Source of the DNA: an uncultured Candidatus Saccharibacteria bacterium
GTDB taxonomy: Bacteria > Patescibacteriota > Minisyncoccia > Phycocordibacterales > UBA2100
Reading direction: 5' to 3'
Assembly (NCBI GenBank): GCA_964633425.1
Contig: CAZWFX010000004.1
Coordinates: 18,517-82,516 of the forward strand
Length of the DNA: 64,000 nt
Translations under genes and position numbers: made by a program
Notes under the pieces: model-generated
Seen by the model: only the letters and a program-made list of their open reading frames with translations
What the model was told of the DNA's origin: nothing
Database searches by the model: none
Shown: positions 1 through 64,000 of the stretch, one piece after another
How the letters are laid out: each line of letters starts with the position of its first letter
How positions within the stretch are numbered: position 1 is the stretch's first letter

Positions 1-1314
1 ATATGCGTTGAATACACGCTTGTACCCCGTCTCGCCGAATACATGTATTGCGTACTGGCACGATGTGAGCGACAACCCGGCCTGCGTGCACTGGCTCCCG
101 TACTGACTGGCGAACTGGTCCATCTTTGCATTCATGACCTGCGTCGAAATAGTCGGATCATTGCGGTACGCGCAGTTGGCGTATTCACTGTTGCCGGTCG
201 AATTCGCGTACGCTGACCACGTGCCGCACAGAAAGTGATACGGCCCCTGCACGGATGAAAGCGGGTTAGAGTTAATCTTTCCGCACTTACTTTCAGCGAA
301 CATAATATTGCCCGCAAGACCGTCTGTTCCGCACTGAATCGCAAGCCCGCCGGACTGCACTTTGTTCGGATCAAACGTATTCTCGTTGCGCTGCTCCTGC
401 TGTTGTCGATATATCTCGTTTGCCTTGTCCGTCGATATCTGCTCGGGCGGAGCCATTTGGGCGATATTTTTGATGACATCGTCATTGAGCTTCAGTTGTT
501 TCGCGATCTCGGTCGCACCCGCCGTGTCGTTCGTCAGCGACTTTTGCACCATCTCCTTTACCTTGTCGGGATTCGTCTCGACAAGCTCCTTTGCCTGATC
601 AGCCGGCACGCCGTATCGGTCACGCAGCATCTGCTGCAACGCCTCGTCGTTCGAGGGCGTCTTCGGTTCCTCGGCAACGCCGGTTCCGACGGGAGTCGGA
701 TTGGTCAGCGGTTTTTCTGAATCCGGTCGCGGGTCCGTTTGTGTCTGAAGATCAGTGAGCGCTGTCTCCATTGTCTTTTGGCCGTCTGTCGCACTCGATT
801 CGGTCGCCTGTTTCAGTCCGTTAAAAAATTTCCCGACCGCGCTGTACAGCGCGTTTTCGTCGCAGCGCGACTTGGTTACATTCTGATCAGGCACCTGAAA
901 CCCGTAGTATCTGGAATATACCTCCCTTGTTGCGATCTTAATAACGGGCTCGGTCTCTCCCTTTAAACACCCTCGTTTCGGGACTTGAGCGGGATCATTC
1001 GGCAATTTGTCTTTGAATTTACACTTGTCGATCGATGTCACTTCGACCTGTACGCCGTCGTTCAGCAGCGTCAGTGTCGCGGCGAGATCGAAACACGCAT
1101 TCGGGCACGAGATTGCAGTGTTAAGCCATTTTTCAGCCTCTGTCTGCGGGATCTTACTGTTAAACACCTGCCGTACCGTCGGTTGCGGCTCGGACGATGC
1201 ACCTTTCGGACACTTGATTGCAGAAAACGGGGGTCGAACAAGTGCGCTTGCCGAAAACGGCAGCATAAGCAGAACAGCACACAGAAAAAGTACACACGAG
1301 CGCATTACAGGCAT
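1..1314 (-). CDS. Secreted protein with C-terminal lytic-transglycosylase-like domain (partial; 3' end runs off window start)
   Basis: Absent from the ORF track because it has no stop in the window. My manual reverse translation from the ATG at 1314..1312 stays open to base 1. Signal peptide MPVMRSCVLFLCAVLLMLPFSASA. C-terminal ...GNIMFAESKCGK...GPYHFLCGTWSAYA... resembles the ES / G-x-x-Q-F / TW motifs of SLT-type transglycosylases. Confidence 0.6.
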   Translation of the reverse strand, partial: MPVMRSCVLFLCAVLLMLPFSASALVRPPFSAIKCPKGASSEPQPTVRQVFNSKIPQTEAEKWLNTAISCPNACFDLAATLTLLNDGVQVEVTSIDKCKFKDKLPNDPAQVPKRGCLKGETEPVIKIATREVYSRYYGFQVPDQNVTKSRCDENALYSAVGKFFNGLKQATESSATDGQKTMETALTDLQTQTDPRPDSEKPLTNPTPVGTGVAEEPKTPSNDEALQQMLRDRYGVPADQAKELVETNPDKVKEMVQKSLTNDTAGATEIAKQLKLNDDVIKNIAQMAPPEQISTDKANEIYRQQQEQRNENTFDPNKVQSGGLAIQCGTDGLAGNIMFAESKCGKINSNPLSSVQGPYHFLCGTWSAYANSTGNSEYANCAYRNDPTISTQVMNAKMDQFASQYGSQCTQAGLSLTSCQYAIHVFGETGYKRVFNAY

Positions 1315-1358
1315 TGTACCGTCGCAGCGGTTCATCTGATCCGCGCAATGTGGAGAAA

Positions 1359-2639
1359 CTATCGCCCGAATATATGCACGATCCGCTCGAGGAGCGAACG
1401 GAACGAGGTCAGCACCTTTATCATGAGCGTTTGCTCCCCGGTCGCTGCCTCAGCGTCAGGGCGCGGATCAACATGTACATCAGTGAATGTACTGACCGGA
1501 CGCTCAACTGCTGCGCGCACGTGCTCAGCAAAGACCGGTGTCGGCGTCGCTGTCTCCTGTGGCATTTCGTCGTTGTACTGCGAGATCGTCATAAGCGACA
1601 CATTTGATACATCGCCCGTCGGCTGAATCTGCGAACGAGCAAAGAGGGGCGGCGGCACCGTGTCAGACGAGGTGGGAACAACGAACAAATCAAACAATGA
1701 TTGGGCAACCACCTGAAGCGAGCGTATTCCCGACGTCGCGCTCGATTCCCGAAACAGGGACGACAGGATCGAATTTGTTGCACTCGGGACGGTGATCACA
1801 TTCGGCTGCGGAGTGACCGTCAAGACGGGACTGTTCGGATACGAAAGATCGGACTGGTAATTTGCGGGAGTTGCTCCGGTATTGGGGATAGGCTGGCTTG
1901 GGGAGAGCGGCTGTGAAGTCTGCACCGATTGCGGCTGAGGTTGAGATGTCGGCGCATAGGATTGCGCGGGAGGCTGCGTCAAAAGTTTTGTGAGCGGGTT
2001 ATCCGGCGTATCGCTCCGAGCAGGCAGTGCGGTTGCGGGGATAGGCGTCCCCGTCTCCCGAACCTGTCCGCCGCAGGCCTGTACCGGATTCTGTGTCTGA
2101 CCGCTCGGCAATCCAGCGAGCTGCGTCCAGTCCTTCGGTGCACGGTTCGGATTTTTGGTTATATATGAATTCGCGAATGATCCGTCATAGCCGGTAAAAT
2201 TACCGACCGCAATATCCATTTTGTCGGTGCGAGCCTTTCCGTCACAGAACTGCGCCAAAAAAGCGCACGAGCACGTTCCGTTGAACGCGCATCCGGTGTC
2301 ATGTACGTATCCGACTACGTTTTCCAGCGTATGAGTTTTACCGTCGCCGCCGTTTGTAGGGGGCGATGTGTACGTTACGGTACCGATGCAGTAGTAGCGG
2401 CCCTTCATGACACTTGCCGACGCAAGCGTCACGTATTTGGACTTGCCGGTACGCACGTCGTCGAGTGTCCTAATCACGTTGGTACCTTCAAGATTATTGG
2501 TCGCTGCCGACATACTGCCCTGCATCTTGCCGCCGGCGCCCGGTCCATAGAAGGTCCAATTGATGGCATGTGCTGCTTCCGCGCTCCTGGACATGAGAAA
2601 CACTCCAAGCACGACCGTGTACAAAATGATCCGCGGCAT
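1359..2639 (-). CDS. Secreted protein with 3D/DPBB-like domain and P/Q/S/T-rich linker
   Basis: 426-aa ORF with signal peptide MPRIILYTVVLGVFLMSRSAEA. VGYVHDTGCAFNG...DKMDIAVGNF resembles 3D-domain (MltA-like) motifs. Low-complexity run QPPAQSYAPTSQPQPQSVQTSQPLSPSQP. Confidence 0.55.
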   Translation of the reverse strand: MPRIILYTVVLGVFLMSRSAEAAHAINWTFYGPGAGGKMQGSMSAATNNLEGTNVIRTLDDVRTGKSKYVTLASASVMKGRYYCIGTVTYTSPPTNGGDGKTHTLENVVGYVHDTGCAFNGTCSCAFLAQFCDGKARTDKMDIAVGNFTGYDGSFANSYITKNPNRAPKDWTQLAGLPSGQTQNPVQACGGQVRETGTPIPATALPARSDTPDNPLTKLLTQPPAQSYAPTSQPQPQSVQTSQPLSPSQPIPNTGATPANYQSDLSYPNSPVLTVTPQPNVITVPSATNSILSSLFRESSATSGIRSLQVVAQSLFDLFVVPTSSDTVPPPLFARSQIQPTGDVSNVSLMTISQYNDEMPQETATPTPVFAEHVRAAVERPVSTFTDVHVDPRPDAEAATGEQTLMIKVLTSFRSLLERIVHIFGR

Positions 2640-2691
2640 TGCGGGTCATTGTAGCGTCTTTACGAGAAGTGGAGCTCTGCCGCTGTGGAGA

Positions 2692-2940
2692 TTACAACAG
2701 AACGACAACGCGGTTATTCGCGCATTCAAGCACGCCGCTTTCTACGTCGAACGCGTGAGCCTCGCCCTGCTGATCCTTGACCGAGATCGTACCGGATTTG
2801 AGCGTCGTAACGATCGCTTCGTGATGTGGAAGTAGCTGCATTTCACCCGCTGCACCCGGCACCGTGACAGACTGCGCGCGGCTATCAAAGAGTGTTTTGC
2901 CCACGCTCGCGACGACAAGATGGAAGGTGTTCTCCGCCAT
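2692..2940 (-). CDS. atpC: F1 ATP synthase subunit epsilon, beta-sandwich domain only (82 aa)
   Basis: Starts 9 nt downstream of atpD, in the operon position expected for atpC. Epsilon-like VTVPGAAGEMQLLPHHEAIVTTLKSGTISV. No C-terminal helical hairpin. Confidence 0.8.
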   Translation of the reverse strand: MAENTFHLVVASVGKTLFDSRAQSVTVPGAAGEMQLLPHHEAIVTTLKSGTISVKDQQGEAHAFDVESGVLECANNRVVVLL

Positions 2941-2949
2941 ACGCGCGCC

Positions 2950-4761
<1,812 letters not shown>

Positions 4762-4765
<4 letters not shown>

Positions 4766-5361
4766 ACGAATTCGGCCGCGAGAATTTCTTTTGCTTTTCT
4801 GAGCGCCCGACCGCGATGACTCACGCTGTCGATCTCGGCATCGGTCATTACACCGAATGCTTTTCCGAGATCGCGCGAGATAAACAACTGATCGTAGCCG
4901 AACCCATTTTCTCCGTGCGGCTCGGTTGCGAGCACGCCTTCGGTCACACCGTATGCAAAACGAACTTTGTCCGTTGTCGGATCGTACATCGCTATCACAT
5001 CGCGGTAGCGACATGTCCGCTTTTCAGTCGGCACATCTTTCATCAGATCCAGTAATTGCGCGACCTTTTCAGCGCGAGTTCCTTCAAAATAGTGCGCCGT
5101 CTGGACTCCCATCGCCTCGGGAAAGGCATCAAGTTCGAGACCTGAGTCGTCTGCAACCGCAAGCAGGTTTGTGTGTTTGCCGTACACAAATGCCTTAATA
5201 ATTGCGTGTGCTTCGTAGGTCGTTCCCGGTTCTTCCACGTCGAGTCCGGCAAGTTCAGGAAAATCATTGAGGGTTTTGAACGTGAACGGTGCACCCTTGA
5301 GACCCTCCATAAGGCCGGGAATCTTCCCCTTGTTTCCGGTTGCCAACAGTAGCTCACGCAT
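4762..5361 (-). CDS. rdgB: Non-canonical purine NTP pyrophosphatase (RdgB/HAM1 family)
   Basis: Trimmed to MRELLLATGNKGK. Motifs ATGNKGK, ADDSGLELDA and SHRGRAL are typical of dITP/XTP pyrophosphatases. Confidence 0.85.
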
Positions 5362-5371
5362 AGGCACGATA

Positions 5372-5704
5372 TTACAGCGAGTTCGGATCGATCGCGAATC
5401 CGTGTTTTCGTGCGATCGCAGCAAATGACTCCGCACGAGACCTGATAACTGCGTTGTATTCGGATAACTCTCTTTGGTCTCGCAGTTCCTGCTGCATATG
5501 CTCCCTCGAACTTCTGAACAACATCTCCATGTCCGACGACATGTGATTTTGGATATCGTCCTCGTACTGGGCAGGCGTCGGCGCTTCGGAAAGTGTGTTC
5601 AGCACGCCCTTCATGTGGTCGCTTACGTAGTCAGCGGCATCGAGCGTGTCGTGCATTTCTTTGTAGGCATTTTTTTGAGCAGCTGCGCGATCTTCAAAGG
5701 TCAT
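5372..5704 (-). CDS. Hypothetical protein (110 aa, acidic/helical)
   Basis: Clean ORF wedged between rdgB and the second NUDIX gene, with gaps of a few nt. No recognisable motif. Confidence 0.5.
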   Translation of the reverse strand: MTFEDRAAAQKNAYKEMHDTLDAADYVSDHMKGVLNTLSEAPTPAQYEDDIQNHMSSDMEMLFRSSREHMQQELRDQRELSEYNAVIRSRAESFAAIARKHGFAIDPNSL

Positions 5705-5707
5705 GTG

Positions 5708-6154
5708 TTATTTGTTATCAAATCCGTAATTGCTGAACGGAATACCCGTTCGGATGCACCGTAACGCCTGCGCGATGTACGGAATTGTGTTCGCTGGCAG
5801 ATCATCTTCGGCGTAAAACCATAGATCTGAACATTTTTCCGGCTCCTTGTTCGAAAGCTCGCCCTCCCATTCCTCTGCTTCGATGTACACGTCGAAGTAG
5901 GTACGGTCTGGGAACTGACGCTGCATTACGTGCACGATCTTGAGCTCACTGTTCGAAAGATCGAGATTCGCTTCCTCAAACACTTCGCGGATCAATGCTT
6001 GCTCTGCGGTCTCTCCGCGCTCGATATGGCCGGAGACGAGTCCGTAGTTTCCGTCCTCGTGACCGGTATTCTGACGCTGGGAAAGCAAAACAGTATTTCC
6101 GTCTCCACGAAGTACCAGAAACGAGGCTCCGTGGAACAGAAATTTGTCGCTCAT
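5708..6154 (-). CDS. NUDIX hydrolase
   Basis: 148 aa. Nudix box GHIERGETAEQALIREVFEEANL. Starts 2 nt after the atpG stop. Confidence 0.85.
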   Translation of the reverse strand: MSDKFLFHGASFLVLRGDGNTVLLSQRQNTGHEDGNYGLVSGHIERGETAEQALIREVFEEANLDLSNSELKIVHVMQRQFPDRTYFDVYIEAEEWEGELSNKEPEKCSDLWFYAEDDLPANTIPYIAQALRCIRTGIPFSNYGFDNK

Positions 6155-6156
6155 GG

Positions 6157-7071
6157 TTATCGCATCGCTTCCATGCCGGAAGTAATCTCCGACACCTCGC
6201 GCGTAATCGCGGCCTGACGCACTTTGTTGAACGTGCGTGTAAGGTTATGCGCCATCTCCTTCGATTTATCGGTCGCGCTTTTCATTGCGACCATGCGGGC
6301 CGAATGTTCGGACGCCTTGCTTTCAAGGAGCGCATGATACACGGCAATGTTCAAAAGCTTCGGAAGCAATACCGAGAGCACCGCATCGGCATCGGGTTCG
6401 ATTGTGTATGAGGTGGGAGGAAGCGACGGCTCACCTGACGGCGCATATTTGCCGCGTGCCGGGCGGATGCCCGCGACGGTTTCGCGCATGATTGCTTGCG
6501 TTACCGGAATAATCTGGCGCGAGGTCGGTTCCTGCTCAAAGGTTGTTACGAAATTCTGGTACGCAACGATCGCGGTGCCGATCTCGCCGCTCTCGTGCCA
6601 CGACAAAATAAGATCAGTCACTTCTCGCATCTCCGACTCAGTTACTTCGTCGCTCTTGTTGAGCTGACGAATGCGGACGTCGTAACCGCGCGAGGCAAAG
6701 TGATCGCCGCCGCGTCGGCCGATGCACGCAAGAACCACATCGCTCTTGGACAAGCTGCGCATCTTGATCTCGTCTTCTACCTTGCGAATGACCGCACTGT
6801 TCACGGAACCCGCAAGTCCCTTATCAGAGGTAATGACAATGAACGCCGTCTTGCCGGCTCGCGGCGCCATAAGCGGATGGCGCGACATATCTGCTGTTCC
6901 GGAAACGCGTTCGAGCACCGTGAGTGCAGCAGCCGCGTACGAGCGCCCTGAAAGCGCGCGCTCCTGCGCCTTGCGCATCTTTACGGCAGAAACAGCCTCC
7001 ATCGCGTGAGTTACTGTTCCCGTCTTTTTGTACGAGATGATCTTGGATTTGATTGCTTTAAGATTCGCCAT
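6157..7071 (-). CDS. atpG: F1 ATP synthase subunit gamma
   Basis: 304 aa. N-terminal MANLKAIKSKI and C-terminal RQAAITREVSEITSGMEA are typical of the gamma coiled-coil ends. Confidence 0.95.
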   Translation of the reverse strand: MANLKAIKSKIISYKKTGTVTHAMEAVSAVKMRKAQERALSGRSYAAAALTVLERVSGTADMSRHPLMAPRAGKTAFIVITSDKGLAGSVNSAVIRKVEDEIKMRSLSKSDVVLACIGRRGGDHFASRGYDVRIRQLNKSDEVTESEMREVTDLILSWHESGEIGTAIVAYQNFVTTFEQEPTSRQIIPVTQAIMRETVAGIRPARGKYAPSGEPSLPPTSYTIEPDADAVLSVLLPKLLNIAVYHALLESKASEHSARMVAMKSATDKSKEMAHNLTRTFNKVRQAAITREVSEITSGMEAMR

Positions 7072-7095
7072 GAGAGATGTGGCGGAACCTCTCTA

Positions 7096-8661
7096 CTAGA
7101 GCGTAAAGAGTTCCGGATGTGCGAGCTTGAATTCCTCTGCCGCCTTGAGGATAGATGCCATCGATTCGTCGGAGAGAACGCCGGTAGTCTTGATGTCGTT
7201 GAGTACGCTCGAGTACTGACCGTCGAGGAAATCGACGAACAATCGCTCAATCTCAACAACCTTGTTAACCGGGGCCGCATTCAACATGCCCTTGTTCGCG
7301 GCAAAGATCATTGCGACCTGGCGCTCGAATGCGATCGGATGGCCGTTTTTCTGCTTCAAGACTTCAACCATGCGCTGACCCGATGCGATTCGATCTGCAG
7401 TTGCTTTGTCGAGGTCGGACGCGAACTGCATGAACGCTTCGAGTTCGCGGAACTGTGCAAGTTCAAGCTTCAAGCCGCCTGCGACTTTCTTCATTGCCTT
7501 GGTCTGTGCATCACCTCCCACGCGCGAGACCGAGATACCCACGTCGATTGCCGGTCGGATACCCTTGTTGAACAGGTCTGCAATGAGGAACATCTGACCG
7601 TCGGTAATGGAGATCACGTTTGTCGGGATGTAGCCGGAGACGTCGCCTTCCTGCGTTTCGATGATCGGAAGCGCCGTAATAGAACCGCCGCCCTTTTCAT
7701 CGGAGAGGCGCGCAGCGCGCTCGAGCAATCGGGAGTGGAGGTAAAAGATGTCGCCCGGGTATGCTTCGCGTCCCGGCGGTCGTCGGAGCAAAAGAGAAAG
7801 CTCGCGGTACGCAACAGCCTGCTTGGAAAGATCGTCGTAGACGATCAGCACGTCCTTTCCCTTGTCCATGAAGTATTCACCGATCGCGACACCTGAGAAC
7901 GGCGACAGATACTGCAATGCCGCAGGAGCCGAGGCCGGCGCATCCACGATGATCGTGTATTCAAGAGCGCCCGCTTCGCGGAGCTGCTGCATGATACGTG
8001 CGGTCTTTGATTCCTTTTGACCGATCGCGACATAGATACAGATCGGGCGCTTTCCTTCCGGTTCGTTCTTTTGGTTGATGATGGCATCGATCGCAACGGT
8101 CGTCTTGCCGGTACCGCGGTCACCGATGATGAGTTCGCGCTGACCACGACCGATCGGAATAAGTGCATCGATAGCCTTGATACCGGTCTGGAGCGGAACC
8201 GACACGTGCTTTCGGTCGATAACGCCATATGCCTCACGCTCAACGGGCATCATGGTCACATCCTTGAACGGACCTTTGCCGTCGATCGGCTCGCCGAGCG
8301 CATTGACCACGCGACCGAGCAGCGATTCACCCGACGGAACAGCAAGCACCTTTCCCGTTGACTTGACCGTCATACCTTCGGAAACTCGCGACGTGTCGCC
8401 CAAGATGGTTGCGCGCACGCCGTCCTCTTCGAGGTTGAGAATCAGTCCGTAGAGTTCGGACTGTTCACCCACCGCGTCCTTGAGGTGCTTTCCCTTCTCT
8501 TCATCGAAGAGAATGATCTCCGACATCACAGACTTCGAAAGTCCGTCGATCGCGACGACGCCGTCGCCGACCGAAACCACACGGCCGACGTGTTCGCTGT
8601 GCGACTTCGGCGCGATGTGCTCGATCTCTTTGATGATCTTCTGTACCGTTGATTGATCCAT
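7096..8661 (-). CDS. atpA: F1 ATP synthase subunit alpha
   Basis: 521 aa. Walker A GDRGTGKT; typical F1-alpha sequence. Confidence 0.97.
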
Positions 8662-8678
8662 AGTAATTGTGTGCTGAC

Positions 8679-9068
8679 TTATGCGCGCGTGACGCCGTTG
8701 TAAATATCAAGTAATCCCTTCTTATACGAAGCGTCCACGAGCCTCTCGTTACCCTCGAGGCGCCAACCGCCGATTAATGTATCGTCGACTTGCGTCTTGA
8801 GGTCCTCGACATCGATGCCCATTTCACTCGTGTACGCCTTTACCTCCTTTTTTGCGTGTGCAAGATCGCTTTCGCGCGCGACGCTCAGCGTGTAATCACG
8901 CTTGCGGGATTCGCGCTCGGCGATACGTGCAAAAGCACTCCCTACCCGCGGCATAAGTGTGCCGCGGCCTTCCTTCTCCAGACGCGCGTGTATCGCATGC
9001 ACCGCCTCCTTTACACCCATGCCGTTGGACACGAGTTGCCAGAGCGCCTGTGCATAGATTTTCTCCAT
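8679..9068 (-). CDS. atpH: F1 ATP synthase subunit delta (OSCP), short form (129 aa)
   Basis: Lies between atpF and atpA. C-terminal [27 protein letters not shown] fits the delta C-terminal pattern. Confidence 0.75.
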
Positions 9069-9077
9069 ACGCGTCTG

Positions 9078-9524
9078 TTATGCCTCCTTGCGAAGGATCT
9101 TTTCTGCGGCCAAGACCGCAGCGCGGGTAATTTCTTTCTCGCTCTCCATGAGCGCCTGTCGCTTCGCCTCTTCGGCGCGCGCAGTCGCGTCCTTCATCAG
9201 CGCGTGCGCTTTGGCCTCTGCCTCGCGCACGATCTCCTGACCCCGCTCATCCGCTCGCGACCGTGCCGCCGCAACGAGCCCTTCGGCTTCGCGCGCAGCT
9301 GTGCCGACGATACCCTCACCCTGCTTTTTTGAATCCGCGAGCACGCGATCCGCCTCTTGTGCGGAACGAACGCCTTCGGCAACCATTTCCCGTCGTTTCG
9401 CGATCATGTTCATGACCGGCGTATACAAGAAATAGGTCAGGCCCGTGAGCAGCACGGTAAAATTCACCGCCTGAATGACCAGGAGGCGCCAATCCAAACC
9501 GAACGCTGTTACAAGACCTTCCAT
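9078..9524 (-). CDS. atpF: Fo ATP synthase subunit b
   Basis: 148 aa. One N-terminal TM helix followed by a long charged helix (AREAEGLVAAARSRADERGQEIVREAEAKAHALM). Confidence 0.8.
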   Translation of the reverse strand: MEGLVTAFGLDWRLLVIQAVNFTVLLTGLTYFLYTPVMNMIAKRREMVAEGVRSAQEADRVLADSKKQGEGIVGTAAREAEGLVAAARSRADERGQEIVREAEAKAHALMKDATARAEEAKRQALMESEKEITRAAVLAAEKILRKEA

Positions 9525-9535
9525 GCAGGGTGAGA

Positions 9536-9781
<246 letters not shown>

Positions 9782-9844
9782 CTACTAAATTTTGGCTCAC
9801 TTTATCACAGAGCCGCACGGACGCACGCACCTGCTGATACACAG

Positions 9845-10636
9845 CTAGTGCTCGCTCCCGTGCGGTTCGGCGATCGCCATTTTGACGAAAAACAGCGTCA
9901 GAAGCGCGAACACGGCTCCTTGCACGATACCGACAAACATCTCGAACGCCATAAGCGGCGCCGGCAAGAAGTACGGTACGAAAAAGGACACGACGGCGAT
10001 CAGCACCTCGCCCGCAAAAATGTTGCCGAACAATCGGAACGAGAACGATACAAATCGCGAGAGCTCGGAGACAAGCTCGATGAGACCGACCACAAAATTG
10101 ATCGGTGACGAGAAATTGATGAACTTCCCCGCATAGCGGAATATGCCGAGCGCAAAGATGCCGGCGAATTCGATCGCAAACATAACAATGAACGTAAGCG
10201 CGAGCGTTACGTTGAGATCGGTGTTCATGCTGCGCAAAAGCGGAGCGGTCTCACCGTTGTGAGTGATTGTGAACGAACCGACGCCCGGCATAAATTCGAG
10301 CAAATTTGCGAGCGCAATAAAGAGGAACAACGTGAGCAAAAGCGGAAAAATGCGACGAGCCCAGGTGGAATCCTCGAGCGTGGTTTCGATGAAATCGTAT
10401 ACGTAACCGAAGAGCAGCTCCACGAACGTTTGGAACTTACCGGGAATGAGCGAAAGCTTTGAGCGGACAACGATTGCAAATATAAAGAGGAGCACCATGA
10501 CGATCCAGCTCATGAGCAGCGTGTTGGTGAGCGGAATACCGAAAATTGTCCCGATCTGTTCGGCTGAAAGCGCTACGTGAATGCCGCTCGTGTGAGCGGC
10601 CTCCGCTGCGTGTTCGACTACGGCTGATTCCTGCAT
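9845..10636 (-). CDS. atpB: Fo ATP synthase subunit a
   Basis: 263 aa, polytopic. FSFRLFGNIFAGE contains the conserved Arg motif of subunit a. Confidence 0.9.
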   Translation of the reverse strand: MQESAVVEHAAEAAHTSGIHVALSAEQIGTIFGIPLTNTLLMSWIVMVLLFIFAIVVRSKLSLIPGKFQTFVELLFGYVYDFIETTLEDSTWARRIFPLLLTLFLFIALANLLEFMPGVGSFTITHNGETAPLLRSMNTDLNVTLALTFIVMFAIEFAGIFALGIFRYAGKFINFSSPINFVVGLIELVSELSRFVSFSFRLFGNIFAGEVLIAVVSFFVPYFLPAPLMAFEMFVGIVQGAVFALLTLFFVKMAIAEPHGSEH

Positions 10637-10809
10637 AACGCGCGTACTCTAACACGAATTTACGGCAATTTCATGTGGCCAGCTGTCAAAAAACGGCTTA
10701 AAACGAGTCGAATACGAGGCACGAAGAAAGCCCCGTCTCGAGCCGTACTGAACGTACGGCAAGAGTGGGGCTGCGCTTCGTAACGAAGTAGTCGGCCGTT
10801 TTCAGGTGT

Positions 10810-11439
10810 TTAGCTACTCTTTTTGGGAGGCAGAAGGACATTGTCGATAACAATGACCACTCCATTGGTTCCCTCGTACTGCGTGACCACGATCGCACTG
10901 TTCACCATAGGGATTTTTGTCGGGCCGTAGCTGAAGTTGAGCACGTCGCGCGACAGCGCCTCGATAGAGCCTGCTGTCATCTGATCCGGATCAACTGCCC
11001 GGCCGGATACAACGTGATACTGGATGAGGCGCTTCTTCTCTGCCGCACTCATGCCACTGATCGTCCCGGGAGGCAGCTGTGCGAATGCTCCGTTTGTCGG
11101 AACGAATATGGTGTATTTCGAGGTCGACTTGGGGCTGATCGTCGCCGCAACACCAGTGGAGCGGAAGTACCCGTTGAACGTCGAGCCCGTCGAGAGACCG
11201 CGGACGATGGTTGCGACGTCCTGATTTTTCTTAGCCGTGTCCTTTTTGACAGTCACGGTTCCCTTCGTGGTCGTGGTAACGGTAGGAGCCGACGTGGTAG
11301 CCGTGGCTTCCTCGGTGGTCGTGCTGCCCATTTGCGAGAGGCCGCCGAGCGGGCGGTTGGCGGCGAGCCACCACAACACGAGGGCGGCAACGACGATAAG
11401 TGATACAACACCTACCCAAATGCCCTTATTTTGATTCAT
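10810..11439 (-). CDS. Membrane-anchored fasciclin (FAS1) domain protein
   Basis: N-terminal TM helix and Thr-rich linker. TIFVPTNGAFAQLP and GVVIVIDNVLLP match FAS1 conserved blocks. Confidence 0.8.
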   Translation of the reverse strand: MNQNKGIWVGVVSLIVVAALVLWWLAANRPLGGLSQMGSTTTEEATATTSAPTVTTTTKGTVTVKKDTAKKNQDVATIVRGLSTGSTFNGYFRSTGVAATISPKSTSKYTIFVPTNGAFAQLPPGTISGMSAAEKKRLIQYHVVSGRAVDPDQMTAGSIEALSRDVLNFSYGPTKIPMVNSAIVVTQYEGTNGVVIVIDNVLLPPKKSS

Positions 11440-11507
11440 AATTTCGGAATTACATTAATGGTGATCGTAAAAAATCCGATCCTACATCGGACTGTCATGA
11501 AGACGCT

Positions 11508-12392
11508 TTAATTGTAGCGTTCTTTCATAAACGCCGCTATGAGACCCGCGGCGCGGGTCTCGCCGCCGTGAAAGCTATGCACAACATCCGGAATGACCAC
11601 AACTTCACCGGTGTAGATGTGTTCTATGAACCAATCGTGCAGCGCTGCCGCTGAGCGATCAGCGTATTCATCGTGCTCGGCAAGCACTACAAGGATCGGC
11701 ACACGGATTCCGCGAAGCGTGTTCGGTTTAGTCGACTCGCTCCAGTACGGAAAGATCTCTTCGTTCCCCCGTTTGGAATACAGACTTATAAATCGTTGCG
11801 CATCGATCATTGACGGCCACATGTGATCCGGCAGGAGGTTGTGTTTCTTTTTAGCCGCGACAAGCTTCTGCGCTGCGGCAAGCGCTTTATTGATGGCTGT
11901 GTCCCCCACTTCCTTTTTCATACCGGCATAGTCGCTGATCGGCGCGAGCAGAATGATGCCGTTCACACCGGCGCTTTTTCGTTTATGTGCCCAATACACG
12001 GATTTTTGGCAACCCGTCGAGTGGCCCGCAAGAAATATTTCTTTCGCCCCGTGTTTGCGTGCGAACTGCACAGCCCCGTCGATGTCATCCACGCAGTCCT
12101 CGAACACCTCGTGCACAGAACCCGCGGTGAATGTTGTGTAGCCTTTTTTGGTCTTCGGGGCGGCCTTGTACATCTTGCTGATAAGACCATGACCGCGGTT
12201 ATTAAATGAGAGCACTGCCGTTTCTTCGTTGGTGAGTACGGCTGCGAATTCACTGGCGACGGCGTTCAGCATGTTGCCGCCAAGACCATGCACGAGGATA
12301 ACGACGCGTTTCGCCTTTTTGGGGCCATACCAGACGCCGTTGAGCTTAACGAGTTTCGGAGTAAGAATCTGTGCGAGATGTACGGGTTGCAT
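11508..12392 (-). CDS. Alpha/beta hydrolase
   Basis: 294 aa. VILVHGLGGN oxyanion region and GHSTGCQ nucleophile elbow. Confidence 0.7.
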   Translation of the reverse strand: MQPVHLAQILTPKLVKLNGVWYGPKKAKRVVILVHGLGGNMLNAVASEFAAVLTNEETAVLSFNNRGHGLISKMYKAAPKTKKGYTTFTAGSVHEVFEDCVDDIDGAVQFARKHGAKEIFLAGHSTGCQKSVYWAHKRKSAGVNGIILLAPISDYAGMKKEVGDTAINKALAAAQKLVAAKKKHNLLPDHMWPSMIDAQRFISLYSKRGNEEIFPYWSESTKPNTLRGIRVPILVVLAEHDEYADRSAAALHDWFIEHIYTGEVVVIPDVVHSFHGGETRAAGLIAAFMKERYN

Positions 12393-12467
12393 AGCACCAC
12401 TTTTGCACGGACGGCCTGTAATGCAAAACGGCTCCCGTGGGGAGCCGTTTATGCGGATGTGTCGTAT

Positions 12468-13085
12468 TTACTTGTTGATCGCCAGATTGTCGTCGATTGC
12501 GATGTTTCGTGTTTCGAGCGCGAGCTTGAGTTCGTCCTGCGTTTTCGGCATGTTTTTCGTATCGATCTTACCGACGATCTTGATCGTCACGTTCTTGCAC
12601 ATACCAAGCGCCTTTGCAGGGTTGCGCTTTTTGCCGTTCACGGACACGAGCTCTTTGTGATCCATCAAAATATCGATCGTGTTGGTGATGCGCGGGTTCA
12701 TGGCATCCCCGATAACGCGCAGACCGATCTGGTCATGTACGTACTGGCGACCACAATTAACATCGCGAGGAGAAGAGGTGGCGACAGGCACAACTTCGAT
12801 AACCGTGCCGTACGGAAGTTCGTCGGCGAGATCACGTGAACGAGCCGCGATGATGTCGGGGTTCGTATAGGCACCGATCGAAGTTCGATCCGGCGTCGAG
12901 TCCGTCTGACCGGGGAGCGCGTTGTACGCTGTCATCTTTACGGTCAGGGTCGGATATGTAGGCTCAGACGGCACTCCTTCTGAAGGGTCTATCCCGAGAG
13001 CCGAAGCTACCGGAACAAAACTCGACAAAAGAAAAGCGCCCGTCACGGCCGCTGTAACTGCTGTTGTCATGCGCTGCCAGGTCAC
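12468..13085 (-). CDS. Secreted 3D-domain protein (MltA-like, cell-wall associated)
   Basis: N-terminal signal/TM segment. MTAYNALPGQTDSTPD and VIGDAMNPRITNTIDILMD resemble 3D-domain Asp motifs. Confidence 0.7.
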   Translation of the reverse strand: MTWQRMTTAVTAAVTGAFLLSSFVPVASALGIDPSEGVPSEPTYPTLTVKMTAYNALPGQTDSTPDRTSIGAYTNPDIIAARSRDLADELPYGTVIEVVPVATSSPRDVNCGRQYVHDQIGLRVIGDAMNPRITNTIDILMDHKELVSVNGKKRNPAKALGMCKNVTIKIVGKIDTKNMPKTQDELKLALETRNIAIDDNLAINK

Positions 13086-13210
13086 CCCAGCTCCAAAACA
13101 GTAGCATTAATCAATGGTCGAGTCAATAGCAAAATATGGCTCTGTTGAGCCATATTTATGCCATTTTATTTGACTTCATGCGAAATTTCTTGTGAAATTA
13201 ACACTTTTTT

Positions 13211-13249
13211 GAGCAAAAAAAGTTGGCGCCATCCTGGTCGGATGGCGCC
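13211..13249 (-). terminator. Rho-independent terminator downstream of the SPFH gene
   Basis: Stem GGCGCCATCC / GGATGGCGCC (13225..13249), followed on the minus strand by AACTTTTTTTG. Confidence 0.7.
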
Positions 13250-13278
13250 TGTTTTGAAGGATCGTTCGGAGTTTCGGC

Positions 13279-14271
13279 CTATTTGCCGTCGACTGATGCC
13301 CGAATGGTGCTTTTCGGCGCGGTCGACTGACCTGCCGAGACCGCAACGGGCGTATTGCCGCCAAACGAGAGGACGCACCCCGACAAATTGACGCCGCAGA
13401 CGCTACGAATGGCCTCGATGCGCTTCAGGTCGACGAACTGGTCGCCCGAAAGCCCCATCGCATTCACGTACGCCATGTCGGCGCCCGCGGTTGCGATTTC
13501 TGCGGCCTTTCGCTGGTTGGCCGCCTTTTCGCGCTCAACCTGCGTCTTCTGCTCCTGCGCCTGCTCGGCGGTCCGTTCGATCGATTGCCGGACGCCCGGA
13601 GGCGGATTGGCACGACCAAGCGCGATGTTGGTCACCTTGACCATGCCGGCACCCCGCTCTTCGAGGAACTTGTTGATGTAGTTCGTCGTCGCTTCCTCGA
13701 CCTTCTTGGCGCCGTCGGACGCGAGACCGTTCTCGTCCTGCGCGTTGACGAAGACTGCGCTGTGATGGTGTCGGATCTGATCACGCAGAAACGACATGAA
13801 TTCGCCGGCCGCACCGGTCTTCTTCTCGGAATTCTGCAGCACGAGGGTCTTGAACGTCTCGATGTGATTGCCGCCGAATTTGCGGTACATCTCGGGAGCC
13901 TTCGCAGTCTCGCCGAGCTGCAGTGTGATCGACACGTCGAAATCGAGCGGCACGCGATCCTTCGACATGAAGTCGTCGGCATGCACCACGATCGATTCCG
14001 GCGAGATCTTGAGCCGTTCGAGAGCGGTCGTCGGAGCCATGTAGGCGCGCGACGGTCCGATCACGATCTCATCGGGCACACCGCCCTTGCCGAAGATCAT
14101 CGGTCGGACGGAATAGACCCCGATCTCACCCTTGTCGACGCTCGCCATGTTGAACAGTGCGAGCGCTCCGACGATCACGCCGAAGCATGCGGTGGCACCG
14201 ATTGCGAATCCGGTCCCCCATGCAAACCCGCGGGCGGGCGATGCACGATAGCCTTCGTTTGCGTAGCTCAT
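13279..14271 (-). CDS. SPFH/band-7 (prohibitin-like) domain membrane protein
   Basis: 330 aa. N-terminal TM helix, SPFH-like core (EIGVYSVRP...VPLDFDVSITLQL), then an Ala/Glu-rich coiled coil (AEQAQEQKTQVEREKAANQRKAAEIA). Confidence 0.7.
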   Translation of the reverse strand: MSYANEGYRASPARGFAWGTGFAIGATACFGVIVGALALFNMASVDKGEIGVYSVRPMIFGKGGVPDEIVIGPSRAYMAPTTALERLKISPESIVVHADDFMSKDRVPLDFDVSITLQLGETAKAPEMYRKFGGNHIETFKTLVLQNSEKKTGAAGEFMSFLRDQIRHHHSAVFVNAQDENGLASDGAKKVEEATTNYINKFLEERGAGMVKVTNIALGRANPPPGVRQSIERTAEQAQEQKTQVEREKAANQRKAAEIATAGADMAYVNAMGLSGDQFVDLKRIEAIRSVCGVNLSGCVLSFGGNTPVAVSAGQSTAPKSTIRASVDGK

Positions 14272-14352
14272 GCGAGCTTCTCTCCTTATGCCGTAGGGCT
14301 ATCCCCTACAGAACCGGACATACTATGACTCGATTTCTGGGTTTCGTCAAAC

Positions 14353-14382
14353 AAAAAACCGACCACTTCCGGTCGGTTTTTT
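14353..14382 (-). terminator. Rho-independent terminator downstream of ahcY (bidirectional in appearance)
   Basis: AAAAAACCGACC-acttc-cGGTCGGTTTTTT, with A-tract and T-tract flanks. Confidence 0.75.
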
Positions 14383-14402
14383 GGGTACCGTACACAGACT
14401 AT

Positions 14403-16535
<2,133 letters not shown>

Positions 16536-16541
16536 CCGCGC

Positions 16542-16580
16542 AAAAATCGCCGCAGGATCACATCCTGCGGCGATCGTTTT
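16542..16580. terminator. Bidirectional terminator between convergent genes
   Basis: Perfect 11-bp stem CGCCGCAGGAT / ATCCTGCGGCG (16548..16572), flanked by an A-tract and a T-tract. Confidence 0.75.
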
Positions 16581-16586
16581 ATGTAT

Positions 16587-17003
16587 TTAGCGTTCGCGAA
16601 TCTTGAATTTCGTGATCGTGTATCCCCTGCTGTCTGAACCGGTGTAGGCAAAATCTGCAACGTAGTTCATGTGGCCGTCGTCGTATCGCACGACGCCTTT
16701 GCCGCCCGAGAATTGCACATCGCGCACTTGGAACTTGCCGCCGAGTGTTTCCTGCACCGGAGAGAGTTCTGAAATATGAATGTTCATGTAGGTGGGCAGG
16801 TCCATCACGCGGTTCTTGTACGCCTCTTCCTGGCGCGCTTCATCCTGCGAGATCTCGGGCTGGAGTCCGGGCCCGGCATAGGAGCTGTCGTTGTACGTAT
16901 ACGTAAAAATCGCGGCACACGAAAGCAGTACGAGCGCTATGAATACAACGGGTCCTCGTGTCATACGAATATTGTACACCCCACGTGGCCGTTGGAATGA
17001 CAA
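16587..17003 (-). CDS. Hypothetical membrane-anchored protein
   Basis: 138-aa ORF with an N-terminal hydrophobic segment (VVFIALVLLSCAAIF). No recognisable motif. Confidence 0.5.
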   Translation of the reverse strand: MSFQRPRGVYNIRMTRGPVVFIALVLLSCAAIFTYTYNDSSYAGPGLQPEISQDEARQEEAYKNRVMDLPTYMNIHISELSPVQETLGGKFQVRDVQFSGGKGVVRYDDGHMNYVADFAYTGSDSRGYTITKFKIRER

Positions 17004-17057
17004 ATCCCGGTAAACGCGGCACTATAGCCCTGGTGCGACAACAGAAGGATCGGGGCA

Positions 17058-17543
17058 ATGGCGAAAAGGCCGAAGGCAGTAAACGTGTCGAGTAACTCCG
17101 AGGACTGGCGCGAGGCAGCGCTGAGCACATTCGTGCTGTGCATCTTTTCGGTTGATGGCGTGGTTGCGCACTCGGCCGAAGGCATGATCCAGGCGATCAA
17201 GCTCGAAGAGACCGACTCGAGGCGCGACATGGCGTTGCGTGCGCACGGCTATATCGCGAAGACCTACGGAAAATTCGCGAAGAAAAAATATATCTGGTGG
17301 AAAGGCAAACAATATCCGTTCAATTCGCCGTTCCACGCAGCGCTACTCGAGCGGATCATTCGCGCGCGGTTCATCGCCGACGGCAAAGCTCGCGAAGCGC
17401 TGCTTGCAACCGGCAATGCAATCATCACCCACAATGTAGGTGACACGCCGAAGAAGGTTTCCATGAGACGTCGGGCATTTTGCAGACTACTCATGCGTAT
17501 CCGCGCCGAGCTCCGGCGCACGGGCACAGTGCTTCCCGGTTAA
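17058..17543 (+). CDS. Hypothetical protein, possibly NADAR (DUF1768)-like
   Basis: 161 aa. HSAEGMIQAIK and RFIADGKAREALLATGNAIITH loosely resemble NADAR blocks. Weak by-eye call. Confidence 0.4.
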   Translation: MAKRPKAVNVSSNSEDWREAALSTFVLCIFSVDGVVAHSAEGMIQAIKLEETDSRRDMALRAHGYIAKTYGKFAKKKYIWWKGKQYPFNSPFHAALLERIIRARFIADGKAREALLATGNAIITHNVGDTPKKVSMRRRAFCRLLMRIRAELRRTGTVLPG

Positions 17544-17683
17544 TTGATGTACCCAATGTAAAAGGCCGCGATCGCTCGCGGCCTTTGTGTTTGAACTCCA
17601 TGCGGAGAACATTCGTTTTTGCCGCCAGCGATACCATTTGATCACGGTGTTGGTTGTGCGGCTCGCATGGTATGCGAATCGAA

Positions 17684-18406
17684 TCACCCGTGACCAAGCT
17701 CATCATTAAATCGGCGCGGCCGGGGGTTTTTGCGGTAGTTTATGTGCTCTGTAGCACTAAAGTACTCGGCAGAACCTGATGCTTTACCCCCTTCGTAGCC
17801 CGTGCTGAGATCGTGGCTACCAAGCTGCTTCGGACCTCGCTCTGAAACATTGGCGCGAAGCGCACGTTGAACAGCGGGCTGGTTGCTGCTGCGCTCCGCA
17901 CGATCGGAAAATTCCTTGTTCACCTTCCAAAACGCCTCCTGTATGTCTCCCCCGGCTTTGTAAATCTCGTATATCTTGTCGTGCTTTTCGGTCGCGTATA
18001 CACGAGTTAAAAGTTTCTCTAATTTCTTTTCTTGTTTTGCTCCCGCATTGTTTGCTTTTTCGGAGTAATACAGTGCATTCAAAAGCGCCTCTGCTTCTGC
18101 CGAGATGTCTGTAATTTCTTTGCGCGTCCCCTCGCTCACCGGCAACATATATCGCGTGAGACCGGCGTTGTTTTGATCCTGAGATTCTCGGATCTTTGTC
18201 ATCTCTTCCTTGCGGCGGACATTTTTGACTGCAAGGTCGACAAGCTTGGCTCGCGTCATGCCGGCTCGTGCCGCGATTTCATCCAGCGCATCGCCGTCCA
18301 TCTTGAGGATCTGTTCCATCGGCATAGACGGCAGCATCTGCTCCCCTTTTTTGACTTCGCGTTTCGGTGCACGCTCCATGCACAAAGTATAGCTCGCTCG
18401 TAGCAC
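17684..18406 (-). CDS. Hypothetical protein (start uncertain)
   Basis: 240-aa ORF with charged helical composition. Several alternative in-frame starts (e.g. MERAPK...). Confidence 0.5.
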   Translation of the reverse strand: MLRASYTLCMERAPKREVKKGEQMLPSMPMEQILKMDGDALDEIAARAGMTRAKLVDLAVKNVRRKEEMTKIRESQDQNNAGLTRYMLPVSEGTRKEITDISAEAEALLNALYYSEKANNAGAKQEKKLEKLLTRVYATEKHDKIYEIYKAGGDIQEAFWKVNKEFSDRAERSSNQPAVQRALRANVSERGPKQLGSHDLSTGYEGGKASGSAEYFSATEHINYRKNPRPRRFNDELGHG

Positions 18407-18437
18407 AGACTATCGGAACCCTGTTGACGCGCCTCTG

Positions 18438-18851
18438 TTAGCCGAATATATAAAACGCAATCGCCGCAGCCGAGAACCAGCTAAACACCGATACCGCACC
18501 GCTCACAAACAAGGCCTGCTTTTCGCCCGTTCCGAGTGCCGCATAGGGGCGCTCCATCGCATGATCCATGAGTCGCCCGATCAGTAGCGCATTGAGCGCA
18601 AGAATCGTCACGAACAGCATTTTGATATCGAACAAAAGGTTTCCTAGCAGAAACGCGCGCTGCGGGTAAAACAAGATGAACCCAGAAATGACGAGCGACG
18701 CGAGGCCCGCCCAGATCATCATGTGGTAGGTGCGCAGGGTTGTGTGATCGAGCGTGGTTTTGGTGCCACGAAGCCATGAGAGCGCGTCTTTGTCGGCGAT
18801 CGCTGATACGCCAAGCACAAACCCAAATGACAGTATGTGAAGCGGCACCAT
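18438..18851 (-). CDS. Integral membrane protein (about 4 TM)
   Basis: 137-aa hydrophobic ORF. Confidence 0.6.
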   Translation of the reverse strand: MVPLHILSFGFVLGVSAIADKDALSWLRGTKTTLDHTTLRTYHMMIWAGLASLVISGFILFYPQRAFLLGNLLFDIKMLFVTILALNALLIGRLMDHAMERPYAALGTGEKQALFVSGAVSVFSWFSAAAIAFYIFG

Positions 18852-18855
18852 AGCA

Positions 18856-19512
18856 TTAATTACTGAGTACGCCGATCTTCAAACTCGCGAGCTCGTTGGC
18901 CGGCCGCCTGCTTGATCCGTGCTGACCCATGTATGCGCTCGTACCGTCGACACCACAGAGCGATGTGATTGCTGCAGCCCCTCCGGGGTGACGCGAAACG
19001 AACGAGGTTAGATCGTACACATTGCCGTTGATCGCCGAGTAGCAGCTTGCTGCAGTATTGTGCGAAGCAATCTGTGCCATAGAGAATGTACCGGAAGAAG
19101 GAGTAGGTGCAGCGGGTGTAGTGGGTGCGGGCTTCGTTGTTGCAGGCTGCGGCGTGACTGTGGCTGGTGCCCCGCGCGAATCATCATCACCGTCATCGTC
19201 GCCACCTTCGTCATCGCTGTCGTTGTCGCTATCGCCCGAATATGCAGCTCGCACCTTTGCGGCTGCCTGCGACACACCAGCTGAAACGGTATTTTCCTGC
19301 GGCACAGCGGTATCGAGCGACGTTGCGGGCGCACCGGAGACGCCTGCTACATCGGAAACCGACGACTGCTCGCTTGCAGCCGCGTAATCGCCCCCGTGCG
19401 CCTGATATTTCACCTCGGCAAAACCCAAGCCAACGATGGCAAGCATGAGTAATCCGATTGTTCCAAAAAGTATGTTGTTCATATGAAGAAGACGCATCAC
19501 GATGCCCTGCAT
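18856..19512 (-). CDS. Membrane-anchored cytochrome b5-like heme/steroid-binding domain protein
   Basis: N-terminal TM helix and acidic run DSDNDSDDEGGDDDGDDD. C-terminal FSMAQIASHNTAASCYSAINGNVYDLTSFVSRHPGG matches the cyt-b5-like pattern. Confidence 0.7.
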   Translation of the reverse strand: MQGIVMRLLHMNNILFGTIGLLMLAIVGLGFAEVKYQAHGGDYAAASEQSSVSDVAGVSGAPATSLDTAVPQENTVSAGVSQAAAKVRAAYSGDSDNDSDDEGGDDDGDDDSRGAPATVTPQPATTKPAPTTPAAPTPSSGTFSMAQIASHNTAASCYSAINGNVYDLTSFVSRHPGGAAAITSLCGVDGTSAYMGQHGSSRRPANELASLKIGVLSN

Positions 19513-19579
19513 TACCGCCCTATGGGGAGCGAGATGGAAATGCGTCGCTAACGTATGTAGTACACGCGCGAATCCGCTT

Positions 19580-20191
19580 TTATTTCATGTTCCGGATACG
19601 CTGCGCCCGGTTGATGTGGTAGCGCTTCCACCATCGAAACGGATGCGGCAGCCCGATCTGCATGCAGCTGCGATTTATAAACATGATGATCGGCGACAAT
19701 CGGCGCGAGATGGCACCGGAACTGTACGGTGCTTCGCGGAGCATCTGCACCCACTCGGGCGACAGATCGTGCTCGATCGCGCCATCGATGAGTAGGTTCA
19801 TATAGCGAAGCGACGGGTGCAGCCCGTGCGAAACGTTTTTTGTGGCAAAGGTGTGTGCGAGGATCGGCCCGCTTACATCCCCTTCGACGTTTGAGGTAAC
19901 GATGTCGTAGGCGCCGTTGCCTTCCGAAATATCGAGCAGTCGCATTTCTTCGCCGGTGATCTCGTAGACAACGCCCTCTATATAGTGACCGGGTGCCTCT
20001 TCGATATTGGCAAACGACGGTTCGAGCCACGGTATTCCGGGCTGATTGAATACAAGCTTGTAGTCCTTGAGAACAGCACGCTCGATCTTTGTCGGGCGCA
20101 TCTTGCGACGACCCTGAAATACGGTCGAGTTCATATTGCTCCCGTAGCCGAAATACCAGAGCTTTTCTGTCTTTGAAAATTCTCGTCTCAT
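19580..20191 (-). CDS. Gamma-glutamylcyclotransferase (AIG2/GGCT-like) family protein
   Basis: LWYFGYGSNMNSTVFQGRR at the N-terminus is the YGSN(L/M) GGCT-like motif. Confidence 0.7.
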   Translation of the reverse strand: MRREFSKTEKLWYFGYGSNMNSTVFQGRRKMRPTKIERAVLKDYKLVFNQPGIPWLEPSFANIEEAPGHYIEGVVYEITGEEMRLLDISEGNGAYDIVTSNVEGDVSGPILAHTFATKNVSHGLHPSLRYMNLLIDGAIEHDLSPEWVQMLREAPYSSGAISRRLSPIIMFINRSCMQIGLPHPFRWWKRYHINRAQRIRNMK

Positions 20192-20230
20192 CGGTCTTTT
20201 ATACCATCTGCACTAGCGCAGGATATGTGA

Positions 20231-20770
20231 CTAAGCGGTCTTCTTTTTCGGGTAGCCCTTTTTCTCCTTCTTGGGCTTTGCCGCAGCGACCGGCGTTTCG
20301 TCGGCGACAGCTGCGTGCACCGCAGTTGCGAGCGCCGCCTTTTGCGCGGTTGATTCGATCGCGGCAATCAGGCGATCAAGTTTGGTGTTGAGGATGTCGA
20401 GCTGTTTCAAGATCGGAGCGTTGTCGCTCTTCGGGAATTCGGCGCGGGTAACCGGCGCGCTTGCGTATTCACGCTTTTGGAAGCGATCGCCAGCGCGACC
20501 CTGTGAACGAGTGTCGTCGGTCTTTACGAAGCAGTTGCGGCAAAATACCGGCTTGCCGTTGACCGGACGAAACGGTACCTCGCATGCGTCTCCGCACTTG
20601 CTGCAGGTGGCTTTGTAGAACGTGGTGGAGCGTTCGCTGCTCTCAGATCTGCGATCCGACCAATTACCCTTGCCCTTATTGGCGTAGCCCGGCTTTCCGC
20701 CAAACGACGCCTTGTGACCCCCTCCGTTAAATCGCTTGGGCCCGCCCGAGCTTCGCTTGAAATCTGCCAT
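20231..20770 (-). CDS. CxxC-x17-CxxC zinc-ribbon domain protein
   Basis: Trimmed to MADFKRSSGGPKRF. CSKCGDACEVPFRPVNGKPVFCRNC gives CxxC-x17-CxxC. Gly/Lys/Arg-rich N-terminus. Confidence 0.7.
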   Translation of the reverse strand: MADFKRSSGGPKRFNGGGHKASFGGKPGYANKGKGNWSDRRSESSERSTTFYKATCSKCGDACEVPFRPVNGKPVFCRNCFVKTDDTRSQGRAGDRFQKREYASAPVTRAEFPKSDNAPILKQLDILNTKLDRLIAAIESTAQKAALATAVHAAVADETPVAAAKPKKEKKGYPKKKTA

Positions 20771-20921
20771 ATGCGGGGAGTCTGCCACACTATTGACAGA
20801 ATAGCTAGTAAATTGCGAAATTGTCGCGTTTACCCTTTTGCGGACCGCCTGCGCCACACATTGCACGTCGCACTGCACCGTGTAGAGTTCCAGCGGAAAA
20901 CCACAGCGAGGAGTCGGCCCG

Positions 20922-21566
20922 ATGGCCAGTCGTATCGTGCAATTGAACGGAAGCTTTGCCGATCGTCATGCAGCAACTACGGCGATCACGGAAGGATTGT
21001 TTCATTTGCAAAGCGGCAGCAACTACGGCTGCTACACCAGGCGGCAGTGGTGGCCGAATATCGCCGACTGCGATGTGATCACGGTGCGCGGCAAGACGCG
21101 GGTGTTCGAACGAATGCCCGACGAGCCGCGCGACGAGTTCAGCACCGACGGCTACTGGTCGTCGGACTACGTGGTCGTGCTCGAAAAGCCCGACACGCAG
21201 CTGTTCCTGATACCGAATGCCGTACCCACGTATCCGGCAGAAGCAGCAATGGCCCGCGGATGCACCGTGATCATCGCGCTCATGATCGCGTTCTGGGCAC
21301 CGACGGTGGTGGCGCTCTTGTTTAAGCAGGGACCGTGGAGCGTTGTGTACGGGTGCGTAGTGCTTGGCGTAGTGATGCTGACATCGATGTACGAATACCG
21401 GATTCGAACTTTTTTCGCCGGTATCAAAGGCCGGTGGTACGTGTACAACGCGATCCGCGTCGGCAGAGGCACCCGCGAGCACTACAAGGAGCTCGTGGCG
21501 CATTTGTCCGAAGCGGACCACTACACGACCGCCTCTGTGAACAAACAAATTCTTCGATGGCTCTGA
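20922..21566 (+). CDS. Hypothetical membrane protein
   Basis: 214 aa with two central TM helices (CTVIIALMIAFWAPTVVALLF, VVYGCVVLGVVMLTSMY). The opposite-strand ORF 20805..21638 is Arg/His-rich and looks antisense. Confidence 0.5.
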   Translation: MASRIVQLNGSFADRHAATTAITEGLFHLQSGSNYGCYTRRQWWPNIADCDVITVRGKTRVFERMPDEPRDEFSTDGYWSSDYVVVLEKPDTQLFLIPNAVPTYPAEAAMARGCTVIIALMIAFWAPTVVALLFKQGPWSVVYGCVVLGVVMLTSMYEYRIRTFFAGIKGRWYVYNAIRVGRGTREHYKELVAHLSEADHYTTASVNKQILRWL

Positions 21567-21611
21567 GCTCCGCTCACCCATCCCCCAACAGCGCGGTTCC
21601 CCCGCGCTGTT
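21537..21611 (+). repeat. Direct repeat copy A (last 9 codons + stop of 20922..21566 plus terminator hairpin)
   Basis: 75 bp with 4 mismatches to 22254..22328. Contains the hairpin AACAGCGCG-gttcccc-CGCGCTGTT. Confidence 0.85.
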
Positions 21612-21631
21612 TGATTGATAAATCATGATGA

Positions 21632-22240
21632 ATGGCACATAGTTCGTCCATGACTGAGACTGTAGCGACGGAGCCGGAATTCATGACCGTTGCGGAAAAC
21701 CGCTTCTGGATACTGACGATCACTTCGTTCGGGCTGTATGAATTGTATTGGTTCTACAAAAACTGGAAGGCGGTCAAGCTTGCTAGTCGCCCCGATATTT
21801 GGCCGGTGGCACGCGCTTTTTTTGCAGTCTTTTTTGTACACGACCTGTTTAACCTCGTTGCTGACCTCGGGAAAAAACATGGGTATACCAACCTGGCGAA
21901 GCCGGGCACATTGGCAACGATCTACATCGTCTACCTCGTCGTATCGAATCTATGGAACAAAGCGCCACCACTCGGTGCATTGGATTTCCCGATCATGGTG
22001 ATATCTGTGCTCGCTCCGGTTTTTATTATCTGGCCGGTGCAGGCAGCAATCAACGAAATTAACGCCAGTAAGGGCACGTCACAAAAGCTGATACGACCAT
22101 ATACAGGCGGTGAGCTCACGGTCATTGTGATCGGCTCTATCCTCCTGATTTTCTCCACCCTTGGATTTCTTTTACCGGACAGCTGGCTCAACGCGCCCAC
22201 TGATGCGCCAGCAACTGAAATCACTACACCTGTCGCCTAA
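21632..22240 (+). CDS. Polytopic membrane protein, DUF4234-like N-terminus
   Basis: 202 aa. FWILTITSFGLYELYWFYKNWKAV resembles the DUF4234 signature. Bracketed by the 75-bp direct repeats. Confidence 0.55.
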   Translation: MAHSSSMTETVATEPEFMTVAENRFWILTITSFGLYELYWFYKNWKAVKLASRPDIWPVARAFFAVFFVHDLFNLVADLGKKHGYTNLAKPGTLATIYIVYLVVSNLWNKAPPLGALDFPIMVISVLAPVFIIWPVQAAINEINASKGTSQKLIRPYTGGELTVIVIGSILLIFSTLGFLLPDSWLNAPTDAPATEITTPVA

Positions 22241-22253
22241 GCGGGGCACCTCC

Positions 22254-22328
22254 GTGAATAAACAAATTCTACGATGGCTCTGAGCCCCGCTCACCCATCC
22301 CCCAACGGCGCGGTTCCCCCGCGCTGTT
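22254..22328 (+). repeat. Direct repeat copy B (orphan copy of the gene 3' end + terminator hairpin)
   Basis: Still encodes VNKQILRWL-stop, with two synonymous changes relative to copy A. Abuts the AT-rich cassette. Confidence 0.85.
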
Positions 22329-23025
22329 ACATTAAAAATTCCTCAATTTTATCAATGAGGTATCCGAGGTGCCGCACGCGTGAGTTTAATGACATGTATA
22401 CAGCAGCGTAATCAAGTGTTTCGATAGTCCGCAATGCATTTTTTGCGCGCTTTGTGTATTCGTCACCTGCGATTTGATATATATCGTGCAGTGTAGCAGC
22501 GGCTAATGGTATTGATTCCACGTCGTGGGTTGTGACATCAATCCCAGTGGCGGCGCGAATTGTATGTGGCGTTAGTGAAGAATGAATCTTCGCAAAATGG
22601 CTATGCTCCGCAATGAACCACGCTTCCACTTCCATTACAGATATGAGGATTTCGGGCGAAACTGTCTTTGTTGGCACATATTTGCGAGATGCCAGTTTCA
22701 CTTTGTTTAGATCTCTTAAGGCGTGCGGATGTAGGTCGCGTAAACCGAGAATCATTGCAAACTCAGCTTTTACGAGAGATTCGTGCTGATCAATTATCTC
22801 GGACTGCACTCGACTATCGCCGCCGCAGTCTGAGATCAAGGCAAAGTATTTTTGGGTTGAAATTTTGGACTTAGCAGTTATGACAAACGTCGATGCACCG
22901 CTCTTCTTACCAATAAATTTCTTTGTCTCAATTGCTATATTATGCTGTCCAGCAATTTCCAGAAGTAACTTCTCAATAAAGAGTTGCTCAGTTTGTCCCT
23001 CAACAAAAAAAGCGAGCTTTTTCAT
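22327..23025 (-). CDS. DUF4276/Toprim-like protein (RloB/AriB-like candidate nuclease)
   Basis: ORF trimmed to the ATG at 23025 (ATGA overlap with the ATPase stop). Starts MKKLAFFVEGQTEQLFIEKLL; later VMEVEAWF. AT-rich codons. Confidence 0.6.
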   Translation of the reverse strand: MKKLAFFVEGQTEQLFIEKLLLEIAGQHNIAIETKKFIGKKSGASTFVITAKSKISTQKYFALISDCGGDSRVQSEIIDQHESLVKAEFAMILGLRDLHPHALRDLNKVKLASRKYVPTKTVSPEILISVMEVEAWFIAEHSHFAKIHSSLTPHTIRAATGIDVTTHDVESIPLAAATLHDIYQIAGDEYTKRAKNALRTIETLDYAAVYMSLNSRVRHLGYLIDKIEEFLM

Positions 23026-24146
23026 TTCAGTCCAGTCGCAAGAAAATTTTTCGAGAAGAAATCGAAGTTGTTTAGCCCCGTATATGTGAACTCTTGAAAA
23101 ATCTTCTTGGAATTCGACATATTGTATATTTTTGATCCATTTTTTATTCGCTGTATAACATTCCAATATTTCAGATCTACATTGTTCATCACAAAGCGGT
23201 CATTTGTAGACATAATTAGTTGAACTTTGCCAGCTTCTGCCTCTTCAACAAGCAACTTGATTAAACTGGATGATCGATCGAAATCGAGCCCTTCACCTAT
23301 GTCATCAATTAAAATACCGCTTCTTGCTCCAACAACATTAAAGTATTCGATTTGTATAAGTAGTGCGAGCGCACGGAACATTCCCTGCGACATATTGTTT
23401 TGGTCAACAGGTGTACCAATTCCTTTTTCTTTAACATAAAGTCCAAGTAACTTTATTGATGTTTTCAAACTAACTGGAACGGCTACGCCAACGTCCGTCA
23501 AGTGGTATCCCAGCAGTTTCATTTTTGATATGACAGATGATTTGAATGCTTCACCTTTAATCTTCTCGCCCTTTCTGAAAGTCGAAATGACATGCTCGTT
23601 CGCTTCTACGATTGAATCTATGTCGTCTTCGTTTTGAAAAGCTAGCATTGAGTCCTTGCCAAGTGATGTGCCAAAACGAAATAGACTAAGTGACTCTGCC
23701 CACGCGTACAGCTCATTTAGACGCGGATGCTGCACCGCGTCCCGCTTTGTATTTAGCACAATCTCGTTTGTCTCTATCTGAAAATCTATAAGGCCACCTA
23801 CTTTGTCAGCAAATATTTTCCCTCTGCCTGTTTTTGACCTTGAAAAGACAACTTTATTATTGAATTTTAGCTCTTCCTTAGTAACACACGCATTTTCGAT
23901 TCTTAAAACATACTTATACACGTTCGATGCATGCAAAAAGGTCGCTTTATAGTTGGTCGAAGCATACGTAGCTTTCGACTTACCGGACATTAGTCCCGCT
24001 AGGCCTGAGATAACGTTAATTGTTCGAGTTTTCCCATTTGCATTTTTTCCAACAATTAAATTGACATCGCCAAACTCAGTGGCAGGGATTACCCACTCAG
24101 CTTTAGTGCCGGGAAATTGGCTATATTCAAACTCAATCAGCTTCAT
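23022..24146 (-). CDS. ABC-type (AAA_21/AAA_15-like) ATPase
   Basis: 374 aa. Walker A GKNANGKT, signature-like MSQGMF, Walker B GILIDDIGEGLD. Confidence 0.8.
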   Translation of the reverse strand: MKLIEFEYSQFPGTKAEWVIPATEFGDVNLIVGKNANGKTRTINVISGLAGLMSGKSKATYASTNYKATFLHASNVYKYVLRIENACVTKEELKFNNKVVFSRSKTGRGKIFADKVGGLIDFQIETNEIVLNTKRDAVQHPRLNELYAWAESLSLFRFGTSLGKDSMLAFQNEDDIDSIVEANEHVISTFRKGEKIKGEAFKSSVISKMKLLGYHLTDVGVAVPVSLKTSIKLLGLYVKEKGIGTPVDQNNMSQGMFRALALLIQIEYFNVVGARSGILIDDIGEGLDFDRSSSLIKLLVEEAEAGKVQLIMSTNDRFVMNNVDLKYWNVIQRIKNGSKIYNMSNSKKIFQEFTYTGLNNFDFFSKNFLATGLK

Positions 24147-24150
24147 AGAA

Positions 24151-24498
24151 TCAGCGCAATAATTTATCTAGTCTTATGATCCATTTATCAAATTTAGCAG
24201 TTATATAGCCTAATGGCACGGAGAAAAAAGCCGTCAAAATTGCTGTGGCAGTAAATCCACCTAGAGCGGCGGCAGGGTTGCTTAGGGGGATTTCTGGAAA
24301 CCCTGTGCCAAATTTCTGAACAAGGGCTACAACGACCCAAAAAAGGAGTGCGCCCCAAATAAAGCTCCAAGCGGCATACTCAATGTCGTTTAAATATTGG
24401 GCTTGTCTCCCTGCGAAGTGGCGATAGCTCCAAATTAAAGTCGCACCCGGAACGACAAATAATAGATATGCTATGCCAGAAATCGATAAAGACTCCAT
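24151..24498 (-). CDS. Small integral membrane protein (3-4 TM), first gene of the AT-rich cassette
   Basis: 115-aa hydrophobic ORF ending 4 nt before the ATPase start. Confidence 0.55.
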   Translation of the reverse strand: MESLSISGIAYLLFVVPGATLIWSYRHFAGRQAQYLNDIEYAAWSFIWGALLFWVVVALVQKFGTGFPEIPLSNPAAALGGFTATAILTAFFSVPLGYITAKFDKWIIRLDKLLR

Positions 24499-24583
24499 AC
24501 GTCGATGTTACACCCGATTTATGAAGAGTTTACAGACAAAAGAGAGTAAATGTGGCGTAATCATAAGTGTTAAGATTCTGACT

Positions 24584-24811
24584 ATGCCCAAACAAAAACT
24601 GATGGAGGAGCTGGTTAATAGGTACGAGGATTCGGCCATTGCCGGCAAGAGCGCCAAAGACGCAGGCGTGAGCTACAGCCCCGCCAGCAAATGCTTCACC
24701 CTTAAATTCGATGTAGACGAGCACGAGCTGATCGCCAAGTTTCTCGCCGATCACCCGCAAGGCGGCGACGAGCTCGAGCAAAACATCAAAAACTGGATCA
24801 AGAACGGATAA
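24584..24811 (+). CDS. Hypothetical small protein
   Basis: ORF 24473..24811 trimmed to the ATG at 24584 (MPKQKLMEEL...) to avoid overlap with the divergent gene. Confidence 0.4.
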   Translation: MPKQKLMEELVNRYEDSAIAGKSAKDAGVSYSPASKCFTLKFDVDEHELIAKFLADHPQGGDELEQNIKNWIKNG

Positions 24812-24825
24812 ATAGCGATAGGTAT

Positions 24826-25037
24826 AAAAGCGTTGCCCCCGACGCACCGCGATGCGTCGGGGGCTGGTAGTCGCAAGGAGCGATCTCCTGCGAGACAAAA
24901 AGCTTCCCGGCCGCGGGAGGCGTGGCGCAGGCCTAAGGAACGGGCAGTACGTGGCTCCAAAAACCACGCGCGAGTTGGCCGCCCGTCGGGCGCGACCCCT
25001 GAGCTTCGTCCGCCACCACTCTACCCCGCCGCATCCA
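24826..25037 (-). ncRNA. Candidate ~200-nt GC-rich noncoding transcript (unclassified)
   Basis: Bounded upstream by palindrome/promoter copy 1. Bounded downstream by a 12-bp hairpin GCCCCCGACGCA / TGCGTCGGGGGC (24835..24864) plus CTTTTAT on the minus strand. Several internal stems. No credible ORF. Confidence 0.3.
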
Positions 25038-25047
25038 AAAAATACAT

Positions 25048-25075
25048 ATTCTCACATTCTTGAGAATATGAGAAT
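25048..25075 (-). promoter_or_regulatory. 28-bp palindrome copy 1 (putative operator overlapping a promoter)
   Basis: ATTCTCACATTCT-TG-AGAATATGAGAAT, 13-nt arms with 1 mismatch. Identical to copy 3. Confidence 0.6.
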
Positions 25076-25087
25076 GTTTTGTGCCAA

Positions 25088-25121
25088 CAAAAACAAAACG
25101 GCCGCTCATTGCGAGCGGCCG
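25088..25121 (-). terminator. Rho-independent terminator of 25143..25808
   Basis: Stem CGGCCGCTC / GAGCGGCCG with loop ATTGC, followed on the minus strand by TTTTGTTTTTG. Confidence 0.8.
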
Positions 25122-25142
25122 GTCTGCCTATACGGCGAAAGA

Positions 25143-25808
25143 TCAGGTGTGCGCATACACTCCGAAGTAGCGCTTTGAGCACAGCATCACGATCACGATC
25201 TGCAGCACGAAGAACGACCCGGGAATGATGGCCTCGGATGACGACCAGTTCGGGACTGCAAGAACCCCAAACCCGCCGCCAACGAGGAACAGCATCCACG
25301 GCCAGAACGGTTCACGGTGCGGCTCATTCCACAGCGGGATCACGATTGCGACACCGCCGAGAGCAACCGAGACCACCGAGAGATAGATCGCGTAGTCGGG
25401 ATCGCTCTTGATCCCCCACGCCGCAACGGCAAGGGCAACGATGCCGATGCATGTCGAGTCGAGCTTGTTCCAGCCGGTAAACACATCCGACCAGTGCGCC
25501 TCTGTGCCGTTGAGCCGAGCGATCTTGTAGTTCTTGCGGAATGCGAGCACCACCACAACAACGCCGCCGATCACATACGGGATCATCTGCCAGGCGATGT
25601 TCTCGGCAGATCGCGTGTTGATGGCGTTTGCCACCATTGCCGCAAGGATCGCCATGTCGGACAAGACCCAACTGCCGATCCCCGAGATTGACGGGCGCGT
25701 GTCGTTTTTGCCGCTCACGCGCCACGCCGATACCCAGTACGGGATAAAGGCGATAGTCGAGAACACGACCGCAAGGGCCGCGTATACCTGTAGGCTATTC
25801 AGTTGCAT
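25143..25808 (-). CDS. Polytopic integral membrane protein (about 7 TM)
   Basis: 221-aa hydrophobic ORF; last gene of the palindrome-controlled operon. Confidence 0.65.
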   Translation of the reverse strand: MQLNSLQVYAALAVVFSTIAFIPYWVSAWRVSGKNDTRPSISGIGSWVLSDMAILAAMVANAINTRSAENIAWQMIPYVIGGVVVVVLAFRKNYKIARLNGTEAHWSDVFTGWNKLDSTCIGIVALAVAAWGIKSDPDYAIYLSVVSVALGGVAIVIPLWNEPHREPFWPWMLFLVGGGFGVLAVPNWSSSEAIIPGSFFVLQIVIVMLCSKRYFGVYAHT

Positions 25809-25891
25809 TGCCGAGGCCTCCGTTTACCGAATGGTATGGGAATTTGACTGTTGTTATTATACTACGATTTGTGCCATGCGTCAATTAGCCC

Positions 25892-25925
25892 ACAAAACAA
25901 AACGGCCGCTCATTGCGAGCAGCCG
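25892..25925 (-). terminator. Terminator-like hairpin after 25946..27085 (near-copy of 25088..25121)
   Basis: Same stem-loop with one mismatch, followed by TTTTGTTTTG on the minus strand. Confidence 0.7.
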
Positions 25926-25945
25926 GTCTGCCTAAAGGCGAAAGA

Positions 25946-27085
25946 TCAGTTCTTGTGGAGCGAGGTGTTCAGCTCGACAGGTGCCGACGTCGGGCGCATG
26001 AGCACCTGCCCCGTTTCGCTGTCGCGGATGAACGTCATCCCCGAGTTATTCGAGAGCGAGGCGGCTTTTCGCACGGCGCCGTCGGGGCGCAGGATGCGCA
26101 TGCCCGCGGTGATGTAGAGACCGGCTTCGATGCGACAGTTGTCGCCGAGCGAAATCCCGGTGCCGCCGTTGGCGCCGATCAGGCAATTGCGACCAATTGT
26201 GATCACCTCTTTGCCGCCGCCGGATAGCGTGCCCATGATCGACGCACCGCCGCCGATGGCTGTCCCGCTGCCGACCCACACACCCTGCGAGATCCTGCCC
26301 TCGATCATGTTCGGGCCTTCGGCGCCGGCGTTGTAGTTGCAGAGTCCTTCGTGCATCACGGTCACGCCTTCGCCCAGATACGCGCCGAGCCGCACGCGAC
26401 TCGCATCTGCTATCCGCACACCCGATGGCACCACATAGTCGAGCATCCGCGGAATCTTGTCGCGCGAGTGCACCGAAAACGGACGCCCCATCGTGAGCGC
26501 ATCCATGCGTCGCTCATGCAGATCCGCTTCGCTGATCGGTCCCTCGTTGGTCCATACATTGTTGGGCAGGACCGCAAAGAGATTGTCGAGGTTGATGCCG
26601 TGCGGCCGCACCTTGCGGTGACTGAGCAAATGCAGGCGCAGGTACGCGTCGGGCACGCTCGACGGTCCTTTGTCGCTCTCCTCTTCGGGAATCGCGCACG
26701 CGACAACGCGCATACGCGTGTTGATCGAGTTTCTGAAAGCGGTATTCCGCAACAGCTTTGCCGCCCTGCGAAGCGCATCCACGTTTCCGTGGTGTTTGCC
26801 GTCGCCTTCTGTCCACTCGAAATATTCGAGCATCTCGCGCACGATATCGAGATTGAGCACACCCATCGCCTGGTGATCGCCGGTGTAGTTGAGCACCTTG
26901 GCAAACACGGCGGCGGTGCCGTAGTTCTCGCGATGATTCGGCATCGGGTAGAGCGCATCAAGATACGCTCCGCTACTGTCGACGTTCACGAACCCGATCC
27001 CGAATGCACGCGGGCGTTTGTAGTCGGGCCGCTCCTCGAATTCGGTTACGAACTGTCTGAATGCGATTTGAGTCTGTATCCGCAC
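25946..27085 (-). CDS. Hexapeptide-repeat acyltransferase, tetrahydrodipicolinate N-succinyltransferase (DapD, actinobacterial type)-like
   Basis: 379 aa. [25 protein letters not shown] plus a left-handed beta-helix region ([16 protein letters not shown]...[20 protein letters not shown]). Confidence 0.65.
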
Positions 27086-27154
27086 TTCGTTCTCCTCCTG
27101 TTTGACCGTAGTGCACCGTACCCGATTGAACTGAATTGTCGAGCGGAGCGTTGC

Positions 27155-27907
27155 TTAGCTCTCGCGAACCTTGTAGCCATCAAACCGTTCTGTGTGGACC
27201 TGCGAAGTGGGTACCCCGAGCGTGTGCAGCGCGTCGCGCATTGCTCCCACAAATGAATCGGTACCGACAATATAGAAATGACTATCTACGACATTCGGAG
27301 CGGATGTGCGGATCAAGTCGGCGGTGATTCGACCGCGCAGGATGCCCGACACACCTTCGCGCGTGAGTGTGGGAATAAACGTGTAGCCGGATTGTTCGTG
27401 CGCCACAGATTCAAACTCGCTGTAGAACGGAATACTTGGCCGCGACCGATCTGAATGAATATGCGTAACGGCAATCGGCGCGTTTGCAAGCCTTTGCTCG
27501 CGCAGAATGCTGCGAAACGGCGTGATGCCGATACCGCCTGATAGCCACACCTGTGGAGCCGCCGTTCTGGACCACAATGCACCGGCAGGATCGCGCACCA
27601 TGATCGGGTCCCCCGCCGCAAGCGCATATGCGGTGTGTTTAAAATTTGAATTCCGCACGCGCATCGCGATTACGAGATCGCTCTCGCTGGGTGCACTCGC
27701 GAGCGTAAATTCCTTGAGGTGCCCCGCCTGAGCACCGGGAATCGAGATCATTACATTTTGCCCCGGTGTAAACGCAAAACCGATCGGTCGCTCGATCGTG
27801 AGCGCAAGCGTGCTTTCGGCCACCATCGCGCGCGATACAACGCGGGTGCGATGAAAGGTGGTCGGCATATCGCCGAATACAAACGCGAGTTCCGGGGGCA
27901 ATCCCAT
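27155..27907 (-). CDS. Ferredoxin-NADP reductase-like FAD/NAD(P)-binding oxidoreductase
   Basis: 250 aa. FTPGQNVMISIPG, KEFTLASAP (R/K-x-Y/F-S/T-like FAD motif), LSGGIGITPFRSIL (NAD(P)-binding GGxGxxP). Confidence 0.75.
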   Translation of the reverse strand: MGLPPELAFVFGDMPTTFHRTRVVSRAMVAESTLALTIERPIGFAFTPGQNVMISIPGAQAGHLKEFTLASAPSESDLVIAMRVRNSNFKHTAYALAAGDPIMVRDPAGALWSRTAAPQVWLSGGIGITPFRSILREQRLANAPIAVTHIHSDRSRPSIPFYSEFESVAHEQSGYTFIPTLTREGVSGILRGRITADLIRTSAPNVVDSHFYIVGTDSFVGAMRDALHTLGVPTSQVHTERFDGYKVRES

Positions 27908-27943
27908 GCATCTATTCTATCGCACGGCACCTGTACACCACAT

Positions 27944-27971
27944 ATTCTCACATTCTTGAGAATGTGAGAAT
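27944..27971 (-). promoter_or_regulatory. 28-bp palindrome copy 2 (perfect), upstream of the FNR-like gene
   Basis: ATTCTCACATTCT-TG-AGAATGTGAGAAT, a perfect inverted repeat lying 36 nt upstream of the start codon at 27907. Confidence 0.65.
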
Positions 27972-27982
27972 TTCTTTCTCCT

Positions 27983-28020
27983 CAAAAACAAATCTCCTCC
28001 GGCCACGTGTGCCGGAGGAG
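27983..28020 (-). terminator. Rho-independent terminator of 28042..28659
   Basis: Stem CTCCTCCGGC / GCCGGAGGAG, followed on the minus strand by ATTTGTTTTTG. Confidence 0.75.
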
Positions 28021-28041
28021 TACATGCATCGAACGATGCAA

Positions 28042-28659
28042 TCAGATAAATCCGTCGAGTTTCAACATTCCTTCCACGATGCCGCGACTGGCATCCCCGA
28101 AATTCGGAATCTGCAGCCGCTCATTCATGTAGGTGCGCAGGAGTGTACCCATGACAGCAGTCTCGCCTCCTGCGTTGTGCATCATTGCGTTGCGGATGCG
28201 AGTCTTCTGCCTTTGGTCGATGTCGAACTCGCCCAGGCGATCATCTGAGAAGTAGTCGCCCACGTACCAGCCCTTCCAGTAGCTGTTATGAGACCAGCCC
28301 TTCTTGTTCGAGGCAAAGCTGTGCGCAGCGTATGACGCCGGCGGGTCGATTCCCGCCGAGAAGCCGATGTCGGGCGTCTTGCTGTAAAAGTGCTGCACAC
28401 ACAGCCGCAGGTTGTTCGCGAGGAGCTGTCGCACACCGACGGTACGCGCTCGCAGGTCCCACAAATGCGACACCTGGACATGCACGTCTCGCACGTGGCC
28501 AAACCGCAAATGGTCGACCGTGAATTCGATGAGCATGTCCGCCTCGCTTCGAAGCCCGAGCGGCGGAATACCGGCAACCGTCTCCACGATATTTCTGTGA
28601 AGACGATCAAACGTATCGCCCGAGTGTTCGGGCAGACAAGAAACCGTGATCTTCGCCAT
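28042..28659 (-). CDS. Hypothetical protein
   Basis: 205-aa ORF with normal composition and no recognised motif. Confidence 0.5.
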   Translation of the reverse strand: MAKITVSCLPEHSGDTFDRLHRNIVETVAGIPPLGLRSEADMLIEFTVDHLRFGHVRDVHVQVSHLWDLRARTVGVRQLLANNLRLCVQHFYSKTPDIGFSAGIDPPASYAAHSFASNKKGWSHNSYWKGWYVGDYFSDDRLGEFDIDQRQKTRIRNAMMHNAGGETAVMGTLLRTYMNERLQIPNFGDASRGIVEGMLKLDGFI

Positions 28660-28780
28660 GGATACCCCCTATAATTGGCCGCGCACACAATACAACAGAT
28701 CCCTCGTCCGTCAACAACGAGGAAAGCCGGATGCAGAGCATCCGGCTTTTGTGATGGGGTGAGCACGCTCACCAAAGAAC

Positions 28781-29158
28781 TTACTGGTACCGAGTCTGCT
28801 CACTCGGAACCCGGCCTTCGCAGCGACCCGTCTGCTCGTTGAAGTCGGTATGCGAGATGCACAGAGTCCGCAGTTCACGCTGCGCGAGCAGGTCGTTCTT
28901 GGGCGCCTTGTAGTAGCCGTTGGAGCATTGCTGCTTCAGCGCCTCCATGCTCCGAGAGCCGGCGCAGGTCGCGATCGGAATGATGCCGAGGTAATTCCAT
29001 GACACTTCCTGACGCTCGGCGTCTTCGCTCCAGAACGACAGCATCACGACTGCGGTTGCCGCACCCTTGCTGAACTGCGCAAACGGCAGCATCGACATGA
29101 GGAGCGCGAACAGCGAGAGGACGAAAAGAAAGTTGCCGCGGTTGAACACTTTGTTCAT
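28781..29158 (-). CDS. Hypothetical secreted/anchored Cys-containing protein
   Basis: Trimmed to MNKVFNRGNFLFVLSLFALLMSMLPFAQF (signal or anchor segment). Confidence 0.45.
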   Translation of the reverse strand: MNKVFNRGNFLFVLSLFALLMSMLPFAQFSKGAATAVVMLSFWSEDAERQEVSWNYLGIIPIATCAGSRSMEALKQQCSNGYYKAPKNDLLAQRELRTLCISHTDFNEQTGRCEGRVPSEQTRYQ

Positions 29159-29254
29159 TCGTGTAGTCCTTTCCAGTTGGATTTCGGGCACTGTGGTTCT
29201 ATTAACATATTACCACATTTATGTGCCTATGTCAATCCACAGCATCGCGTCTGG

Positions 29255-29536
29255 CTAGTCCGGATCCCCGAGGTCCCTACCCCACTGCCAGCGCGGCTTC
29301 TCGCCGTAGGCATAACAAAAACGAATCAAACTCATTGTAAGGAGCGTGATCGGGAGAATGAATGTGAACAACACTTCTCTAAACGTTGAACGCTCATCAA
29401 TCGTGAGCGCGAACGCAACATCTGCGCAAATATACGCGACCACGACAAGCCACCCCTGCCAGGTAACAGGCTCCCAGCCCCATCCGAATCTGCGGCGCTT
29501 GAACCAAATCTCTTTCATGACTCTACGATACACCAC
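29255..29536 (-). CDS. Small membrane protein
   Basis: 93 aa with two hydrophobic segments. Confidence 0.45.
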   Translation of the reverse strand: MVYRRVMKEIWFKRRRFGWGWEPVTWQGWLVVVAYICADVAFALTIDERSTFREVLFTFILPITLLTMSLIRFCYAYGEKPRWQWGRDLGDPD

Positions 29537-29543
29537 GAGCTCA

Positions 29544-29921
29544 TCACTGCTGTACTTTCGAGTAGTCGTACCAGACCGCTTCTATATTGTGACCGTCGAA
29601 GTCGAGGACAAATGCGGCATAGTACCCCGGCCAGTAATCGGTCCGATATCCGGGAGCACCATTGTCTTTTGCACCCGCAGCGAGTGCTGCTTTGTAGAAT
29701 GCTTCGACCTCAGCTGCGCTCTGTGCCTCAAAGGCAATGTGACCGGGCGTTACGCTCGCCGCCTTCGTGATCCACATATCGGTATTTTTTCCGTCGTTGA
29801 ACCCGGCAGCTTCGCCGTATTCCATGTTCTGCGTGTAGCCCAACGGCTGCAGCGCATCTATATAAAATCGTTTCGACTTTTCGTAATCCGATACAGCGAG
29901 GCCGGCGTGTGCGATGACCAT
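29544..29921 (-). CDS. VOC/glyoxalase-family protein
   Basis: 125 aa. HAGLAVSDYEKSKRFY and GHIAFEA...DFDGHNIEAV are typical of the VOC fold. Confidence 0.8.
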   Translation of the reverse strand: MVIAHAGLAVSDYEKSKRFYIDALQPLGYTQNMEYGEAAGFNDGKNTDMWITKAASVTPGHIAFEAQSAAEVEAFYKAALAAGAKDNGAPGYRTDYWPGYYAAFVLDFDGHNIEAVWYDYSKVQQ

Positions 29922-30034
29922 ATTCGAATGAGTTATGGGTATTCACCTGAGTATACCCGCGCGAACGGGTATGAAATATGAAATCGAAACGTCCGACATT
30001 TCTGCCGGACGCTGTACAACGTTGAAAAGATCAC

Positions 30035-30268
30035 TTACCCCAAGATACCGCCCAAGATGGCAAGACCGACCGCGATGCCGACCGCTCCGATTGTGGAGCT
30101 GCTCGACGACTCGTCGTAGCGACGGCAATCGTAGCCGCTTTGCGCGGGCGTCGCGTCTGATTGATCGCGGTACACAGCGCGTGGCGCCGTCGGTCTCGTA
30201 ATGCGCTTACTGGTACCGTGCATTGTCGGGCGATACGAGCCTTCGCCTTTTTTCAGGGCCATGTTCAA
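30035..30268 (-). CDS. Small hypothetical protein with C-terminal TM helix
   Basis: 77-aa ORF ending GAVGIAVGLAILGGILG. Confidence 0.35.
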   Translation of the reverse strand: MNMALKKGEGSYRPTMHGTSKRITRPTAPRAVYRDQSDATPAQSGYDCRRYDESSSSSTIGAVGIAVGLAILGGILG

Positions 30269-30296
30269 TCCTCCTCTTTGCGTGACTGTATGTGAC

Positions 30297-30533
30297 CTAG
30301 GCGGGACTCATTTCCGAAAGCGAGTACACGCCGATATCCGGCGAGTTCTTGTGCTGCACGTACCAGACTTCAGCACCGTGACACGGGACGACACCGCAAA
30401 TTGACCCTTCGATGTTCGGCCTTCGGACCGATACATGCTTTTGATGAATCTGCAGCGCCATCTCACTTTCGTCGTGGCGGAGTTGACCCACTTTGACGGA
30501 CATTCCGACTCGCACTTCGTTGCAATCATGCAT
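30297..30533 (-). CDS. Small hypothetical protein
   Basis: 78-aa ORF, co-directional with its neighbours. Confidence 0.35.
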   Translation of the reverse strand: MHDCNEVRVGMSVKVGQLRHDESEMALQIHQKHVSVRRPNIEGSICGVVPCHGAEVWYVQHKNSPDIGVYSLSEMSPA

Positions 30534-30629
30534 GTGATCGACCTCGAGTTTTGTTGAGCGATGGATTGAATCTACTGGCGCATAATATACAACATAATCT
30601 ATCCTCGGTCAACTAATTCGAAAGTTCTG

Positions 30630-30869
30630 TTATTGACCGTGAGCGGAAGGCGCCGGGTCTTTGAGATCGTTGTCGTTGAGGTCCGCGTTTTCATCGCTCT
30701 CGATAGACTTCTTCGTCGCGGTAGATACCGACTCGACGTACGCCGGCGTTGCACTACCGTCACTGCCGGTGTTCGGCACGCCCGGTATTTGCATCGCGTA
30801 GACCGCAAATGCAACGACCACCAAAAGCAGCGCTGCACCAAGTGTTGTGAACATGGTTTGCGTCGTCAT
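30630..30869 (-). CDS. Small membrane-anchored acidic protein
   Basis: 79 aa with an N-terminal TM helix (LGAALLLVVVAFAVYA). Confidence 0.4.
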   Translation of the reverse strand: MTTQTMFTTLGAALLLVVVAFAVYAMQIPGVPNTGSDGSATPAYVESVSTATKKSIESDENADLNDNDLKDPAPSAHGQ

Positions 30870-30952
30870 GCATATACCCTACTCCGCAGACATGTGCTGG
30901 GGGTGAATACAAACGACCGCGCACAGGGCGCGGTCGCAATTCTCACCGAGGA

Positions 30953-31609
30953 TCAATCCATCGTGAGAACACCGTTGTTATAGAGCGAGAGAACAAAATC
31001 TTTGTCCTGTTCGTGATACTGCAGCATCTTGATCTTGATCTCGCGACCCGAGAGCGCCCCATGCCGGGTATTCGGCCGATGCAGCGCATCGTACACGTCC
31101 GCCATCGCAAGGATGCGGCCGTGCTTGTAGATCAGGTGCTTGGTCTGGTCGGAAAAGTTGTGCAATGGCCGCGGCATTCGCAGCGGATACCCGTTCGCCT
31201 GGAACCGATGATGCCAGAGCATGATCGCACCCGAAAAATCGAACCGGCCGCGGATGATGCGATAGCCGTCTACCACGTGCCTTCGCATAATTCGCCGATC
31301 AGCATTGGTCCAGTCGTCCTGTTTGCCCAGCACCTCGACGGGCACCATAACCTTGCCGATATCGTGCAACGCGCCCGCAAGGAGCATCGCCCGCTGATCG
31401 AGATCGCCGCATGCTGTGGCGATCGCGCGCGCAAGCAGTGCGACACGAAGCGAATGCATGTAGTGCGCCCGGTACACGGGCCCCTTGTCGCGAAGCGGCA
31501 GCATGAACATCACGGTATCGTCGATGTCTTCCTGACGACACCGCTCGATCTTTGCCGCCCGTACAAACTCATGCATCAGGCGTTCTTCGGTAGCTGTCTG
31601 GAGCTGCAT
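30953..31609 (-). CDS. HD-GYP domain phosphohydrolase
   Basis: LLAGALHDIGKVMVP (HD motif), RRHVVDGYRI, WHHRFQANGYP (HHE..GYP-like). Confidence 0.8.
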   Translation of the reverse strand: MQLQTATEERLMHEFVRAAKIERCRQEDIDDTVMFMLPLRDKGPVYRAHYMHSLRVALLARAIATACGDLDQRAMLLAGALHDIGKVMVPVEVLGKQDDWTNADRRIMRRHVVDGYRIIRGRFDFSGAIMLWHHRFQANGYPLRMPRPLHNFSDQTKHLIYKHGRILAMADVYDALHRPNTRHGALSGREIKIKMLQYHEQDKDFVLSLYNNGVLTMD

Positions 31610-31824
31610 TTCAATGTCCTCCTACGATCCCACAGCACAATCATACAAATGCCGCCGTGAGTCAAGTGCAGCGCGGAACAGATTAGTGATCGTTCCTATA
31701 GTGATCCGATCTGTCGCAATACGGAGGGTCGGCAACCCTCACACGAACACCACGACACCCGGAGTACTGTGTCTGATAGAGACCACAAGGTCGGCACTAT
31801 TATTCTTCCGTAACAAATATCTTT

Positions 31825-32031
31825 ATGTGGCAGAATTGGACTAATGCACTTTTGGGGATCGTTATCCTCGGAACTTCGGTACTCACCCTTATGGGCTCGA
31901 CTATGCTTACCGGCACCGCACTCACATGGACACTGGCGGCAGCGGGGACACTCGTAGCGGCTATTGGAATCTGGGGAGCAAGCGACGACACCGCGATTCA
32001 AAGCGAAGCGGGCGCACTTCGTCACGCGTAA
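31825..32031 (+). CDS. Small membrane protein
   Basis: 68 aa with two TM helices. Preferred over the overlapping Cys/Arg-rich minus-strand ORF. Confidence 0.45.
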   Translation: MWQNWTNALLGIVILGTSVLTLMGSTMLTGTALTWTLAAAGTLVAAIGIWGASDDTAIQSEAGALRHA

Positions 32032-32111
32032 TCCGGCTCACCGAGTGTTCGGGATACGAACACTCGGTTGTGCTGAATCATTCCTGACGCTTATTCATAC
32101 ACAAAACCACC

Positions 32112-32306
32112 ATGTCCCATCATCACAAAGATCGCGAGTGCGGCTGCGGCGGTATGTGCATGTGGATGACCGCCTCCAAGGAGGAACGAATTCAAATGCT
32201 CACGTCGAAAGAGGCTCGATTGCAAAAAATGATCGAACACGTCAAACAGGTCAAAGACGCACTCGAATCCGACACGCCAATGCCGTCTGCATCACACGAC
32301 GAGTAG
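32112..32306 (+). CDS. Small His/Cys-rich protein with coiled-coil tail
   Basis: MSHHHKDRECGCGGMCMW followed by a helical KEERIQMLTSKEARLQKMIEHVKQVK. Confidence 0.4.
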   Translation: MSHHHKDRECGCGGMCMWMTASKEERIQMLTSKEARLQKMIEHVKQVKDALESDTPMPSASHDE

Positions 32307-32310
32307 ACTG

Positions 32311-32348
32311 TCCAAAAAAAGAAAATGCCCGGCAGTTCTGCCGGGCAT
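32311..32348 (-). terminator. Rho-independent terminator of 32374..33477
   Basis: Stem ATGCCCGGCA / TGCCGGGCAT, followed on the minus strand by TTTCTTTTTTTGG. Confidence 0.75.
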
Positions 32349-32373
32349 GTGTACTATCGTCTCGTTTTTTGCA

Positions 32374-33477
32374 TTAGTCCCTGATTCGGGCCATGCCGTA
32401 GTTGCTCCACTCGAGGCGACCGGTAACCTCGTCGAGAATCCAGCCGTCGGGCATGACGATGGTTTCCGACAGGTCCTCCATTTCAACCTCGAGCTTCACG
32501 ACACGCCGCTGCCTCCACGGCTGCGACTGATAGACGTCGACCTCGAACGTGCGATCAGCAAACGGAAACCGATACCGTGTCTTCAGGATCGTCAGGCATG
32601 CGGGATCCGCATCCTTCAAGAGCTCCTCGTATTCGCCCTTTGTAAGCGGCGGATACTTCGGTTCAGTCACGCTTCCGACGGTGCCGGTCGGCGACTTGTG
32701 CGTGTAGTGATACGTCGTCACACCCTCAAGCGTTTCCGAACGAACACGTCGCGCACCCTTGTGAATCGGGTGCGGGTTCAGGTAATTCTGAACGATGTCG
32801 ATCTTCGCCGCACCCGCGGGGATCATGTCCATCGTAAAGTTCCGGATCAGAAACATGCGTTCATTCTCGAGCGGTATCGGCATATGCAGTACCCTTTTCA
32901 TTGCGCTGACTGCGCGTTGCATTTTCCTCGGAAAGTCAGTGCGATTATCAATGACTGACAAATGACGGTGACCGCGCCACGCGTGACGCGATTTGTGATC
33001 AAGTGCTCTCGCCTGTTCGGGCGTCTCGATGCGCGCTGCATTGTTACCGAGCGTATAGAACTCCTCGGCTCCGTCTGCGGCGGTTACCAGATGTATGACC
33101 ATCAGGTAGTCCTCCATCGCGAGTACCCGGTTGAGACCAAGCTCGGATAGCAGTGACCGAAACATGGGCTCGCCGCAGTAGGCTTCGCAATCGAGCAGGC
33201 CACGGTCAACAAAGAGCACGACGTTCGTCCTGCCGCTGCGTTCGATCACCCGCTTGTATCTGCGGATACGACGCTGTGTCGCGCGCAGTATACGGCGCTG
33301 AAACGCTTCAATGCCTACGTCCCATGGTGTAACCCCTGCATTGATCAGTTTTGTGGCGGCTTCGGGTACGACAACTGCCGTAATGCCGTGTTCTGCAAGC
33401 CACCGCCCCGCCTCTTCGAGGAAGGACGACTTACCTGCACACGGACCGCCGCTGATCGCGATCATCGGTATATACAT
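32374..33477 (-). CDS. P-loop ATPase (AAA_28/NadR-kinase-like) fused to a CYTH (triphosphate tunnel) domain
   Basis: Walker A ISGGPCAGKSS at the N-terminus. The C-terminal half opens with ENERMFLIRN (compare the EIERKFL CYTH start) and ends with VKLEVEMED. Confidence 0.65.
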   Translation of the reverse strand: MYIPMIAISGGPCAGKSSFLEEAGRWLAEHGITAVVVPEAATKLINAGVTPWDVGIEAFQRRILRATQRRIRRYKRVIERSGRTNVVLFVDRGLLDCEAYCGEPMFRSLLSELGLNRVLAMEDYLMVIHLVTAADGAEEFYTLGNNAARIETPEQARALDHKSRHAWRGHRHLSVIDNRTDFPRKMQRAVSAMKRVLHMPIPLENERMFLIRNFTMDMIPAGAAKIDIVQNYLNPHPIHKGARRVRSETLEGVTTYHYTHKSPTGTVGSVTEPKYPPLTKGEYEELLKDADPACLTILKTRYRFPFADRTFEVDVYQSQPWRQRRVVKLEVEMEDLSETIVMPDGWILDEVTGRLEWSNYGMARIRD

Positions 33478-33545
33478 ACACCCTCCAGGTTTGTATGGAT
33501 CGTGCCTGCCGCGATACTACCAAACTCACTCGCACTGGCCACTCC

Positions 33546-33947
33546 CTAGCGACCCCAGTTCAAATACGTGATGGTGAGCTGCAAGACCGTGGCAAAGCAG
33601 ACCCACAGCAGGTACGGAATATTGACGTAGGAAACCCAGGGCATGTGCGGATACACGGCGATAAGCGCCCACACGAGCGAAGCAAGAACAAGGATGATAT
33701 CGATTGACGCAAGAGCGTTATTCTTCAGCCCGAACTGCAGCGGAGTGAAAGCAAGATTACACACGATGTTTACGATGAACGGTACGAGCACAGACATCGG
33801 AAGCTGTCCCTCATAGGTCTTATAGGCAACACTCCCGAACGAGACCGCGATAACGACATAGAGCACCGACCACACCGGGCCGAACAGCCAACTGGGCGGC
33901 GCCCACGACGGGCGAATAAGCGTTTGGTACCAAGCTGTTTCATTCAT
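33546..33947 (-). CDS. tspO: TspO/MBR family tryptophan-rich membrane protein
   Basis: WYQTLIRPSWAPPSWLFGPVWSVLY is the characteristic TspO N-terminal block. Confidence 0.8.
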   Translation of the reverse strand: MNETAWYQTLIRPSWAPPSWLFGPVWSVLYVVIAVSFGSVAYKTYEGQLPMSVLVPFIVNIVCNLAFTPLQFGLKNNALASIDIILVLASLVWALIAVYPHMPWVSYVNIPYLLWVCFATVLQLTITYLNWGR

Positions 33948-33989
33948 AGGTCAATCTAATCACTTATATCGTGGAGATAGGATGGAGCC

Positions 33990-34772
33990 CTACGGCGATA
34001 TGAGCACCGGGTGATCCGTCTCGGGATGCACCGAGTGGTCATCAGGATCCGGCAACGGACCGATCCATGTCCCGTAATAATAGATATTGTCTTTATCTTT
34101 CGCATCGATCGTTACCTGCCCCGATCCGTCCGGATCCGGCACGGTCGTGTCGTGGAACGTCTGGAATGAGTTCGGGTCGGCACCCGGTATGACCGTTACG
34201 GTGCCGGTACAGTTACCCGTAGCGTCACAGGTCGTATTGATGACATACACGTTGTTGCCGTCTTTTGCATACACCGGACTCAGCACCTGGAACGAATTCG
34301 GGTCTGCTCCCTCGAGCACACGCAGATCAGTTCCGCTAAAAAAGTACACGTGCTGCGAATCAATATAAAACGCGGGCATCGTGCCGCCTCCGACCGACTT
34401 TTGCTTTCCGGCCTCGAGGTCGCCGGTCGTTGGCACCTTGTGGAATGTTTTTTGATCCGCGATTACATCCGCCTTGATGTAGCGGTAGGTTGCTTTGCCG
34501 TCGAGGTCATACCCGTCGGAGACTCGGAAATAAAAACTGCCCTCGGACTGAAAAAAGTTGTCGTCGAACGATACGAATGACTGCGCCTTTGCCGGCTGCG
34601 CCTCTTGTTCTGCCGCCGCTTGTTGCGACACAACGGGTGCCGGCTCGGTGAGATCAGGTGCGGCGAGCGAGCCAACGAACGAGTACCCGACGTACAACAC
34701 AACCACGCCTCCGACGAGCGCTATAACGACAGGGATTCCCACGCCGCCATTTTGGAGAGTCGATCTCCGCAT
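33990..34772 (-). CDS. Membrane-anchored DKNYY-domain protein
   Basis: Trimmed to MRRSTLQNGG... Repeats GADPNSFQVLSPVYAKDGNNVYV and GADPNSFQTF...AKDKDNIYYYG. Confidence 0.7.
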   Translation of the reverse strand: MRRSTLQNGGVGIPVVIALVGGVVVLYVGYSFVGSLAAPDLTEPAPVVSQQAAAEQEAQPAKAQSFVSFDDNFFQSEGSFYFRVSDGYDLDGKATYRYIKADVIADQKTFHKVPTTGDLEAGKQKSVGGGTMPAFYIDSQHVYFFSGTDLRVLEGADPNSFQVLSPVYAKDGNNVYVINTTCDATGNCTGTVTVIPGADPNSFQTFHDTTVPDPDGSGQVTIDAKDKDNIYYYGTWIGPLPDPDDHSVHPETDHPVLISP

Positions 34773-34788
34773 GTGCAAAGTATAGCGC

Positions 34789-35421
34789 CTACGCGGCAGT
34801 GGTGGTGGCTCCCGACTGGAATCGTGTGCGTAACACATACTGAGATACGCCGCCGATCGAACCAAGCAAGATTAGTACCAGCAACCCTTTGAACAAAAAT
34901 CCCGAGTTATTTCGCCACGCGTCGCCTAAAAAATATCCTGCAAGTCCGAACAACAGCACATACGATGCTTCGCCCAACAGATCGTACAAAAGAAAGGTGC
35001 GAACCCTCACCCGCGAAATTCCGGCGAGCACATTCACCGTCGGTCCCGCTTCTGTCATGAGCCTCGTCGTGTAAATGATCGCCTGCGGAAACGCCGTCAG
35101 ATACTCATCGAGCCATAGATATGCGCGCGTGCGCAGCAGAAACCCGAGACCCACGTTCTCAAAGAATGCACGACCGTACGCTCGTGCGAGCGAAAAACCC
35201 ATCACATCCCCAAGAACGTTTGCCGCAAGTGCAATTCCGAGCACGTACCACAGGTTCAGATGCCCTTGTGCTGCAAGCGCGCCCGAAACTGCAAGCGCTA
35301 TCGAAGACGGAATAGGCAGCGCAAACGCGGCAATGAAGCTCACGCCGAACAGGCCCGCATAGCCGTATCCTGCAAAATATTCGGCTGCGGTATCAAGAAA
35401 TGCGCTCAGAGACTCAAACAT
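34789..35421 (-). CDS. DedA-family membrane protein
   Basis: 210 aa. FALPIPSSIALAVSGALAAQG...ANVLGDVMGFSLARAYGRAFF is typical of DedA/SNARE-associated proteins. Confidence 0.8.
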   Translation of the reverse strand: MFESLSAFLDTAAEYFAGYGYAGLFGVSFIAAFALPIPSSIALAVSGALAAQGHLNLWYVLGIALAANVLGDVMGFSLARAYGRAFFENVGLGFLLRTRAYLWLDEYLTAFPQAIIYTTRLMTEAGPTVNVLAGISRVRVRTFLLYDLLGEASYVLLFGLAGYFLGDAWRNNSGFLFKGLLVLILLGSIGGVSQYVLRTRFQSGATTTAA

Positions 35422-35444
35422 CGCGCAATAGTACTACAGCACCT

Positions 35445-35678
35445 TTACTGAGCGCTTGTTGTGGCCTGCGGAGCAGGCGGTACTGCGCCCTGATCGGGTG
35501 CAGGCGGTCGGCCTGTCGGGCGCGGCTCCCGTGAGCCCGGTTTCGGGGGTCGACGCAGGACGCCTTCGGAATGCAGTTGCCGTGCGCTGGTAACAAAAAA
35601 GAAAAGAGACGCAAAAAACATCCCGAGCAAAATAAGCAGCACAGCGTAGAGCGCGAGAAGCTTCCTTTCGCCGTTCAT
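35445..35678 (-). CDS. Small TM protein with Pro-rich tail (tentative)
   Basis: ORF 35445..35897 trimmed to MNGERKLLALYAVLLILLGMFF to avoid overlap with the upstream gene. Confidence 0.3.
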   Translation of the reverse strand: MNGERKLLALYAVLLILLGMFFASLFFFVTSARQLHSEGVLRRPPKPGSREPRPTGRPPAPDQGAVPPAPQATTSAQ

Positions 35679-35760
35679 TCGCTCAGTATTGCTACAAAAC
35701 GATCTCGGCGCAACACCGGCAACAGTATGACCCCGGCGCACGAATGCACCGGGGTCGGTA

Positions 35761-36597
35761 TTATGCCGCGCGATCTTTGCGCGGAATGAAGAGCTTGTCG
35801 AACTCGCTAAACGGCATATCGGAAAGTGCGCCCGGAGCGAAATCCTGCATCCGAATGCCGCTGAACTTATTGAAGATGTGCGAGTGGTCGAAGTCAATGA
35901 ACGCGACCATCGATTGCCGTCCGGTACGGATCGTCTCTTCGGTGGCGACGACGCGGTGACAGAGGCCTTTGAGCAGGCACTGTGACCGATGCTGCATCGT
36001 CATGCTCGGGAAAATGATCGTGTGATCGTGATCCACGGGCCAGTCGTGCCACTGCCGATCGCGACCAAAGTACTGGCCACCCTGCGCACTTTCGTACAGA
36101 TGCAGCGTGAAGCCGCCCCGGTCCACGTGTTCCGCCGCCATGATGGGCTTACCGGGACGGTAGTTGAGGAAGCGGAACGTCCAATCCCGACTCGACTCGG
36201 CAACATCGCGCTCAAAACCGCTGATGCCGTACACACGTTCAACATCGCGACCGAAGTGCACGACATGCGGCATGACGGCATCGATGAGCACATCGACCGC
36301 GTGCACAAATCGCACCGCAGCACGATCCGTGACAGTGTCGGCCTGCGCCCGAAGCGCCGGCATATTGCGCTTGATCAGGTGGAAAAGCTCTTTGTCGTCA
36401 CTTTTCGGCCCGTCGTCTTTTCGCAACATGTAGCCGTGATCGAGCACGCGGTCGCCGCCCGAGAGCTTTGCCTTTTCGTCGTACGGCAGCTCACAGAAAC
36501 GATTCCATGCGGCCATCGCCTCTTCGACGAGTACGCGCAGCTCTTTGGGATAGCGAAGGCTCACATACCCTTCGGTGATCAAACTTGCGACATTCAT
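35761..36597 (-). CDS. 2OG-Fe(II) oxygenase family protein (IPNS-like)
   Basis: 278 aa. HVD...H triad candidates (AAEHVDRGGFTLH; GLCHRVV). Confidence 0.65.
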   Translation of the reverse strand: MNVASLITEGYVSLRYPKELRVLVEEAMAAWNRFCELPYDEKAKLSGGDRVLDHGYMLRKDDGPKSDDKELFHLIKRNMPALRAQADTVTDRAAVRFVHAVDVLIDAVMPHVVHFGRDVERVYGISGFERDVAESSRDWTFRFLNYRPGKPIMAAEHVDRGGFTLHLYESAQGGQYFGRDRQWHDWPVDHDHTIIFPSMTMQHRSQCLLKGLCHRVVATEETIRTGRQSMVAFIDFDHSHIFNKFSGIRMQDFAPGALSDMPFSEFDKLFIPRKDRAA

Positions 36598-36699
36598 CGC
36601 ACTCTCCTTTGTTGCAACGTTCAGATTCCTGACGGAATGGTACAGGTGTAAAAATCGGTTATCCCCACGTTGCAGACACGCAAAATCGTGTCCTAGTGA

Positions 36700-38820
36700 C
36701 TAGGAATTGAGGATCGCGAGAACCTCGTTGATGCTGACAGGCTTGGTGAGGTGATGGTTGAATCCGGATACCACCGCTTCGGACTTATCTTCTTCTTGTC
36801 CGTACCCGGTAAGCGCGATGAGCATCGGCTGCACGCCGCCGTGCGCGCGGATTTTGCGTGCAACATCATGGCCCGACATATCCGGCAGACCGATATCGAG
36901 CAATACAACATCGGGCATCAGGTCGTGCAGCGCAGTCAGTGCTGCTCTGCCGTCATGCACCGCAGCAACAACATGGCCATGATGCTCAAGTAGTCGCTGC
37001 ATGCCGATGGCTGCGGCCTCATTGTCATCAACAACAAGAATCCGCTTTGCAGTCTGAGGAGCAGCATGAACTGTGGTTCCGCCGGATACCCCCTGATCGC
37101 GCACCTCTATCAGCGGCAATAGGATCGTGAACGTGCTACCCGTTCCCTCACCCTGTGAGTGTGCCGTTATTGTTCCGCCGTGCATTTCGACAATCTGTCG
37201 CGCTAGGAACAGTCCGATACCGATACCGGCAGATCGATGCGGCGCCGGAGCAAGCTGTTGAAACGGTGAAAAGATTTCCTCAAGTCGATCGGTCGGAATT
37301 CCGTCGCCGTTATCCTTGATGACGATTCGCAGCTGGCGATCCTCAGTGGTACAGAGGATCTCGATTGCACTGCCAGGCCGGGAATATTTTGCCGCATTGT
37401 TAAGAATGTTCGTTATCACCTGCTCAAGACGCACCGGATCGAGCATGAGACGAACTGACTGCTCGGGCAGCCACACCTTGAGCGTGTGATGTTTCGCCGT
37501 GCGATGCAGCTCTGTCGTCTCTACCGAAACCCGAATAAGCTCGGCGAGGTCGGTCGGCTCGGGAATGACCTCGATCTTCTTTTCATTGATGCGCGCTACA
37601 TCGAGCAGGTCGTCGAGCAATCGTCTCATGGCGAATGTTTGCTGTTCGGCTCGCGAGATCATGGGTGCATTACCGCCGCTTTCGAGCTTCAGAAGCTCGA
37701 GTGTACTTACAACAGTAGAGAGCGGATTGCGCAGCTCGTGAGCGAGCATGGCAATAAACTCGTTCTTTGCGGCATCATTCGCTGCGAGCTGCGTGGTGAT
37801 TCGTTCAAGCTCTAAAATCTGCGCCGTAAGACGATTCGCCGCTTGGCGGCGCTCTTCGGCAAGTACAAAAAATTGAAAGAAGATCGGCGCAATGAGCAGC
37901 AAGAATAACTCATCGGCAAACAACTGTGACGAAAGCGGGACACCGCTCGGGTGGGCAACAATACTCCCCGTGATACCGAGTACGGTCAAAAGGAGGATTG
38001 CGGTCGTATTGACCCGTGAACCGAATCGGAACGATATCCAAAACAGCACGACACAGAGCAGAAAGATAAGAAGGAACACGACCGACGGGTATGACACCCA
38101 GAACAAGAGGTACGCCGAAAGTATGAGCAGGCCAAACGCGCTCACTGCTTCTGCGCGTTGCTCACGCGTGATCGGCCAATTCCACGAGTGATACCAGCCC
38201 GTGATGAACGGTGTTACCACGAGAATGCCGAGTACTCCGCCTGCCCATGCGCGACTGAATGTAATGAACACGGTCTCCGCAAGCGCGCCGAGCATTATCT
38301 GACCGACCGTGTTGAACAGTGGTCCGATCGCCGCAGTAAAGAACGCGCCGCCGAGCAACAGCATGACGTCACGACTGCGATGGAGCGTGCCGTCGGAGCC
38401 CAGCGTGCGGAACAGCCACGCACCGATAAGCGGCTGCAACGTAAATCCGACCGTTGCAATGGCAATATTCCACGGTGGCAAGTAGTTTGGCAGCGTTGCG
38501 AGCGCAACGAGATACGCCGCACAAATAGGCACCCACATTTTGTTTCCCTTTAATAGCACCGCGGCAAGTGCAATGCCGGTCGGTGCCCAGATGAGAGCCG
38601 GAGATGTTTGGAGCGTAAAGAGAATGTACTGCGCGAGTTTGGCGGTTGCGAGGTAGGATGAGAACACCAAAATGTCCGGCAGCAACTCGCGGTCAGAGAT
38701 CGTGCGGAGCACGCGCGACATCAAACCCTGATCGGCTGACCGCACCATATAGATATTGAGGTTTGCATCATACACGTTCGTGCCTGAGTTTCTAGATGAA
38801 AGATGAAGAACGGAAGCCAC
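36700..38820 (-). CDS. Hybrid sensor histidine kinase/response regulator with polytopic N-terminal sensor
   Basis: 706 aa. Multi-TM N-terminus, H-box FIAMLAHELRNPL, HATPase region (GIGIGLFLARQIVEMHGG), C-terminal REC (RILVVDDNEAA...VLLDIGLPDMSG). Confidence 0.85.
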   Translation of the reverse strand: MASVLHLSSRNSGTNVYDANLNIYMVRSADQGLMSRVLRTISDRELLPDILVFSSYLATAKLAQYILFTLQTSPALIWAPTGIALAAVLLKGNKMWVPICAAYLVALATLPNYLPPWNIAIATVGFTLQPLIGAWLFRTLGSDGTLHRSRDVMLLLGGAFFTAAIGPLFNTVGQIMLGALAETVFITFSRAWAGGVLGILVVTPFITGWYHSWNWPITREQRAEAVSAFGLLILSAYLLFWVSYPSVVFLLIFLLCVVLFWISFRFGSRVNTTAILLLTVLGITGSIVAHPSGVPLSSQLFADELFLLLIAPIFFQFFVLAEERRQAANRLTAQILELERITTQLAANDAAKNEFIAMLAHELRNPLSTVVSTLELLKLESGGNAPMISRAEQQTFAMRRLLDDLLDVARINEKKIEVIPEPTDLAELIRVSVETTELHRTAKHHTLKVWLPEQSVRLMLDPVRLEQVITNILNNAAKYSRPGSAIEILCTTEDRQLRIVIKDNGDGIPTDRLEEIFSPFQQLAPAPHRSAGIGIGLFLARQIVEMHGGTITAHSQGEGTGSTFTILLPLIEVRDQGVSGGTTVHAAPQTAKRILVVDDNEAAAIGMQRLLEHHGHVVAAVHDGRAALTALHDLMPDVVLLDIGLPDMSGHDVARKIRAHGGVQPMLIALTGYGQEEDKSEAVVSGFNHHLTKPVSINEVLAILNS

Positions 38821-38953
38821 TAGAAATACTCAAAAAAATACGTATAATCCTGTTCACAGCATTGCTGGGCCCTAGCATCAAGAAGCGAGCCGAGCGAAGA
38901 GAACAGCAGTTCTCTTCCGAGCGAGCACAGATGTCGGGGTCGTGAGGATACAC

Positions 38954-39028
38954 GGCCCTATCGTCTATCGGCTAGGACACGCCCCTCTCACGGGCGAAAG
39001 CGGGGTTCGATTCCCCGTAGGGTCACCA
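38954..39028 (+). tRNA. tRNA-Glu (anticodon CUC), CCA encoded
   Basis: Manual cloverleaf: acceptor GGCCCTA/TAGGGTC, D arm GTCT..GGAC, anticodon arm CGCCC-CTCTCAC-GGGCG, T arm CGGGG-TTCGATT-CCCCG, discriminator A, then CCA. Confidence 0.85.
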
Positions 39029-40706
39029 TCAGGTTTTTATCGGGTACAAATCCCGAAGATAGTTCGAATACTGGGGACAATTTAGGTGTTCCACTAACTA
39101 TTTCTGGATAGGTAGGCATCTTGTCGAATACCAAACCAAATAGATCTCGTAAAGAGCGCGGATCATCAGGGTTTAGCAACAATTCGGCCGGGTGTTCCAT
39201 TACATATCGAGCGTCTTTGATGAATGCTTTTATGTCATGTCTCGAGATCTGTATTTTGAGTCGGATTTTTTGCGCCTCTTTTATCTTTCGGTCGCTCTCC
39301 TCAATTTCTCTTTCAAGTTTCTCTCTAACCACCGCACTTTTTGTGGAGATAAGTAGCCCCAGTTTTGCATCCTGCTCGGCTTCGAGGTCCGCTATATTTT
39401 GGTGAATATCGCCCGACGCTTTCACAATTTCTTTTTCACGTTGTCGGTATTTGTTCATAAAAACCAACTCGAGTGCATTGAGAATATCGGGCTGGAACTT
39501 CAAACTCGAGACATATCTAGTTACTGCTTTTTCAAAGTCTGCTTTTGGTACTCTGAATCCTTTATGATCTCGCGCACAATGATATCCGGGAAACTTCTTC
39601 CCAGACTTGCCTCGTGATGCACTACCCAAAAAGGGTTTTGAGCAATAAGGACAGAGCAGGAACTTGAATGGATACAAAGGGTTGTTCCTTACTCTTACCT
39701 CACCAGTCTTTGAGGAGCGTTTTGCCAACTCAAGACTTCCGTCAGAAGTTTGTTTCAAAATCAATTTCCCGCGATTCGCTCTGTTCCAAAGATCAATACT
39801 AACCAGTCCGTCATACTGCGCTTTTATGGGCTTGAAGTGGGTCCACAATTCACACATAACTCCCGCATAAATTGGATTTTCAATGTATCTCTGGAATTGC
39901 TTTACTGTAAGCGGTTTGCCGCCTCGTTTTGCGATAATCTGCGTGTGTTCTTTGTTCCATCGATTTCGGATTGGTGATCGAAAACCCATAGCATTTACCT
40001 GCGCAACACACTCTTCATCAGTTAGACCACGCGCACGTAGATCAAACATCGCCTGATAAAATAGTGCTCGATCTGGATCTGGAACCTGAATGGTTTTTTT
40101 CTTTCCCTCGACAAATACTTTCTCGTTTTTGTAACCATCCGAAGGAGCGCGTGTACGATAGCCTTGTTGTGCAAGTCGAATCTCTTGTCCTATCATTCGA
40201 TGGAGAATCGTCGTTACTTCTTGCTTTGATGTGGTAGCCAAAACATTTTCAGTGATTTCACTTGGGAAAAACCTGCTCCAGTCATATTCAAAACCTAGAT
40301 CTTCAAGAGTATTTATTGATGGCTGTATAACACCGAGGGTATCAATCATCACTACTCCGTATTTCAGAAGTTCCTTTTTCATCCGATCATACTCACCAGT
40401 ACCAGCACGAGTGAATCTATCTATCGACTTGAATACATAAAAGTTTACGAGCCCAGGATTTTCTTTTATGAACGAAAGTACTTCTTCAAAATCATCACGA
40501 TTAGTTTTTCGTCCAGAAATGGCTCTACCCCATACTTTTCCATGCGGATCATCTTTCGTCTGTGGAACAATAGTCCATCCTCTATCAGATGCGAATCTGC
40601 GTAGACTTTCTTCCTGTCGTTCCAAACTCTCTCCCTCTGATGATTGTTTGAGGGAACTAACTCGACATTGAACTACGCATTTTTTATTTTGTGATGATAG
40701 GTTCAT
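38988..40706 (-). CDS. Large serine recombinase (integrase)
   Basis: 572 aa. Catalytic region CVVQCRVSSLKQSSEGESLERQ, recombinase domain, zinc ribbon CPYCSKPF...YHCARDH, coiled coil. The last ~13 codons are antisense to tRNA-Glu. Confidence 0.85.
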   Translation of the reverse strand: MNLSSQNKKCVVQCRVSSLKQSSEGESLERQEESLRRFASDRGWTIVPQTKDDPHGKVWGRAISGRKTNRDDFEEVLSFIKENPGLVNFYVFKSIDRFTRAGTGEYDRMKKELLKYGVVMIDTLGVIQPSINTLEDLGFEYDWSRFFPSEITENVLATTSKQEVTTILHRMIGQEIRLAQQGYRTRAPSDGYKNEKVFVEGKKKTIQVPDPDRALFYQAMFDLRARGLTDEECVAQVNAMGFRSPIRNRWNKEHTQIIAKRGGKPLTVKQFQRYIENPIYAGVMCELWTHFKPIKAQYDGLVSIDLWNRANRGKLILKQTSDGSLELAKRSSKTGEVRVRNNPLYPFKFLLCPYCSKPFLGSASRGKSGKKFPGYHCARDHKGFRVPKADFEKAVTRYVSSLKFQPDILNALELVFMNKYRQREKEIVKASGDIHQNIADLEAEQDAKLGLLISTKSAVVREKLEREIEESDRKIKEAQKIRLKIQISRHDIKAFIKDARYVMEHPAELLLNPDDPRSLRDLFGLVFDKMPTYPEIVSGTPKLSPVFELSSGFVPDKNLMVTLRGIEPRFRP

Positions 40707-40923
40707 ATGCTTGATCGTCTTTTACAGTATGCGCTTTACGATTTATTTTTTCCAGCCACATATCAAAGTATTTATCTGCAATTCCATCAAGTGCAATAAG
40801 CATCCGGCGTAATTGTTCGTCGGTGTATTTATTTGCTGATGGCCCGAGTGCTTTTTTGAACTCCTCGAACGATGTGGCTGTTTGTTGTATTTCCGGCTCC
40901 ATTGTGGAGCGGATCCAGTACAA
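40684..40923 (-). CDS. Small hypothetical protein upstream of the integrase
   Basis: 79-aa ORF overlapping the integrase start by 23 nt. Could start at the internal MEPEIQQ. Confidence 0.35.
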   Translation of the reverse strand: MYWIRSTMEPEIQQTATSFEEFKKALGPSANKYTDEQLRRMLIALDGIADKYFDMWLEKINRKAHTVKDDQAYEPIITK

Positions 40924-41305
40924 CTAAAAAGGACCCGCAAAGTCCTTCCGAGAAACATATCGGAAGAAATCGCGAGTCCTTTTTCAAGGAGACTCTGGGG
41001 GCGGCGATAACGTTCAAAACCCCATTTATTTAGTTGTGCATAAATTGTATCAAACTTTTTTCTTTTGCAACAATGGCAATTTCCACAATTTTTCGCTATC
41101 ATTGAAGGACAACCGAATATCGGCCCCTTGAGGGCGGGACCTAACCCCGAAAGAGAAATCTATCGGATATGGTCTGAAAGTCGATCAAGCATAGAAAACC
41201 CGTCATGGGGTTGCTTGATCGCCGTATGGGGAAACCTGTACGAGAGGGTTCGCCCTCTACCCGTGGCGGGTTTTCTGTTGCCCGCCATAGGTTTTATTAG
41301 CAAGG

Positions 41306-41755
41306 TTGCTAGCGATCAAGCCAACCATGTTCAAACAAACATACAAACACGATGTTACTTTGCCCGGACGCGGGCTTTACTGGGTATTAGGTGCCATAGT
41401 CGCAGTTCTGGGTTTACTAGCCCTCACAGGCGCGTATTTTGCGAACACGGCCCAAGACTACGATGGGTATACCAAGCCGAAAGCGCAAGAAACGGCAATT
41501 ACCCCAGAAAAGATGCAGAACGGGGTTAGTGCGATGGCAGATTTTATGGTGAAAGATGGGAATGTTGTTGGCCTACGAATGTGGGCGCGATCCCTCGGTG
41601 TTTCTAGTCCGGAGTTCTCAAGTGCCGCAACACTTCGAGAGGAGATCCGTCGTGCCTCAAATGACTTTGCGATCTATCGAGACAAAAACGAGTTATTGAA
41701 ATTGATGCAGTTACTGGGTAATAACGATGCAATTCTCAACGAGGTCGTGAGGTAA
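41306..41755 (+). CDS. Hypothetical membrane-anchored protein
   Basis: 149 aa with one TM helix (GLYWVLGAIVAVLGLLALTGAYF). Confidence 0.45.
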   Translation: MLAIKPTMFKQTYKHDVTLPGRGLYWVLGAIVAVLGLLALTGAYFANTAQDYDGYTKPKAQETAITPEKMQNGVSAMADFMVKDGNVVGLRMWARSLGVSSPEFSSAATLREEIRRASNDFAIYRDKNELLKLMQLLGNNDAILNEVVR

Positions 41756-41756
41756 C

Positions 41757-44033
41757 CTAGAGTTTTTTGAGTTCAGTAAGCACTTCTTCAGAGTTTCCAT
41801 TGTGAACCAAGAAGAAGCGCTGATTTCCTTTACCAAGTTTTTCCCATTCTGTTGCTATCTCAACTTTGTAGGCAGTATCTTCGTTGCTGATGCGATCTTC
41901 GCCTTTCCATTCGAGAGCGACGATTGTTCCTTTTTTAGTTACAGCGACAAAGTCAGGATAAAACTTTCCTTTTTTCCAACCTTGAATGAAGAACGGATCT
42001 ACTTTCTCTCGATTGCGAACCCAGAACTCAATGTTATCTAGCGCACCGAGATCTATGCGTTCAACAAATACTCTTTCCTCTCCGTTGATTCCGTCGATAC
42101 GTTCATAGAGATTTTTATTGAAAACTTTTGGTACCGGAGATTTGAGCGCAATCGTTGAAGGAAACTCCTCAAACAAACCAACAGTAATTTTCTTCTTTGA
42201 AATGAGATCTGCAAATACTTTCTTTGTGTGCTTTTCAAGCACTTCGCTGATAGCAACCGAAAGACGGTCCGCGAGAAGATAGCGATTTACTGATAGTTCA
42301 GGTAGGGATCGTTTATGCTTCTTGATTTGATTGTTTATGGCCTTCTCTATGAAGGCGTTTTTATCCTCCGGAGTAACCATTGGGAAGCGTAGTTTCTTAT
42401 CTAGCCACGTTACCAGTTCATCCTGTGAGTGTTCTCCGTCCAGATATTGATATGGTAGTGAGAGTTGCTTGCCTTGTAGCCACTCATTCTCTTCAGTGAT
42501 ATCGATTGTGGCTTGGCCGTCGAGATCATAGTGTATTTTGAAATCGAAATCAGCATCTTGCTTTGCTAGTTCAAAATCATCAGCCAAAAGGTCCTCAAAT
42601 GATAGTTTGTTTTTACCGATTGCCATCATTGGGACCTGCAACTTCTTCTTGATTGCTTTTTTTGCTTCGAGGGGATCAGAGTACGTTTCTTCTTCAGTTA
42701 CACCGACAAAATCGCTGCGGCTGTATCCGTTATCTTCGAGTCCCTTGATCACCTTTGATGCTGCCTCGTTGAAGTTTGCTGCGGATGCAAACACATAACT
42801 TCGATTGAGTGCCTCGTCTGCTTTTTTCTTTGCGTTAGGCATACGGATCACACGGCCGATGATCTGCTCGACTGCAACTTTTGCGCCGAGATTCGCGACC
42901 GATATGAGGACGTAAGCATAGGAACAGTCCCAACCTTCCGCAAGGGCGTTTACGGTGAGGATGTATCGCACATCGCATTTCTTATCGAACAAATCAATTC
43001 CTTCGAGTTCGTCGACTTCTGATGTTTTGATCTTGATTTGTTCTTCCGGGATCTTCTTGTCGAGCAACATCTGCTTCAACGCTTCGACGGTAACCGTCGC
43101 TTTGGTTTTGCTCTTTGGTTGTGCTTGGAGAAGTGCAATAGGGCGGATCTTTTCTCCTTTGAGTTTTTCTGCACGCTTCTCCAATTCGTTGCGCTTCATG
43201 ATTCCGTCGGAAACAACTTGCTCCCATTGTGTGCGACTCTCAAGAACAATCGGGATTTTTACCATCTCCTCGATCTTTAGTTCTGATGCACTTGTGTGGA
43301 CGAGCACGTTGCTGCCATCTCGGGGAGTAGCGGTAAACTCGATGATAAATGACGGCTTGAGATCAGACAGGAACGAAATAGAAAGATCTGTCTGTGTGTG
43401 GTGGCCCTCGTCGATTACGATGAGAGGATTGTTTTTTCTAATCACGTTTGCGAGTGAGTTGATTACTTCACCCGCAGAGTCTTTTTCCAAAGCAGATACA
43501 TCTTTCAAGTTCTGGAAGTGGTCCATCAAGGCACCGTTTTCCTTGTAGACTTTGTACTTGTTTTGGATCTTGGCTTCCTTTCGGAAAGCATCGAGGCTCG
43601 CAACGATAATGCAGAGATTGTTTCGAACGTCCTCCGGCGTGATAGCCAGTGCCTCCTCGTTTGAAAATACTTTGAACTTCGTATCGAATGAGTCATTCAA
43701 GACTTCAAAATGTAAATCCTTTGGATCACGAAGTTTCTTGAGAGTTTGTGTTTTTATTGAGTCCGAAGGAACGAACCACATGACAATTCCTGTATCCATC
43801 TTGTTCTGAAGGATAGTCGACATGATTCTCTCAACAGATTTACATGCGACCAGGGTTTTACCTGCACCTGTAGGCATACGAAGGCACACAAAAGGCACGT
43901 CGTTGAACCACTGGTGATTGTAGTTTTTCTCGGTGATCTCGTTGAAAGCATGTCGTGCTTTCATTTTCTTGAGTAGTCCCAAGAACTGGTCGAGAGTATC
44001 TATCGCATTTTGTTGGTAGGTTTTGAACTTCAT
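41757..44033 (-). CDS. res: Type III restriction enzyme Res subunit (SF2 helicase + PD-ExK nuclease)
   Basis: 758 aa. Motif I MPTGAGKT, motif II VIDEGHH, motif III FTATP, motif VI QIIGRVIRM. C-terminal YPDF...ALEWKGE fits PD-(D/E)xK. Confidence 0.85.
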   Translation of the reverse strand: MKFKTYQQNAIDTLDQFLGLLKKMKARHAFNEITEKNYNHQWFNDVPFVCLRMPTGAGKTLVACKSVERIMSTILQNKMDTGIVMWFVPSDSIKTQTLKKLRDPKDLHFEVLNDSFDTKFKVFSNEEALAITPEDVRNNLCIIVASLDAFRKEAKIQNKYKVYKENGALMDHFQNLKDVSALEKDSAGEVINSLANVIRKNNPLIVIDEGHHTQTDLSISFLSDLKPSFIIEFTATPRDGSNVLVHTSASELKIEEMVKIPIVLESRTQWEQVVSDGIMKRNELEKRAEKLKGEKIRPIALLQAQPKSKTKATVTVEALKQMLLDKKIPEEQIKIKTSEVDELEGIDLFDKKCDVRYILTVNALAEGWDCSYAYVLISVANLGAKVAVEQIIGRVIRMPNAKKKADEALNRSYVFASAANFNEAASKVIKGLEDNGYSRSDFVGVTEEETYSDPLEAKKAIKKKLQVPMMAIGKNKLSFEDLLADDFELAKQDADFDFKIHYDLDGQATIDITEENEWLQGKQLSLPYQYLDGEHSQDELVTWLDKKLRFPMVTPEDKNAFIEKAINNQIKKHKRSLPELSVNRYLLADRLSVAISEVLEKHTKKVFADLISKKKITVGLFEEFPSTIALKSPVPKVFNKNLYERIDGINGEERVFVERIDLGALDNIEFWVRNREKVDPFFIQGWKKGKFYPDFVAVTKKGTIVALEWKGEDRISNEDTAYKVEIATEWEKLGKGNQRFFLVHNGNSEEVLTELKKL

Positions 44034-44034
44034 G

Positions 44035-45552
44035 TTAGTAGACTTTTATTTCGTATGGAATTTGCTTGAAGGTAATACCTTTCGACGCTAACTCATCCTC
44101 ATCAACAAGGCAGCGGTCCGCATAGATCACAGCCTGTCCGGTTATTTTGAGTTTTGCGAGCGCTTCTCGAGTGAGATCGTTCTTGTTCTTTCCAGTGTAT
44201 AGGAGATAGTAGGAAGTGCCATTGTTATCTCCAATGACTGGTGCCTTTATGTTTTTCTTCACCACATTTGTGTGTGTTTCGGTAAAGTAAATGTACGTAG
44301 CAAGTTCTTCGTAAGTACACTGATCGTTGATCTGTCCTTTCTCATTGAATAGGGGTTGCCCAAGACGGATATACTCAAAACCATCCGAATATGAGTATTT
44401 CTTCGACACTCTCTTTAGTCGTTCCGCTGTAATGTTTTTTGCTACATCGTCCTCAAGTTCAACAAGGATAAATTGTCGATTTGATCCATTTTTGTTTAGT
44501 TCCATCACTGCATGTCCTGTGGTACCAGATCCCGCAAATGAATCGAGAACAATCGAGTCATCATACGAAGATATCTTGATCAGGTGTTGGATGAGTTCAA
44601 TCGGTTTGGGGTTATTGAAAACTTCCTGCTTACCAAAAATGTCGGCAAGCATTTTGGCTGCGGAATCTGTTGAGCCATAGTTATCCAAGATGTTCGGTTG
44701 CGCTGAATATGTATCCTTGTCCTCAAAGTCATAGATTTTGAGTTTGATTACTCCCTTATCGTTGATGAAGCGACCTCGCTTTTCCAACTCCTGTGCTTTT
44801 TCTTGCCCAATTTGCCACCGCTTACCATTTCGCGGCTTTATTCCTAGAATTGGAAATTGCATTGATGCTCTTTCGTAGTCCCCAGCGTTCTTTTTTTCAA
44901 TGATAGTGAGTCTGTAAGAACCCTCTTTATCTTTATGAGGATAGTCTCGAGACTCTTTTGAAGTTACTCGAGGAAACAACCTACCACTAGAAGTTTTTGA
45001 GTAACAAATCTGATAATCAAAAAGTGAACTGACCTGTACTCCAGCAACATTTGTCGATGTTCCTTTCTTCTTCCAAATAAAACTTGTGATGAAGTTTTTG
45101 GCACCGAATATCTCATCCATCAAAAGTCGGAAATGGTGATTTTCATTGTCATCAAGACTAACAAAAATAACACCGTCGTCTGACATAAGATCCCTGATAA
45201 GTTTCAGTCGAGGGTACATCATGCATAGCCATTTATCATGACGGGTAAGATCTTCGCCCTCACGACCAACAACTTTTTTTATCCAGTCAGCAATTTTTGG
45301 TGAGTTCACTCTATCGTTGTAAACCCAATTTTCGCTACCTGTGTTATATGGAGGATCAATGTAGACGCATTTTACTTTACCCTTGTAGAAAGGCACTAGA
45401 GCCTTGAGTGCCTCGAGATTATCACCATTTATGAGGAGGTTCTTTGATTCGTTCTTCGCAGAGACAGATGCCACTTTTTCAAGCAATTTGAAAGGAACCT
45501 CCTTATCGTGGTTCACTACCGCATCTTTTCCAATCCAATTTAGTGTTGCCAT
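44035..45552 (-). CDS. mod: Type III R-M Mod subunit (beta-class N6-A/N4-C DNA methyltransferase)
   Basis: 505 aa. Motif IV VYIDPPYN precedes motif I DSFAGSGTTGHA. Stop lies 1 nt before the res start. Confidence 0.85.
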   Translation of the reverse strand: MATLNWIGKDAVVNHDKEVPFKLLEKVASVSAKNESKNLLINGDNLEALKALVPFYKGKVKCVYIDPPYNTGSENWVYNDRVNSPKIADWIKKVVGREGEDLTRHDKWLCMMYPRLKLIRDLMSDDGVIFVSLDDNENHHFRLLMDEIFGAKNFITSFIWKKKGTSTNVAGVQVSSLFDYQICYSKTSSGRLFPRVTSKESRDYPHKDKEGSYRLTIIEKKNAGDYERASMQFPILGIKPRNGKRWQIGQEKAQELEKRGRFINDKGVIKLKIYDFEDKDTYSAQPNILDNYGSTDSAAKMLADIFGKQEVFNNPKPIELIQHLIKISSYDDSIVLDSFAGSGTTGHAVMELNKNGSNRQFILVELEDDVAKNITAERLKRVSKKYSYSDGFEYIRLGQPLFNEKGQINDQCTYEELATYIYFTETHTNVVKKNIKAPVIGDNNGTSYYLLYTGKNKNDLTREALAKLKITGQAVIYADRCLVDEDELASKGITFKQIPYEIKVY

Positions 45553-45554
45553 AG

Positions 45555-45731
45555 TTATTTTGTGCTGGTTCCTTTCATAAAGCGCTCAAACTCTTCTCGC
45601 TCAATCCGGAACTCTTTGCCGATCTTATAGGCTTTGAGTCGCTTGGCTTTGATGTATCGGTAGATCGTCATCACGTTCACCGATAGCAATTCAGCCAACT
45701 CTTTTGCGGTGTAATACGCCTTTTCTGCCAT
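45555..45731 (-). CDS. Excisionase-family helix-turn-helix DNA-binding protein
   Basis: ORF 45555..46178 trimmed to MAEKAYYTAKELAELLSVNVMTIYRYIKAKRLKAYKIGKEFRI (58 aa), a typical excisionase/MerR-like HTH. Ends 2 nt before the mod start. Confidence 0.7.
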   Translation of the reverse strand: MAEKAYYTAKELAELLSVNVMTIYRYIKAKRLKAYKIGKEFRIEREEFERFMKGTSTK

Positions 45732-45791
45732 ACAGAAATGATACTTTACTTTTGTTGACATTACAATCACCACAGGAGTAACATTTCCACT

Positions 45792-47267
45792 ATGTTCCAA
45801 CCTAAAGCAGGAAGAAATGATCCTTGTCCTTGTGGAAAAAAGAAGCCCCACGGTGATTCCATCAAGTACAAAAAATGCTGCTTGTCGAAAGATGAGCAAA
45901 GAGCAAAACTTCAAGAGCGAGTAAAAAATGTTACTCGTGCTGACTTTGTAGGTGGTCCATATAAGAAATGCCCAAAATGCGGCAAAAAGACCTTTGGTGT
46001 TTGGATTGGCACAGGTGGTAATGGTTACTCTCGAGAGTGTACGACCTGTTGGCACAAACAGGGTTTCAAATTGCCAAAGATAAAAAAGAAAATCGTCTAT
46101 CTCGATCAGTTTTTGATAAGCAACATGACAAAAGCCCTCGACAAAAACGCGAGGAGCCATGCGGCAGTAATGACTCAACCTTTTTGGCTAGAAGCATATA
46201 AGAAACTGGATCGTCTTTACATGATGAATCTGATTATCTGTCCGGACTCATCCTTTCATACGAATGAGTCACTTTTATCAGGCGATCCACCTTACAAATC
46301 ACTGAAAAAAGTTTACGAGAGGCTTTCAGATGGATGTACCTTCTATGACCACCACACGATTGAGCGATTCCAAGTTCAGCAACATTTCAAGAACTATTTG
46401 GATGGAGACCCTGCAAAAACACTTGAACTCATTGTTGAGAACGTGGTTCATGGCCGACTTCACGAATGGCTTGGCAGAATGGGTGTACGTGTAAACATGC
46501 GCCCATATGACGGGCAACTCGAAGCGGTGCATAAAGAAAGAAACTCACTGTACGAATCAATGAAAAGTATCTTTGCTCGTTGGCAAAGTGAAAAAGATAA
46601 GAAGTTTGATGATTGGTTCAAGGAAGAGGGCTATGCTTTTGGAAAAGGTACGATTCAAGCGCACTTGAAGTTCTTACAGAAACAGGACGATTTTATGAAA
46701 AAGTATGCCACTGAATACGTAGACGGAAAGGAGCCCGAAGTAGACCTTGATAGCGTGTTACCTCCGGCATCGAGTGAACTTATACAGGCTTTATTGCGCG
46801 AACTACGTGGTCGAGGAATCGATGGATCCGATGCAATAAAGAAAATCATTGAATACCTTTCTTCTCAATACGTTCTCGATATTCCGTCTATTCGGATTTC
46901 TTCATTGCTGTACGCAAGTATCGCTCGTAAAGCAGCAAACGGACAAAAAGAACCGCCAAACAAAGGTACTTTTACAGACATAAATGCCATCTCAAGCCTG
47001 TTGCCTTATTGTGATGCGATGTTTGTCGATAATGGAATGGCGGCGCTACTAAAAGAAAGTCCACTAAACAAAGAACTTGCGGTTTATGCTGCTAAAGTTT
47101 TTAGTCCAAATACGAAGGAGGAGTTTCTTCAGTATCTTGACTCGTTAGAACAGGAGGCCGATCCTTCGCACCTAGAACTAATCCAAGATGCTTACGGCGA
47201 GACTTGGCTTGAGCCACACTTGAGTCTTTTGGAAAAGAACCCACTCGATGATGAGGAAGACGAGTAG
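45792..47267 (+). CDS. SEC-C motif + zinc-ribbon protein of unknown function
   Basis: 491 aa. N-terminal RNDPCPCGKKKPHGDSIKYKKCC (SEC-C-like), then CPKCGKK...CTTCWH. The large remainder is unrecognised. Acidic C-terminal tail DDEEDE. Confidence 0.65.
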   Translation: MFQPKAGRNDPCPCGKKKPHGDSIKYKKCCLSKDEQRAKLQERVKNVTRADFVGGPYKKCPKCGKKTFGVWIGTGGNGYSRECTTCWHKQGFKLPKIKKKIVYLDQFLISNMTKALDKNARSHAAVMTQPFWLEAYKKLDRLYMMNLIICPDSSFHTNESLLSGDPPYKSLKKVYERLSDGCTFYDHHTIERFQVQQHFKNYLDGDPAKTLELIVENVVHGRLHEWLGRMGVRVNMRPYDGQLEAVHKERNSLYESMKSIFARWQSEKDKKFDDWFKEEGYAFGKGTIQAHLKFLQKQDDFMKKYATEYVDGKEPEVDLDSVLPPASSELIQALLRELRGRGIDGSDAIKKIIEYLSSQYVLDIPSIRISSLLYASIARKAANGQKEPPNKGTFTDINAISSLLPYCDAMFVDNGMAALLKESPLNKELAVYAAKVFSPNTKEEFLQYLDSLEQEADPSHLELIQDAYGETWLEPHLSLLEKNPLDDEEDE

Positions 47268-47694
47268 AAGTCGATCGTTGATAAAGCAATAAAGTTTCAT
47301 TTTGTTCGACCTCTAACCTTGGGGTCAACTCCTCTGCAAAAAACATTGCCATGTCCCACTTGAGAATTGAGTTTGCCGCGGCAAGTCGTTCCATTGTTGA
47401 AGAGTCTTTTTCTTCTAGGATTAGGGCTATTTTCTTTGTAATGACTCGGTGTCTTTCCTTCAGATTTATCAATCTCTCTGTGCGGCTTTGACATGACAGT
47501 TCCGCAAGGTTTTCTATTCGAACCTTTTTCATTAGTCTCGCTACGTAATGCCAGTCGAGTTCTCCGCGCAGAGATTGGTAACCTTTCAGGTAAAGCGCAT
47601 TACGAACTTGTGCCACGGACTTGAGGGGAAAGAGTGCGATCTCATCGCGAATCGCTCGCTTGATCAGTTCTTCAATTTCTTTTGGCTTTCTCAT
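47101..47694 (-). CDS. Hypothetical protein (3' portion overlaps convergent gene; extent uncertain)
   Basis: 197-aa ORF. The first ~135 aa have plausible helical composition. The last 167 nt overlap 45792..47267. Confidence 0.4.
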   Translation of the reverse strand: MRKPKEIEELIKRAIRDEIALFPLKSVAQVRNALYLKGYQSLRGELDWHYVARLMKKVRIENLAELSCQSRTERLINLKERHRVITKKIALILEEKDSSTMERLAAANSILKWDMAMFFAEELTPRLEVEQNETLLLYQRSTSTRLPHHRVGSFPKDSSVAQAKSRRKHLGLVLGAKDRPPVLTSQDTEETPPSYLD

Positions 47695-47883
47695 GTTCGT
47701 GTTTATTCGTGGTTTTGCTCGCTCGCTACACTACGTTCCATACCCTGATAGGTAATGTCTTTTGTCTCGATTGATTCTGAAAAATGGCTAAACCACATGC
47801 GTTTGTGATAGCATTAGATAACTCGGATTGAGGGTTTGGAACACCGTTTTCCATTTCAAAACTAGGTTTTCTATGGTGTTCCA

Positions 47884-47906
47884 TTCAAATCCCTCCGGGC
47901 TCACAA
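47884..47906 (+). other. tRNA 3'-end-like fragment (T loop + 3' acceptor strand, no 5' half)
   Basis: TTCAAATCCCTCCGGGCTCACAA, followed by the same hairpin/trailer repeat found after intact tRNA genes. No complementary 5' acceptor strand lies upstream. Confidence 0.4.
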
Positions 47907-48060
47907 AAACACCAAGAAACCTGCACTGCTGCAGGTTTCTGCGGTTTTTGGGAAGACGGAGGCATGTTTTGCCAGCAGGCAAAACGGCCGAGTCCGGGGC
48001 TGGAAAATTTTCGAGCGGCGGCGAGAAAATTATTGTGGCTCACAAGACACTTCACGCCGA
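47907..48060 (+). repeat. tRNA-trailer repeat, diverged copy
   Basis: Terminator hairpin AAACCTGCA/TGCAGGTTT, then H1 GTTTTGCC-AGCA-GGCAAAAC and H2 AATTTTC-GAGCGGCGGCGA-GAAAATT. Homologous to the reverse complement of 60749..60894. Confidence 0.7.
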
Positions 48061-48140
48061 TTCCCCTTTTTAAGAATCCGCTATCAGCACAAAAGAAAAC
48101 ACGGCCCAGTAAGGCCGCGCATTGTTCTCTGGAGTCCAAA

Positions 48141-48644
48141 TCAGGACGGCAAAAGGACGCCACTCGTTTTCGCGGACTCGACGGATGCAATTGAGGGGAT
48201 CCAGAGCTCCCTCGCCGGAACTTCCTCGAACTGGATGTCTCCGCATACGTCTGCAAGGGCCTGACGCATTTTTGGGATAATGTGCGGCGCCTCGGCCGCC
48301 ATGTGCGCTTCGCCTTTCGCGACGAAACCCGTAGGCAAAATGTAGAGCCAATAGAGCCCCCTGGTATGTTGCAGGGCGTGCGCCAGACGATACACATCAT
48401 CTCCCTCAGATCTGGCCCTACGTTCCCAGTCGCCGCTCAATTCATACCCATCAGTGCCATACCTGAAAACCAGGTATGCACTGCTTTTCATGCGCACCAA
48501 TTCTCCCGGCACGATGCAATTGAAAACGATAAAGTGACGCGTCGCGTCATGATCCACCGGAGAGGGCTTGAGTCCGTAGACGACCAAGGGACGGTCGCTT
48601 AGAATGTCACGCATTGCTAGTCCTCCAAGTTCACCCGACGCCAC
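48141..48644 (-). CDS. Hypothetical protein
   Basis: 167-aa ORF. The start may be the internal MRDILSDRPL. Confidence 0.45.
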   Translation of the reverse strand: MASGELGGLAMRDILSDRPLVVYGLKPSPVDHDATRHFIVFNCIVPGELVRMKSSAYLVFRYGTDGYELSGDWERRARSEGDDVYRLAHALQHTRGLYWLYILPTGFVAKGEAHMAAEAPHIIPKMRQALADVCGDIQFEEVPARELWIPSIASVESAKTSGVLLPS

Positions 48645-48746
48645 TATGCCGCATATACATTGTTTTGAACAGAATTCGCGGATGTGTGTCGCTGAAATCG
48701 TTCGCCTATCAGTTGTTTCCGGTTCGCTCCCTAAAGAGTCAGCGGT

Positions 48747-49115
48747 ATGAAAATAACGTCCGATTGGCGTTCAAAGCAAATGGCACGCGTGCGCACTCTC
48801 ATAAAACAGGCCGCACCGAAAGTGACCGAGGAAATAAAGTACCGCACAAAAACCAATCCCGGCGGCGTTCCCTGCTGGTACCTCGACGGCATGATCTGCA
48901 CCGGCGAAACCTACAAAGAGCACCTGCGCTTTACGTTCTCGAAAGGCCGTGCACTTAAGAAAGACCACGATCCTAAAAACGTGTTGAATCGATTTACGGC
49001 GATCACACTGACCGAGACGGACAAACTGAACGAGACAGCTTTCAAACAGTTGATAAAAGCAGCGGTCGCACTCAACCGTGTACCGAAGGCAGCAAAGCCC
49101 ACAAAGCGTTCATAA
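48747..49115 (+). CDS. DUF1801 (YdhG-like) domain protein
   Basis: 122 aa. MARVRTLIKQAAPKVTEEIKY...EHLRFTFSKG resembles the YdhG-like family layout. Confidence 0.55.
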   Translation: MKITSDWRSKQMARVRTLIKQAAPKVTEEIKYRTKTNPGGVPCWYLDGMICTGETYKEHLRFTFSKGRALKKDHDPKNVLNRFTAITLTETDKLNETAFKQLIKAAVALNRVPKAAKPTKRS

Positions 49116-49151
49116 AAAAATCGCTCCGGAATTGCTTCCGGAGCGAGCGGG

Positions 49152-49382
49152 CTAACCCGCGTTAAAGGAACCGATGATGCGTCCCTCGACGACCGACGAG
49201 CGAGCCCGTCCAATCATCTCGCACGACACCATGTTCGCATCCGCCCAAATCTTACCCTCGTCTCCCGTTTCCTCGTTGGCGAGTTGTCTCGCTCGTTTTG
49301 CCGAGGACGCGGCGATGACCATGGCATCGTAGGTATCGTAACCTTGATACCCAGCGAAATTTACAAGTTTGTAGATTTTCAT
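49152..49382 (-). CDS. Small hypothetical protein
   Basis: Trimmed to MKIYKLVNFAGYQGYDTYDAMV (76 aa). Confidence 0.4.
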   Translation of the reverse strand: MKIYKLVNFAGYQGYDTYDAMVIAASSAKRARQLANEETGDEGKIWADANMVSCEMIGRARSSVVEGRIIGSFNAG

Positions 49383-49547
49383 TGATCTCTCCGTGACTTG
49401 AGTGTGGACTCCCGGTCCTTCAAGCGCGGATGCAAACAACGAAATCTGCGGCGGATACGTACCGGCGTATTATTCATTGAATAACGTATTTGTCAATATG
49501 AAAACGCGGCAGAGCAATTGCCCTACCGCGTGTCAGCTATTGAAGGA

Positions 49548-50054
49548 TCATGAGCTCCCTACGAACGGTAGCTTGCTGCGAATCGCTTTGAGGCCTTCGA
49601 CCGAGTCGAAGAACACGTCGACGACCGTGTCGGCCGAGACCTTGAGGAACGATGTGCTCGTGACCACGATCACGCACTCCTCAGCGGCCACTTCGATGTA
49701 CCAGGCGTCTTCCTTGTACGTGGCACGAGCCATACGGCGCACTTCGGACTGTAGCTCGTTGACGAGATCCTCGACCTCGTTCGGCACGAACCACCGCGCG
49801 ATGCGATGCAAGAGCCCCCGTTTCACTTCATCGGTCAGTTCGCCGTGAGACGTTATGCGCAGCCGGCCACCGACCTCCTGCGTGGCAGCGAGCGCTCGCA
49901 GCGACATCGGTATCACGACAGCGAGCGCCTTCGACATCAACGACTCCTTGAACGGCACCAACTTGAAAGCGGTGCCGACCAAAAACGGAAGCGGGGCCGC
50001 AATCGCGGCGAGAACCGCCTTGGTCAGATTTTCACTCGGTTCATAGACTTCCAC
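49548..50054 (-). CDS. Hypothetical protein
   Basis: 168-aa ORF in the ArsR-headed gene string. Confidence 0.5.
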   Translation of the reverse strand: MEVYEPSENLTKAVLAAIAAPLPFLVGTAFKLVPFKESLMSKALAVVIPMSLRALAATQEVGGRLRITSHGELTDEVKRGLLHRIARWFVPNEVEDLVNELQSEVRRMARATYKEDAWYIEVAAEECVIVVTSTSFLKVSADTVVDVFFDSVEGLKAIRSKLPFVGSS

Positions 50055-50087
50055 GGTGATTCTCCCTGCGGTGAGCTGTATTCGGCC

Positions 50088-50393
50088 TCAGTACGTTTTG
50101 TATTCAGGATCGCGGTTCCAGTGGCAGGACTGCGCGGCATATTCGATGACGCCCGCCTGCGAATAGAACGTCTCTTCCCCGAAATCATGCTCAAAATGCG
50201 TGATGATGCTGCGTGCAGCATCAACCACCACTTCGGGTGAAAAGTCCGCAGTCATTTTTCCGACCATCAGCCTACCCTTCGGCAGCGAGAGCACCGATGC
50301 CGCCATGGACTTCTCGGTGAGCTTTATGGCAATCGTTGGGTTCAGTTTTGCCTCGGCTTTCACGGTCGCCTCCCTCTTGTGAGCCGGGCGCAT
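50088..50393 (-). CDS. Hypothetical protein
   Basis: 101-aa ORF in the ArsR-headed gene string. Confidence 0.45.
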   Translation of the reverse strand: MRPAHKREATVKAEAKLNPTIAIKLTEKSMAASVLSLPKGRLMVGKMTADFSPEVVVDAARSIITHFEHDFGEETFYSQAGVIEYAAQSCHWNRDPEYKTY

Positions 50394-50467
50394 AGTGCGA
50401 TATCAACCTAAAAGTGTCAAACAACAGAGCTCCGCGACGCGGAGCTCTTTGATGCACATAAGCAGGA

Positions 50468-51259
50468 TCAGTACTGCTTCAAAAGATCGATCAGGATGGC
50501 AGCTTTGCGCAATTCCACGCCGATCAGTTCGTCCTCTGCAGCGCCGGCATTCGGCCTATAGATTTCTTCGCCGAAATTCGGCACGAACTTCTCGTGGTGC
50601 GCATACTCGGCCTCTCGGAGCGCCGTAACAAAGTTTCCGAGACCGAACTCGACGTGCGCGATCATTGCCCGGATCACGTGCTGCGGCGAATTCCTGTTCA
50701 CACGATCGCTGAAACGCTCTGTAGCCCGAGCGCGCACCTGCTGTTCATCGTTCGTCCCAAAGAATCCGCGCGGATCGTTCAGGACGCTCGCGGTCTCGCC
50801 GACATACGGAAGCGCCTCCTCCAGAATCGGTCGTATCTCCATCACGTACGCTTCAACCAGTTTCCTGAAGATGCCGTCGTAGCCCATGATCTCGAGGTAT
50901 CGCGCGAGCACCTCGACGCCGGTCGCGCCATAGACCGCCTCGGTGCTAAAGACCGTTTCGCGAACGACATCCTCGGGGGAACAATCAGGTTTCGACGGCA
51001 AATCGACCCAGCGCGTACGCTCGACCCCCTCGGCCCATTCGATATACATGCCGTCGAGTCGCATCTTGAGCGCGGTCGCGTGCTTGATCTGAAACTCGTA
51101 CACGCCTCCCTGCTCCTCGAAGTTCCGTTCGAGCAGTGTGTTCCACTGCTCGATGCGCTCCTTGTGCTCGCGGAGTTTGAGCGGCGGCGTGAGCGTCTTG
51201 TCACGGCTCATTTCGATCAAACGCAGTGTCGTTTCCCGGCTTGCGAATTTTACCGACAT
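50468..51259 (-). CDS. Hypothetical protein
   Basis: 263-aa ORF with balanced composition. The antisense ORF 50594..51397 is Arg/Leu-rich. Confidence 0.55.
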   Translation of the reverse strand: MSVKFASRETTLRLIEMSRDKTLTPPLKLREHKERIEQWNTLLERNFEEQGGVYEFQIKHATALKMRLDGMYIEWAEGVERTRWVDLPSKPDCSPEDVVRETVFSTEAVYGATGVEVLARYLEIMGYDGIFRKLVEAYVMEIRPILEEALPYVGETASVLNDPRGFFGTNDEQQVRARATERFSDRVNRNSPQHVIRAMIAHVEFGLGNFVTALREAEYAHHEKFVPNFGEEIYRPNAGAAEDELIGVELRKAAILIDLLKQY

Positions 51260-51330
51260 GTGAACCCTCCCGTTTGCTATGGATCCGCTGACACTTTTTC
51301 ACAGATCACGCGTTCGCGAAAGGGCCGCGT

Positions 51331-51636
51331 CTATTCATCCTTGGCCGGCTTCAGAGCCGAGAATTCGTCGATAAACTTCATAAAAATCTTTCCGTAGCGA
51401 GACAGTTTGTGGCGCACATCCCTCCCCTCATGAACCTTTTCTATGAGTCCGGCGAGCGCGAGACGGCGCGTGTGCTCGGAGATGGTTTTGAGATTGGCGT
51501 TGAGGCCGTCTGCAATCGCAAGCAGTGAGTCGTTGGGATGCGCGCGAAGGTGGAACAAAATTCTGATACGCGTGTGGTTGGCCACACCCTTGAAGTGGCG
51601 TTCGAGTTTCTTGGGACCTTTTGTTGACAGAGCCAT
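51331..51636 (-). CDS. ArsR/SmtB-family transcriptional regulator
   Basis: 101 aa. FKGVANHTRIRILFHL...IADGLNANLKTISEHTRRLALAGLIEK is a typical ArsR winged HTH. Confidence 0.8.
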   Translation of the reverse strand: MALSTKGPKKLERHFKGVANHTRIRILFHLRAHPNDSLLAIADGLNANLKTISEHTRRLALAGLIEKVHEGRDVRHKLSRYGKIFMKFIDEFSALKPAKDE

Positions 51637-51644
51637 CCGTACAT

Positions 51645-51672
51645 ATTCTCACATTCTTGAGAATATGAGAAT
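51645..51672 (-). promoter_or_regulatory. 28-bp palindrome copy 3, 8 nt upstream of the ArsR-family start codon
   Basis: ATTCTCACATTCT-TG-AGAATATGAGAAT. On the coding strand it reads ...TGTGAGAAT-ATGTACGG-ATG, so an extended -10-like element sits 8 nt before the ATG. Confidence 0.65.
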
Positions 51673-51695
51673 GTAACGAAACGAAAACGGCCGCA

Positions 51696-52241
51696 TCACG
51701 AGGATGCGACCGGTACTTCCCTTGCGAAGAGCGCGTTGCACACATCACGAGCGATCGTCTCCGGCAACACCCGGTTCGTCGCGATATCCCTCCAGTGATC
51801 TGCGTCGAGCACGAGATGCTTGGCTGCCGCCGGATGGCGAGTGCCCCAGAGGACGACGCGATCGCGAGCGCTTTGAAACGTCACGATCGGGGCCGGTAGA
51901 TCTCCGCGCGCACCGAGTACGCAGGTGTACCCCACATAGTTGTGCGGCGAATTAATAGTCACAATACCGACGACCGGAGTTTTCTGCAGCCGCTGAGCGA
52001 CCGCACACGCGATCACACCGCCCAAGCTGTGTCCCACAATGAGCGATTCTATTCCGTCGTCGTAGCGCTGCACCAGCGCGTCGCGGTAGCGGATCATGCG
52101 GGGTATATCGATGGGCAACATTCCCCGCTCTTCGGTATTTTGAATGTCTGCTATCGGTGCCTTGCTCGCAATCGCGCGCGCTACAGCGGGCACAACCGGA
52201 TTATCAAAGCACCAAATGCCGTTCACTCCCAGTAACCTCAT
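51696..52241 (-). CDS. Alpha/beta hydrolase (lipase-like)
   Basis: Trimmed to MRLLGVNGIW. Nucleophile elbow VGHSLGG. The stop codon lies inside the terminator hairpin. Confidence 0.6.
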   Translation of the reverse strand: MRLLGVNGIWCFDNPVVPAVARAIASKAPIADIQNTEERGMLPIDIPRMIRYRDALVQRYDDGIESLIVGHSLGGVIACAVAQRLQKTPVVGIVTINSPHNYVGYTCVLGARGDLPAPIVTFQSARDRVVLWGTRHPAAAKHLVLDADHWRDIATNRVLPETIARDVCNALFAREVPVASS

Positions 52242-52284
52242 CCTCGCCTCCCTGATAACTCGCGCTGTTATCCCACGGCACGAG

Positions 52285-53184
52285 ATGAACGTCAAAGCAT
52301 CGATGCCGTATCATATGGATATGCGTGACACGCTCCGCGATATCGCCCTTCCGTTTGTAATGGGCGCAATGGTCGCAGGAGGCGTCTTTGCCTACGATCG
52401 GGTGGCCACACCGATCGCACTGTACGAACGACGCGTACCCTCGTTCGATGAAATGGTTGCCACCGAGGTCTCAATGAGCGACCCCGATCACCTCTTGCCG
52501 GACCTCGTCCCCTTGCCTGCCCGCGACCTCACACTCAGTGTCGGTGCAAACGGCCACCTGCAGCTGCTCTTCAGCACCACGTATTACAACCAGGGAACCG
52601 GTCCGCTCGAATTGCGAGCCGATCCTTCAACAACAGGTATTTTTGACGACATCGACCGCGTGGTATCACAGCGCGTCTATGCAAAGGATGGCACCTTCAC
52701 CGACAGAAAAGTCGGCGTGTTCCGGTGGCATCAAACACATCTTCACTATCACTTTTCCGATTTTGTTTCGTACATCCTCACATCCGAATCAGCACAGAGC
52801 GATCCGATCAGACTCGAAAAGGCGACGTTCTGCATCCGCGACGTGAGCAGACTAAAACAAGACATGCCCGACAAAAAATCGCCTGCCACCTATACGATCT
52901 GCGGCAAGGAGCGCCAGGGAGTATCTGTCGGTTGGGCCGACACCTACTACTACAACTACCCGGATCAATCGATCGATCTCAATGACATTCCGACCGGCAC
53001 GTATCGGCTGTCGTTTGTCGTAAACCCGGCAGGAGCACTCCGAGAGCAGGCGTATCTGAATAACCGCAGCTATGTCGTGTTTGCGTTCAATAAAGAAGAT
53101 CACACCGTCACGATCCAAAAAGAGTTCCCCGAGCACCCACCCGAGGTCGAACATGTTCATTTGGACGACCCGTTCGGCATGTAG
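52285..53184 (+). CDS. Membrane-anchored lysyl-oxidase-like protein
   Basis: Start uncertain (52285, 52303 or 52315). FRWHQTHLHYHFSDFVSY and GWADTYYYNYPDQSIDLNDIP parallel the WHSCHQHYHS and G.D.Y....DCQWIDITD blocks of LOX domains. Confidence 0.6.
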   Translation: MNVKASMPYHMDMRDTLRDIALPFVMGAMVAGGVFAYDRVATPIALYERRVPSFDEMVATEVSMSDPDHLLPDLVPLPARDLTLSVGANGHLQLLFSTTYYNQGTGPLELRADPSTTGIFDDIDRVVSQRVYAKDGTFTDRKVGVFRWHQTHLHYHFSDFVSYILTSESAQSDPIRLEKATFCIRDVSRLKQDMPDKKSPATYTICGKERQGVSVGWADTYYYNYPDQSIDLNDIPTGTYRLSFVVNPAGALREQAYLNNRSYVVFAFNKEDHTVTIQKEFPEHPPEVEHVHLDDPFGM

Positions 53185-53196
53185 CATACTCATGCC

Positions 53197-54315
53197 ATGA
53201 CCCGTTTGCTGATCGGCTTACTCGCGATTCCCGTCATTCTCTATGTGGCACTCGTCGCCATTTCGCCCCGCGAGGTGCCTCCGGTCACTCCGGTAGAAAC
53301 CGCATCTTCGACACACACTGTTCAGGTCGAACAGGACCGCGTGATCGCAGATGCGCTCAGTATCCCGTGGGACATCGCATTTCTACCCGACAACTCCATG
53401 CTCGTAACGGAGCGTACGGGCGATGTACTTCATATGGCAAACAGCGGAAGCTCAACGCGACTCACCGTGTCGCGTTCTGTGAGCGGCGAAGCCGGTCTTT
53501 TGGGCATTGTGCTGCACCCGGACTTTGCGAACAACGGCTACGTGTACCTGTATGTATCGACCGCAAACGGCGACGGTACGAGTAATGCCGTCGTACGGTA
53601 TGTGTTTGCAAACGACACGCTCACCAAAGACAAAGATATTATTACAAATATCCCGGGAGCCCTGTATCACGATGGCGGTCGGCTGGAATTCGGACCTGAC
53701 GGTAAGCTGTACATAACGACGGGCGACGCAACCCGTGGCACGCTCGCGCAAAACAAAAATTCCCTTGCCGGAAAGATCCTTCGGCTAAACGATGACGGCA
53801 CCATCCCGTCCGACAACCCGTTCGGGAACGCTGTGTGGTCGTACGGACATCGCAATCCGCAGGGACTCGCATGGGATTCCAGCGGCAACCTGTGGGAATC
53901 GGAACACGGACCGACCGGCGAAGACGGTCGATGTTGCCATGACGAGATCAATAAAATCGAAGCAGGCGGCAACTACGGCTGGCCCGATGTGATCGGAGAT
54001 GAAACAAAGGCGGGAACGATCGCTCCTGTTCTACAATCCGGAGAAGACACCTGGGCGCCGGCAAGCCTCATCTATTGGAACGGATCGTTGTATTTCGGCG
54101 CATTGAAAGGTACGGCACTGATGCGCGCCACATTCTCCGGCGGCACGGTCCTAAACGCCGAGCGCACACTCCGCGACACGTACGGTCGAATTCGAACCGT
54201 CCGTATGGGGCCGGACCACATGTTGTATATAACGACGAGCAATACAGACGGCCGCGGGCGGCCGCTGCCGATCGACGATCGCATTGTGCGGGTCGATCCC
54301 GCATCTCTCAGGTAA
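53197..54315 (+). CDS. PQQ-dependent sugar dehydrogenase (soluble glucose/sorbosone dehydrogenase family)
   Basis: 372 aa. N-terminal TM helix; LLGIVLHPDFANNGYVYLY, GGRLEFGPDGKLYITTGD, GHRNPQGLAWD. Confidence 0.8.
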   Translation: MTRLLIGLLAIPVILYVALVAISPREVPPVTPVETASSTHTVQVEQDRVIADALSIPWDIAFLPDNSMLVTERTGDVLHMANSGSSTRLTVSRSVSGEAGLLGIVLHPDFANNGYVYLYVSTANGDGTSNAVVRYVFANDTLTKDKDIITNIPGALYHDGGRLEFGPDGKLYITTGDATRGTLAQNKNSLAGKILRLNDDGTIPSDNPFGNAVWSYGHRNPQGLAWDSSGNLWESEHGPTGEDGRCCHDEINKIEAGGNYGWPDVIGDETKAGTIAPVLQSGEDTWAPASLIYWNGSLYFGALKGTALMRATFSGGTVLNAERTLRDTYGRIRTVRMGPDHMLYITTSNTDGRGRPLPIDDRIVRVDPASLR

Positions 54316-55626
54316 TTAGCGCTCCTTCCACTCGGGATCCATGCGAACGAGCAGCTCGTCGGCTTTCAGCGGCTCCGCCATGATGGCCAGCACCGTTTTT
54401 TCCATGCGCATACTTTGAGAGCCCTTAACGAGGACCACGTCCCCTGCCTTCAAATCTGCAGCAAGTTCAATCCCCGCGCGTTCAGCCTCGTTCATTTCGT
54501 ATTGCATGATGGCCGATTCTTTCATTCCCGCATCAAGCGCACTCTCGGCAATCAGGCGAGCACGGAATCCGACCGTTTTCAAAAGATGAGCGGTCTCCGA
54601 AACGCGTTGCCCGACATGTTTATGTGCCTCGGCAGAATAGCGACCGAGCTCGAGCATGTCGCCCAACACCGCAATCCTGCGTTTTGCTTTGACAGCCTTC
54701 AGGGTATCCAGTGCGGCCAAAACGGCGGCCGGCGATGAATTATAGGTGTCGTCGATGATGATAGAACCCTTCAGACCGGGAAGTATGCGCACGCGACCCG
54801 GCGGAGGATCCCACGTGGCAAGACCCGCAGCCGCGGCCTCTGCGGAAATACCTATTACCTCCGCGACCGCGAGCGCGGCAGTCGCCGCATACACCCGCGG
54901 ACGCCCGAGTGCGTGGTACACAGAGATCTGAACCGACGTACCCTTCCGCATGACCTTGAACTGCATACCTGCGGGCACATTGTTTTCGTACAAAATTGAT
55001 TCATCGTACGCGGCGTACGAATTGTGCTGATCAAAGCCGTACGTCAGCGATGTGCCTTTGAACGAGTTTTGCAGCATGCGCATGCGCGCCTCATCACCAT
55101 TGAGTATCAGTGTGCCGCCCGGTTTCAGGTGGTCGGCAAGCGCTCGCTTTTCCTTCAATACCTCCCCGGGCGAATTGAAATACTCCACGTGCACCGGTAT
55201 ATCCGGAACTCCCGTAATGATAGAAATATCAGGACGAAGCCACGTCGCGATCTTGCGAATGTCGCCCGGGCGGTCGGCGCCCACTTCGAGCACGAGCCAC
55301 TTGGGATACGTTCCGGAAAAGATCGCGGTGAATCCGTGCACAATGTTCCCCAACCATTTCCACGGATCGTTCCAACCGCTCTCGAGCCCCAGGATTGTCA
55401 GCGGAACCCCGAGTTCACTGTTGAAACTTTTGGCACTCTTGCGGACATGCAGACTGCCCGAGAGCGCTGCGTAAATCGCATCTTTGGTCGTTGTCTTGCC
55501 GACAGAGCCCGTCACGGCAACAACGCGCGGCTTATGGCGCGCAAGTACTGCACGCGCTTCGATAGTCAGAACAAACACAACCAGAGAACGCAGTAACTTC
55601 ACCATAGGTATGTATCGTACCATCAC
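54316..55626 (-). CDS. murF: UDP-N-acetylmuramoyl-tripeptide--D-alanyl-D-alanine ligase
   Basis: 436 aa. VVAVTGSVGKTTTKD P-loop and Mur ligase layout. Sits in the dcw cluster. Confidence 0.85.
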   Translation of the reverse strand: MMVRYIPMVKLLRSLVVFVLTIEARAVLARHKPRVVAVTGSVGKTTTKDAIYAALSGSLHVRKSAKSFNSELGVPLTILGLESGWNDPWKWLGNIVHGFTAIFSGTYPKWLVLEVGADRPGDIRKIATWLRPDISIITGVPDIPVHVEYFNSPGEVLKEKRALADHLKPGGTLILNGDEARMRMLQNSFKGTSLTYGFDQHNSYAAYDESILYENNVPAGMQFKVMRKGTSVQISVYHALGRPRVYAATAALAVAEVIGISAEAAAAGLATWDPPPGRVRILPGLKGSIIIDDTYNSSPAAVLAALDTLKAVKAKRRIAVLGDMLELGRYSAEAHKHVGQRVSETAHLLKTVGFRARLIAESALDAGMKESAIMQYEMNEAERAGIELAADLKAGDVVLVKGSQSMRMEKTVLAIMAEPLKADELLVRMDPEWKER

Positions 55627-57347
55627 CGATCAGGCGGGATGTTGTAATAATTTATCAGGAATTTTGCCAGATCGTCGAAGGGCTCTGCAAGGGTTGCAGA
55701 GGCGAACTCCGCTCCATGCGGCTCAACGGTGAACAGGAACACGATGAGCTTCGGGTCCTGTGCAGGAAAATATCCGAAAAAGGAGTGCAGGTAACGGTCT
55801 TCGTAGTACCCCTGTCCCGGGACCGCGATCTGAGCGGTGCCGGTTTTTGCGGCGATGGAGTAGTGCTCCATTTTGTATTTACCTTTCACGAGTGCGTCGT
55901 CAAAAACTTCGGTAAGCATACCGCTTACCGTGCGTGCGGTTTCCGGTTTCAGCACCGGGACCGACGACGATGCTTCGATCTCACGCGTAAGCCCGCTTGC
56001 ATAGCGGACCGCCGTCACAACATGCGGATTCGGCAACATGCCGCCGTTGGCAAGCGCAGACAATGCGCGCGTCATTTCAATCGGCGAGACCGACACTCCC
56101 TGACCGAACGATGCGGCCGCATAGTTAACATCCGGACCGTGACCTTCGCCGAGCGTCGATATGTCGCCTGTTACCTCATTGGGCAGGTCGATGCCGGTTT
56201 TATCGCCAAAACCGAACGCGCGCATGTACTGCGTGAACGTCGGGTGTGTCATTTTGTCGGCAATGAATGTGACGCCAAGGTTGAGTGACTGATTCAGAAT
56301 CTCCTGCATCGGAACCGTATTGCGCGCCTTGTGGTCAAAATTACAGATAGTCTTCGTGCTTCGTTCTATACAACCCGCGTCGTAGTAGGTTGTCGCCGTC
56401 GTGATCGCACCCGAATCTATGCCGGCAGCAACCGTGAGCGGTTTCATGATCGAGCCGAGCTCATAGCGACCCTCGATGAGCGGATTACCGAATACCGCAG
56501 GGTCGTCGACCGTGTTATACGAATTCGGATTGAATGCGGGCCGCATCCCGATTGCCCGGATCTCTCCGGTATGCGGATCCATAACAATCCCGCCGGCGAT
56601 TTTAGGCGTGTAGGTCTTCATGACGTTCTCGAGCACCTTTTCAAGTTCTGCCTGCGCCGACGGTTCGATCGACGTGATGATGTCGCCCTGGCGCCCGGAC
56701 ACGTCGTGGCTCAAAAGCGCGCCCACGTTTGCAAAAATTTCCGCAAACGGGTTTACATAGAGCCCGGTCGCGCGCTCGATCAGTGTCGTTTCGTACTCAC
56801 GCTCCAGTCCATAGACGCCCACCTTCTTATCCCCCTTATACCCGACGAATCCGATCGCCTGTGCAGCAAGCTCTCCTCCGGGGTACGTTCGCCACTGATC
56901 CTGCACGAGGAGCACCCCTTTGAGCTTCAGGGCACGGATCTTCTTTGCCGCGTCGTCGGTCACCCGAAACGCGACTTCTTCGTACGGATCGTCGGCTTTC
57001 TTAATACTTGCGTCGTACCGCTCGCGGTCGATCTTTGTGATGGCGTTCATAGCGGTATACGCAGCACCCGGATGCTCGATGTCAGCCGGTGTGATTGCAA
57101 TGCGATATCCGGACTGCATAACGGCAGCTGCAACATATGCGCCATCCTTCGTTGTGAAGTAAATATTCCCTCGATTGACCGTGTCGGGACTCTGCTCAAC
57201 ATACTGCGATGTGGCGCTGCGTCGATACGCCTCCCCGCGAGCGATCTGCAGCACATAGAGTCGGGCGATCAAAAAGACCGCCACGACCATGAAAAAAACG
57301 CCGATCAGGCGTGTGCGAAATGCGATGTTATTTCTCATAGCGCGCAC
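55623..57347 (-). CDS. ftsI: Penicillin-binding protein (FtsI/PBP2-type transpeptidase)
   Basis: 574 aa. N-terminal TM helix, dimerisation domain, transpeptidase with KTGTAQ. Sits in the dcw cluster. Confidence 0.85.
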   Translation of the reverse strand: MRAMRNNIAFRTRLIGVFFMVVAVFLIARLYVLQIARGEAYRRSATSQYVEQSPDTVNRGNIYFTTKDGAYVAAAVMQSGYRIAITPADIEHPGAAYTAMNAITKIDRERYDASIKKADDPYEEVAFRVTDDAAKKIRALKLKGVLLVQDQWRTYPGGELAAQAIGFVGYKGDKKVGVYGLEREYETTLIERATGLYVNPFAEIFANVGALLSHDVSGRQGDIITSIEPSAQAELEKVLENVMKTYTPKIAGGIVMDPHTGEIRAIGMRPAFNPNSYNTVDDPAVFGNPLIEGRYELGSIMKPLTVAAGIDSGAITTATTYYDAGCIERSTKTICNFDHKARNTVPMQEILNQSLNLGVTFIADKMTHPTFTQYMRAFGFGDKTGIDLPNEVTGDISTLGEGHGPDVNYAAASFGQGVSVSPIEMTRALSALANGGMLPNPHVVTAVRYASGLTREIEASSSVPVLKPETARTVSGMLTEVFDDALVKGKYKMEHYSIAAKTGTAQIAVPGQGYYEDRYLHSFFGYFPAQDPKLIVFLFTVEPHGAEFASATLAEPFDDLAKFLINYYNIPPDR

Positions 57348-57349
57348 TG

Positions 57350-57694
57350 CTAAATAGCATTGCGCTCCATTGTATCAGCCGTTTCTGCCGCTGCAGTTGC
57401 GCCGGGGCGATACACATAATCAGTGCCGCCGACCTGGGAGAGCCCGAGTGACTCGCCGGTCTGGGGCGTAACAGCTGCGGAGAGGTCGAAATACTGCTTT
57501 TCCAACATAGCGATCGAGCTCTGTAGCGCAACGCTCGAGCGCGACGCCTCTTTGCGGGCAATGATGTTCAATACCGATGCGCCGACGAAGTAGAGGTAGC
57601 CGCACAAAATAATACCGAGCAGAGCGAACAGAACACGGAATGCGACCCGTTCGAAAGAGTATTCAACTGACAATGCTGCGATGTGTTTGTTCAT
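57350..57694 (-). CDS. ftsL: FtsL-like cell-division membrane protein
   Basis: ORF trimmed to MNKHIAAL (ATGA overlap with the rsmH stop). A single TM helix followed by a short periplasmic region. Positional call. Confidence 0.5.
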   Translation of the reverse strand: MNKHIAALSVEYSFERVAFRVLFALLGIILCGYLYFVGASVLNIIARKEASRSSVALQSSIAMLEKQYFDLSAAVTPQTGESLGLSQVGGTDYVYRPGATAAAETADTMERNAI

Positions 57695-58683
57695 ATTTTT
57701 TCTATCACGCGCAGCTTTGCACTGCGGGAACGGGGGTTGTCTGTGACCTCCCGCTCGCTTGGCGTGACGGGCCGACGAGTAACAAGTATTCCTTGCCCTT
57801 CGCGTGCCCATTCTGCAAAGCGATGCTTTACGATTCTGTCTTCTGAGCTGTGGAACGAAATGATCGCAATGCGACCTTTCGGGTTGAGCAGAGACCATGC
57901 CGCCTCCATACCCGATCGGAGTGCCCCGAATTCGTCATTGACCGCAATCCGGAGTGCCTGAAACGACTTGGTCGCCGGATGGATCTTGCCGTGACGATAC
58001 GCTGCCGGCACGGCAGCCTTGATCACATCGGCAAGCTCGCGCGCAGTTTCGATGCGCTTTTCTGCCCGCTCACGAACGATACGCTCCGCGATGCGTCGCG
58101 AATATCGCTCTTCGCCGAATCCGTAGAGGACATCGGCGATCGATTCTTCTGACCACTCATTCACGATGGTTCCCGCTGTGAGCGACTGCTCTTTGGCATA
58201 ACTCATCGTGAGCGGTTCGTCGGACTGAAATGAAAATCCCCGTCCTGCGCTCAGCTGGAACTGTGACCAGCCGAGATCGAACAGCACCTTATCAACGGAT
58301 CGCACCTGCACACTTGCAAGCGCGTTCTTCAGATTCCTGAAGTTGTCATTGATGAGGAGCACGGTCGGCCCGTCGCCGGTAAGGGGGACGGGCGAACCGA
58401 ACTCTCTGGGAGCGTGAGCATCCGCCAACATATCGCGAGCGCGGCTGACAGCATCTATATCGGCGTCGACCCCGATTAGGGTGCCGCCCTCGCCTAGCTG
58501 CTTCGCGATTGCGAGCGCATGTCCCGCGCCCCCCAGCGTGCCGTCTACGACGACATCGTTTCTTTTGAGCGACAGATATTCCACTGCCTCATGTAAAAGA
58601 ACCGTTCGATGCCCATCGGAGGTTCGAGCTCCTGATGATGACGGCATCGGGTTGCTGGAGGATTGTGAGCGTCGCGTGCGCAT
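57691..58683 (-). CDS. rsmH: 16S rRNA (cytosine1402-N4)-methyltransferase
   Basis: HRTVLLHEAVEYL, VDGTLGGAGHA, FHSSEDRIVK are typical of RsmH/MraW. Start set to the ATG at 58683, downstream of the mraZ stop. Confidence 0.85.
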   Translation of the reverse strand: MRTRRSQSSSNPMPSSSGARTSDGHRTVLLHEAVEYLSLKRNDVVVDGTLGGAGHALAIAKQLGEGGTLIGVDADIDAVSRARDMLADAHAPREFGSPVPLTGDGPTVLLINDNFRNLKNALASVQVRSVDKVLFDLGWSQFQLSAGRGFSFQSDEPLTMSYAKEQSLTAGTIVNEWSEESIADVLYGFGEERYSRRIAERIVRERAEKRIETARELADVIKAAVPAAYRHGKIHPATKSFQALRIAVNDEFGALRSGMEAAWSLLNPKGRIAIISFHSSEDRIVKHRFAEWAREGQGILVTRRPVTPSEREVTDNPRSRSAKLRVIEKI

Positions 58684-58723
58684 GACTATCAAAATTCCTC
58701 CAGCAGCCCGAAGCCACCGTTGT

Positions 58724-59158
58724 CTAGAGAGCGCCGATCTCACCGAGTTTTTCGGCAAGAGCGTCGGCCTGCTTCTCTATACGGGCTTTGTAGGTGTTCC
58801 AGCGTTCCGCATCCCAGATCTCGACTCGATCTGAAACTCCAGCAAAGACGACGTTCTTTTTCAAACCTGCAAACTGTGTCTGATGTGCAGGTATGAGAAC
58901 GCGTCCGGCAGCGTCGACCTCGACCTCTGCGGCACCGGAAAGAATGAAGCGGTTGAATCCTCGTGTATCAGCTTGCGCGAACGAGAGGTCCTGCAGTTTT
59001 GCCGCCACCTTCTCCCAGTCCTTGCGTGAGTACACGAACAAACAGTTATCGAGTCCGCGCGTCATCACGACCTTTTTGCCGAGACCTGTGCGAAAGGACT
59101 TCGGAAGCGAAATGCGCTTCTTTTCATCCAGACTGTGTTCGTACTCGCCGATATACAT
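58724..59158 (-). CDS. mraZ: Transcriptional regulator MraZ
   Basis: 144 aa. MYIGEYEHSLDEKKRISLPKSFR and a second DAAGRVLIPAHQ (two SpoVT/AbrB-like repeats). Confidence 0.9.
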   Translation of the reverse strand: MYIGEYEHSLDEKKRISLPKSFRTGLGKKVVMTRGLDNCLFVYSRKDWEKVAAKLQDLSFAQADTRGFNRFILSGAAEVEVDAAGRVLIPAHQTQFAGLKKNVVFAGVSDRVEIWDAERWNTYKARIEKQADALAEKLGEIGAL

Positions 59159-59204
59159 AGGGTTTCAATCACTCATTCCGTGGATCGGACCAAAAAGTCC
59201 TTTT

Positions 59205-59249
59205 CCCACTTTTTCCCACTGAATAAGAGTATATACCACTATACCCCAC
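59205..59249 (-). promoter_or_regulatory. Phased GTGG(G/T) boxes upstream of mraZ (putative MraZ operator/promoter)
   Basis: On the mraZ strand: GTGGG, GTGGT, GTGGG, GTGGG at spacings of 10, 20 and 10 nt (plus-strand CCCAC/ACCAC at 59205, 59215, 59235, 59245). A TATATAC element lies in the 20-nt gap. Confidence 0.6.
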
Positions 59250-59294
59250 CCCATCACAGTTATCCACACGAACAGACCCCTTTCTCGCGTAATC

Positions 59295-59320
59295 AAAAAG
59301 CCCCGGAATCCGGGGCTTTT
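59295..59320 (-). terminator. Rho-independent terminator of 59338..59877
   Basis: GCCCCGG-aat-CCGGGGC, followed on the minus strand by TTTTTG. Confidence 0.75.
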
Positions 59321-59337
59321 ATCTGTGAAAAGGACGA

Positions 59338-59877
59338 TCACGATTCGACGAACAAATCGGTCTTGAGCATGAACTTTACGCCGCGCTCTACCGGCAGTCC
59401 CTCGTGCGGAACAGTGTGCAGGAAGAGATACGCGTCGCCTGGGGAGAGCTGATCACTCAGATGAATGCCGCGAAACAGTGTTTCGCCTCCGGTGTATCCG
59501 CTGTTGAGACACACGAGTACGCTGTACCGAGCGACCGAGCCGTTTGGGCCGGGGAAATCGTCGTCGGTGTGCTCCGGCACGGCGCCTGCTCCCCCGGTAA
59601 GCCGATAGACGCGCATCATCTCGTCGATTGAGACCGGACGATCGGGCGCGATTGCGACCGCGTCGACCTTGCCGAGAATCTTTTGCGCGACCAGCGGCAG
59701 CTGTACGTCTTTACGACACGCGATCCCATGCCCCTCATCGTCATGATGAGTTCGCGCACCGCTGTGTGCGCAGAGCATCGCACACTCGTTCGGTGACAAC
59801 ACATTACGCAGCACATGTACGCTACACATCGCAGACACGACGACCTTGCGGCGGATCGGCAGAATAACAACACTCAT
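59338..59877 (-). CDS. 2OG-Fe(II) oxygenase, prolyl-4-hydroxylase-like
   Basis: 179 aa. VPEHTDDDF (HxD), FLHTVPHEG (distal His), KFMLKTDL. Confidence 0.6.
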   Translation of the reverse strand: MSVVILPIRRKVVVSAMCSVHVLRNVLSPNECAMLCAHSGARTHHDDEGHGIACRKDVQLPLVAQKILGKVDAVAIAPDRPVSIDEMMRVYRLTGGAGAVPEHTDDDFPGPNGSVARYSVLVCLNSGYTGGETLFRGIHLSDQLSPGDAYLFLHTVPHEGLPVERGVKFMLKTDLFVES

Positions 59878-59936
59878 TGCGACCTCCCTATGAATCAGCC
59901 CTTACCATGCCACAGCATGGATATGTGAGCAAAACG

Positions 59937-60560
59937 TTACTTGAGTTCGAATCCGAAGAGGCGCTCGAGTGCATTGAGCGATCCCGGCACCACATTGAAA
60001 ATAATCGGGAGTGCAAACAGAACATACGCTGTGTGGATGGATACGAACGCCATCCCGATACCGATAAGCGTAAAGAGCGGCGTGACCATCTGACGAATCT
60101 TTGCCTGTTTAATGAGTCTCGACGACACCTCGGTGGTGTCGATCTCGTCGGAAGAGAGTGCGTAGTTGAAGATAATCACATTCAGTACGCCGATGAGAAA
60201 GACATTGACCCCGTACACCGCAACCGCGAGCGGAATATCCTGATAGATATCAAGCACGCGAGCGGAAAACGGAATAAGCGAGATGAGCGCCAGATACGTG
60301 AGGTTCAAGATCACAAGCACGCGGTTGATATTTTTGGCAAAAACGGAGTACAGAAAATTGTGCCCGATCCAAAACATGGTGAGAACGACAAAACTCAAAA
60401 AGAATTCCACCAACGTGGGCACCAGCTCTATGAGCGCACGCGCAAGCGAAGCCGAGGTTTTGATCAATTCTGTATCCGGGATCTTTACATCAAATACGAG
60501 CAACGTAAGCACGATTGCAAAAAGGCCGTCTGACAGATTTTCGAGTCGAGTTTTGTTCAT
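59937..60560 (-). CDS. TMEM175/DUF1211-family membrane protein (putative K+ channel)
   Basis: RLENLSDGLFAIVLTLLVFD is the family signature. About 6 TM helices. Confidence 0.75.
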   Translation of the reverse strand: MNKTRLENLSDGLFAIVLTLLVFDVKIPDTELIKTSASLARALIELVPTLVEFFLSFVVLTMFWIGHNFLYSVFAKNINRVLVILNLTYLALISLIPFSARVLDIYQDIPLAVAVYGVNVFLIGVLNVIIFNYALSSDEIDTTEVSSRLIKQAKIRQMVTPLFTLIGIGMAFVSIHTAYVLFALPIIFNVVPGSLNALERLFGFELK

Positions 60561-60748
60561 TGCGGATATACTATCAAATTTTCATGTATGTGGTGGGCCA
60601 TCATCCGCGGTGACTCATCTCGCGGGTGGCAATACCACCTGGGAAACCCTCGGTTTTCCCATTCCTTCCTCCACGGGAAAACAGCATGTTTTCCCGACCC
60701 CTTTCTGGGTCTGGTCCACAATCCGAAAAAGTCTGCCGCAGGGCGGCA

Positions 60749-60894
60749 TTTATTTGTGGGTCACAGATAATTTCCTCGCCGCCGCTCGGAAATTTCTCTG
60801 ACCACGGCTCGCCCGTTTTGCGTGCTCGCAAAACATGGCTCCGCCCGTCCACAAACCGAAAAAGTCTGCCGCAGGGCAGACTTCTTCGTGTTTG
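60749..60894 (-). repeat. tRNA-trailer repeat, copy downstream of tRNA-Ala(GGC)
   Basis: 146 bp with 1 mismatch to 62882..63027. On the tRNA strand: terminator hairpin GTCTGCC-ctgc-GGCAGAC+TTTTT, H1 GTTTTGCG-AGCA-CGCAAAAC, H2 AATTTCC-GAGCGGCGGCGA-GGAAATT, H3 TGTG-acc-CACA. Confidence 0.85.
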
Positions 60895-60967
60895 TGGACC
60901 ATACCGGAATCGAACCGGTCACCTCTTCCATGCCATGGAAGCGCTCTACCAAATGAGCTAATGGCCC
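60895..60967 (-). tRNA. tRNA-Ala (anticodon GGC)
   Basis: Manual cloverleaf: acceptor GGGCCAT/ATGGTCC with G3:U70, anticodon arm CTTCC-ATGGCAT-GGAAG, T arm ACCGG-TTCGATT-CCGGT. No encoded CCA. Confidence 0.85.
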
Positions 60968-61004
60968 GTAACGCGGACCATCGTATCAAAACTTATCGCG
61001 AACG

Positions 61005-61505
61005 CTACATCGCCTGAGGGTCCGTTATCGCCGGCGGATGCGAAAGGCATTGCTTGAGAGAGTCCGATTCGGTCCACCCGCACTTTCCGCTTGCCTGAAT
61101 TTCGCAGGTCGCCTCGCGATAGCACGCATACTCCGGTCGGAACTCGCAGGTAGAAACTCCCCCGCCGTTCGCCGCCTCTTCGGCCGATATACAGAGCTGC
61201 ATTGAACAGCCGGATACCGCGCACCCATTGCTCACAACACCTGTTTGCGGAGGAGGCATATGCGAAACAGTCTGTGCATCATTGGTGAATGTGCGACCGT
61301 CGGGCGTTGCGCACTGTTCCGGAGATGACTCCATGATCGGGTAGCCCGCTCGTTTGCATTCTTCGAATGTGGAAATGCCATACATTTCCTGCTGTTTGGC
61401 GATGTTTGAGAGTGAGAGCATGAGCCCGGCGATAAGCGCGAGCACGACGGCCAAACCGAGGAGCATGGGAATACTGGTCTGTTTGTGAGCGGTCTCGCCT
61501 TCCAT
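61005..61505 (-). CDS. Membrane-anchored Cys-rich hypothetical protein
   Basis: 166 aa with an N-terminal TM helix (IPMLLGLAVVLALIAGLMLSL) and multiple Cys in the ectodomain. Confidence 0.5.
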   Translation of the reverse strand: MEGETAHKQTSIPMLLGLAVVLALIAGLMLSLSNIAKQQEMYGISTFEECKRAGYPIMESSPEQCATPDGRTFTNDAQTVSHMPPPQTGVVSNGCAVSGCSMQLCISAEEAANGGGVSTCEFRPEYACYREATCEIQASGKCGWTESDSLKQCLSHPPAITDPQAM

Positions 61506-61569
61506 ATATGCATTGTATCAGACGTTGATTTTTGGAACTTCTTTCCGAAGCCGCTATAATCCCGCGTAC

Positions 61570-61643
61570 GCACCTTTAGCTCAGTTGGTTAGAGCGTTCG
61601 ATTCACATTCGAAAGGCCTCAGGTTCGAATCCTGAAAGGTGCA
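61570..61643 (+). tRNA. tRNA-Val (anticodon CAC)
   Basis: Acceptor GCACCTT/AAGGTGC, D arm GCTC..GAGC, anticodon arm TTCGA-TTCACAT-TCGAA, T arm TCAGG-TTCGAAT-CCTGA. Confidence 0.85.
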
Positions 61644-61790
61644 CCGTGCACAGAAAACCTGCCCTGCGGCAGGTTCTCCGGCCTGCACCGGCCGGAGCGC
61701 TGTGAGCCCAGCGGGTCGAACCGAGAGGCGGGGTCGCGAAAATTATTGAGCGGCGGCGAGATCATTATTCGTGACCACTGGATGTTTTCC
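61644..61790 (+). repeat. tRNA-trailer repeat, degenerate copy downstream of tRNA-Val
   Basis: Terminator hairpin AACCTGCC-ctgc-GGCAGGTT, then GAAAATTATTGAGCGGCGGCGAGATCATTATTCGTGACCAC, which retains the GAGCGGCGGCGA core. Confidence 0.6.
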
Positions 61791-61906
61791 TGCTAGGATA
61801 CGTGGCGATGAGATTTTTTGTCGGGCGAAAACCGACAAGGGTTTCTCTGGAGTCTTTTTGCCGGACTGTCCGGCTTGCACATTGCAGATCAGTAAAGTCT
61901 TTTAGC

Positions 61907-61980
61907 CGGGCTGTAGTATACCGGTAGTACGCACGCTTCGGGTGCGTGTAGACTGGGTTCGATTCCCAGCAGCCCGACCA
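61907..61980 (+). tRNA. tRNA-Pro (anticodon CGG), CCA encoded
   Basis: Acceptor CGGGCTG/CAGCCCG (C1:G72, as in bacterial tRNA-Pro), anticodon arm CACGC-TTCGGGT-GCGTG, T arm CTGGG-TTCGATT-CCCAG, then ACCA. Confidence 0.8.
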
Positions 61981-62097
61981 AAAGACTGTACTGTAGTGCG
62001 TGTAGACGGGTCGTGCGGCGCTACGCGCGCTCGCGCCTCACCCTGCAACTCGACACGAAAGATTCCTGAGGCCCGACAAAAGATCTCATCGATAATG

Positions 62098-62171
62098 CGG
62101 GCTGTAGTATACCGGTAGTACGCATGGCTGGGGGTCATGTAGACCGGGTTCGATCCCCGGCAGCCCGACCA
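62098..62171 (+). tRNA. tRNA-Pro (anticodon GGG), CCA encoded
   Basis: Same acceptor and D arm as the first tRNA-Pro, anticodon arm CATGG-CTGGGGG-TCATG, T arm CCGGG-TTCGATC-CCCGG, then ACCA. Confidence 0.8.
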
Positions 62172-62355
62172 TAATCCTCCGAAACGTGCGCCGGGAATCT
62201 CCGGGTTCGAGTCACGCATCATTCGCTGCTGCGAATGTACGCAACCCCGACTCGCGCCGCCGCGCTCCGTCTCTTGCGCCCTTCCCGACCCAGGGCGCAA
62301 GCCCGGCAGCCCGACAATTTGACTAAACTCTAATAGTGTGGCTATATAGCGCTCT

Positions 62356-62838
62356 ATGGTGATCGTACCCATATGGATGCGTGTGATTCTCGCTGCCGGC
62401 CTATGCTTCGCTGCGGGCGCTATTGCCGCGCTGCATATGACCAATCAGTCACTTGGCTACTTTGGATCACTTGATCGTCCGCTATTTTTTGCAATGCCGA
62501 TTCCGGTCATCTTTTTCGCACTCATTGTTACCTACGCGATCATTTCCATCGCATCAGCGCTCATGTGGATCCACGATCCGCGTCCGTGGGATTTCCGCGG
62601 TTGGGTGCCGCTCTTCTTTACACACCTGCTTCTGCAGGTGGGGTGGCTCATACTCCTGTTCGCATACAACGTCGTGTTTGTCGCAATGCTGATCGCATTC
62701 GTGCTTGCGACCTACGTGTTCATCCTGACCGCAGCCGCATGGGAACGCAGCAGGATCGCCTTTTGGCTTTTACTCGTGTACTTGGCGTGGACACTCTACG
62801 CACTCGGCATGAATATCGCCGTGTGGGGTGTTAACTAA
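62356..62838 (+). CDS. TspO/MBR-family membrane protein (second paralog)
   Basis: 160 aa, five TM helices, Trp-rich (PRPWDFRGWVPLFFTHLLLQVGWLILLF...WTLYALGMNIAVW). Confidence 0.65.
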   Translation: MVIVPIWMRVILAAGLCFAAGAIAALHMTNQSLGYFGSLDRPLFFAMPIPVIFFALIVTYAIISIASALMWIHDPRPWDFRGWVPLFFTHLLLQVGWLILLFAYNVVFVAMLIAFVLATYVFILTAAAWERSRIAFWLLLVYLAWTLYALGMNIAVWGVN

Positions 62839-62881
62839 CATTGTGGGTCACAAATCACAAAAACCTGCTGCAGAGCTGGTT

Positions 62882-63027
62882 TTTATTTGTGGGTCACAGA
62901 TAATTTCCTCGCCGCCGCTCGGAAATTTCTCTGACCACGGCTCGCCCGTTTTGCGTGCTCGCAAAACATGGCTCCGCCCGTCCACAAACCGAAAAAGTCT
63001 GCCGCAGGGCAGACTTTTTCGTGTTTG
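62882..63027 (-). repeat. tRNA-trailer repeat, copy downstream of tRNA-Ala(CGC)
   Basis: 146 bp, 145/146 identical to 60749..60894, although the two adjacent tRNA-Ala genes themselves differ substantially. Confidence 0.85.
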
Positions 63028-63098
63028 TGGACCTATCGAGAATCGAACTCGAGACTGTGCAATGCGAATGCACCGGTATACCACTTACCTATAGGCCC
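63028..63098 (-). tRNA. tRNA-Ala (anticodon CGC)
   Basis: Acceptor GGGCCTA/TAGGTCC with G3:U70, anticodon arm GTGCA-TTCGCAT-TGCAC, T arm TCGAG-TTCGATT-CTCGA, 4-nt variable loop. No CCA. Confidence 0.75.
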
Positions 63099-63148
63099 GT
63101 TGACGAGAAAATATACCACTCTCTCCTCGAAACAAAAAGTGTATATAA

Positions 63149-63178
63149 CAAAAACCTCCGCTTTCGCGGAGGTTTTTG
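63149..63178 (-). terminator. Rho-independent terminator of greA
   Basis: AAAAACCTCCGC-tttc-GCGGAGGTTTTT. Confidence 0.8.
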
Positions 63179-63646
63179 TTATTTGATGTTCACGATCTTG
63201 TACTTCTGCTGGCCTTTTGGGGTCTCGAAGGAGAACATGTCTCCTTTCTTTTTTTCCATCAGCGCGCTGCCGAGCGGCGAGAGGTGCGAAATCTTTCTCT
63301 CCTGCATGTTTGCCTCGGCGGAACCGACAATCTCGTACGTGTGTTCGTCTTTCTCTCCCTGCTTCTGAATAGTAACGAACGATCCGAGCGATACCGTATT
63401 ACCCTTCGTATGCTCGATAATGCGTGCATGCGAAAGCTGCTCTTCGATCACACGAATGCGGTCCTCGGTCGCAGCCTGGAGATTGCGCGCCTCCTCGTAT
63501 TCGGCGTTCTCGGACAGATCCCCGAGTGATCGGGCGTATTCCAATTGCTCCGCGATCTCACGACGTCGCACAGTCTTCAAGTGTTCCAACTCACCGGTCA
63601 ATTCGTCGAACTTTTCCTTGCTCAAGTAGTTTGTTTCATCTGCCAT
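63179..63646 (-). CDS. greA: Transcription elongation factor GreA
   Basis: 155 aa. GDLSENAEYEEARNLQA coiled-coil tip and a C-terminal FKBP-like domain. Confidence 0.9.
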   Translation of the reverse strand: MADETNYLSKEKFDELTGELEHLKTVRRREIAEQLEYARSLGDLSENAEYEEARNLQAATEDRIRVIEEQLSHARIIEHTKGNTVSLGSFVTIQKQGEKDEHTYEIVGSAEANMQERKISHLSPLGSALMEKKKGDMFSFETPKGQQKYKIVNIK

Positions 63647-63708
63647 ATTTGGGTTGCGCGCATTATACAGGAGAACCTCACGGCGACAATGTGGGAAACT
63701 TTTCCGAC

Positions 63709-64000
63709 CTATCGAACGTATTCGGGATGATGCTCCATCAGCCAGTAAAAGAACGGCTGCAAACCCGGAGCCGCCCCCGAAGCCGTGTGCGCAGGCGCTT
63801 TTTCGAGTACGACTGCGTAGGCATATTTCGGGTCATCAGCCGGCCAAAATCCGACCGACCACGAGTTCATATATTCATTATGTGAACCAAGCTGAGCGGT
63901 GCCGGTTTTGGCAGAGATCTGTATACCGGCAATATTCAGCGCTTTGACAGTTGCATCGGGTCGGTCCGATACCACCGCCATACGCATACCTTCGCGCGCC
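63709..64000 (-). CDS. Penicillin-binding protein, C-terminal transpeptidase fragment (5' end outside window)
   Basis: The frame stays open to base 64000 (...AREGMRMAVV...). Contains the KTGTAQ motif and SWSVGFWPADDPKYAYAVVLE. Confidence 0.7.
   Translation of the reverse strand, partial: AREGMRMAVVSDRPDATVKALNIAGIQISAKTGTAQLGSHNEYMNSWSVGFWPADDPKYAYAVVLEKAPAHTASGAAPGLQPFFYWLMEHHPEYVR

Follow-up and report, generated by a model that had tools for sequence, protein, structure and literature searches.

How did the end of one gene, terminator included, come to stand a second time behind its neighbour? This question is raised by a locus of a Candidatus Saccharibacteria chromosome where, within the window (the whole stretch of 64,000 nt that was analysed), a direct repeat brackets a single gene and borders an AT-rich cassette. 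The preliminary description had read this arrangement as the footprint of a site-specific insertion that carried or regenerated the 3' end of its target gene, at a site acting as an integration hotspot for accessory DNA. The features around the repeat are the following:

20922 to 21566, forward strand: gene A, a 214-aa membrane protein of no known family, conserved left flank of the hotspot
21532 to 21611, forward strand: repeat copy A, which takes in the final 11 codons of gene A, then a 20-nt spacer and the hairpin
21587 to 21611, forward strand: hairpin A, terminator-like, AACAGCGCGG-TTCCC-CCGCGCTGTT
21632 to 22240, forward strand: gene X, encoding a DUF4234-like membrane protein, sole gene enclosed by the repeats
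22241 to 22248, no strand: 8-nt gap separating the X stop codon from copy B, the putative illegitimate (non-homologous) joint
22249 to 22328, forward strand: repeat copy B, 33 nt of an orphan gene-A 3' end, with spacer and hairpin

A repeat finder delimited a direct repeat of 80 nt (21532-21611 and 22249-22328) with five mismatches, at positions 21536, 21542, 21554, 21569 and 21590 in copy A numbering. The 75-bp repeat with four mismatches of the preliminary description is the core of this pair. The two copies diverge by approximately 6%; the mismatches are scattered along the whole length, and the longest identical run is 21 nt. As had been claimed, copy A is the genuine end of a gene: the open reading frame of gene A ends in SVNKQILRWL-stop, and this C-terminus is conserved in the homologues, which form six protein clusters only (6/6). 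Copy B has no gene attached, yet codon comparison confirmed that the same reading is intact in it (SVNKQILRWL-stop), with all three differences in the former coding part being synonymous (TCT/TCC, AAC/AAT and CTT/CTA). The states specific to copy B are AAT, CTA and AACGG (sequences GTGAATAAACAAATTCTACGATGG and AACGGCGCGG). Gene A itself matched nothing in Pfam and NCBIfam, and a protein-level alignment scan of genome contigs returned the known relative and one homologue of 32% identity in an unrelated context, and nothing else.

A perfect stem of 10 bp closing a loop of 5 nt makes up the 25-nt hairpin. Hairpin A folds at -24.5 kcal/mol (z = -6.2) and hairpin B at -21.9 kcal/mol with one G-U pair, so that the earlier reading of the stem change in copy B as a wobble preserving the hairpin was correct. 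The variable stem pair is A-U in copy A and in the relative L002, G-U in copy B and G-C in the relative L014, whose hairpin differs from that of the window by two compensatory pairs.

The source being a metagenome-assembled genome, the doubled gene end might be an artefact of assembly or strain mixture, two alleles from the same sample having been joined in error. A Logan contig that belongs to a separate k-mer assembly (SRR12487045_482892, 3075 bp), however, matches window positions 21539-24613 at 100% identity, from 73 nt of copy A across X, copy B and the cassette into the 75-aa gene beyond. The same contig begins 30 nt before a strain-specific SNP, which suggests that a second strain was present in the sample and would favour the artefact. 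Against it, a k=31 graph (k being assumed) could not have mis-joined the copies, because they share no identical run longer than 21 nt. An artefact is therefore very improbable.

The repeat is not a dispersed element either, a possibility that the preliminary description had raised. Searching the 75-mer with up to three mismatches returned the query itself as sole match, and none of 100 shuffles gave a match. In the 64-kb window, no additional 75-mer and no third copy of the 80-mer were found by the whole-window repeat scan; relatives carry one orthologous 80-mer copy each, against two in the window. Viral contigs yielded no match to the hairpin, X or the ATPase, and neither X nor the 80-mer recurred elsewhere among the sequences searched. 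A REP or MITE-like repeat is thus not indicated (two copies in the window, one per relative, none in viral contigs). A DNA scan for hairpin plus spacer in a metagenome contig collection also gave 0 matches, this collection evidently being without the relevant samples (the JGI contigs of the relatives).

Exactly one gene lies between the copies, in agreement with the single DUF4234-like gene described before. X measures 202 aa from its first ATG and was called as 196 aa from position 21650. It has no Pfam match of its own; several of its homologues carry PF14018 (DUF4234), and X shares their YELYWFYKNW motif. Gene X is known solely from the window strain. Kinship of X with gene A (as a paralogue), m221 or m115 was also considered and discarded, BLASTP having given nothing. 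In the gap between X and copy B, homology to the left of 22249 through a shared 8-mer, CACTACAC, was insignificant (p = 0.11), and short-word BLAST of the X tail, the X leader and the right end of the cassette found no source.

Beyond copy B, the following features lead to the right flank:

22327 to 23025, reverse strand: DUF4276-like gene, 232 aa, last gene of the AT-rich operon
23022 to 24146, reverse strand: AAA_21 (ABC-type) ATPase, 374 aa, of the AbiLi / AriA / HEC-01A kind
24151 to 24498, reverse strand: m115, a 115-aa membrane protein, first gene of the AT-rich operon, GC 0.44
24584 to 24811, forward strand: s75, a 75-aa gene, conserved right flank, at whose ATG homology returns

The AT-rich cassette starts right after copy B, as had been noted. 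GC content drops from about 0.55 to 0.30-0.45 from 22329 onward, and the DUF4276-like stop codon (22327-22329, reverse strand) shares 2 nt with the end of copy B. The ATPase matched Pfam AAA_21 (8.8e-8) and the PADLOC models AbiLi (9e-20), AriA (2.7e-15) and HEC-01A (2e-9). The DUF4276-like gene, also called as a gene in L015, matched PADLOC HEC-01B (4.5e-8) and Pfam DUF4276 at E = 1e-4, which is below the curated cut-off. Judging from these matches, the operon of ATPase and DUF4276-like gene resembles a PADLOC HEC-01-like or AbiL-like module. The ATPase is one of a large family, in which its nearest relative (L028, 57% identical, in an unrelated context) is likewise followed by a 232-aa DUF4276 gene with the same 4-nt overlap. 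No closer donor of the cassette was found, and exact-match queries with X, with the DUF4276-like protein and with the gene A of the window returned nothing or just the one Logan contig. GC3 defines three compositional classes: core genes (0.67-0.78), X (0.59, intermediate) and cassette (0.39). These classes point to separate acquisitions of X and of the cassette.

Comparison with relatives showed that the segment from the hairpin (21611) to the s75 ATG (24584) is a strain-variable slot in the Candidatus Saccharibacteria chromosome. Homology between the window and L002-type sequences covers 18418-21612, breaks at the 3' edge of the hairpin and resumes at 24584. In close relatives, whose gene A is 98% identical at the protein level, the 80-mer is present in a single copy and the slot holds IetA and IetS (PADLOC IetS 1e-62, IetA 1.5e-44). 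Approximately 20 contigs of a close Candidatus Saccharibacteria relative carry this allele. L008 and L016 show the IetS allele on short contigs; in L002, the IetS stop codon lies 8 nt past the hairpin. L014, from a more distant relative, is an empty site, which runs from the gene A stop codon over the hairpin and about 50 nt more to the s75 ATG. L065 has yet another sequence upstream of s75. Synteny of the left flank (Cyt-b5, GGACT, a zinc-finger gene and gene A) extends over L001-L011, L013, L014 and L018-L027 (the genes to the left of gene A being syntenic in L001-L014), and that of the right flank (s75, m221 and DapD) over L001-L011 and L018-L027. L017 was discarded as a further allele, being a chimera: the contig starts with a palindrome and includes a fragment resembling a terminase. 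A DapD-anchored scan of metagenome contigs for more alleles returned only loci of at most 57% identity without synteny. With its fixed edges, its alternative IetAS cargo, the empty L014 site and the different L065 sequence, the locus is indeed a hotspot for accessory DNA, which upholds that part of the preliminary description.

The flanks of the slot show clear homologous-recombination mosaicism, tracts of 100% identity alternating with tracts of 85-93% on both sides. On the left, window and L002 display zero differences over 797 nt (20493-21289), followed by an arm of a different allele:

21290 to 21611, forward strand: allele-specific left arm, the last 322 nt of gene A plus the terminator, with 20 substitutions and a 3-nt indel relative to the L002-type

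In this arm, divergence from the L002-type strains is about 7%, and the change near 21290 marks a sharp recombination breakpoint inside gene A.

Site-specific integration would explain the repeat if a small circular element bearing X, with an attP similar to the gene-A end, had entered an attB made of the gene-A 3' end plus hairpin, copy A becoming attL and copy B attR, with the recombinase encoded elsewhere. The repeats do include the 3' end of the target gene, and the one gene that they enclose fits closely between them, about 20 nt from the left copy and 8 nt from the right; relatives have only one copy, and differences that preserve function would also suit an element-borne copy needing to restore the gene. 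A large serine recombinase is encoded 17 kb away; it is, however, part of a separate island beside tRNA-Glu. A recombinase domain is lacking in gene A, in X and in all three operon genes (DUF4276-like, AAA_21 and m115); a 717-bp element has no known means of self-movement, and nothing points to a recombinase acting in trans. Only the 636-bp X module is bracketed by repeats, whereas neither of the two defence cassettes at the same edge is. Moreover, the confinement of X and the 80-mer to this strain among the sequences searched, the scattered mismatches with no identical run above 21 nt, and a hairpin whose perfect 10-bp stem and 5-nt loop are not attC-shaped all argue against integration. Finally, the slot boundaries coincide with the ends of conserved flanks that are themselves mosaic by homologous recombination. 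A site-specific insertion, the central proposal of the preliminary description, is thus unsupported, and we consider it unlikely.

The repeat might also have arisen in situ, by an 80-bp target duplication upon insertion of X (through a staggered break or template switching) or, as a variant, by a tandem duplication with later replacement of one cargo; in both cases the copies would have diverged in place. Two states shared by copies A and B relative to L002, a shorter spacer and CCCCAAC, fit such an origin. So does a second repeat pair 3.5 kb away (25083-25146 and 25889-25949), again a stop codon plus terminator, which brackets the single gene m221 and suggests that local terminator duplication recurs in the lineage. 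This second pair evolves in concert, the same inverted loop being found in both copies in each genome; it is kept homogeneous within each genome by conversion, whereas A and B are not. The divergence between A and B (6%) is comparable to the 7% that separates window and L002-type for the same region. In addition, three synonymous differences and a stem change preserving pairing have a chance of about 0.01-0.02 under neutral decay, and we know of no enzyme that makes 80-nt staggered cuts. An in-situ duplication is consequently quite improbable.

These same observations fit better with copy B having once been the end of a working gene. With L002 as outgroup, the changes on the B lineage are two synonymous substitutions and one G-U stem change (neutral-decay chance about 0.01-0.02). 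Copy B would accordingly appear to have diverged under selection, a selection-like pattern drawn from three to five substitutions and a single outgroup. As all three coding differences are synonymous, copy B seems to derive from the end of a second, functional gene-A allele, and its distance from A (about 6%), set beside the 7% between the gene-A ends of window and L002, makes it fit as a third allele. Each of the two window modules, X and the AT-rich operon, sits directly after one hairpin copy. Since the IetS and DUF4276 cassettes abut the hairpin alike, copy B plus cassette looks like a normal hotspot allele minus gene A.

The best reading is therefore, in our view, that two hotspot alleles were stacked through one illegitimate joint and that the repeat is a recombination scar, a proposition on which we hold the balance to be about even. 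The slot cargo, mostly anti-phage modules, would be swapped between strains by homologous recombination in the conserved flanks, probably after natural transformation. In the normal configuration, gene A and its hairpin would be followed by a cassette, flush with the 3' edge of the hairpin, and then by the 75-aa gene. The window strain would instead have combined two cargo modules of different sources, X and the AAA_21/DUF4276 operon. Copy B would be the leftover 3' end and hairpin of a second gene-A allele, diverged by about 6%, which in an earlier genome would have directly adjoined the AAA_21/DUF4276 cassette. A non-homologous joint at 22241-22248 may have fused a segment of gene A, hairpin and X to one of 33 nt of gene A, hairpin, defence operon and 75-aa gene, the other end probably being resolved by homologous recombination. 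This would correspond to homology-facilitated illegitimate recombination leaving an 80-bp direct repeat. The order of events, the illegitimate joint and the part played by transformation are what we infer from this arrangement. Because A and B have stayed unhomogenised next to a homogenised pair, their juxtaposition may be fairly recent. Copy B may now stand as a hairpin downstream of X, facing the convergent defence operon.

Saccharibacteria are naturally competent (PMC10187176, preprint of PMC10633639), and in homology-facilitated illegitimate recombination linear DNA is attached through homology at one end, the joint at the other being illegitimate (PMC3240628). Several observations count against the stacking of two alleles. 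In accessible collections, neither of the parental alleles was found, that is, a B-type gene A, hairpin and AAA_21/DUF4276 arrangement without X, or gene A, hairpin, X and s75. X and the cassette are confined to the window strain among the sequences searched, and a joint only 8 nt past the X stop codon is tidier than one would expect of illegitimate joining at random. The shorter spacer and CCCCAAC common to A and B also count against it, as an in-situ duplication would explain them too.

Two units within 4.5 kb (gene A/X and DapD/m221) have the same layout, in which a stop codon and terminator are followed by one gene for a membrane protein of about 200 aa and by a repeat of stop codon and terminator. 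Hairpin-terminated gene ends in this Saccharibacteria lineage could accordingly be anchors for integrase-independent capture of single-gene cassettes, an idea that we regard as decidedly improbable. If true, it would be a recurrent route of gene addition in ultra-small genomes, driven by host recombination and loosely resembling an integron array.

Altogether, the locus documents to the base a compact defence hotspot in Candidatus Saccharibacteria (CPR/Patescibacteria), with empty, IetAS and AAA_21/DUF4276 alleles, in a group in which the mechanics of gene flow are barely studied. The 80-bp scar would be a rare record of hotspot alleles being combined rather than swapped. The fixed edges and mosaic flanks suggest that the slot could be used as a neutral insertion site in genetically tractable Saccharibacteria. 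Current ideas on defence islands are not overturned: this is a fresh example of a known phenomenon, of modest interest.

As in integrase islands at gene 3' ends (tRNA/tmRNA, attL/attR), direct repeats with the 3' end of the target bracket an insert and the gene is intact. Here, however, an integrase is lacking, the repeats enclose one gene of 0.6 kb, and neighbouring cassettes at the same edge have no repeats. A true integrase-type island, with tRNA-Glu and a serine recombinase, does occur elsewhere in the window (about 38954-48000); this recombinase was the only one found.

Integron cassettes share with the locus a single promoter-proximal gene followed by a hairpin-containing repeat, and the layout of repeat, gene, repeat and cargo. 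An attC site has the architecture R''-L''...L'-R' with RYYYAAC/GTTRRRY cores and extrahelical bases, and measures at least about 57 nt. The present element is a perfect 25-nt stem-loop in a repeat that includes coding sequence of the upstream gene, and the bases flanking the hairpin (CCCCAAC and GTTTGAT/GTTACAT) do not fit the attC core consensus. Neither IntI nor attI was found among the selected window ORFs scanned. An attC reading was rejected on the hairpin architecture (25 nt, perfect 10-bp stem, 5-nt loop).

Homology-facilitated illegitimate recombination in natural transformation is known from work on Acinetobacter and Streptococcus. It predicts one homologous and one non-homologous junction (PMC3240628), and a stub of donor flank may ride in with foreign cargo in a lineage that is competent (PMC10187176/PMC10633639). 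The present case differs in being known from sequence alone, and in that we infer the joint.

Finally, in Pseudomonas, Vibrio and E. coli, homologous recombination in the flanks is known to exchange defence islands or hotspots that lie between conserved core genes. The Saccharibacteria locus has the same fixed core flanks, mutually exclusive cargo (IetAS versus AAA_21/DUF4276), an empty allele, mosaic flanks and no integrase. It differs from these hotspots in its reduced genome, in a slot of only about 3 kb, and in one allele whose two cargo modules are kept apart by an internal 80-bp left-flank duplicate.

A two-copy direct repeat was detected by a repeat finder in the window, at 21532-21611 and 22249-22328, with a spacing of 717 bp. 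Base-by-base comparison showed that the 80-nt copies differ at five positions (21536, 21542, 21554, 21569 and 21590), four of which lie in the 75-nt core noted in the preliminary description. The repeat scan over the whole window gave no third copy of the 80-mer, and the window contained no other near match to the 75-mer (0 in 100 shuffles). The copies and the genes around them are as follows.

21532-21611, plus strand: copy A, comprising the last 11 codons of gene A (ORF 20922-21566; SVNKQILRWL*), a 20-nt spacer and a hairpin with a 10-bp stem
21632-22240, plus strand: X, a DUF4234-like gene, the sole gene between the copies
22249-22328, plus strand: copy B, encoding the same SVNKQILRWL* peptide, with only synonymous coding differences from copy A
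22327-23025, minus strand: DUF4276-like protein (HEC-01B, 4.5e-8)
23022-24146, minus strand: AAA_21 ATPase (PADLOC AbiLi 9e-20, AriA 2.7e-15, HEC-01A 2e-9)
24151-24498, minus strand: 115-aa membrane protein of the same operon

The hairpin of copy B carries a single stem change, which yields a G-U pair. Window 21539-24613 is matched at 100% identity by an independent Logan contig (SRR12487045), which essentially excludes an assembly artefact; the repeat first described stands, extended to 80 nt.

GC falls directly past copy B, where the AT-rich cassette, a three-gene minus-strand operon, begins; the stop codon of its DUF4276-like gene shares 2 nt with the repeat end. The window allele contains two modules of different composition (GC3 of 0.59 for X and 0.39 for the defence operon, with 0.67-0.78 for core genes), each beginning directly after one hairpin copy. 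The cassette ATPase belongs to a very large family, and its nearest relative (57% identical) also adjoins a DUF4276 gene (232 aa), in an otherwise unrelated context. The gene A family is very small: 5.8 billion proteins yielded just six clusters, each of which keeps the C-terminal ...ILRW[LI]. X itself gave no Pfam match; its homologues, at most 40% identical, in many cases contain PF14018/DUF4234, and the YELYWFYKNW motif is common to them and X. A C-terminal extension of X of about 17 aa (WLNAPTDAPATEITTPVA, 22187-22240), absent from DUF4234-like homologues, ends 8 nt before copy B. X may originally have ended at another stop codon.

Relatives whose gene A protein is 98% identical (among them NCBI record CAZELA010000001.1 and contigs from several JGI samples and Logan runs) are syntenic with window 18418-21612, a stretch that stops precisely where hairpin A ends on its 3' side. 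Collinearity is restored from 24584 on, at the start codon (ATG) of a plus-strand 75-aa gene. Between these edges they carry a 350-aa AAA protein matching IetA (1.5e-44) and a 746-aa S8 peptidase matching IetS (1e-62), and the 80-mer is present once. Contigs found through an identical 75-aa protein showed the same IetA/IetS allele wherever their upstream side was visible. In L065, a contig from a lineage with a slightly different 75-aa protein, an unrelated AT-rich plus-strand gene ends 13 nt before that ATG. Contig L014 (gene A 57% identical) provided the empty site sought among relatives: the gene A stop codon is followed by the hairpin, about 50 nt and the 75-aa gene's ATG. Its hairpin differs from that of the window by two compensatory pair changes, indicating that the structure is under selection. 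Contig L013 has a larger rearranged region downstream of gene A. Synteny edges, alternative cargo and the empty site thus show that the locus is a true hotspot, as first proposed, with the hairpin as left edge and the start codon of the 75-aa gene as right edge. Two further contigs were irregular: L010 (1963-3787) has a truncated IetS gene fused to SmpB, a deletion variant or misassembly, and L017 (1-386, 2050-3087) is chimeric: its beginning is palindromic, and a fragment resembling a terminase is fused into its 75-aa gene.

Compared with L002, which represents the close relatives, the window flanks form a mosaic in which tracts of 100% identity alternate with tracts of 85-93%. On the left, the two sequences agree at all 797 nt of 20493-21289 and then differ by 20 substitutions and a 3-nt indel within 21290-21611. 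This switch near 21290 marks a breakpoint of recombination within gene A; every cargo allele thus carries along its own few hundred flank bases. No recombinase domain was found among the genes of the variable segment; the one recombinase found in the window (38988-40706) lies in a separate AT-rich island adjoining tRNA-Glu. Given these mosaic flanks, the breakpoint, the lack of a recombinase in the segment and the natural competence described in Saccharibacteria, the group of the present bacterium (in PMC10187176, preprint of PMC10633639), the evidence for the whole hotspot favours homologous recombination in the conserved flanks over any other mechanism. The site-specific insertion originally proposed was not borne out. 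Integration of X as a mini-element between its repeats is unlikely, since it has neither a recombinase nor a recurrence of the element in its favour and leaves unexplained why neither defence cassette has bracketing repeats.

The tRNA-Glu island itself (38954 to about 48000, GC 0.41-0.46) also encodes an HTH protein and looks like a classical integrase-borne island with a type III restriction-modification system.

38954-39028: tRNA-Glu, where the island begins
38988-40706, minus strand: large serine recombinase
41138-41258: LOOT RNA (Rfam match, 71.6 bits)
41757-44033: ResIII helicase
44035-45552: N6_N4 DNA methylase

As for copy B, its junction with the cassette mirrors the normal L002 arrangement: the IetS stop lies 8 nt past the hairpin in L002, and the DUF4276 stop overlaps the hairpin of copy B in the window. 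With L002 as sole outgroup, the changes in the B lineage comprise two synonymous substitutions and a single stem substitution that keeps a wobble pair, a pattern with a probability of about 0.01-0.02 under neutral decay (three changes, one outgroup). At the variable stem pair, copy A and L002 have A-U, copy B has G-U and L014 has G-C. The A/B differences, whose coding part is synonymous in 3/3 cases, look selected, and the copies are about 6% apart, close to the 7% or so between the gene A ends of the window and L002. For these reasons, we read copy B as the probable end of a second functional gene A allele, formerly directly beside the AAA_21/DUF4276 cassette. Duplication in situ would account for two states common to copies A and B against L002, but fits poorly with selection-like differences and is quite improbable, also because the A/B pair is unhomogenised although a neighbouring repeat pair is homogenised.

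That second pair follows two minus-strand genes.

25143-25808, minus strand: 221-aa membrane gene, followed by a unit of about 60 nt
25946-27085, minus strand: DapD, followed by the same unit

The unit, at 25083-25146 and 25889-25949 in the window and at 14605-14663 and 15408-15466 in L002, starts at the stop codon of the respective gene (C-TGA) and includes a strong terminator. Within L002 the two copies match at 59/59 positions. In the window, both copies carry a GCAAT loop in their hairpin; in L002, both carry ATTAC, the reverse complement of GCAAT save one base. Agreement within each genome and difference between them indicate that the copies evolve in concert or undergo gene conversion, and that the loop was inverted. 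No empty site for this pair was found among the relatives compared. The second pair hints at recurrent local duplication of terminators around single genes in the lineage.

Several other features were observed. A palindromic motif of about 32 nt, CATATTCTCACATTCTTGAGAAT(A/G)TGAGAATG, occurs in the window (25044-25075, 27940-27971, 51641-51672), L013 (9878-9918, 11475-11515, 14259-14299), L014 (6968-6994), L002 (about 14563-14594) and L065 (691-723). Intergenic and adjoining gene starts or ends, it is nearly identical across genomes in DNA only 73-82% identical, and could be an operator, promoter or bidirectional terminator. One copy marks the left end of a 1.35-kb segment (27908-29256) of normal GC with two function-unassigned genes (205 and 136 aa), where L002 has only 7 nt (17425-17431); no flanking direct repeat was visible. 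Another segment also varies between strains (window 17592-18417, L002 5599-7499): its 240-aa protein (17684-18406) is just 54% identical to the L002 counterpart, against 92-99% for neighbouring genes. Finally, a 167-nt repeat (60749-60915 and 62882-63048, 96% identity) spans the 3' portions of two tRNA-Ala genes (GGC, CGC) together with the sequence downstream of each, with four copies of a terminator-like 38-mer within 60714-63017; this is a tRNA cluster duplication.

Returning to the hotspot, the reading in which a strain-variable slot is exchanged by flank homologous recombination, and the repeat represents two alleles stacked through one illegitimate joint, has in our judgement about an even chance of being correct. 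The allele formed by copy B and the cassette would have been fused to a gene A-hairpin-X allele through one non-homologous joint, putatively the 8 nt at 22241-22248, the other side being resolved by homologous recombination. The stub and cassette could have been joined on the right of X, or X on the left of a pre-existing cassette allele; both orders would fit equally well. Such a pattern corresponds to homology-facilitated illegitimate recombination as presented in PMC3240628. Altogether, the feature is a defence hotspot between core genes with a recombination scar, a further instance of an established type, in the under-studied setting of a CPR bacterium.

Follow-up and report, generated by a model that had tools for sequence, protein, structure and literature searches.

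RyhB, PrrF, FsrA and IsaR1, all of them regulated by Fur, are known repressor-controlled small RNAs. DapZ and MicL of enterobacteria are small RNAs that derive from 3' UTRs and have promoters of their own, and in the type I toxin-antitoxin pair txpA/RatA a convergent antisense RNA overlaps the 3' end of the neighboring gene. To our knowledge, RNA-based regulation is almost entirely unexplored in Saccharibacteria and in the other ultra-small bacteria of the candidate phyla radiation, whose gene regulation is poorly mapped. Here, we analyze a short segment from an uncultured Candidatus Saccharibacteria bacterium, within a window of 64,000 nucleotides that is the whole stretch of DNA under study. 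A sequence-only reading of the window had described the segment as GC-rich, free of credible open reading frames and headed by an orphan copy of a palindromic operator, and had proposed that it is either a small RNA regulated as part of the same regulon or what remains of a lost gene's leader. Its GC content is indeed high (67% vs ~55% for the genome). Our results lead us to favor, if only modestly, the model that the segment encodes a new, narrowly distributed, structured small RNA that would be repressor-controlled and part of an ArsR-like regulon.

The RNA and its operator appear to be new, being covered by neither Rfam nor the searchable literature, and in kind the unit resembles the known repressor-controlled small RNAs. 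Like RyhB, PrrF, FsrA and IsaR1 it would be short and non-coding, with a promoter overlapped by a palindromic operator that belongs to a repressor of the metal or stress type, and that repressor would likewise control protein genes and itself within a small regulon; an intrinsic terminator is a further shared trait. Unlike them, it has no sequence or Rfam relation to any of the four, its candidate regulator is ArsR/SmtB-like rather than Fur, and the candidate RNA exceeds typical base-pairing small RNAs in length and degree of structure. We know of no Hfq-type system in the candidate phyla radiation, to which the reduced-genome host belongs. The comparison with DapZ and MicL holds for two related loci, L043 (GCA_040959275.1) and L069 (JACCDV011115327.1), where the unit starts right past the stop codon of a gene for a flavin reductase resembling ferredoxin-NADP reductase (FNR-like) and would share its terminator. 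It fails in the window, where two genes and their terminators part the unit from the FNR-like gene and the promoter is intergenic rather than inside an upstream coding sequence. 6S RNA (RF00013 and related families) is of similar size and has a similar rod-like shape, with a closing stem, a large internal loop and an apical stem-loop; however, the segment does not match these families even at E<=10, occurs in few related genomes instead of universally and has a promoter that would be repressor-controlled. As in txpA/RatA, a non-coding unit converges on a small protein gene with a hairpin shared between them, but the 75-aa product here is an acidic, soluble protein rather than a small hydrophobic toxin, and relatives do not always have the two genes together.

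A proposed operator-promoter module and its regulon

The palindrome and the genes behind it are arranged in the window as follows.

25077..25044, minus strand: operator copy 1, a 34-bp near-perfect palindrome (ACATTCTCATATTCTCAAGAATGTGAGAATATGT) that overlaps the proposed promoter of the segment
27973..27940 and 27907..27155, minus strand: operator copy 2 and the FNR-like flavin reductase gene
51674..51641 and 51636..51331, minus strand: operator copy 3 and the gene for an ArsR/SmtB-like winged-helix regulator, whose ATG lies 6 nt past GAATAT

The 26-nt core of the palindrome occurs three times in the window, in one orientation (25045-25070, 27941-27966 and 51642-51667), with none expected by chance, and a looser search of the window gave no further copies. 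Copy 1 sits, as the sequence-only reading had it, between the terminator of a 221-aa membrane-protein gene and the segment; the succession of terminator, palindrome and transcript that this reading had likened to the layout at the regulator gene (51331..51636) is the same at both places. In copy 1 we propose a promoter with the -35 element TTCTCA (25074..25069), a 17-bp spacer and TG-n-GAATAT, with the -10 at 25051..25046, which would place the promoter wholly within the palindrome. GAATAT agrees with three of six consensus positions, and a consensus scan did not list this promoter.

The regulator gene carries the operator at its own start codon in four lineages, and in these (window copy 3, L049, L052 and L063) the ATG follows GAATAT after exactly 6 nt, with a spacer sequence that itself varies from one to the next. 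The invariant gap suggests a leaderless mRNA that starts at the A of the ATG, and this fixes the -10. The arrangement fits a leaderless, self-repressed promoter for the ArsR-like gene. The regulator itself has 101 aa and is encoded 26 kb from the segment behind an identical operator. Its assignment to the ArsR/SmtB-like proteins is weak but consistent, with 36.6 bits against the NCBIfam model HTH_metalloreg (cut-off 55), weak Pfam matches to HTH_24, HTH_20 and MarR, and E=7e-4 against the ArsR structure 6j0e in the PDB. We infer that this protein binds the palindrome and represses transcription from it.

Further copies of the operator precede other genes in L071 and L072 and an FNR-like flavin reductase gene in L073, and orphan palindromes lie between convergent genes in L072 and L044. 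Near the FNR-like gene of L043 and L069, the segment is the only operator-bearing unit that we found. We also considered the palindrome as a dif- or lox-like recombination site with 10-bp arms and a 6-bp spacer, and set this reading aside because of the fixed spacing to the regulator's start codon and the many different genes found downstream. The palindrome appears to be a conserved operator-promoter module of this Saccharibacteria clade; literature searches for its sequence gave nothing relevant.

Boundaries, conservation and structure of the segment

The segment is bounded by the features listed here.

25808..25143, minus strand: 221-aa membrane-protein gene, adjoining its terminator and then palindrome copy 1
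25090..25130, minus strand: intrinsic terminator of the 221-aa gene, with its stem at 25121..25099 followed by a T-run
24824..25041, minus strand: proposed transcript of ~210 nt, with a start predicted near 25039 (+/-3), 7 nt past the -10
24871..24893, minus strand: hairpin UCGCAGGAG-AUCG-CUCCUUGCGA, at the position of the terminator hairpin of L043 and L069 and free of a U-run in the window
24824..24864, minus strand: terminal 12-bp GC hairpin GCCCCCGACGCA/TGCGTCGGGGGC (24864..24853 with 24846..24835), then AACGCUUUUAU
24584..24811, plus strand: convergent 75-aa gene, very highly conserved, with its stop codon 23 nt from the terminal hairpin

The 221-aa gene has a GGAGG Shine-Dalgarno sequence before 25808, and its terminator is one of two copies that are 98% identical, the other lying at 25894..25934 (repeat family D9). 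The start of the segment is predicted from the leaderless spacing at the regulator genes and its end from the hairpin and the U-run at 24830..24824. The sequence-only reading had called this end a strong terminator. The 12-bp hairpin (24864..24835) and the U-run that follows it are present, the latter on the minus strand only, and the stem is strong; the U-run is less so, with four U that start 5 nt past the stem, and this short and offset run is why the consensus scan did not list the terminator. In L043 a 13-bp stem is followed directly by UUUU. The segment probably ends at an intrinsic terminator, whose U-run is sub-canonical in the window. Neither a tRNA nor a tmRNA was found at the segment. 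The product of the convergent gene has a confident AlphaFold model (pLDDT 84), with no family match for the protein and no fold match for the model in the PDB.

Homologues were sought with the 75-aa and FNR-like proteins as anchors and in one metagenome scan with the palindrome. Four versions of the segment were found, those of the window, L001 (CAZELA010000001.1, a metagenome-assembled Candidatus Saccharibacteria), L043 and L069, and the L001 version recurs unchanged in ten further contigs. They fall into three diverged lineages (window/L001, L043 and L069), and in every one the palindrome is followed by the structured core and a terminator; the conservation in relatives that had been named as a check is therefore seen, and the operator-promoter in front is the same each time. 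L043 and L069 share the succession of FNR-like stop codon, palindrome, a core of ~125 nt and then a hairpin with U, for a segment of ~155 nt, compared with ~210 nt in this genome.

A nearby dapD-like gene served to place the window in Candidatus Saccharibacteria, and the window and L001 are ~91% identical across 27907..24584. Their segments are ~96% identical outside the terminal stem, and the terminal hairpin has undergone about five compensatory double changes despite this identity elsewhere, so that the stem appears to be under selection. Between the window and L043 or L069 the segment is 65-70% identical, and the window version has two 9-nt insertions and the extra terminal hairpin. The L043 and L069 segments share 76.6% nucleotide identity over 158 nt with one gap, vs 72.9% DNA and 65.7% protein identity for the neighboring FNR-like gene. 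By these figures the segment appears to be conserved at least as well as the adjacent protein-coding gene, and no alignment of these two loci is possible in the intergenic DNA upstream of the FNR-like gene.

A covariance model (R1) built from the four sequences and run over 25 Saccharibacteria loci and the window scored 107 bits for the window, 104 for L001, 125 for L043 and 122 for L069, and detected no homologues in this set beyond these four. Viral contigs scanned with an RNA-specific pattern and with the palindrome yielded nothing relevant, the short contig P0004 contained no RNA, and four contigs anchored on the FNR-like protein (L071-L075) had operators and no RNA. Among relatives with the same neighboring genes, L044, L046 and L048 lack the RNA, and L045 and L047 carry only its first 30-60 nt. 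The segment is therefore dispensable and narrowly distributed.

The structure shared by the homologues can be described by two features.

24899..25045, minus strand: conserved structured core, described by the covariance model, with a closing helix, a weakly supported helix and the P3/P4 arm
24939..24987, minus strand: P3/P4 arm, in which the 8-bp P3 is formed by ACGGGCGG/CUGCCCGU (24987..24980 with 24946..24939)

The closing helix pairs 25041..25031 with 24911..24903 and 25028..25024 with 24918..24914. Within P3 lie an asymmetric internal loop and the P4 hairpin CGUGG/CCACG (24968..24964 with 24954..24950), which is capped by the loop UUUUUGGAG at 24963..24955. Both L043 and L069 retain the arm, in which compensatory changes have turned G-C into A-U and U-A into C-G. 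RNAalifold predicted 40 pairs, 12 of which are changed on both sides yet still paired. Over the 147-column core (A6), 93.9% of cells are standard pairs vs 34-53% in slid controls, with eight pairs changing on both sides. The covariation score of the core is 0.389, compared with at most 0.157 in controls, and none of 500 shuffles reached the observed value; this test draws on four distinct sequences from three independent lineages, has low power and does not model kinship. The consensus structure was derived partly from the sequences on which it was scored, and for this reason we rescored only the three helices that the sequence-only reading had drawn from the window alone. These pairings (ACGGGCGG/CUGCCCGU, CGUGG/CCACG and UCGCAGGAG/CUCCUUGCGA) are all present, and 90.7% of their cells are kept, compared with 34-47% for slid controls, and five pairs have changed on both sides; in the hairpin at 24871..24893, three pairs have changed on both sides between lineages. 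The covariation that had been suggested as a check is thus seen across the four sequences, and the base pairs appear to have been maintained by compensatory substitutions.

Support differs among the helices, being robust for P3 and P4, moderate for the 5'/3' closing helix and weak for P2. Minimum-energy folds of single sequences disagree in the 5' domain, and a G to A substitution in L001 breaks one pair of the closing helix. The minus-strand fold of the window has an energy of -104.8 kcal/mol (z = -2.0, compared with z = -1.4 for the plus strand), and z scores against shuffles are modest throughout, at -3.1 in L043 and -1.2 in L069. The strand is indicated by the pairs themselves: 93.9% of cells pair in the minus-strand RNA, including 32 G-U cells, but only 73.5% in its complement. 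This asymmetry, together with the placement of U-runs after hairpins on the minus strand only, points to a minus-strand RNA. Two further structural candidates were discarded. A pseudoknot between the P4 loop (GGAG/GGAA) and UUCC just 3' of P3 is sterically ruled out by overlap with P3, and the alternative closing helix in the minimum-energy fold of L069 is not kept in L043 or the window.

A scan of Rfam 15 at the gathering score gave no match overlapping 24826..25044. At E<=10 the only matches in the region were to the upstream terminator and to the palindrome, which resembles a microRNA hairpin by chance, and the homologous segments of L043 and L069 returned nothing at E<=5. These scans agree with the inability of the sequence-only reading to place the segment among SRP, 6S, RNase P, tmRNA or riboswitches. 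A duplexfold target scan against translation start regions was uninformative.

Alternative readings of the segment

The segment could instead act in cis, either as a structured 3' UTR or terminator module of the FNR-like mRNA or as a convergent antisense unit that interferes with the 75-aa gene or insulates it. The palindrome of L043 and L069 starts 6-20 nt past the FNR-like stop codon with no terminator between them, and an FNR-like transcript that read through would have the segment as its 3' UTR. In the window lineage, however, a dapD-like gene and the membrane-protein gene, both with terminators of their own, stand between the palindrome and the FNR-like gene, and the segment is still conserved. 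Interference or insulation has a basis in the orientation of the palindrome promoter, which faces the 3' end of the 75-aa gene in five lineages (window/L001, L043, L045, L047 and L069), with no minus-strand terminator between the two in L045 and L047; in addition, the 75-aa gene has no U-run of its own past the hairpin that it shares with the segment. Yet interference would need neither a conserved P3/P4 arm nor compensatory changes, the hairpins and their U should halt most transcription short of the 75-aa gene, and in L069 a 179-aa gene stands between the segment and the 75-aa gene. On balance we consider a cis-acting role unlikely.

A second possibility is that the segment is a non-functional leftover, consisting of a duplicated promoter-operator module and ~40 nt of an old 5' leader lodged beside terminators, with its apparent structure due to GC-rich sequence and terminator hairpins. 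The first 30-40 transcribed bases (GCGGCGGGGTAG...) do occur behind other palindromes: the motif GCGGCGGGGTAG(R)G forms the 5' leader of a real 120-aa gene in L048, short forms are present in L045 and L047, and L071 shares a TGCGGAA... variant. These occurrences make a leader-derived origin plausible for the 5' end of the segment. The orphan palindromes of L072 and L044 and the absence of the RNA from several relatives would also suit a leftover. Beyond the 5' motif, however, the core is 65-77% identical between lineages in which the FNR-like proteins are 59-66% identical and other intergenic DNA cannot be aligned, and its helices have been maintained through two-sided changes. Nor does any protein of the related loci match the segment. 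Every ORF of 40 aa or more in the window and in 30-odd related loci was compared with the three segments by tblastn, which returned only the segments' own ORFs and their orthologues; with no translated similarity to a real protein in this set, we rejected a pseudogene or degraded coding sequence, the outcome that the sequence-only reading had named as telling against a small RNA. We regard a leftover as distinctly improbable.

The possibility of a micro-protein arises from a frame that the sequence-only reading had missed. That reading took the first ATG to give M-R-R-G-stop, which is a frame error, since the TAG in question is out of frame and the ATG opens a longer frame.

24933..25034, minus strand: 33-codon ORF (MRRGRVVADEAQGSRPTGGQLARGFWSHVLPVP) with its ATG at 25034..25032 and stop at 24935..24933, forming the tail of ORF 24933..25109

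In both L043 and L069 the frame corresponding to the window's ORF contains an ORF of 27 codons, whose start and stop coincide between the two loci; a 3-nt indel preserves the window frame, and the peptides (33 aa in the window, 27 aa in the relatives) share the pattern AR..W.HV..VP. The start and stop of the window ORF nevertheless differ from those in L043 and L069, and it has no terminal AUG. A Shine-Dalgarno sequence is absent in the window, and in L043 and L069 a GGAG runs directly into the ATG. The 33-codon ORF has one synonymous and three non-synonymous changes between the window and L001. Between L043 and L069 the changed codons are 3-6 synonymous vs 15-18 non-synonymous in all six frames, with equal similarity in every frame, and the "synonymous" changes in one arm of the hairpin have amino-acid-changing counterparts in the other, a pattern that an RNA helix would produce. 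The missing Shine-Dalgarno sequence, the unconserved start and stop and the frame-independent substitutions make coding unlikely. The segment appears to be under no protein-coding constraint, the 33-codon ORF is probably not translated, and a micro-protein is in our view very improbable. Finally, a riboswitch-like or attenuator leader is scarcely credible: a structured domain followed by a terminator, with the 179-aa gene of L069 starting ~25 nt past that terminator on the same strand, would be consistent with one, but in the window, L001 and L043 the segment is not followed by a same-strand gene, the protein of 179 aa matches no family and was not found elsewhere, and we detected neither a conserved anti-terminator pairing nor an Rfam riboswitch match.

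A candidate regulatory RNA in Saccharibacteria

Of the two proposals made from the sequence alone, the small RNA of the same regulon is the one we favor, on the strength of conservation in three lineages, compensated helices, the G-U strand signal and the lack of coding constraint; it is bounded by the number of independent lineages, which is only three, and by a 5' end that may be leader-derived. In our model, the segment encodes a structured non-coding RNA as a gene of its own, and transcription of the minus strand would begin at a promoter that lies wholly inside the 34-bp palindromic operator. The ArsR/SmtB-like repressor, which presumably represses its own gene through the identical operator, would cover the -35 and -10 until a signal releases it. 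The 5' and 3' parts of the resulting RNA are predicted to pair, closing a domain with the conserved arm of 8-bp and 5-bp hairpins, and transcription would stop at the downstream hairpin or hairpins and U-run. The product is most likely a regulatory small RNA of a small regulon whose other members would be the repressor and the FNR-like flavin reductase. The RNA could partner with an mRNA or with a protein, and one candidate is the convergent, ultra-conserved 75-aa gene.

A bolder version of this model holds that the segment represents a new class of structured regulatory RNA in Saccharibacteria, that it is the main, and in some genomes the only nearby, target of the ArsR-like repressor other than the repressor itself, and that it acts by binding a protein or small molecule, possibly together with the 75-aa protein, instead of by simple antisense pairing. 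We put this forward tentatively, as quite unlikely in its entirety.

Literature searches on small RNAs or ArsR in Saccharibacteria gave nothing relevant. The immediate impact of our findings is modest, because the family is narrow and its role only putative. The locus nevertheless offers a defined operator together with what appears to be a leaderless, self-regulated ArsR-like repressor, a small regulon with an FNR-like reductase and a candidate structured RNA as one of its outputs. If confirmed, the repressor and its RNA would be among the first regulator/small-RNA pairs described in this phylum.

The conserved 75-aa protein and the adjoining defence hotspot

The gene that converges on the segment encoding the candidate small RNA (24584..24811, plus strand) specifies a 75-aa protein that is 91-95% identical at the amino-acid level across lineages in which the ferredoxin-NADP-reductase-like (FNR-like) proteins are only 59-66% identical. 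Judged from these sequences, its conservation is unusually high. The protein falls into only 14 clusters among 5.8 billion proteins and has no match in Pfam, NCBIfam, PADLOC or PDB. An AlphaFold model (pLDDT 84) predicts a helix, three strands and two helices, and a fold search with this model returned no match.

Next to this gene the DNA is variable and low in GC (39-47%) and forms a defence hotspot, at 22327..24498 in the window and 8604..11901 in the related locus L001. On the hotspot side, homology between the two genomes extends precisely to the 75-aa gene's start codon and no further. In the window the hotspot holds an AbiL/HEC-01-like pair (an AAA_21 ATPase and a DUF4276 protein); the equivalent site in L001 and ten related contigs carries IetA/IetS (an AAA ATPase and an S8 peptidase). 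At the far edge of the window's island lies a 202-aa membrane-protein gene bracketed by direct repeats:

21532..21624 and 22249..22341, two 93-nt copies, 89% identical

The repeat takes in a gene's 3' end, which encodes …SVNKQILRWL*, together with that gene's terminator, and is present as a single copy in L001.

Candidate insertions elsewhere in the window

A 221-aa membrane-protein gene is flanked on either side by copies of one terminator and has its own near-consensus promoter:

25090..25130 and 25894..25934, terminator copies, 41 nt, 98% identical
25884..25856, promoter, TTGACG-17-TATAAT, 11/12

This gene looks like an inserted cassette whose flanking terminator was duplicated on insertion. 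Both it and the dapD-like gene (25946..27085, minus strand) are missing at the corresponding position in the related loci L043 and L069. The dapD-like gene has two matches in Saccharibacteria, at 96% and 54%; its other nearest relatives in the genome collection belong to Porticoccaceae and Cellvibrionales gammaproteobacteria (44-47% identity), and it may have been acquired horizontally.

A 9-kb block of low GC (41-46%; 39000..48000), immediately preceded by a tRNA-Glu gene (38954..39028), may likewise be an integrated element. It contains a LOOT RNA, and a relative of a repeat covering two tRNA-Ala genes lies at its edge:

41138..41258, plus strand, LOOT RNA (RF03000), 71.6 bits
60749..60915 and 62882..63048, 167-nt direct repeat, 96% identical, covering the tRNA-Ala genes
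47904..48033, 130-nt inverted relative of that repeat

Apparent dispersal of the palindrome and its putative promoter

In L044, L043 and L069 the stop codon of the FNR-like gene leads directly into the palindrome, the putative operator, and in L048 and L073 the element is flanked by genes on both sides. Orphan palindromes lie between convergent genes in L072 (about 4374..4400) and L044 (about 1940..1970), with neither a gene nor a homologue of the candidate small RNA behind them. Because the element is palindromic, its plus strand in the window (25064..25069) carries a mirror-image TG-n-GAATAT, which makes it possible that the palindrome fires divergently; from its sequence, it could send antisense transcription into the upstream gene.

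The 30-40 nt 3' of the palindrome are conserved between unrelated copies, as a G-rich GCGGCGGGGTAG(R)GG motif and a TGCGGAA… variant, at these loci:

L045, 4225..4312
L047, contig end
L048, about 1140..1222
L071, about 753..870

The putative promoter module seems to have spread through these genomes by copying, as a single piece at least 70 nt long.

Follow-up and report, generated by a model that had tools for sequence, protein, structure and literature searches.

Introduction

Integrases differ in the genes that they target. Insertion at tRNA 3' ends is a habit of tyrosine integrases, and serine integrases usually use protein-coding genes. Integrases of the SSV1 (fusellovirus) type have a tRNA target and carry attP within the integrase gene, which integration partitions. 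A central question, both in the field and in genome engineering, is how a serine integrase chooses its direction. LOOT (RF03000) is an RNA entered in Rfam as a metagenomic sRNA (PMC7779021). We found no functional study of LOOT in the literature, and the Weinberg 2017 main text does not discuss it.

Here we describe an 8.9-kb stretch, 39027-47904, next to a tRNA-Glu gene in the window, the whole 64,000-nucleotide DNA that was analysed. We are confident that it is an integrative island, inserted in the tRNA gene by a serine recombinase and belonging to a family widespread in Patescibacteria (CPR). Short conserved tRNA 3' ends are unusual targets for serine integrases.

Results

A sharply bounded island at a tRNA-Glu gene

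The island and its borders are made up as follows:
38954..39028, plus strand: tRNA-Glu(CUC), the integration target (ARAGORN; Rfam tRNA 51.8 bits)
39027-47904, 8,878 bp: integrative island, delimited by TCAC at both sides and a drop in GC
39023..39026, plus strand: attL core TCAC, tRNA positions 71-74 (discriminator) (alignment A7)
47901..47904, plus strand: attR core TCAC, right island boundary (alignments A2, A8)
47915..47940, plus strand: hairpin and U run in the host flank

The original prediction of an AT-rich island beside tRNA-Glu is borne out by GC content, which is 42.9% in the island and 54.9% in the remaining window. The profile runs at 0.53-0.60 up to about 38.9 kb, at 0.39-0.49 from 39.0 to 47.9 kb and at 0.51-0.60 thereafter. 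None of 150 other 8.9-kb windows has a GC below 51.7%. The switch that had been placed at 39028 is indeed abrupt, but the exact start was off, as the island begins at 39027. The right edge, put at 47.75-47.9 kb, was correct within a few bases. Likeness to the same element in other hosts ends at 47904/47905, and four elements all terminate in GCTCACA with divergent flanks beyond (alignments A2, A8). There are no long direct repeats around the island; TCAC alone is common to both ends. The hairpin at 47915..47940 has an equivalent at the same place in two other loci (L308 and L061) and probably served the tRNA gene as its original terminator. Relative to the dcw gene cluster, and compared with five related hosts, the window is inverted from 38954 to 54315. 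Of the two inversion ends, the one at 38954 is upstream of the tRNA and does not coincide with an att core.

The same element is found in tRNA-Glu genes of other Patescibacteria, L307 (Parcubacteria Gr01-1014_46) and L308. These copies share about 82% nucleotide identity with the window island and have unrelated flanks. Host GC is 37% in one and 55% in the other, while the GC of the element is 43-48%. All three copies have common precise ends, with differing flanks and host GC. Cargo is replaced between copies: in one, DUF4365 stands in for the restriction-modification (R-M) genes, and in the other the 491-aa gene has given way to one of 285 aa. L061 is a different element of the family, lying ahead of the same right flank as in the window. 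Together with the tRNA overlaps described below, these findings uphold the earlier claim of an integrative element with defence cargo.

The left arm of attB consists of the T-arm and the acceptor 3' strand of tRNA-Glu. In alignment A7, the sequence depends on the host tRNA up to GGTCAC and is specific to the element beyond. In the window, L307 and L308, the 3' strand of the acceptor covaries with the 5' strand of the respective host. It is therefore host DNA, which places the crossover 3' of the acceptor strand; and since the tRNA body belongs to the host, the island proper begins at 39027. We infer that the crossover lies in or adjoining TCAC. Joining 47904 to 39027 gives the predicted attP junction, ...CCGGGCTCAC|CATCAGGTTT..., and joining 39026 to 47905 gives the predicted attB junction, ...GTAGGGTCAC|AAAAACACC.... 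The predicted empty site is tRNA-Glu(CUC) followed directly by AAAAACACCAAGAAACCTGCA. Dyad symmetry in the reconstructed attP and attB was unconvincing (13/30 positions at best, with the test junctions placed one base off).

A divergent large serine recombinase

The left end of the island encodes two overlapping reading frames:
38988..40706, minus strand: large serine recombinase, integrated form, 572 aa (Pfam Resolvase, PHROG phrog_95)
40684..40902, minus strand: conserved ORF of 72 aa, sharing 23 nt with the recombinase start

A 572-aa serine recombinase with an RVSSLKQ catalytic region had been proposed, and its N-terminal domain matches Pfam Resolvase (PF00239; 6.9e-11, 42.9 bits, cut-off 23.3). 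In the RVSSLKQ motif, R15 and S17 are nearly invariant among 37 homologues. The match to the Recombinase domain PF07508 is weak, narrowly missing its threshold (20.6 bits, cut-off 21.1), and precomputed PF07508 domains are present in many homologues. In the Cys region C352, C355, C377 and H376/H381 are invariant in homologues; the zinc-ribbon profile PF13408 has no match in the window protein. The enzyme matches PHROG integrase phrog_95 (3e-39), and its best solved relative by profile is the TP901-1 integrase catalytic domain (3bvp, 1.2e-8). It has 707 homologues at E <= 1e-5, mostly in Patescibacteria, the best being 91% identical. An exact look-up of the recombinase and both flanking proteins gave no identical record.

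The last 13 codons of the recombinase gene are antisense to the T-arm and acceptor of the tRNA. This arrangement recurs: of 60 related loci that were scanned for tRNAs, 32 have a tRNA gene lying antisense over the 3' end of the recombinase gene. The overlapping tRNAs are mostly Glu, with Lys, Trp, Arg and Gly also represented. In a second recombinase subfamily the 3' end is likewise overlapped by a tRNA (Asn, Ala or Ser). From these comparisons, the protein appears to belong to a divergent clade of large serine recombinases, and the family behaves as an integrase would.

Homologues of the 72-aa ORF lie directly upstream of the recombinase at about 30 loci (blastp), and the gene is also called in L307 and L308. 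A separate homologue search with this ORF returned 7 close relatives only, and it has no match in four profile libraries (Pfam, NCBIfam, PADLOC and PHROGs). It is a candidate regulator or directionality factor. The original prediction had missed both this conserved small ORF and the attP inside the recombinase gene.

A predicted attP within the recombinase gene

Two features at the right end belong with the recombinase:
47788..47904, minus strand: displaced recombinase 3' end, 38 codons (VSPEGFEWNTIENLVLKWKTVFQTLNPSYLM...), also the P arm of attP (from end-joining)
47101..47694, minus strand: 197-aa ORF, conserved in L001/L307, L308 and L032

When the island ends are joined, the recombinase ORF grows from 572 to 598 aa and the tail EWNTIEN..KW is added. 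Over the first 31 codons of this tail, three elements differ by synonymous changes only. In 9 other elements the tail motif lies at the far end, and in 10 relatives that lack a tRNA it is continuous with the recombinase gene. In the predicted excised circle, the 197-aa ORF follows the extended recombinase ORF on the same strand at a distance of 93 nt.

The displaced tail at 47788..47904 resembles a tRNA T-arm. An origin as the displaced original tRNA 3' end was considered and rejected: the segment is conserved with the element instead of the host, and it does not pair with the 5' acceptor strand of the host. The tRNA-like right end is the predicted P arm together with the coding sequence of the recombinase tail. 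This puts the putative attP within the recombinase gene, about 38 codons ahead of the stop, so that integration would alter the C-terminus of the enzyme. The arrangement is new relative to the earlier claims.

The tail also bears on whether the element still moves. An immobilised remnant, left by a single integration and with a tail-less recombinase no longer able to excise, would account for an integrated ORF without the conserved WNTIE tail. It would also suit an island in which ORF calls and Pfam found no replication or transfer genes. We consider this reading unlikely, however. The core ORFs are all intact, and the displaced tail is free of non-synonymous change over those 31 codons in three diverged copies, which argues that it is at times rejoined and translated. 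The element is also present in hosts with 37% and 55% GC. Many assemblies break exactly at attL: at least 10 contigs stop at the 3' end of the recombinase gene, which would be expected from a mixture of integrated and excised forms. An integrative island remains our preferred reading.

LOOT RNA in the spacer beside the recombinase

On the other side of the 72-aa ORF, the plus strand carries:
41136..41280, plus strand: LOOT RNA and conserved 3' tail (Rfam RF03000 match at 41138-41258)
41263..41298, plus strand: terminator-like hairpin (41263-41288) GTGGCGGG...CCCGCCAT and U run, in competition for the tail with the long-range helix of LOOT
41306..41755, plus strand: 149-aa ORF directly 3' of LOOT, hydrophobic helix at its N terminus; ATG at 41327

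A 380-bp structured spacer (40924-41305) had been noted here. It is structured, but its identity as LOOT, a known RNA family, was missed. The Rfam match scores 71.6 bits, above the gathering score of 46.4, and covers all 121 model positions; our own covariance model gives 129 bits. LOOT totals about 145 nt and extends 24 nt further 3'. The 3' tail pairs with the P2 apical loop in a 16-bp long-range helix, 96-98% paired and with compensatory changes. This helix is missing from the Rfam model and competes with the model's upper P2 stem. A helix of at least 8 bp between the tail and downstream sequence is found at 44% of LOOT loci, compared with 17.5% of control windows. A duplicate of CGAUCAAGC is present in the LOOT region 41136-41330.

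Scored with our covariance model, LOOT is present in 14 of 66 recombinase loci and absent from 52, and is therefore non-essential for recombination. It is also found in L307, L308 and L309. Homologues of the 149-aa ORF lie directly after LOOT in L001/L307, L308 and L241; the ORF itself has no family match. Since the gene after LOOT is unconserved, a classical metabolite riboswitch is disfavoured. A guide or bridge RNA was also tried and rejected: across 10 loci (targets Glu, Lys and Gly), the longest LOOT-att matches, identical or complementary, were 5-8 nt, and the shuffled mean was about 7.

A metagenomic LOOT set was gathered independently with a LOOT DNA pattern, and neighbours were tallied after clustering. 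Among metagenome LOOT loci of at least 6 kb, a serine recombinase was the commonest neighbour (18/32), often divergent and 90-460 nt off. The recombinase-family HMM misses the other recombinase subfamily at LOOT loci, which neighbour clustering recovers. The most likely role of LOOT is that of a regulatory RNA belonging to the element, a predicted structured leader or sRNA heading the operon divergent from the recombinase. The identity of the spacer, the extra helix and the recombinase neighbourhood all go beyond the original prediction.

Some LOOT loci have a viral setting. The first LOOT DNA pattern yielded 3 true among 80 loci on viral contigs, and tighter patterns one viral locus. Three LOOT copies on IMG/VR contigs adjoin serine recombinases, and among the neighbours of LOOT are genes typical of phages, namely parts of diversity-generating retroelements and ParB-methylase genes. 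The island could on this basis be a degenerate prophage or phage satellite, with LOOT a phage regulatory RNA, but we regard this as quite improbable. A PHROG search of the island gave no structural, packaging or replication matches, and complete family members measure just 4.8-10.7 kb. Searched by tblastn with the recombinase, 50,697 phage records and 72,556 plasmids gave no match. The hallmark of inoviruses is a pI/Zot-type ATPase; an inovirus was set aside, as no family search of the island proteins (Pfam, PHROGs) matched such an ATPase. Least credible, to the point of being nearly negligible, is native DNA of odd composition whose recombinase is a resolvase or invertase, perhaps the cause of the local inversion, given that identical element ends lie within unrelated flanks instead of a shared syntenic backbone, that element GC is independent of host GC, that the tRNA 3'-end association is family-wide and integrase-like, and that the inversion end is not at the att core. 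An integrative element of Patescibacteria is the reading that we carry forward.

Type III restriction-modification and a 491-aa protein as cargo

Between LOOT and the right end lie four cargo genes:
41757..44033, minus strand: res, type III restriction subunit (PADLOC REase_III 3e-91; Pfam ResIII 1.8e-15)
44035..45552, minus strand: mod, type III methyltransferase (PADLOC MTase_III 4.9e-157, residues 1-504; Pfam N6_N4_Mtase 2.8e-39)
45555..45731, minus strand: 58-aa excisionase-family HTH (Pfam HTH_17 2.4e-14; TIGR01764 3e-15; mad1-like)
45792..47267, plus strand: 491-aa SEC-C/zinc-ribbon protein, divergent from the R-M operon

The profiles agree with the proposed type III HTH-mod-res string, whose successive spacers are 2 and 1 nt, the latter between mod and res. 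In Mod, IDPPYNTG lies ahead of FAGSGTTG (DPPY near residue 66, FAGSG near 340), that is, motif IV before motif I. Compared with L308, nucleotide likeness in mod is lost over 44550-45064. The proteins are 60% identical overall, with well conserved ends and poor conservation over residues ~165-300. The central target-recognition region (~165-300) is swapped relative to L308. Res has 758 aa, and its PADLOC match covers residues 2-434, about the first half of the 898-aa profile. It contains GAGKT, DEGHH and a C-terminal PD...EWK, the last read from the sequence in a nuclease domain without a profile match. The same HTH gene lies ahead of mod in L308 and L309.

The 491-aa protein and the small ORFs are as first described. 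The 491-aa protein has 206 homologues at E <= 0.001. Its AF2 model (pLDDT 92.6) has no fold match in PDB or BFVD. Relatives adjoin R-M operons in 3 of the 5 loci inspected, and this uncharacterised family recurs beside such operons.

Discussion

We propose that a divergent large serine recombinase inserted the circular form of the element at the extreme 3' end of tRNA-Glu(CUC). The tRNA body would be kept intact, its trailer would be swapped for element DNA, and the element would supply the final CA of the CCA that the gene encodes. A 598-aa enzyme bearing the conserved WNTIE..W tail would be made from the excised circle. From the integrated copy the enzyme would have 572 aa, its last 12 residues drawn from antisense tRNA. 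We infer that this state-dependent C-terminus contributes to direction control, to which the 72-aa ORF may also contribute. The core of the element would comprise the 72-aa ORF, the recombinase, LOOT together with the gene that follows, and the 197-aa ORF. The variable slots would hold defence cargo, here the type III R-M system with its HTH regulator and the 491-aa protein.

More tentatively, and as a possibility to which we give less than even weight, the recombinase C-terminus could act as a state switch, with LOOT as the RNA part of the same control region. The tailed full-length enzyme made from the circle would be integration-competent. The tail-swapped integrated enzyme would be biased towards staying put, or would excise only with the 72-aa partner. 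The LOOT leader could toggle between the long-range helix and the terminator or a sequestering helix, and in this way set the expression of the operon divergent from the recombinase. To our knowledge, no such directionality mechanism has been described for serine integrases. If this is true, serine integrases gain a new one and an orphan RNA gains a biological role. A C-terminus rewritten by integration is a directly testable natural case, with 598-aa and 572-aa forms to compare. LOOT, a metagenomic RNA without host or context, can now be placed on recombinase islands of Patescibacteria. The islands show R-M modules and a widespread, uncharacterised 491-aa partner passing as cassettes between CPR bacteria.

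Comparison with known systems

The cargo resembles EcoP15I-type III R-M in the order of mod then res, the beta-class methyltransferase motif order, the PADLOC type III profiles, and a Res helicase core with a C-terminal PD-(D/E)xK-like motif. It differs in its short Res, the excisionase-type HTH before mod and the divergent 491-aa neighbour. LOOT matches the Rfam family over its full length, but sits here on serine-recombinase islands and is longer at the 3' end, with an extra helix.

The island as a whole is like P4-like tRNA islands of tyrosine integrases in its insertion at a tRNA 3' end, an integrase beside the tRNA, variable defence cargo and atypical GC. It differs in enzyme class and in its crossover at the discriminator, which leaves the tRNA body unduplicated (TCAC only). 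Relatives L007 and L032 have 16-17-nt repeats.

The enzyme shares with phiC31, Bxb1, TP901-1 and A118 type integrases an N-terminal resolvase catalytic domain and the RVSS serine motif. Like large serine integrases, it has a putative recombinase domain (a weak Pfam match here), a Cys-rich, putative zinc-ribbon region and a predicted long helical segment, and the window copy lacks long direct repeats, with TCAC alone in common. Unlike them, it is very divergent, with the catalytic domain alone matching solved structures, and it targets tRNA 3' ends with a predicted attP in its own coding sequence. In having attP in the recombinase gene and a tRNA gene as target, it resembles SSV1-type integrases. 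Those are tyrosine recombinases of archaeal viruses, and their gene is cut into two large parts. The bacterial serine recombinase described here would drop its last 38 codons only, and 12 tRNA-antisense codons would substitute for them.

An integrative element at tRNA-Glu

An AT-rich island had been predicted from an abrupt composition switch at tRNA-Glu and a return near 47.9 kb. The window GC profile bears this out, dropping from 0.53-0.60 to 0.39-0.49 over ~39.0-47.9 kb and then recovering. Refining the boundaries gives an island of 8,878 bp with 42.9% GC; the remaining window has 54.9% GC, and none of 150 other 8.9-kb windows falls under 51.7%. The predicted genes were all found: the 572-aa serine recombinase, the HTH-mod-res string (spacers of 1 and 2 nt), its assignment to type III restriction-modification (R-M), and the 491-aa SEC-C/zinc-ribbon protein. 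What had been called a structured spacer holds a structured RNA, LOOT. Additional small ORFs are uncharacterised.

Features of the island and its tRNA (window positions)
38954-39028, +, tRNA-Glu(CTC)
38988-40706, -, serine recombinase, 572 aa
40684-40902, 72-aa ORF overlapping the recombinase start, conserved in ~30 loci
41138-41258, +, LOOT RNA (Rfam RF03000), 71.6 bits against a gathering score of 46.4
41757-44033, -, res (PADLOC type III, 3e-91)
44035-45552, -, mod (PADLOC type III, 4.9e-157)
45555-45731, -, excisionase-type HTH protein, 58 aa
45792-47267, +, 491-aa SEC-C/zinc-ribbon protein

Scanning genomes with a recombinase alignment yielded 66 loci, and exact look-ups of the two closest recombinase homologues gave two full copies of the element, L307 (Parcubacteria Gr01-1014_46, inserted in tRNA-Glu(UUC)) and L308 (in tRNA-Glu(CUC)). 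Each has ~82% nucleotide identity to the window element. No long direct repeat was found at both island ends; their common core is TCAC, at 39023-39026 and 47901-47904. At the left end, the element sequence CA(T/A)(C/T)AGGTTTTTATCGGG follows GGTCAC in every copy. The acceptor 3' strand pairs with its own host's 5' strand (TAGGGTC/GGCCCTA, TGAGGTC/GGCCTCA, TAAGGTC/GGCCTTA), so the tRNA body belongs to the host and the crossover falls 3' of position 72. At the right end, every copy finishes ...CCGGGCTCACA, and the flanks beyond are unrelated. Host-flank GC is 37.4% in L307 and 55% in L308 and the window, while the element stays at 43-48%. Common ends, unrelated flanks and differing host GC provide direct sequence evidence for horizontal transfer.

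The original prediction of an integrative element with defence cargo was thus right, and the observation behind it real: the same element occupies tRNA-Glu in other hosts, in one of them with its R-M module exchanged. An island with an integrase and R-M is, as such, ordinary. Out of the ordinary are a serine integrase clade that targets tRNAs, an attP (the site of the excised circle) that would lie within the integrase gene and give state-dependent C-termini, a genomic placement and longer structure for the orphan LOOT RNA, and a 491-aa family associated with R-M. The functions proposed below for these four are inferred from sequence.

The right flank (47906-48045, 140 nt) recurs at 75% identity in L061, beside a different element of the family. 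It contains a hairpin at 47915-47940 (a probable tRNA terminator) and a second hairpin, and terminates in GGCTCACAA, similar to the element's own end. Possible origins of this flank are a conserved tRNA trailer and the remains of an earlier insertion. In family members L007 and L032 the far end of the element repeats 16-17 nt of the tRNA 3' end perfectly and in direct orientation, so the length of the duplicated tRNA end is not uniform across the family.

Farther out lie dcw genes (54316-59158, -: mraZ, rsmH, an ftsI-type transpeptidase and a Mur ligase, probably murE), which directly adjoin tRNA-Glu in five related hosts (L006, L012, L021, L057, L308). Against that arrangement, the window has an inversion of 38954-54315, which comprises the tRNA, the island and 6.4 kb of host genes. 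A weak Rfam match to cow-rumen-3 RNA at 51623-51748 (-; 27.9 bits against a gathering score of 86.7) is probably chance.

Cargo

The R-M slot holds a 933-aa DUF4365 protein in L307 and the same HTH-mod-res in L308. Judged from these copies, the R-M module is cargo that is exchanged. Mod is 60% identical overall between the window and L308, with both ends well conserved and residues ~165-300 poorly so; nucleotide similarity is gone over 44550-45064, within mod. These residues are likely the target-recognition region. A 285-aa gene takes the position of the 491-aa gene in L308.

A search with the 491-aa protein found 206 homologues at E <= 0.001. Its AF2 model is confident (pLDDT 92.6), and a fold search of the model against PDB and BFVD gave no match. 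Homologues adjoin an R-M operon in three of the five neighbourhoods inspected: the L309 homologue (7001-8446) diverges from a type III operon that includes the same HTH, the L311 homologue (7001-8464) diverges from a type II DpnII system that has two methylases, and the L315 homologue (6001-7467) has a serine recombinase and a type III-like operon beside it. Other defence-like genes surround a fourth. L309 also has a LOOT RNA, at 1817-1964. The 72-aa ORF, which had no match in any profile library searched, is a candidate regulator or directionality factor.

LOOT RNA

LOOT is listed in Rfam as a metagenomic sRNA (PMC7779021); a literature search found no functional study of it. In aligned copies, conservation runs 24 nt past the Rfam 3' end. 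In the RNAalifold structure, the P2 apical loop (AUAGAAAACCCGUCAU) is the partner of this 3' tail (GUGGCGGGUUUUCUGU). The helix forms 16 of 16 pairs in the window, several of them G-U. Pairing in the helix is 96% across 15 copies, and 12 of the 16 pairs show compensatory changes; across 83 copies, where some columns are fixed by the search pattern itself, the helix is 98% paired and the free columns covary (e.g. AU 53 / GC 27). The Rfam model has an upper P2 stem with which this helix competes.

An alternative partner for the tail is the sequence directly downstream; in the window the two form a hairpin of 9 bp with a U run after it (41263-41298). Such pairing of at least 8 bp occurs in 44% of LOOT loci versus 17.5% of control windows. 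About one sixth of loci carry a second copy of the P2 5' strand, locus-specific in sequence, no more than 80 nt downstream of LOOT; the window repeat, CGATCAAGC, recurs just upstream of the next gene's ATG. Repeats of at least 9 nt occur in 17% of cognate pairs versus 0.8% of non-cognate pairs. These features suggest that LOOT may be a switching leader or a regulatory sRNA. A guide-RNA role was rejected, since in the 10 loci compared LOOT has no complementarity to att sites beyond that of shuffled controls.

A covariance model placed LOOT in 14 of the 66 recombinase loci, and additionally in L307, L308 and L309; it is absent from most family members, and the gene after it is not conserved. An independent set of metagenome loci was found by LOOT DNA pattern alone (80/80 true). 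Serine recombinases of another subfamily are the commonest neighbour family there (26 loci); by our own tally, a serine recombinase lies beside LOOT in 18 of 32 loci of at least 6 kb, typically divergent, with a gap of 90-460 nt. One metagenome contig, L243, has two LOOT copies 1.35 kb apart on the same strand (11386-11529 and 12737-12880). In L200, L227 and other LOOT loci, parts of diversity-generating retroelements (bAvd-like protein, reverse transcriptase), ParB-methylase fusions and SNase-domain genes recur near LOOT.

A recombinase family that targets tRNA genes

Among 60 related loci scanned for tRNAs, 32 have an opposite-strand tRNA gene overlapping the last 25-45 nt of the recombinase ORF, mostly Glu and sometimes Lys, Trp, Arg or Gly. 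Read antisense, the T-loop gives the C-terminal consensus ...LVTLxGxEP. The second subfamily, the neighbour of LOOT, shows the same overlap at Asn, Ala and Ser tRNAs. At least ten contigs stop no more than a few bases from the 3' end of the recombinase, the pattern of assemblies in which integrated and excised forms coexist.

Solved structures match the catalytic domain only (TP901-1, 1.2e-8), and a tblastn search of 50,697 phage and 72,556 plasmid records gave no match. By these searches, the family is far from characterised enzymes. In members from non-CPR phyla (L017, L020, L028, L029, L031, L034, L056, L060), several additional gene families around the recombinase are shared. Most of these have a full-length recombinase with no tRNA adjacent and a tail that still contains T-loop-like DNA.

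attP within the recombinase gene

When the right end is joined to the left, as in the excised circle, the recombinase ORF extends from 572 to 598 aa and gains a new tail, VSPEGFEWNTIENLVLKWKTVFQTLNPSYLMLSQTHVV. The first 31 tail codons encode identical protein in the window, L307 and L308 despite DNA differences. Each pairwise comparison of the tail has 5-6 synonymous codon differences and 2-5 non-synonymous ones, all of the latter in the last seven codons; read in the other two frames, the same differences give 0-1 synonymous versus 7-9 non-synonymous. Nine additional elements have an [ED]WNT[ILMV]E...W motif at their far end, on the strand of the recombinase; their motif-defined sizes are 4.8-10.7 kb. 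In ten family members that have no adjacent tRNA, from Alphaproteobacteria, Verrucomicrobia, Saprospiraceae and Gemmatimonadaceae, the gene runs uninterrupted into a WN[TSH]-type tail. By its synonymous-only first codons, the far-end motif and the contiguous tails, the WNTIE-type tail is a genuine conserved part of the recombinase. The joined ORF of L007 lacks the motif.

Integration moves the tail-coding sequence to the opposite island end (47904->47788, - strand), and 12 tRNA-derived residues replace the displaced tail in the integrated recombinase. The P arm of attP is the same DNA as the displaced tail and is similar to the tRNA T-arm/acceptor (TTCAAATCCCTCCGGGCTCAC versus TTCGATTCCCCGTAGGGTCAC). 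In the circle, a 197-aa ORF would lie 93 nt beyond the end of the extended gene, on its strand. The integrated copy keeps the displaced tail within a 64-aa ORF (47788-47982, -; TTG start) that starts in host DNA and spans attR, with GTG as the junction codon.

The 598-aa and 572-aa isoforms may differ in activity. The nearest parallel is the SSV1-type tyrosine integrases, whose attP splits the integrase gene. The likeness is an attP within the integrase gene, here in a serine recombinase.

Follow-up and report, generated by a model that had tools for sequence, protein, structure and literature searches.

An undescribed zinc-module protein family linked to R-M systems, with a candidate accessory defence gene in the cargo of a Patescibacteria serine-recombinase element

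The window, i.e. the whole 64,000-nt stretch of DNA that was analysed, encodes a 491-aa protein which belongs to an undescribed, widespread family and which joins two N-terminal zinc modules to a conserved core lying outside Pfam and the PDB. The explanation that we favour, tentatively and with a probability of about 0.4, is that this protein is the product of a stand-alone accessory defence gene, carried together with a Type III R-M system in the 5.5-kb cargo of a serine-recombinase element at tRNA-Glu, and that it acts by a PIN-like nuclease mechanism. The architecture, conservation and size of the family, the absence of any constant partner gene, the linkage to R-M and mobile elements and the position in the cargo are observed directly, whereas we infer, on the evidence given below, that the protein may possess nuclease chemistry, may be held latent and may serve in defence. 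The features of the locus are collected in Table 1.

Table 1. Positions of the features described (window coordinates; residue numbers refer to the protein concerned)
Feature	Position	Strand	Details
Integrative element, ~8.9 kb (approximate extent)	39001..47906	.	blastn and alignments vs L007; GC profile
tRNA-Glu(CTC), integration target	38954..39028	+	3' end overlaps recombinase ORF antisense
Large serine recombinase, 572 aa	38988..40706	-	PHROG integrase E 3e-39
LOOT RNA (Rfam RF03000), element backbone	41138..41258	+	71.6 bits, E 1.7e-11
Type III R-M restriction/helicase subunit (res)	41757..44033	-	PADLOC REase_III E 3e-91
Type III R-M methyltransferase (mod)	44035..45552	-	PADLOC MTase_III E 4.9e-157
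HTH_17 (MerR/excisionase-type) protein, 58 aa	45555..45731	-	Pfam HTH_17 E 1.5e-15; PHROG excisionase/regulator match
Promoter-like site, HTH gene	45766..45738	-	back-to-back with site of 491-aa gene
Promoter-like site, 491-aa gene	45755..45784	+	TTGACA-18-TAACAT; ends 7 nt 5' of ATG (leaderless-type)
491-aa protein gene	45792..47267	+	ATG; stop codon 47265-47267; SEC-C / zinc-ribbon / alpha-beta-core architecture
Variant SEC-C zinc knuckle	45813..45884	+	residues 8-31; C12, C14, C29, C30; 6-7 residue insertion
C4 zinc ribbon	45948..46070	+	residues 53-93; C60, C63, C83, C86
Alpha/beta core, N-terminal half	46074..46406	+	residues 95-205; S1 100-104, S2 148-149, S3 183-184
All-helical insertion	46407..46952	+	residues 206-387; invariant W226, E279, A381, G384; near-invariant W264, E267
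Alpha/beta core, C-terminal half	46953..47231	+	residues 388-480; helix 393-406 from D396; S4 409-411 then D413; S5 435-437
Acidic C-terminal tail	47232..47264	+	residues 481-491; pLDDT 45-61
197-aa ORF	47101..47694	-	ATG start
Conserved part of 197-aa ORF	47269..47694	-	residues 1 to ~141; mobile-element backbone gene
Non-conserved tail of 197-aa ORF	47101..47268	-	antisense to 491-aa gene end

Zinc modules and core of the 491-aa protein

The SEC-C-type motif that had been noticed at the N-terminus (RNDPCPCGKKKPHGDSIKYKKCC) proved to be real, although by itself the window copy falls under the Pfam SEC-C threshold because of its insertion. Weak NCBIfam SWIM/SEC-C matches were obtained for this knuckle, PF02810 was matched by 22 of 36 family members in a Pfam scan (best E 9.4e-10), and a search of PDB sequences with a profile of the family alignment returned SEC-C matches only, namely the zinc knuckles of SecA and YchJ (E 1.5e-5 to 4e-5). 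The likeness to the C-terminal zinc-binding domain of SecA and to YchJ (PF02810) is limited to about 25 residues, and the motif differs from these in being N-terminal and, in the window copy, in carrying 6-7 additional residues; it is missing from most of the 491-aa family. The zinc ribbon that the sequence-only reading placed after it is equally genuine, its four cysteines being invariant across 36 diverse homologues. In the AF2 model it consists of four strands (pLDDT 94-97), and with its two CxxC pairs in a small beta-ribbon it is of the Elf1/TFIIB-like kind: it locally resembles the ELOF1/Elf1 ribbon (8b3d_M, Foldseek probability 0.91, TMt 0.54), and an NCBIfam Elf1 match was obtained for the protein (E 0.0018).

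The AF2 model of the complete protein (pLDDT 91.8, pTM 0.85) displays a five-strand alpha/beta core in which short strands alternate with helices, and which is split by a helical insert of ~180 residues. Among 36 family sequences, with identity down to 35%, 28 columns are invariant, including Y103, D105, Q106, H156, E159, D396, P405, Y406, A409 and D413; the N-terminal half of the core additionally contains the invariant residues K114, Y175, S179 and Q194, as well as D152, which is present in at least 90% of members. The two acidic blocks to which attention had been drawn earlier (IVYLD105QF and LPYCDAMFVD413N) are among the most conserved segments of the family, while the acidic tail, which had likewise been noted and is present, is common to the closest relatives only.

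The designation of the protein as unknown was upheld, as none of the Pfam, NCBIfam, PADLOC and PHROG models covers the ~390-aa core. In a Pfam scan of the 36 members at E<=10, only SEC-C and zinc-ribbon families, and none of the PIN clan, were among the matches listed (25 of 47 families). PADLOC-DB v2 yielded marginal matches only (RTasPolA, E 8e-4 over 75 residues; the SEC-C tail of PDC-S12, E 3e-3). Foldseek comparison of the full model with PDB and BFVD returned no significant match (lowest E 0.28) and no PIN match among the best 50, and the helical insertion retrieved helical bundles only, at non-significant scores. The fold of the core thus has no significant match to any nuclease or solved structure.

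A PIN-like core has three layers, alpha/beta/alpha, in which the five strands of the sheet run parallel and S3 is connected to S4 by a crossover helix, H4. Its catalytic acids come after strands S1, S2 and S4 and, in one case, at the N-terminal end of the helix that precedes S4 (Matelska et al. 2017; PMC5499597); those after S1, at the H4 N-terminus and after S4 are near-invariant, and the fourth is usually found after S2. In the 491-aa core the order of secondary structure elements, considered as strand and helix positions only, is S1-H-H-S2-H-H-S3-H-[insert]-H4-S4-H-S5, as expected for a PIN-like protein. D105 lies after S1 and D152 after S2, E159 belongs to the ensuing helix, D396 opens the helix before S4 and D413 comes after S4, this match to the template being positional only. 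The earlier suggestion of a PIN-like fold is therefore borne out in one respect, i.e. acidic residues stand at the four PIN-defining positions, but not in another, since no profile or fold comparison reached significance. When alignments of the full-length protein, of the core only and of the N-terminal half were compared by hhalign with a single PIN family (VapC, PF01850, in a 61-sequence alignment built for the test and seeded with the one PIN protein encountered in the loci at hand), the probability was 0.1-0.2%. Foldseek analysis of a model of the N-terminal half (residues 95-210) gave 24 matches, all with E>=2.2 and none significant. Among these, VapC20 ranked second and seventh (probability 0.09, TM 0.27) and FEN1 fifteenth, which is a lean rather than a match. 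TIR, HAD, Toprim, vWA, PD-(D/E)XK and RNase H folds were set aside by eye, as their signature motifs or order of secondary structure elements did not fit.

The serine-recombinase element and the overlapping 197-aa ORF

Both ORFs of the proposed pair are present, convergent and overlap by 167 nt, and the 491-aa gene indeed lies divergently beside an R-M system, a Type III operon (HTH_17-mod-res) whose start is 60 bp away. The HTH_17 gene, whose extent (45555..45731, 58 aa) corrects the one given earlier, is the first gene of this operon, and the arrangement is repeated in L002/L009. Promoter-like sites for the two divergent genes were identified by consensus match only, and such sites are no more numerous in the region than chance would predict. 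A divergent HTH_17 gene as a general feature of the family was rejected, as direct adjacency to the 491-family gene is confined to the window and L009; in L051 and L074 the distance is 3.5-3.7 kb, the HTH_17 gene lying upstream and on the other strand.

The whole island is low in GC (0.41-0.45, against 0.55 in the flanks). Over the conserved part of the 197-aa ORF the DNA is 79-90% identical to that of a related locus, L007, down to positions 47269-47273, within a few bases of the stop codon of the 491-aa gene. On this comparison the element consists of a backbone (~39001-41700 and 47269-47906) and a cargo (~41700-47268) that comprises res, mod, HTH_17 and the 491-aa gene, and, as judged from the aligned DNA, the latter is variable cargo of the element and not part of its conserved backbone. 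The serine recombinase of the window shares a 90%-identity cluster with that of L007, in which the layout of tRNA and recombinase is repeated, and the LOOT RNA is also present in L002, L007, L089 and L092. A search for direct repeats at the borders of the island found none, in line with the expectation for a serine recombinase. Furthermore, the module of HTH_17, R-M and 491-aa genes was seen again in L002/L009, an element only distantly related to that of the window. The locus therefore documents a modular serine-recombinase element of Patescibacteria with a tRNA-gene target, swapped defence cargo and an orphan LOOT RNA.

The 197-aa protein has 44 homologues, with 23 invariant columns that all fall within its N-terminal ~125 residues, and scans against Pfam, NCBIfam, PADLOC and PHROGs returned nothing. 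Its conservation is partial, as residues 1 to ~141 are conserved but no similarity to any homologue is detectable beyond ~141; the part that overlaps the 491-aa gene is non-conserved sequence because the junction between backbone and cargo is situated at 47269-47273. The 197-aa family usually borders a variable cargo whose opposite side is occupied by a large serine recombinase, and its homologues in L007 and L094 likewise run into the first cargo gene. As read from these sequences, the 167-nt overlap is an artefact of the junction, i.e. an antisense read-through of the backbone ORF into the cargo.

Distribution of the family and candidate functions

Homologues of the 491-aa protein number 206, the closest with 74% identity, and the family comprises 731 clusters at 50% identity (E<=1e-30). 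In GTDB it is found in 126 of 185,579 species and is patchily distributed over many phyla, among them Patescibacteria, Acidobacteriota, Planctomycetota, Verrucomicrobiota, Gemmatimonadota and Bacillota, as well as Gammaproteobacteria and others, while only 3 of 2.9 million viral contigs carry it. Clustering and scanning of about 190 neighbour genes identified no conserved operon partner. Many of the neighbours are housekeeping genes or genes without an assigned function, some are relaxase, transposase or phage-portal genes, and site-specific recombinases (serine or tyrosine) are encoded within 5 kb of the family gene in 11 loci.

R-M-type genes were detected within 5 kb of the family gene in 19 of 79 species loci, in addition to the window, in a seed-based count of which some matches may represent generic SNF2 helicases. 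The nearest such gene lay at 5-10 kb in only two of the 79 loci, and in roughly three quarters of the loci no R-M gene could be recognised in the vicinity. The systems concerned are Type I (L019, L060 and L072), DpnII and D12 (L004, L012 and L013, with GmrSD also in L012), C5 (L016), an Eco57I/MmeI-like methylase with a PLD-SNF2 protein (L055), a PLD-SNF2 protein with an N6_N4 methylase (L027) and Type III (the window, L009 and L015). The placement of the 491-aa gene among accessory genes of the defence-island type, as had been proposed from its position in the window, is thus supported by an association which recurs across the family.

Under the favoured explanation, the SEC-C knuckle and the C4 ribbon would hold nucleic acid, or a machine bound to nucleic acid, and D105, D152/E159, D396 and D413 would form, with H156, an acidic pocket at the C-terminal edge of the parallel sheet; this predicted clustering is taken from strand and helix positions only. 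Such a pocket would bind divalent metal and cut phosphodiester bonds as in PIN-like nucleases, while the ~180-residue helical insert might constitute a lid or sensor, the enzyme being latent until infection. The protein would act alone, independently of the 197-aa ORF and of the type of R-M system, and, as a second line of defence, would have become linked to R-M through joint selection and joint mobilisation.

A more far-reaching version of this proposal, which we regard as unlikely, holds that the family is an unrecognised, widespread single-protein immune effector with a core that is either a new fold or PIN-like beyond detection, coupled to all R-M types, for instance as a fail-safe nuclease on restriction bypass, and that it may be a broad-host counterpart of Rugutis (see below).

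Several other functions were considered. The protein might have no role in defence and instead be a nucleic-acid-processing or regulatory factor of mobile elements (for their replication, maintenance or transfer), or else bind DNA or RNA through its zinc ribbon without being an enzyme, as would suit the status of its gene as integrative-element cargo, the recombinases in 11 loci, the relaxase, transposase and phage-portal neighbours, and the fact that no enzymatic fold is assignable to the protein. However, the comparison with L007 puts the window gene in variable cargo outside the conserved backbone, most loci lack mobile-element genes adjoining the 491-family gene, and the invariance of acidic and histidine residues is suggestive of catalysis, which makes this reading quite unlikely.

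Ranked below it, and improbable, is a stand-alone DNA restriction endonuclease, for example of a modification-dependent (Type IV-like) kind. Modification-dependent enzymes need no cognate methyltransferase and are typically found beside other R-M systems, and the 491-aa family indeed has no conserved partner and has methyltransferases and other restriction genes, including GmrSD, as neighbours; additionally, its zinc ribbon resembles, by weak matches, the ribbons of the DNA-binding proteins NrdR and Elf1. Nevertheless, no known modified-base reader and no PD-(D/E)XK, HNH, GIY-YIG or PLD domain was detected, and the residue pattern better suits the PIN-like template. Canonical (VapC-type) PIN nucleases mostly cut RNA.

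The protein could alternatively guard restriction in the manner of PrrC and EcoprrI, being silenced by or monitoring the R-M system and acting as an indiscriminate nuclease once a phage inhibits restriction, and the close spacing of some of these genes fits such a role: the window gene lies 60 bp from the HTH-mod-res operon and that of L004 66 bp from a DpnII operon, the two operonic cases (n=2) comprise a 3-nt overlap with an Eco57I-type methylase gene in L055 and a position 22 bp after a PLD-SNF2 gene in L027, and the HTH_17 / R-M / 491-aa module reappears in the distantly related L002/L009. Against this, the R-M systems found alongside span mutually unrelated types (I, II, IIG and III), as would not be expected of a specific physical partnership, an R-M-type gene within 5 kb is lacking in about 75% of members, and the 491-aa protein contains no ATPase or other PrrC-like domain; we consider the guard role doubtful and place it third among these alternatives.

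Finally, the addiction or toxin-antitoxin-like pair of 491-aa and 197-aa proteins that the sequence-only reading had suggested, on the strength of their adjacent, convergent and overlapping genes in the window, is highly improbable and is refuted at the family level by missing co-occurrence: their adjacency is repeated in the closest relative, L002/L009, but the 197-aa family adjoins the 491-family gene in only one of 79 species loci besides the window, it is present without the 491-aa family in five others (L007, L089, L092, L093 and L094), and the overlapping tail is the non-conserved sequence past the junction.

Were the family to prove a defence nuclease, it would represent a compact single-gene system that extends from the candidate phyla radiation (Patescibacteria) to Acidobacteriota and Bacillota, and a concrete nuclease family coupled genetically to R-M Types I, II, IIG and III, a link which, as Matelska et al. 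(2017; PMC5499597) pointed out, had yet to be demonstrated among PIN-like enzymes. It would moreover provide a way into the role of N-terminal SEC-C knuckles outside SecA. Should the family not be defensive, the finding would shrink to another conserved hypothetical protein of a mobile island.

Likeness to described systems

The PIN-like superfamily includes proteins with zinc modules or long helical inserts, namely Mut7-C, PRORP, ZC3H12A and DUF4935; Nob1 is a further member of this kind. The 491-aa protein is similarly fused to zinc-binding modules, and its gene is monocistronic, as are those of PIN-like members. Fused zinc modules are often carried by PIN-like RNases (PMC5499597). The linkage of the family to R-M parallels that noted for some PIN-like toxins, yet no PIN-like genes were seen beside Type II R-M systems by Matelska et al. 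(PMC5499597), whereas the 491-aa family does have members in that position. It further departs from PIN-like proteins in the size of its insert, ~180 residues between the post-S3 helix and H4, which is far larger than known inserts, and in the invariant H156, which is untypical of PIN domains.

PrrC is an anticodon nuclease that is linked with the EcoprrI R-M system and provides a second line of defence. As in PrrC / RloC-type systems, an accessory predicted nuclease is encoded here in or beside R-M operons and could serve as such a second line; unlike them, the 491-aa family has no ATPase or anticodon-nuclease domain, occurs near every R-M type rather than one, and is located away from R-M in most of its members.

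Rugutis (pUCCL633_059, 359 aa) is a single-gene, Abi-like system of a lactococcal plasmid, with an N-terminal SEC-C motif, a confident AlphaFold2 model without PDB neighbours and the phage large terminase as its trigger (Grafakou et al. 2024, Mosterd et al. 2025; PMC11381338, PMC12184496). It sets a precedent for the favoured explanation; it is 130 residues shorter than the 491-aa protein, and a zinc ribbon has not been reported for it. A tblastn search of PLSDB with three family members retrieved Rhizobium and Mesorhizobium plasmids only, and no Lactococcus plasmid. A SEC-C peptide query of the same database matched 1143 plasmid records of unrelated architectures; SEC-C being fused to many unrelated plasmid proteins, its presence in both Rugutis and the 491-aa protein proves little alone. 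Both are borne on mobile DNA, and the 491-aa family shares with Rugutis a single-gene organisation, a SEC-C motif at the extreme N-terminus and a confident AF2 model without a significant PDB neighbour. In architecture, as compared by description only, Rugutis would thus appear to be the closest described analogue of the 491-aa protein.

Family size, conservation and predicted fold

Both convergent ORFs of the sequence-only reading were confirmed, including their 167-nt overlap, and every sequence motif it had quoted is present in the 491-aa protein. A low-GC island extends from ~39 kb to 47.9 kb of the window (GC 0.41–0.45 vs ~0.55 in the flanks). The HTH_17, mod and res genes form a three-gene operon on the opposite strand, upstream of the 491-aa gene, with 60 bp between the start codons of the latter and the divergent HTH_17 gene; by consensus match only, this spacer contains back-to-back promoter-like sites with -10 boxes ending 6–7 nt from each ATG.

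Table. Features of the window and of the modelled 491-aa protein
Feature	Position	Strand	Remark
Integrative element	~39001..47906		one end is the 3' part of tRNA-Glu(CTC)
Large serine recombinase, 572 aa	38988..40706	-	same 90%-identity cluster as the recombinase of locus L007
LOOT RNA (Rfam RF03000)	41138..41258	+	71.6 bits, E 1.7e-11; in conserved backbone
Type III restriction subunit (res)	41757..44033	-	PADLOC REase_III, E 3e-91
Type III methyltransferase (mod)	44035..45552	-	PADLOC MTase_III, E 4.9e-157
HTH_17 protein, 58 aa	45555..45731	-	Pfam E 1.5e-15
491-aa ORF	45792..47267	+
197-aa ORF	47101..47694	-
Sequence like a tRNA T-arm and 3' acceptor strand (TTCAAATCCCTCCGGGCTCACA)	47882..47906	+	right end of element; conserved in L007
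Terminator-like hairpin	47915..47940	bidirectional	11 pairs, T runs on both strands; just outside right end of element
Small knuckle	N-terminus		AlphaFold2 model
Zinc ribbon, four strands	residues 53-93		AlphaFold2 model
Alpha/beta core, five short strands alternating with helices	residues 100-104, 148-149, 183-184, 409-411, 435-437		AlphaFold2 model
All-helical insert interrupting core, ~180 residues	residues 206-387		AlphaFold2 model
Acidic tail, disordered			AlphaFold2 model

A search of a 5.8-billion-protein collection identified 206 homologues of the 491-aa protein, the closest (74% identity) in a Candidatus Buchananbacteria genome, and these are unnamed or named merely 'SEC-C' or 'Zn ribbon'. 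When 1.84 billion cluster representatives were searched exhaustively with a profile, 731 proteins reached E<=1e-30 and 1335 reached E<=1e-10. In GTDB, taking one genome per species, a relative is encoded at 126 loci in Patescibacteria, Acidobacteriota, Planctomycetota, Verrucomicrobiota, Gemmatimonadota, Bacillota, Gammaproteobacteria, Nitrospirota and others, and among 2.9 million viral contigs a member was seen in just 3. The family is thus real, sizeable, cellular and patchy. In an alignment of 36 members (35–75% identity), the ribbon cysteines C60, C63, C83 and C86 are invariant. Also invariant are Y103, D105, Q106, K114, W132, P151, H156, E159, Y175, S179 and Q194 and, in the later part of the protein, W226, E279, A381, G384, D396, P405, Y406, A409, D413 and P475. 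The SEC-C knuckle is found in approximately two-thirds of this sample, half of these having the 6–7 residue insertion of the window copy; most of the wider family lacks the knuckle, and the ribbon is also missing in some members. Additionally, a 25-residue SEC-C peptide matched 1143 PLSDB plasmid records, and SEC-C was seen at one terminus or the other of unrelated plasmid proteins (455 aa in Enterococcus, 226 aa in Bacillus and 239 aa in Clostridium; L091, L098 and L099); such knuckles seem to be attached promiscuously to proteins of mobile DNA.

The AlphaFold2 model generated from the family alignment is confident (mean pLDDT 91.8, pTM 0.85). Foldseek searches with the whole model gave no significant neighbour: the best E-values were 0.28 against the PDB and 0.17 against viral models, and the sole convincing local match links the zinc ribbon with ELOF1/Elf1 (probability 0.91). 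Similarly, the only PDB sequences matched by the family profile were the zinc knuckles of SecA and YchJ, and a Pfam scan of the 36 members (E<=10) gave no family covering the core among the 25 listed of 47 matched.

Linkage to restriction-modification genes

At 79 species loci, no conserved neighbour of the 491-family gene emerged from simple ORF calls. The commonest neighbour family by clustering, large serine recombinases, occurs at only seven loci, and Pfam scans of 191 flanking proteins gave scattered housekeeping genes, unknowns, recombinases, integrases, transposases and restriction-modification (R-M) domains. Linkage to R-M genes is nevertheless clear. In a seed-based count, part of whose helicase matches may not be R-M genes, R-M-type genes lie within 5 kb at 19 of the 79 loci and in the window, while the nearest such gene lies at 5–10 kb at only two loci, a comparison that provides an internal control for proximity. 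At 11 loci, a site-specific recombinase lies within 5 kb. The proposal of an accessory defence-type gene beside an R-M system holds and generalises across the family.

In the Patescibacteria clade nearest the window, the gene adjoins HTH_17, a 222-aa protein, an N6_N4 methylase and ResIII (L009), a complete, divergent DpnII system 66 bp away (L004/L010), a D12 methylase at 7 bp with GmrSD (L012), a D12 methylase (L013), an N6_N4 methylase (L015, and at 30 bp in L023) or a C5 methylase with a LexA-like repressor (L016). Outside this clade, it overlaps by 3 nt an Eco57I/MmeI-type methylase gene with a PLD-SNF2 protein upstream (L055), follows a PLD-SNF2 protein and an N6_N4 methylase after a 22-bp gap and precedes a RAMA-domain protein (L027), or lies downstream of Type I HsdR or HsdM genes (L019, L060, L072).

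LexA-like proteins (LexA_DNA_bind + Peptidase_S24) adjoin the gene in Patescibacteria at L016 (9321-9944), L023 (1070-2935) and L028 (9277-9882). The 622-aa neighbour in L023 clusters with the other two and was separately detected as an N6_N4 methyltransferase, and thus appears to be a fusion. These neighbours hint that 491-family genes are controlled by DNA damage or a repressor.

The integrative element and the 197-aa ORF

DNA common to the window and L007, a locus with a related element, comprises 38954-41326, 41531-41691 and 47273-47905, with nothing common between, thereby defining an element of ~8.9 kb. Besides the serine recombinase and the LOOT RNA, the conserved backbone includes the 197-aa gene and another of 119 aa; the cargo consists of res, mod, HTH_17 and the 491-aa gene. 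This defence cargo is exchangeable: in L007 and L092, its place on the same backbone is taken by a DUF4365 protein. In both the window and L007, the recombinase 3' end overlaps the tRNA-Glu gene antisense, so that the attachment site falls within or immediately beside the sequence encoding its C-terminus; the last ~13 codons are involved (window 38988..39028, L007 16821..16861). The tRNA-like sequence at the right end matches the corresponding part of tRNA-Glu at ~60% by eye, as would be expected for an attP half-site mimicking attB, and the hairpin beyond it probably represents the terminator that originally belonged to the tRNA-Glu gene. LOOT RNA was also located in L002 (4840-4962), L007 (14591-14710), L089 (11656-11778) and L092 (13849-13970). 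Its presence in five of seven loci with a gene of the 197-aa family, each time in antisense orientation to it, suggests that this orphan RNA is a component of these Patescibacteria mobile elements.

The 197-aa ORF has 44 homologues of 138–189 aa, mostly in Parcubacteria, with 23 invariant columns, all within approximately the first 125 residues, and unrelated tails. It had been proposed to form a pair with the 491-aa gene; this is contradicted by the search with its family profile, in which the window and, among the 79 species loci, L002/L009 alone showed a homologue next to a 491-family gene. In L007, L092 and L094, a homologue occupies one end of a variable segment and a similarly oriented large serine recombinase the other, and the cargo between them differs from that of the window (e.g. 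a 933-aa DUF4365 protein); in L089 and L093 the homologue occurs without a recombinase. The right backbone/cargo junction (47269-47273) lies a few bases from the stop codon of the 491-aa gene (47265-47267); the final ~56 codons of the 197-aa ORF therefore represent antisense read-through into cargo rather than a conserved overlap, and the homologues in L007 and L094 likewise extend into the first cargo gene. Most simply, the 197-aa protein would be a backbone factor of the element, e.g. a regulator or recombination directionality factor.

Two further defence loci were noted. A second low-GC patch in the window (22327..24146, minus strand, GC 0.39–0.47) encodes a 374-aa AAA ATPase matching AbiLi (E 9e-20), PARIS AriA (E 2.7e-15) and HEC-01A, and an overlapping 279-aa protein matching HEC-01B; it looks like a separate two-gene AbiL/PARIS-like system. 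Directly beside the related element in L092, a cluster (926-9110) comprises a Fic protein, N6_N4 methylase, ResIII helicase, Shedu-type SduA_C protein and DUF2779.

A possible PIN-like core

Near-invariant acidic residues define the PIN-like active site (Matelska et al. 2017, PMC5499597): one follows strand S1, one stands at the N-terminus of the crossover helix H4 and one follows S4, while a fourth is usual after S2. In the 491-aa family, the alignment and modelled secondary structure place D105 directly after S1, D152 after S2, E159 in the following helix, D396 at the start of the helix preceding S4, and D413 after S4. The conserved acidic residues thus occupy PIN-like positions, a positional match only, and from the predicted secondary structure D105, D152/E159, D396 and D413 would all lie on the C-terminal edge of a parallel alpha/beta sheet. 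However, every statistical test failed to confirm this assignment: hhalign against a VapC alignment (PF01850) gave probabilities of 0.1–0.2% with full, core-only and N-terminal-half alignments, and a separate model of residues 95-210 (pLDDT 86.5) gave 24 Foldseek matches, all at E>2 and none significant, among them FEN1, VapC20 (ranks 2 and 7) and another toxin-antitoxin complex of M. tuberculosis. The odds are about even that a PIN-like domain, highly diverged, forms the core.

Overall, the sequence-only reading stands as regards the zinc modules and the accessory gene beside R-M, falls as regards the pair, and is plausible but unproven as regards the PIN-like core. The family is undescribed, its fold unmatched and its genomic signal clear; as a new defence system it is a candidate only. 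The 491-aa protein is, tentatively, most likely a stand-alone metal-dependent nuclease selected and mobilised together with R-M systems (probability roughly 0.42). No PIN-like family is known with its architecture or linked to Type II systems, whereas PIN-like proteins offer precedents for fusion to zinc modules (Mut7-C, PRORP, ZC3H12A), for long helical inserts (as in DUF4935) and, occasionally, for coupling to R-M systems of Type I (PMC5499597).
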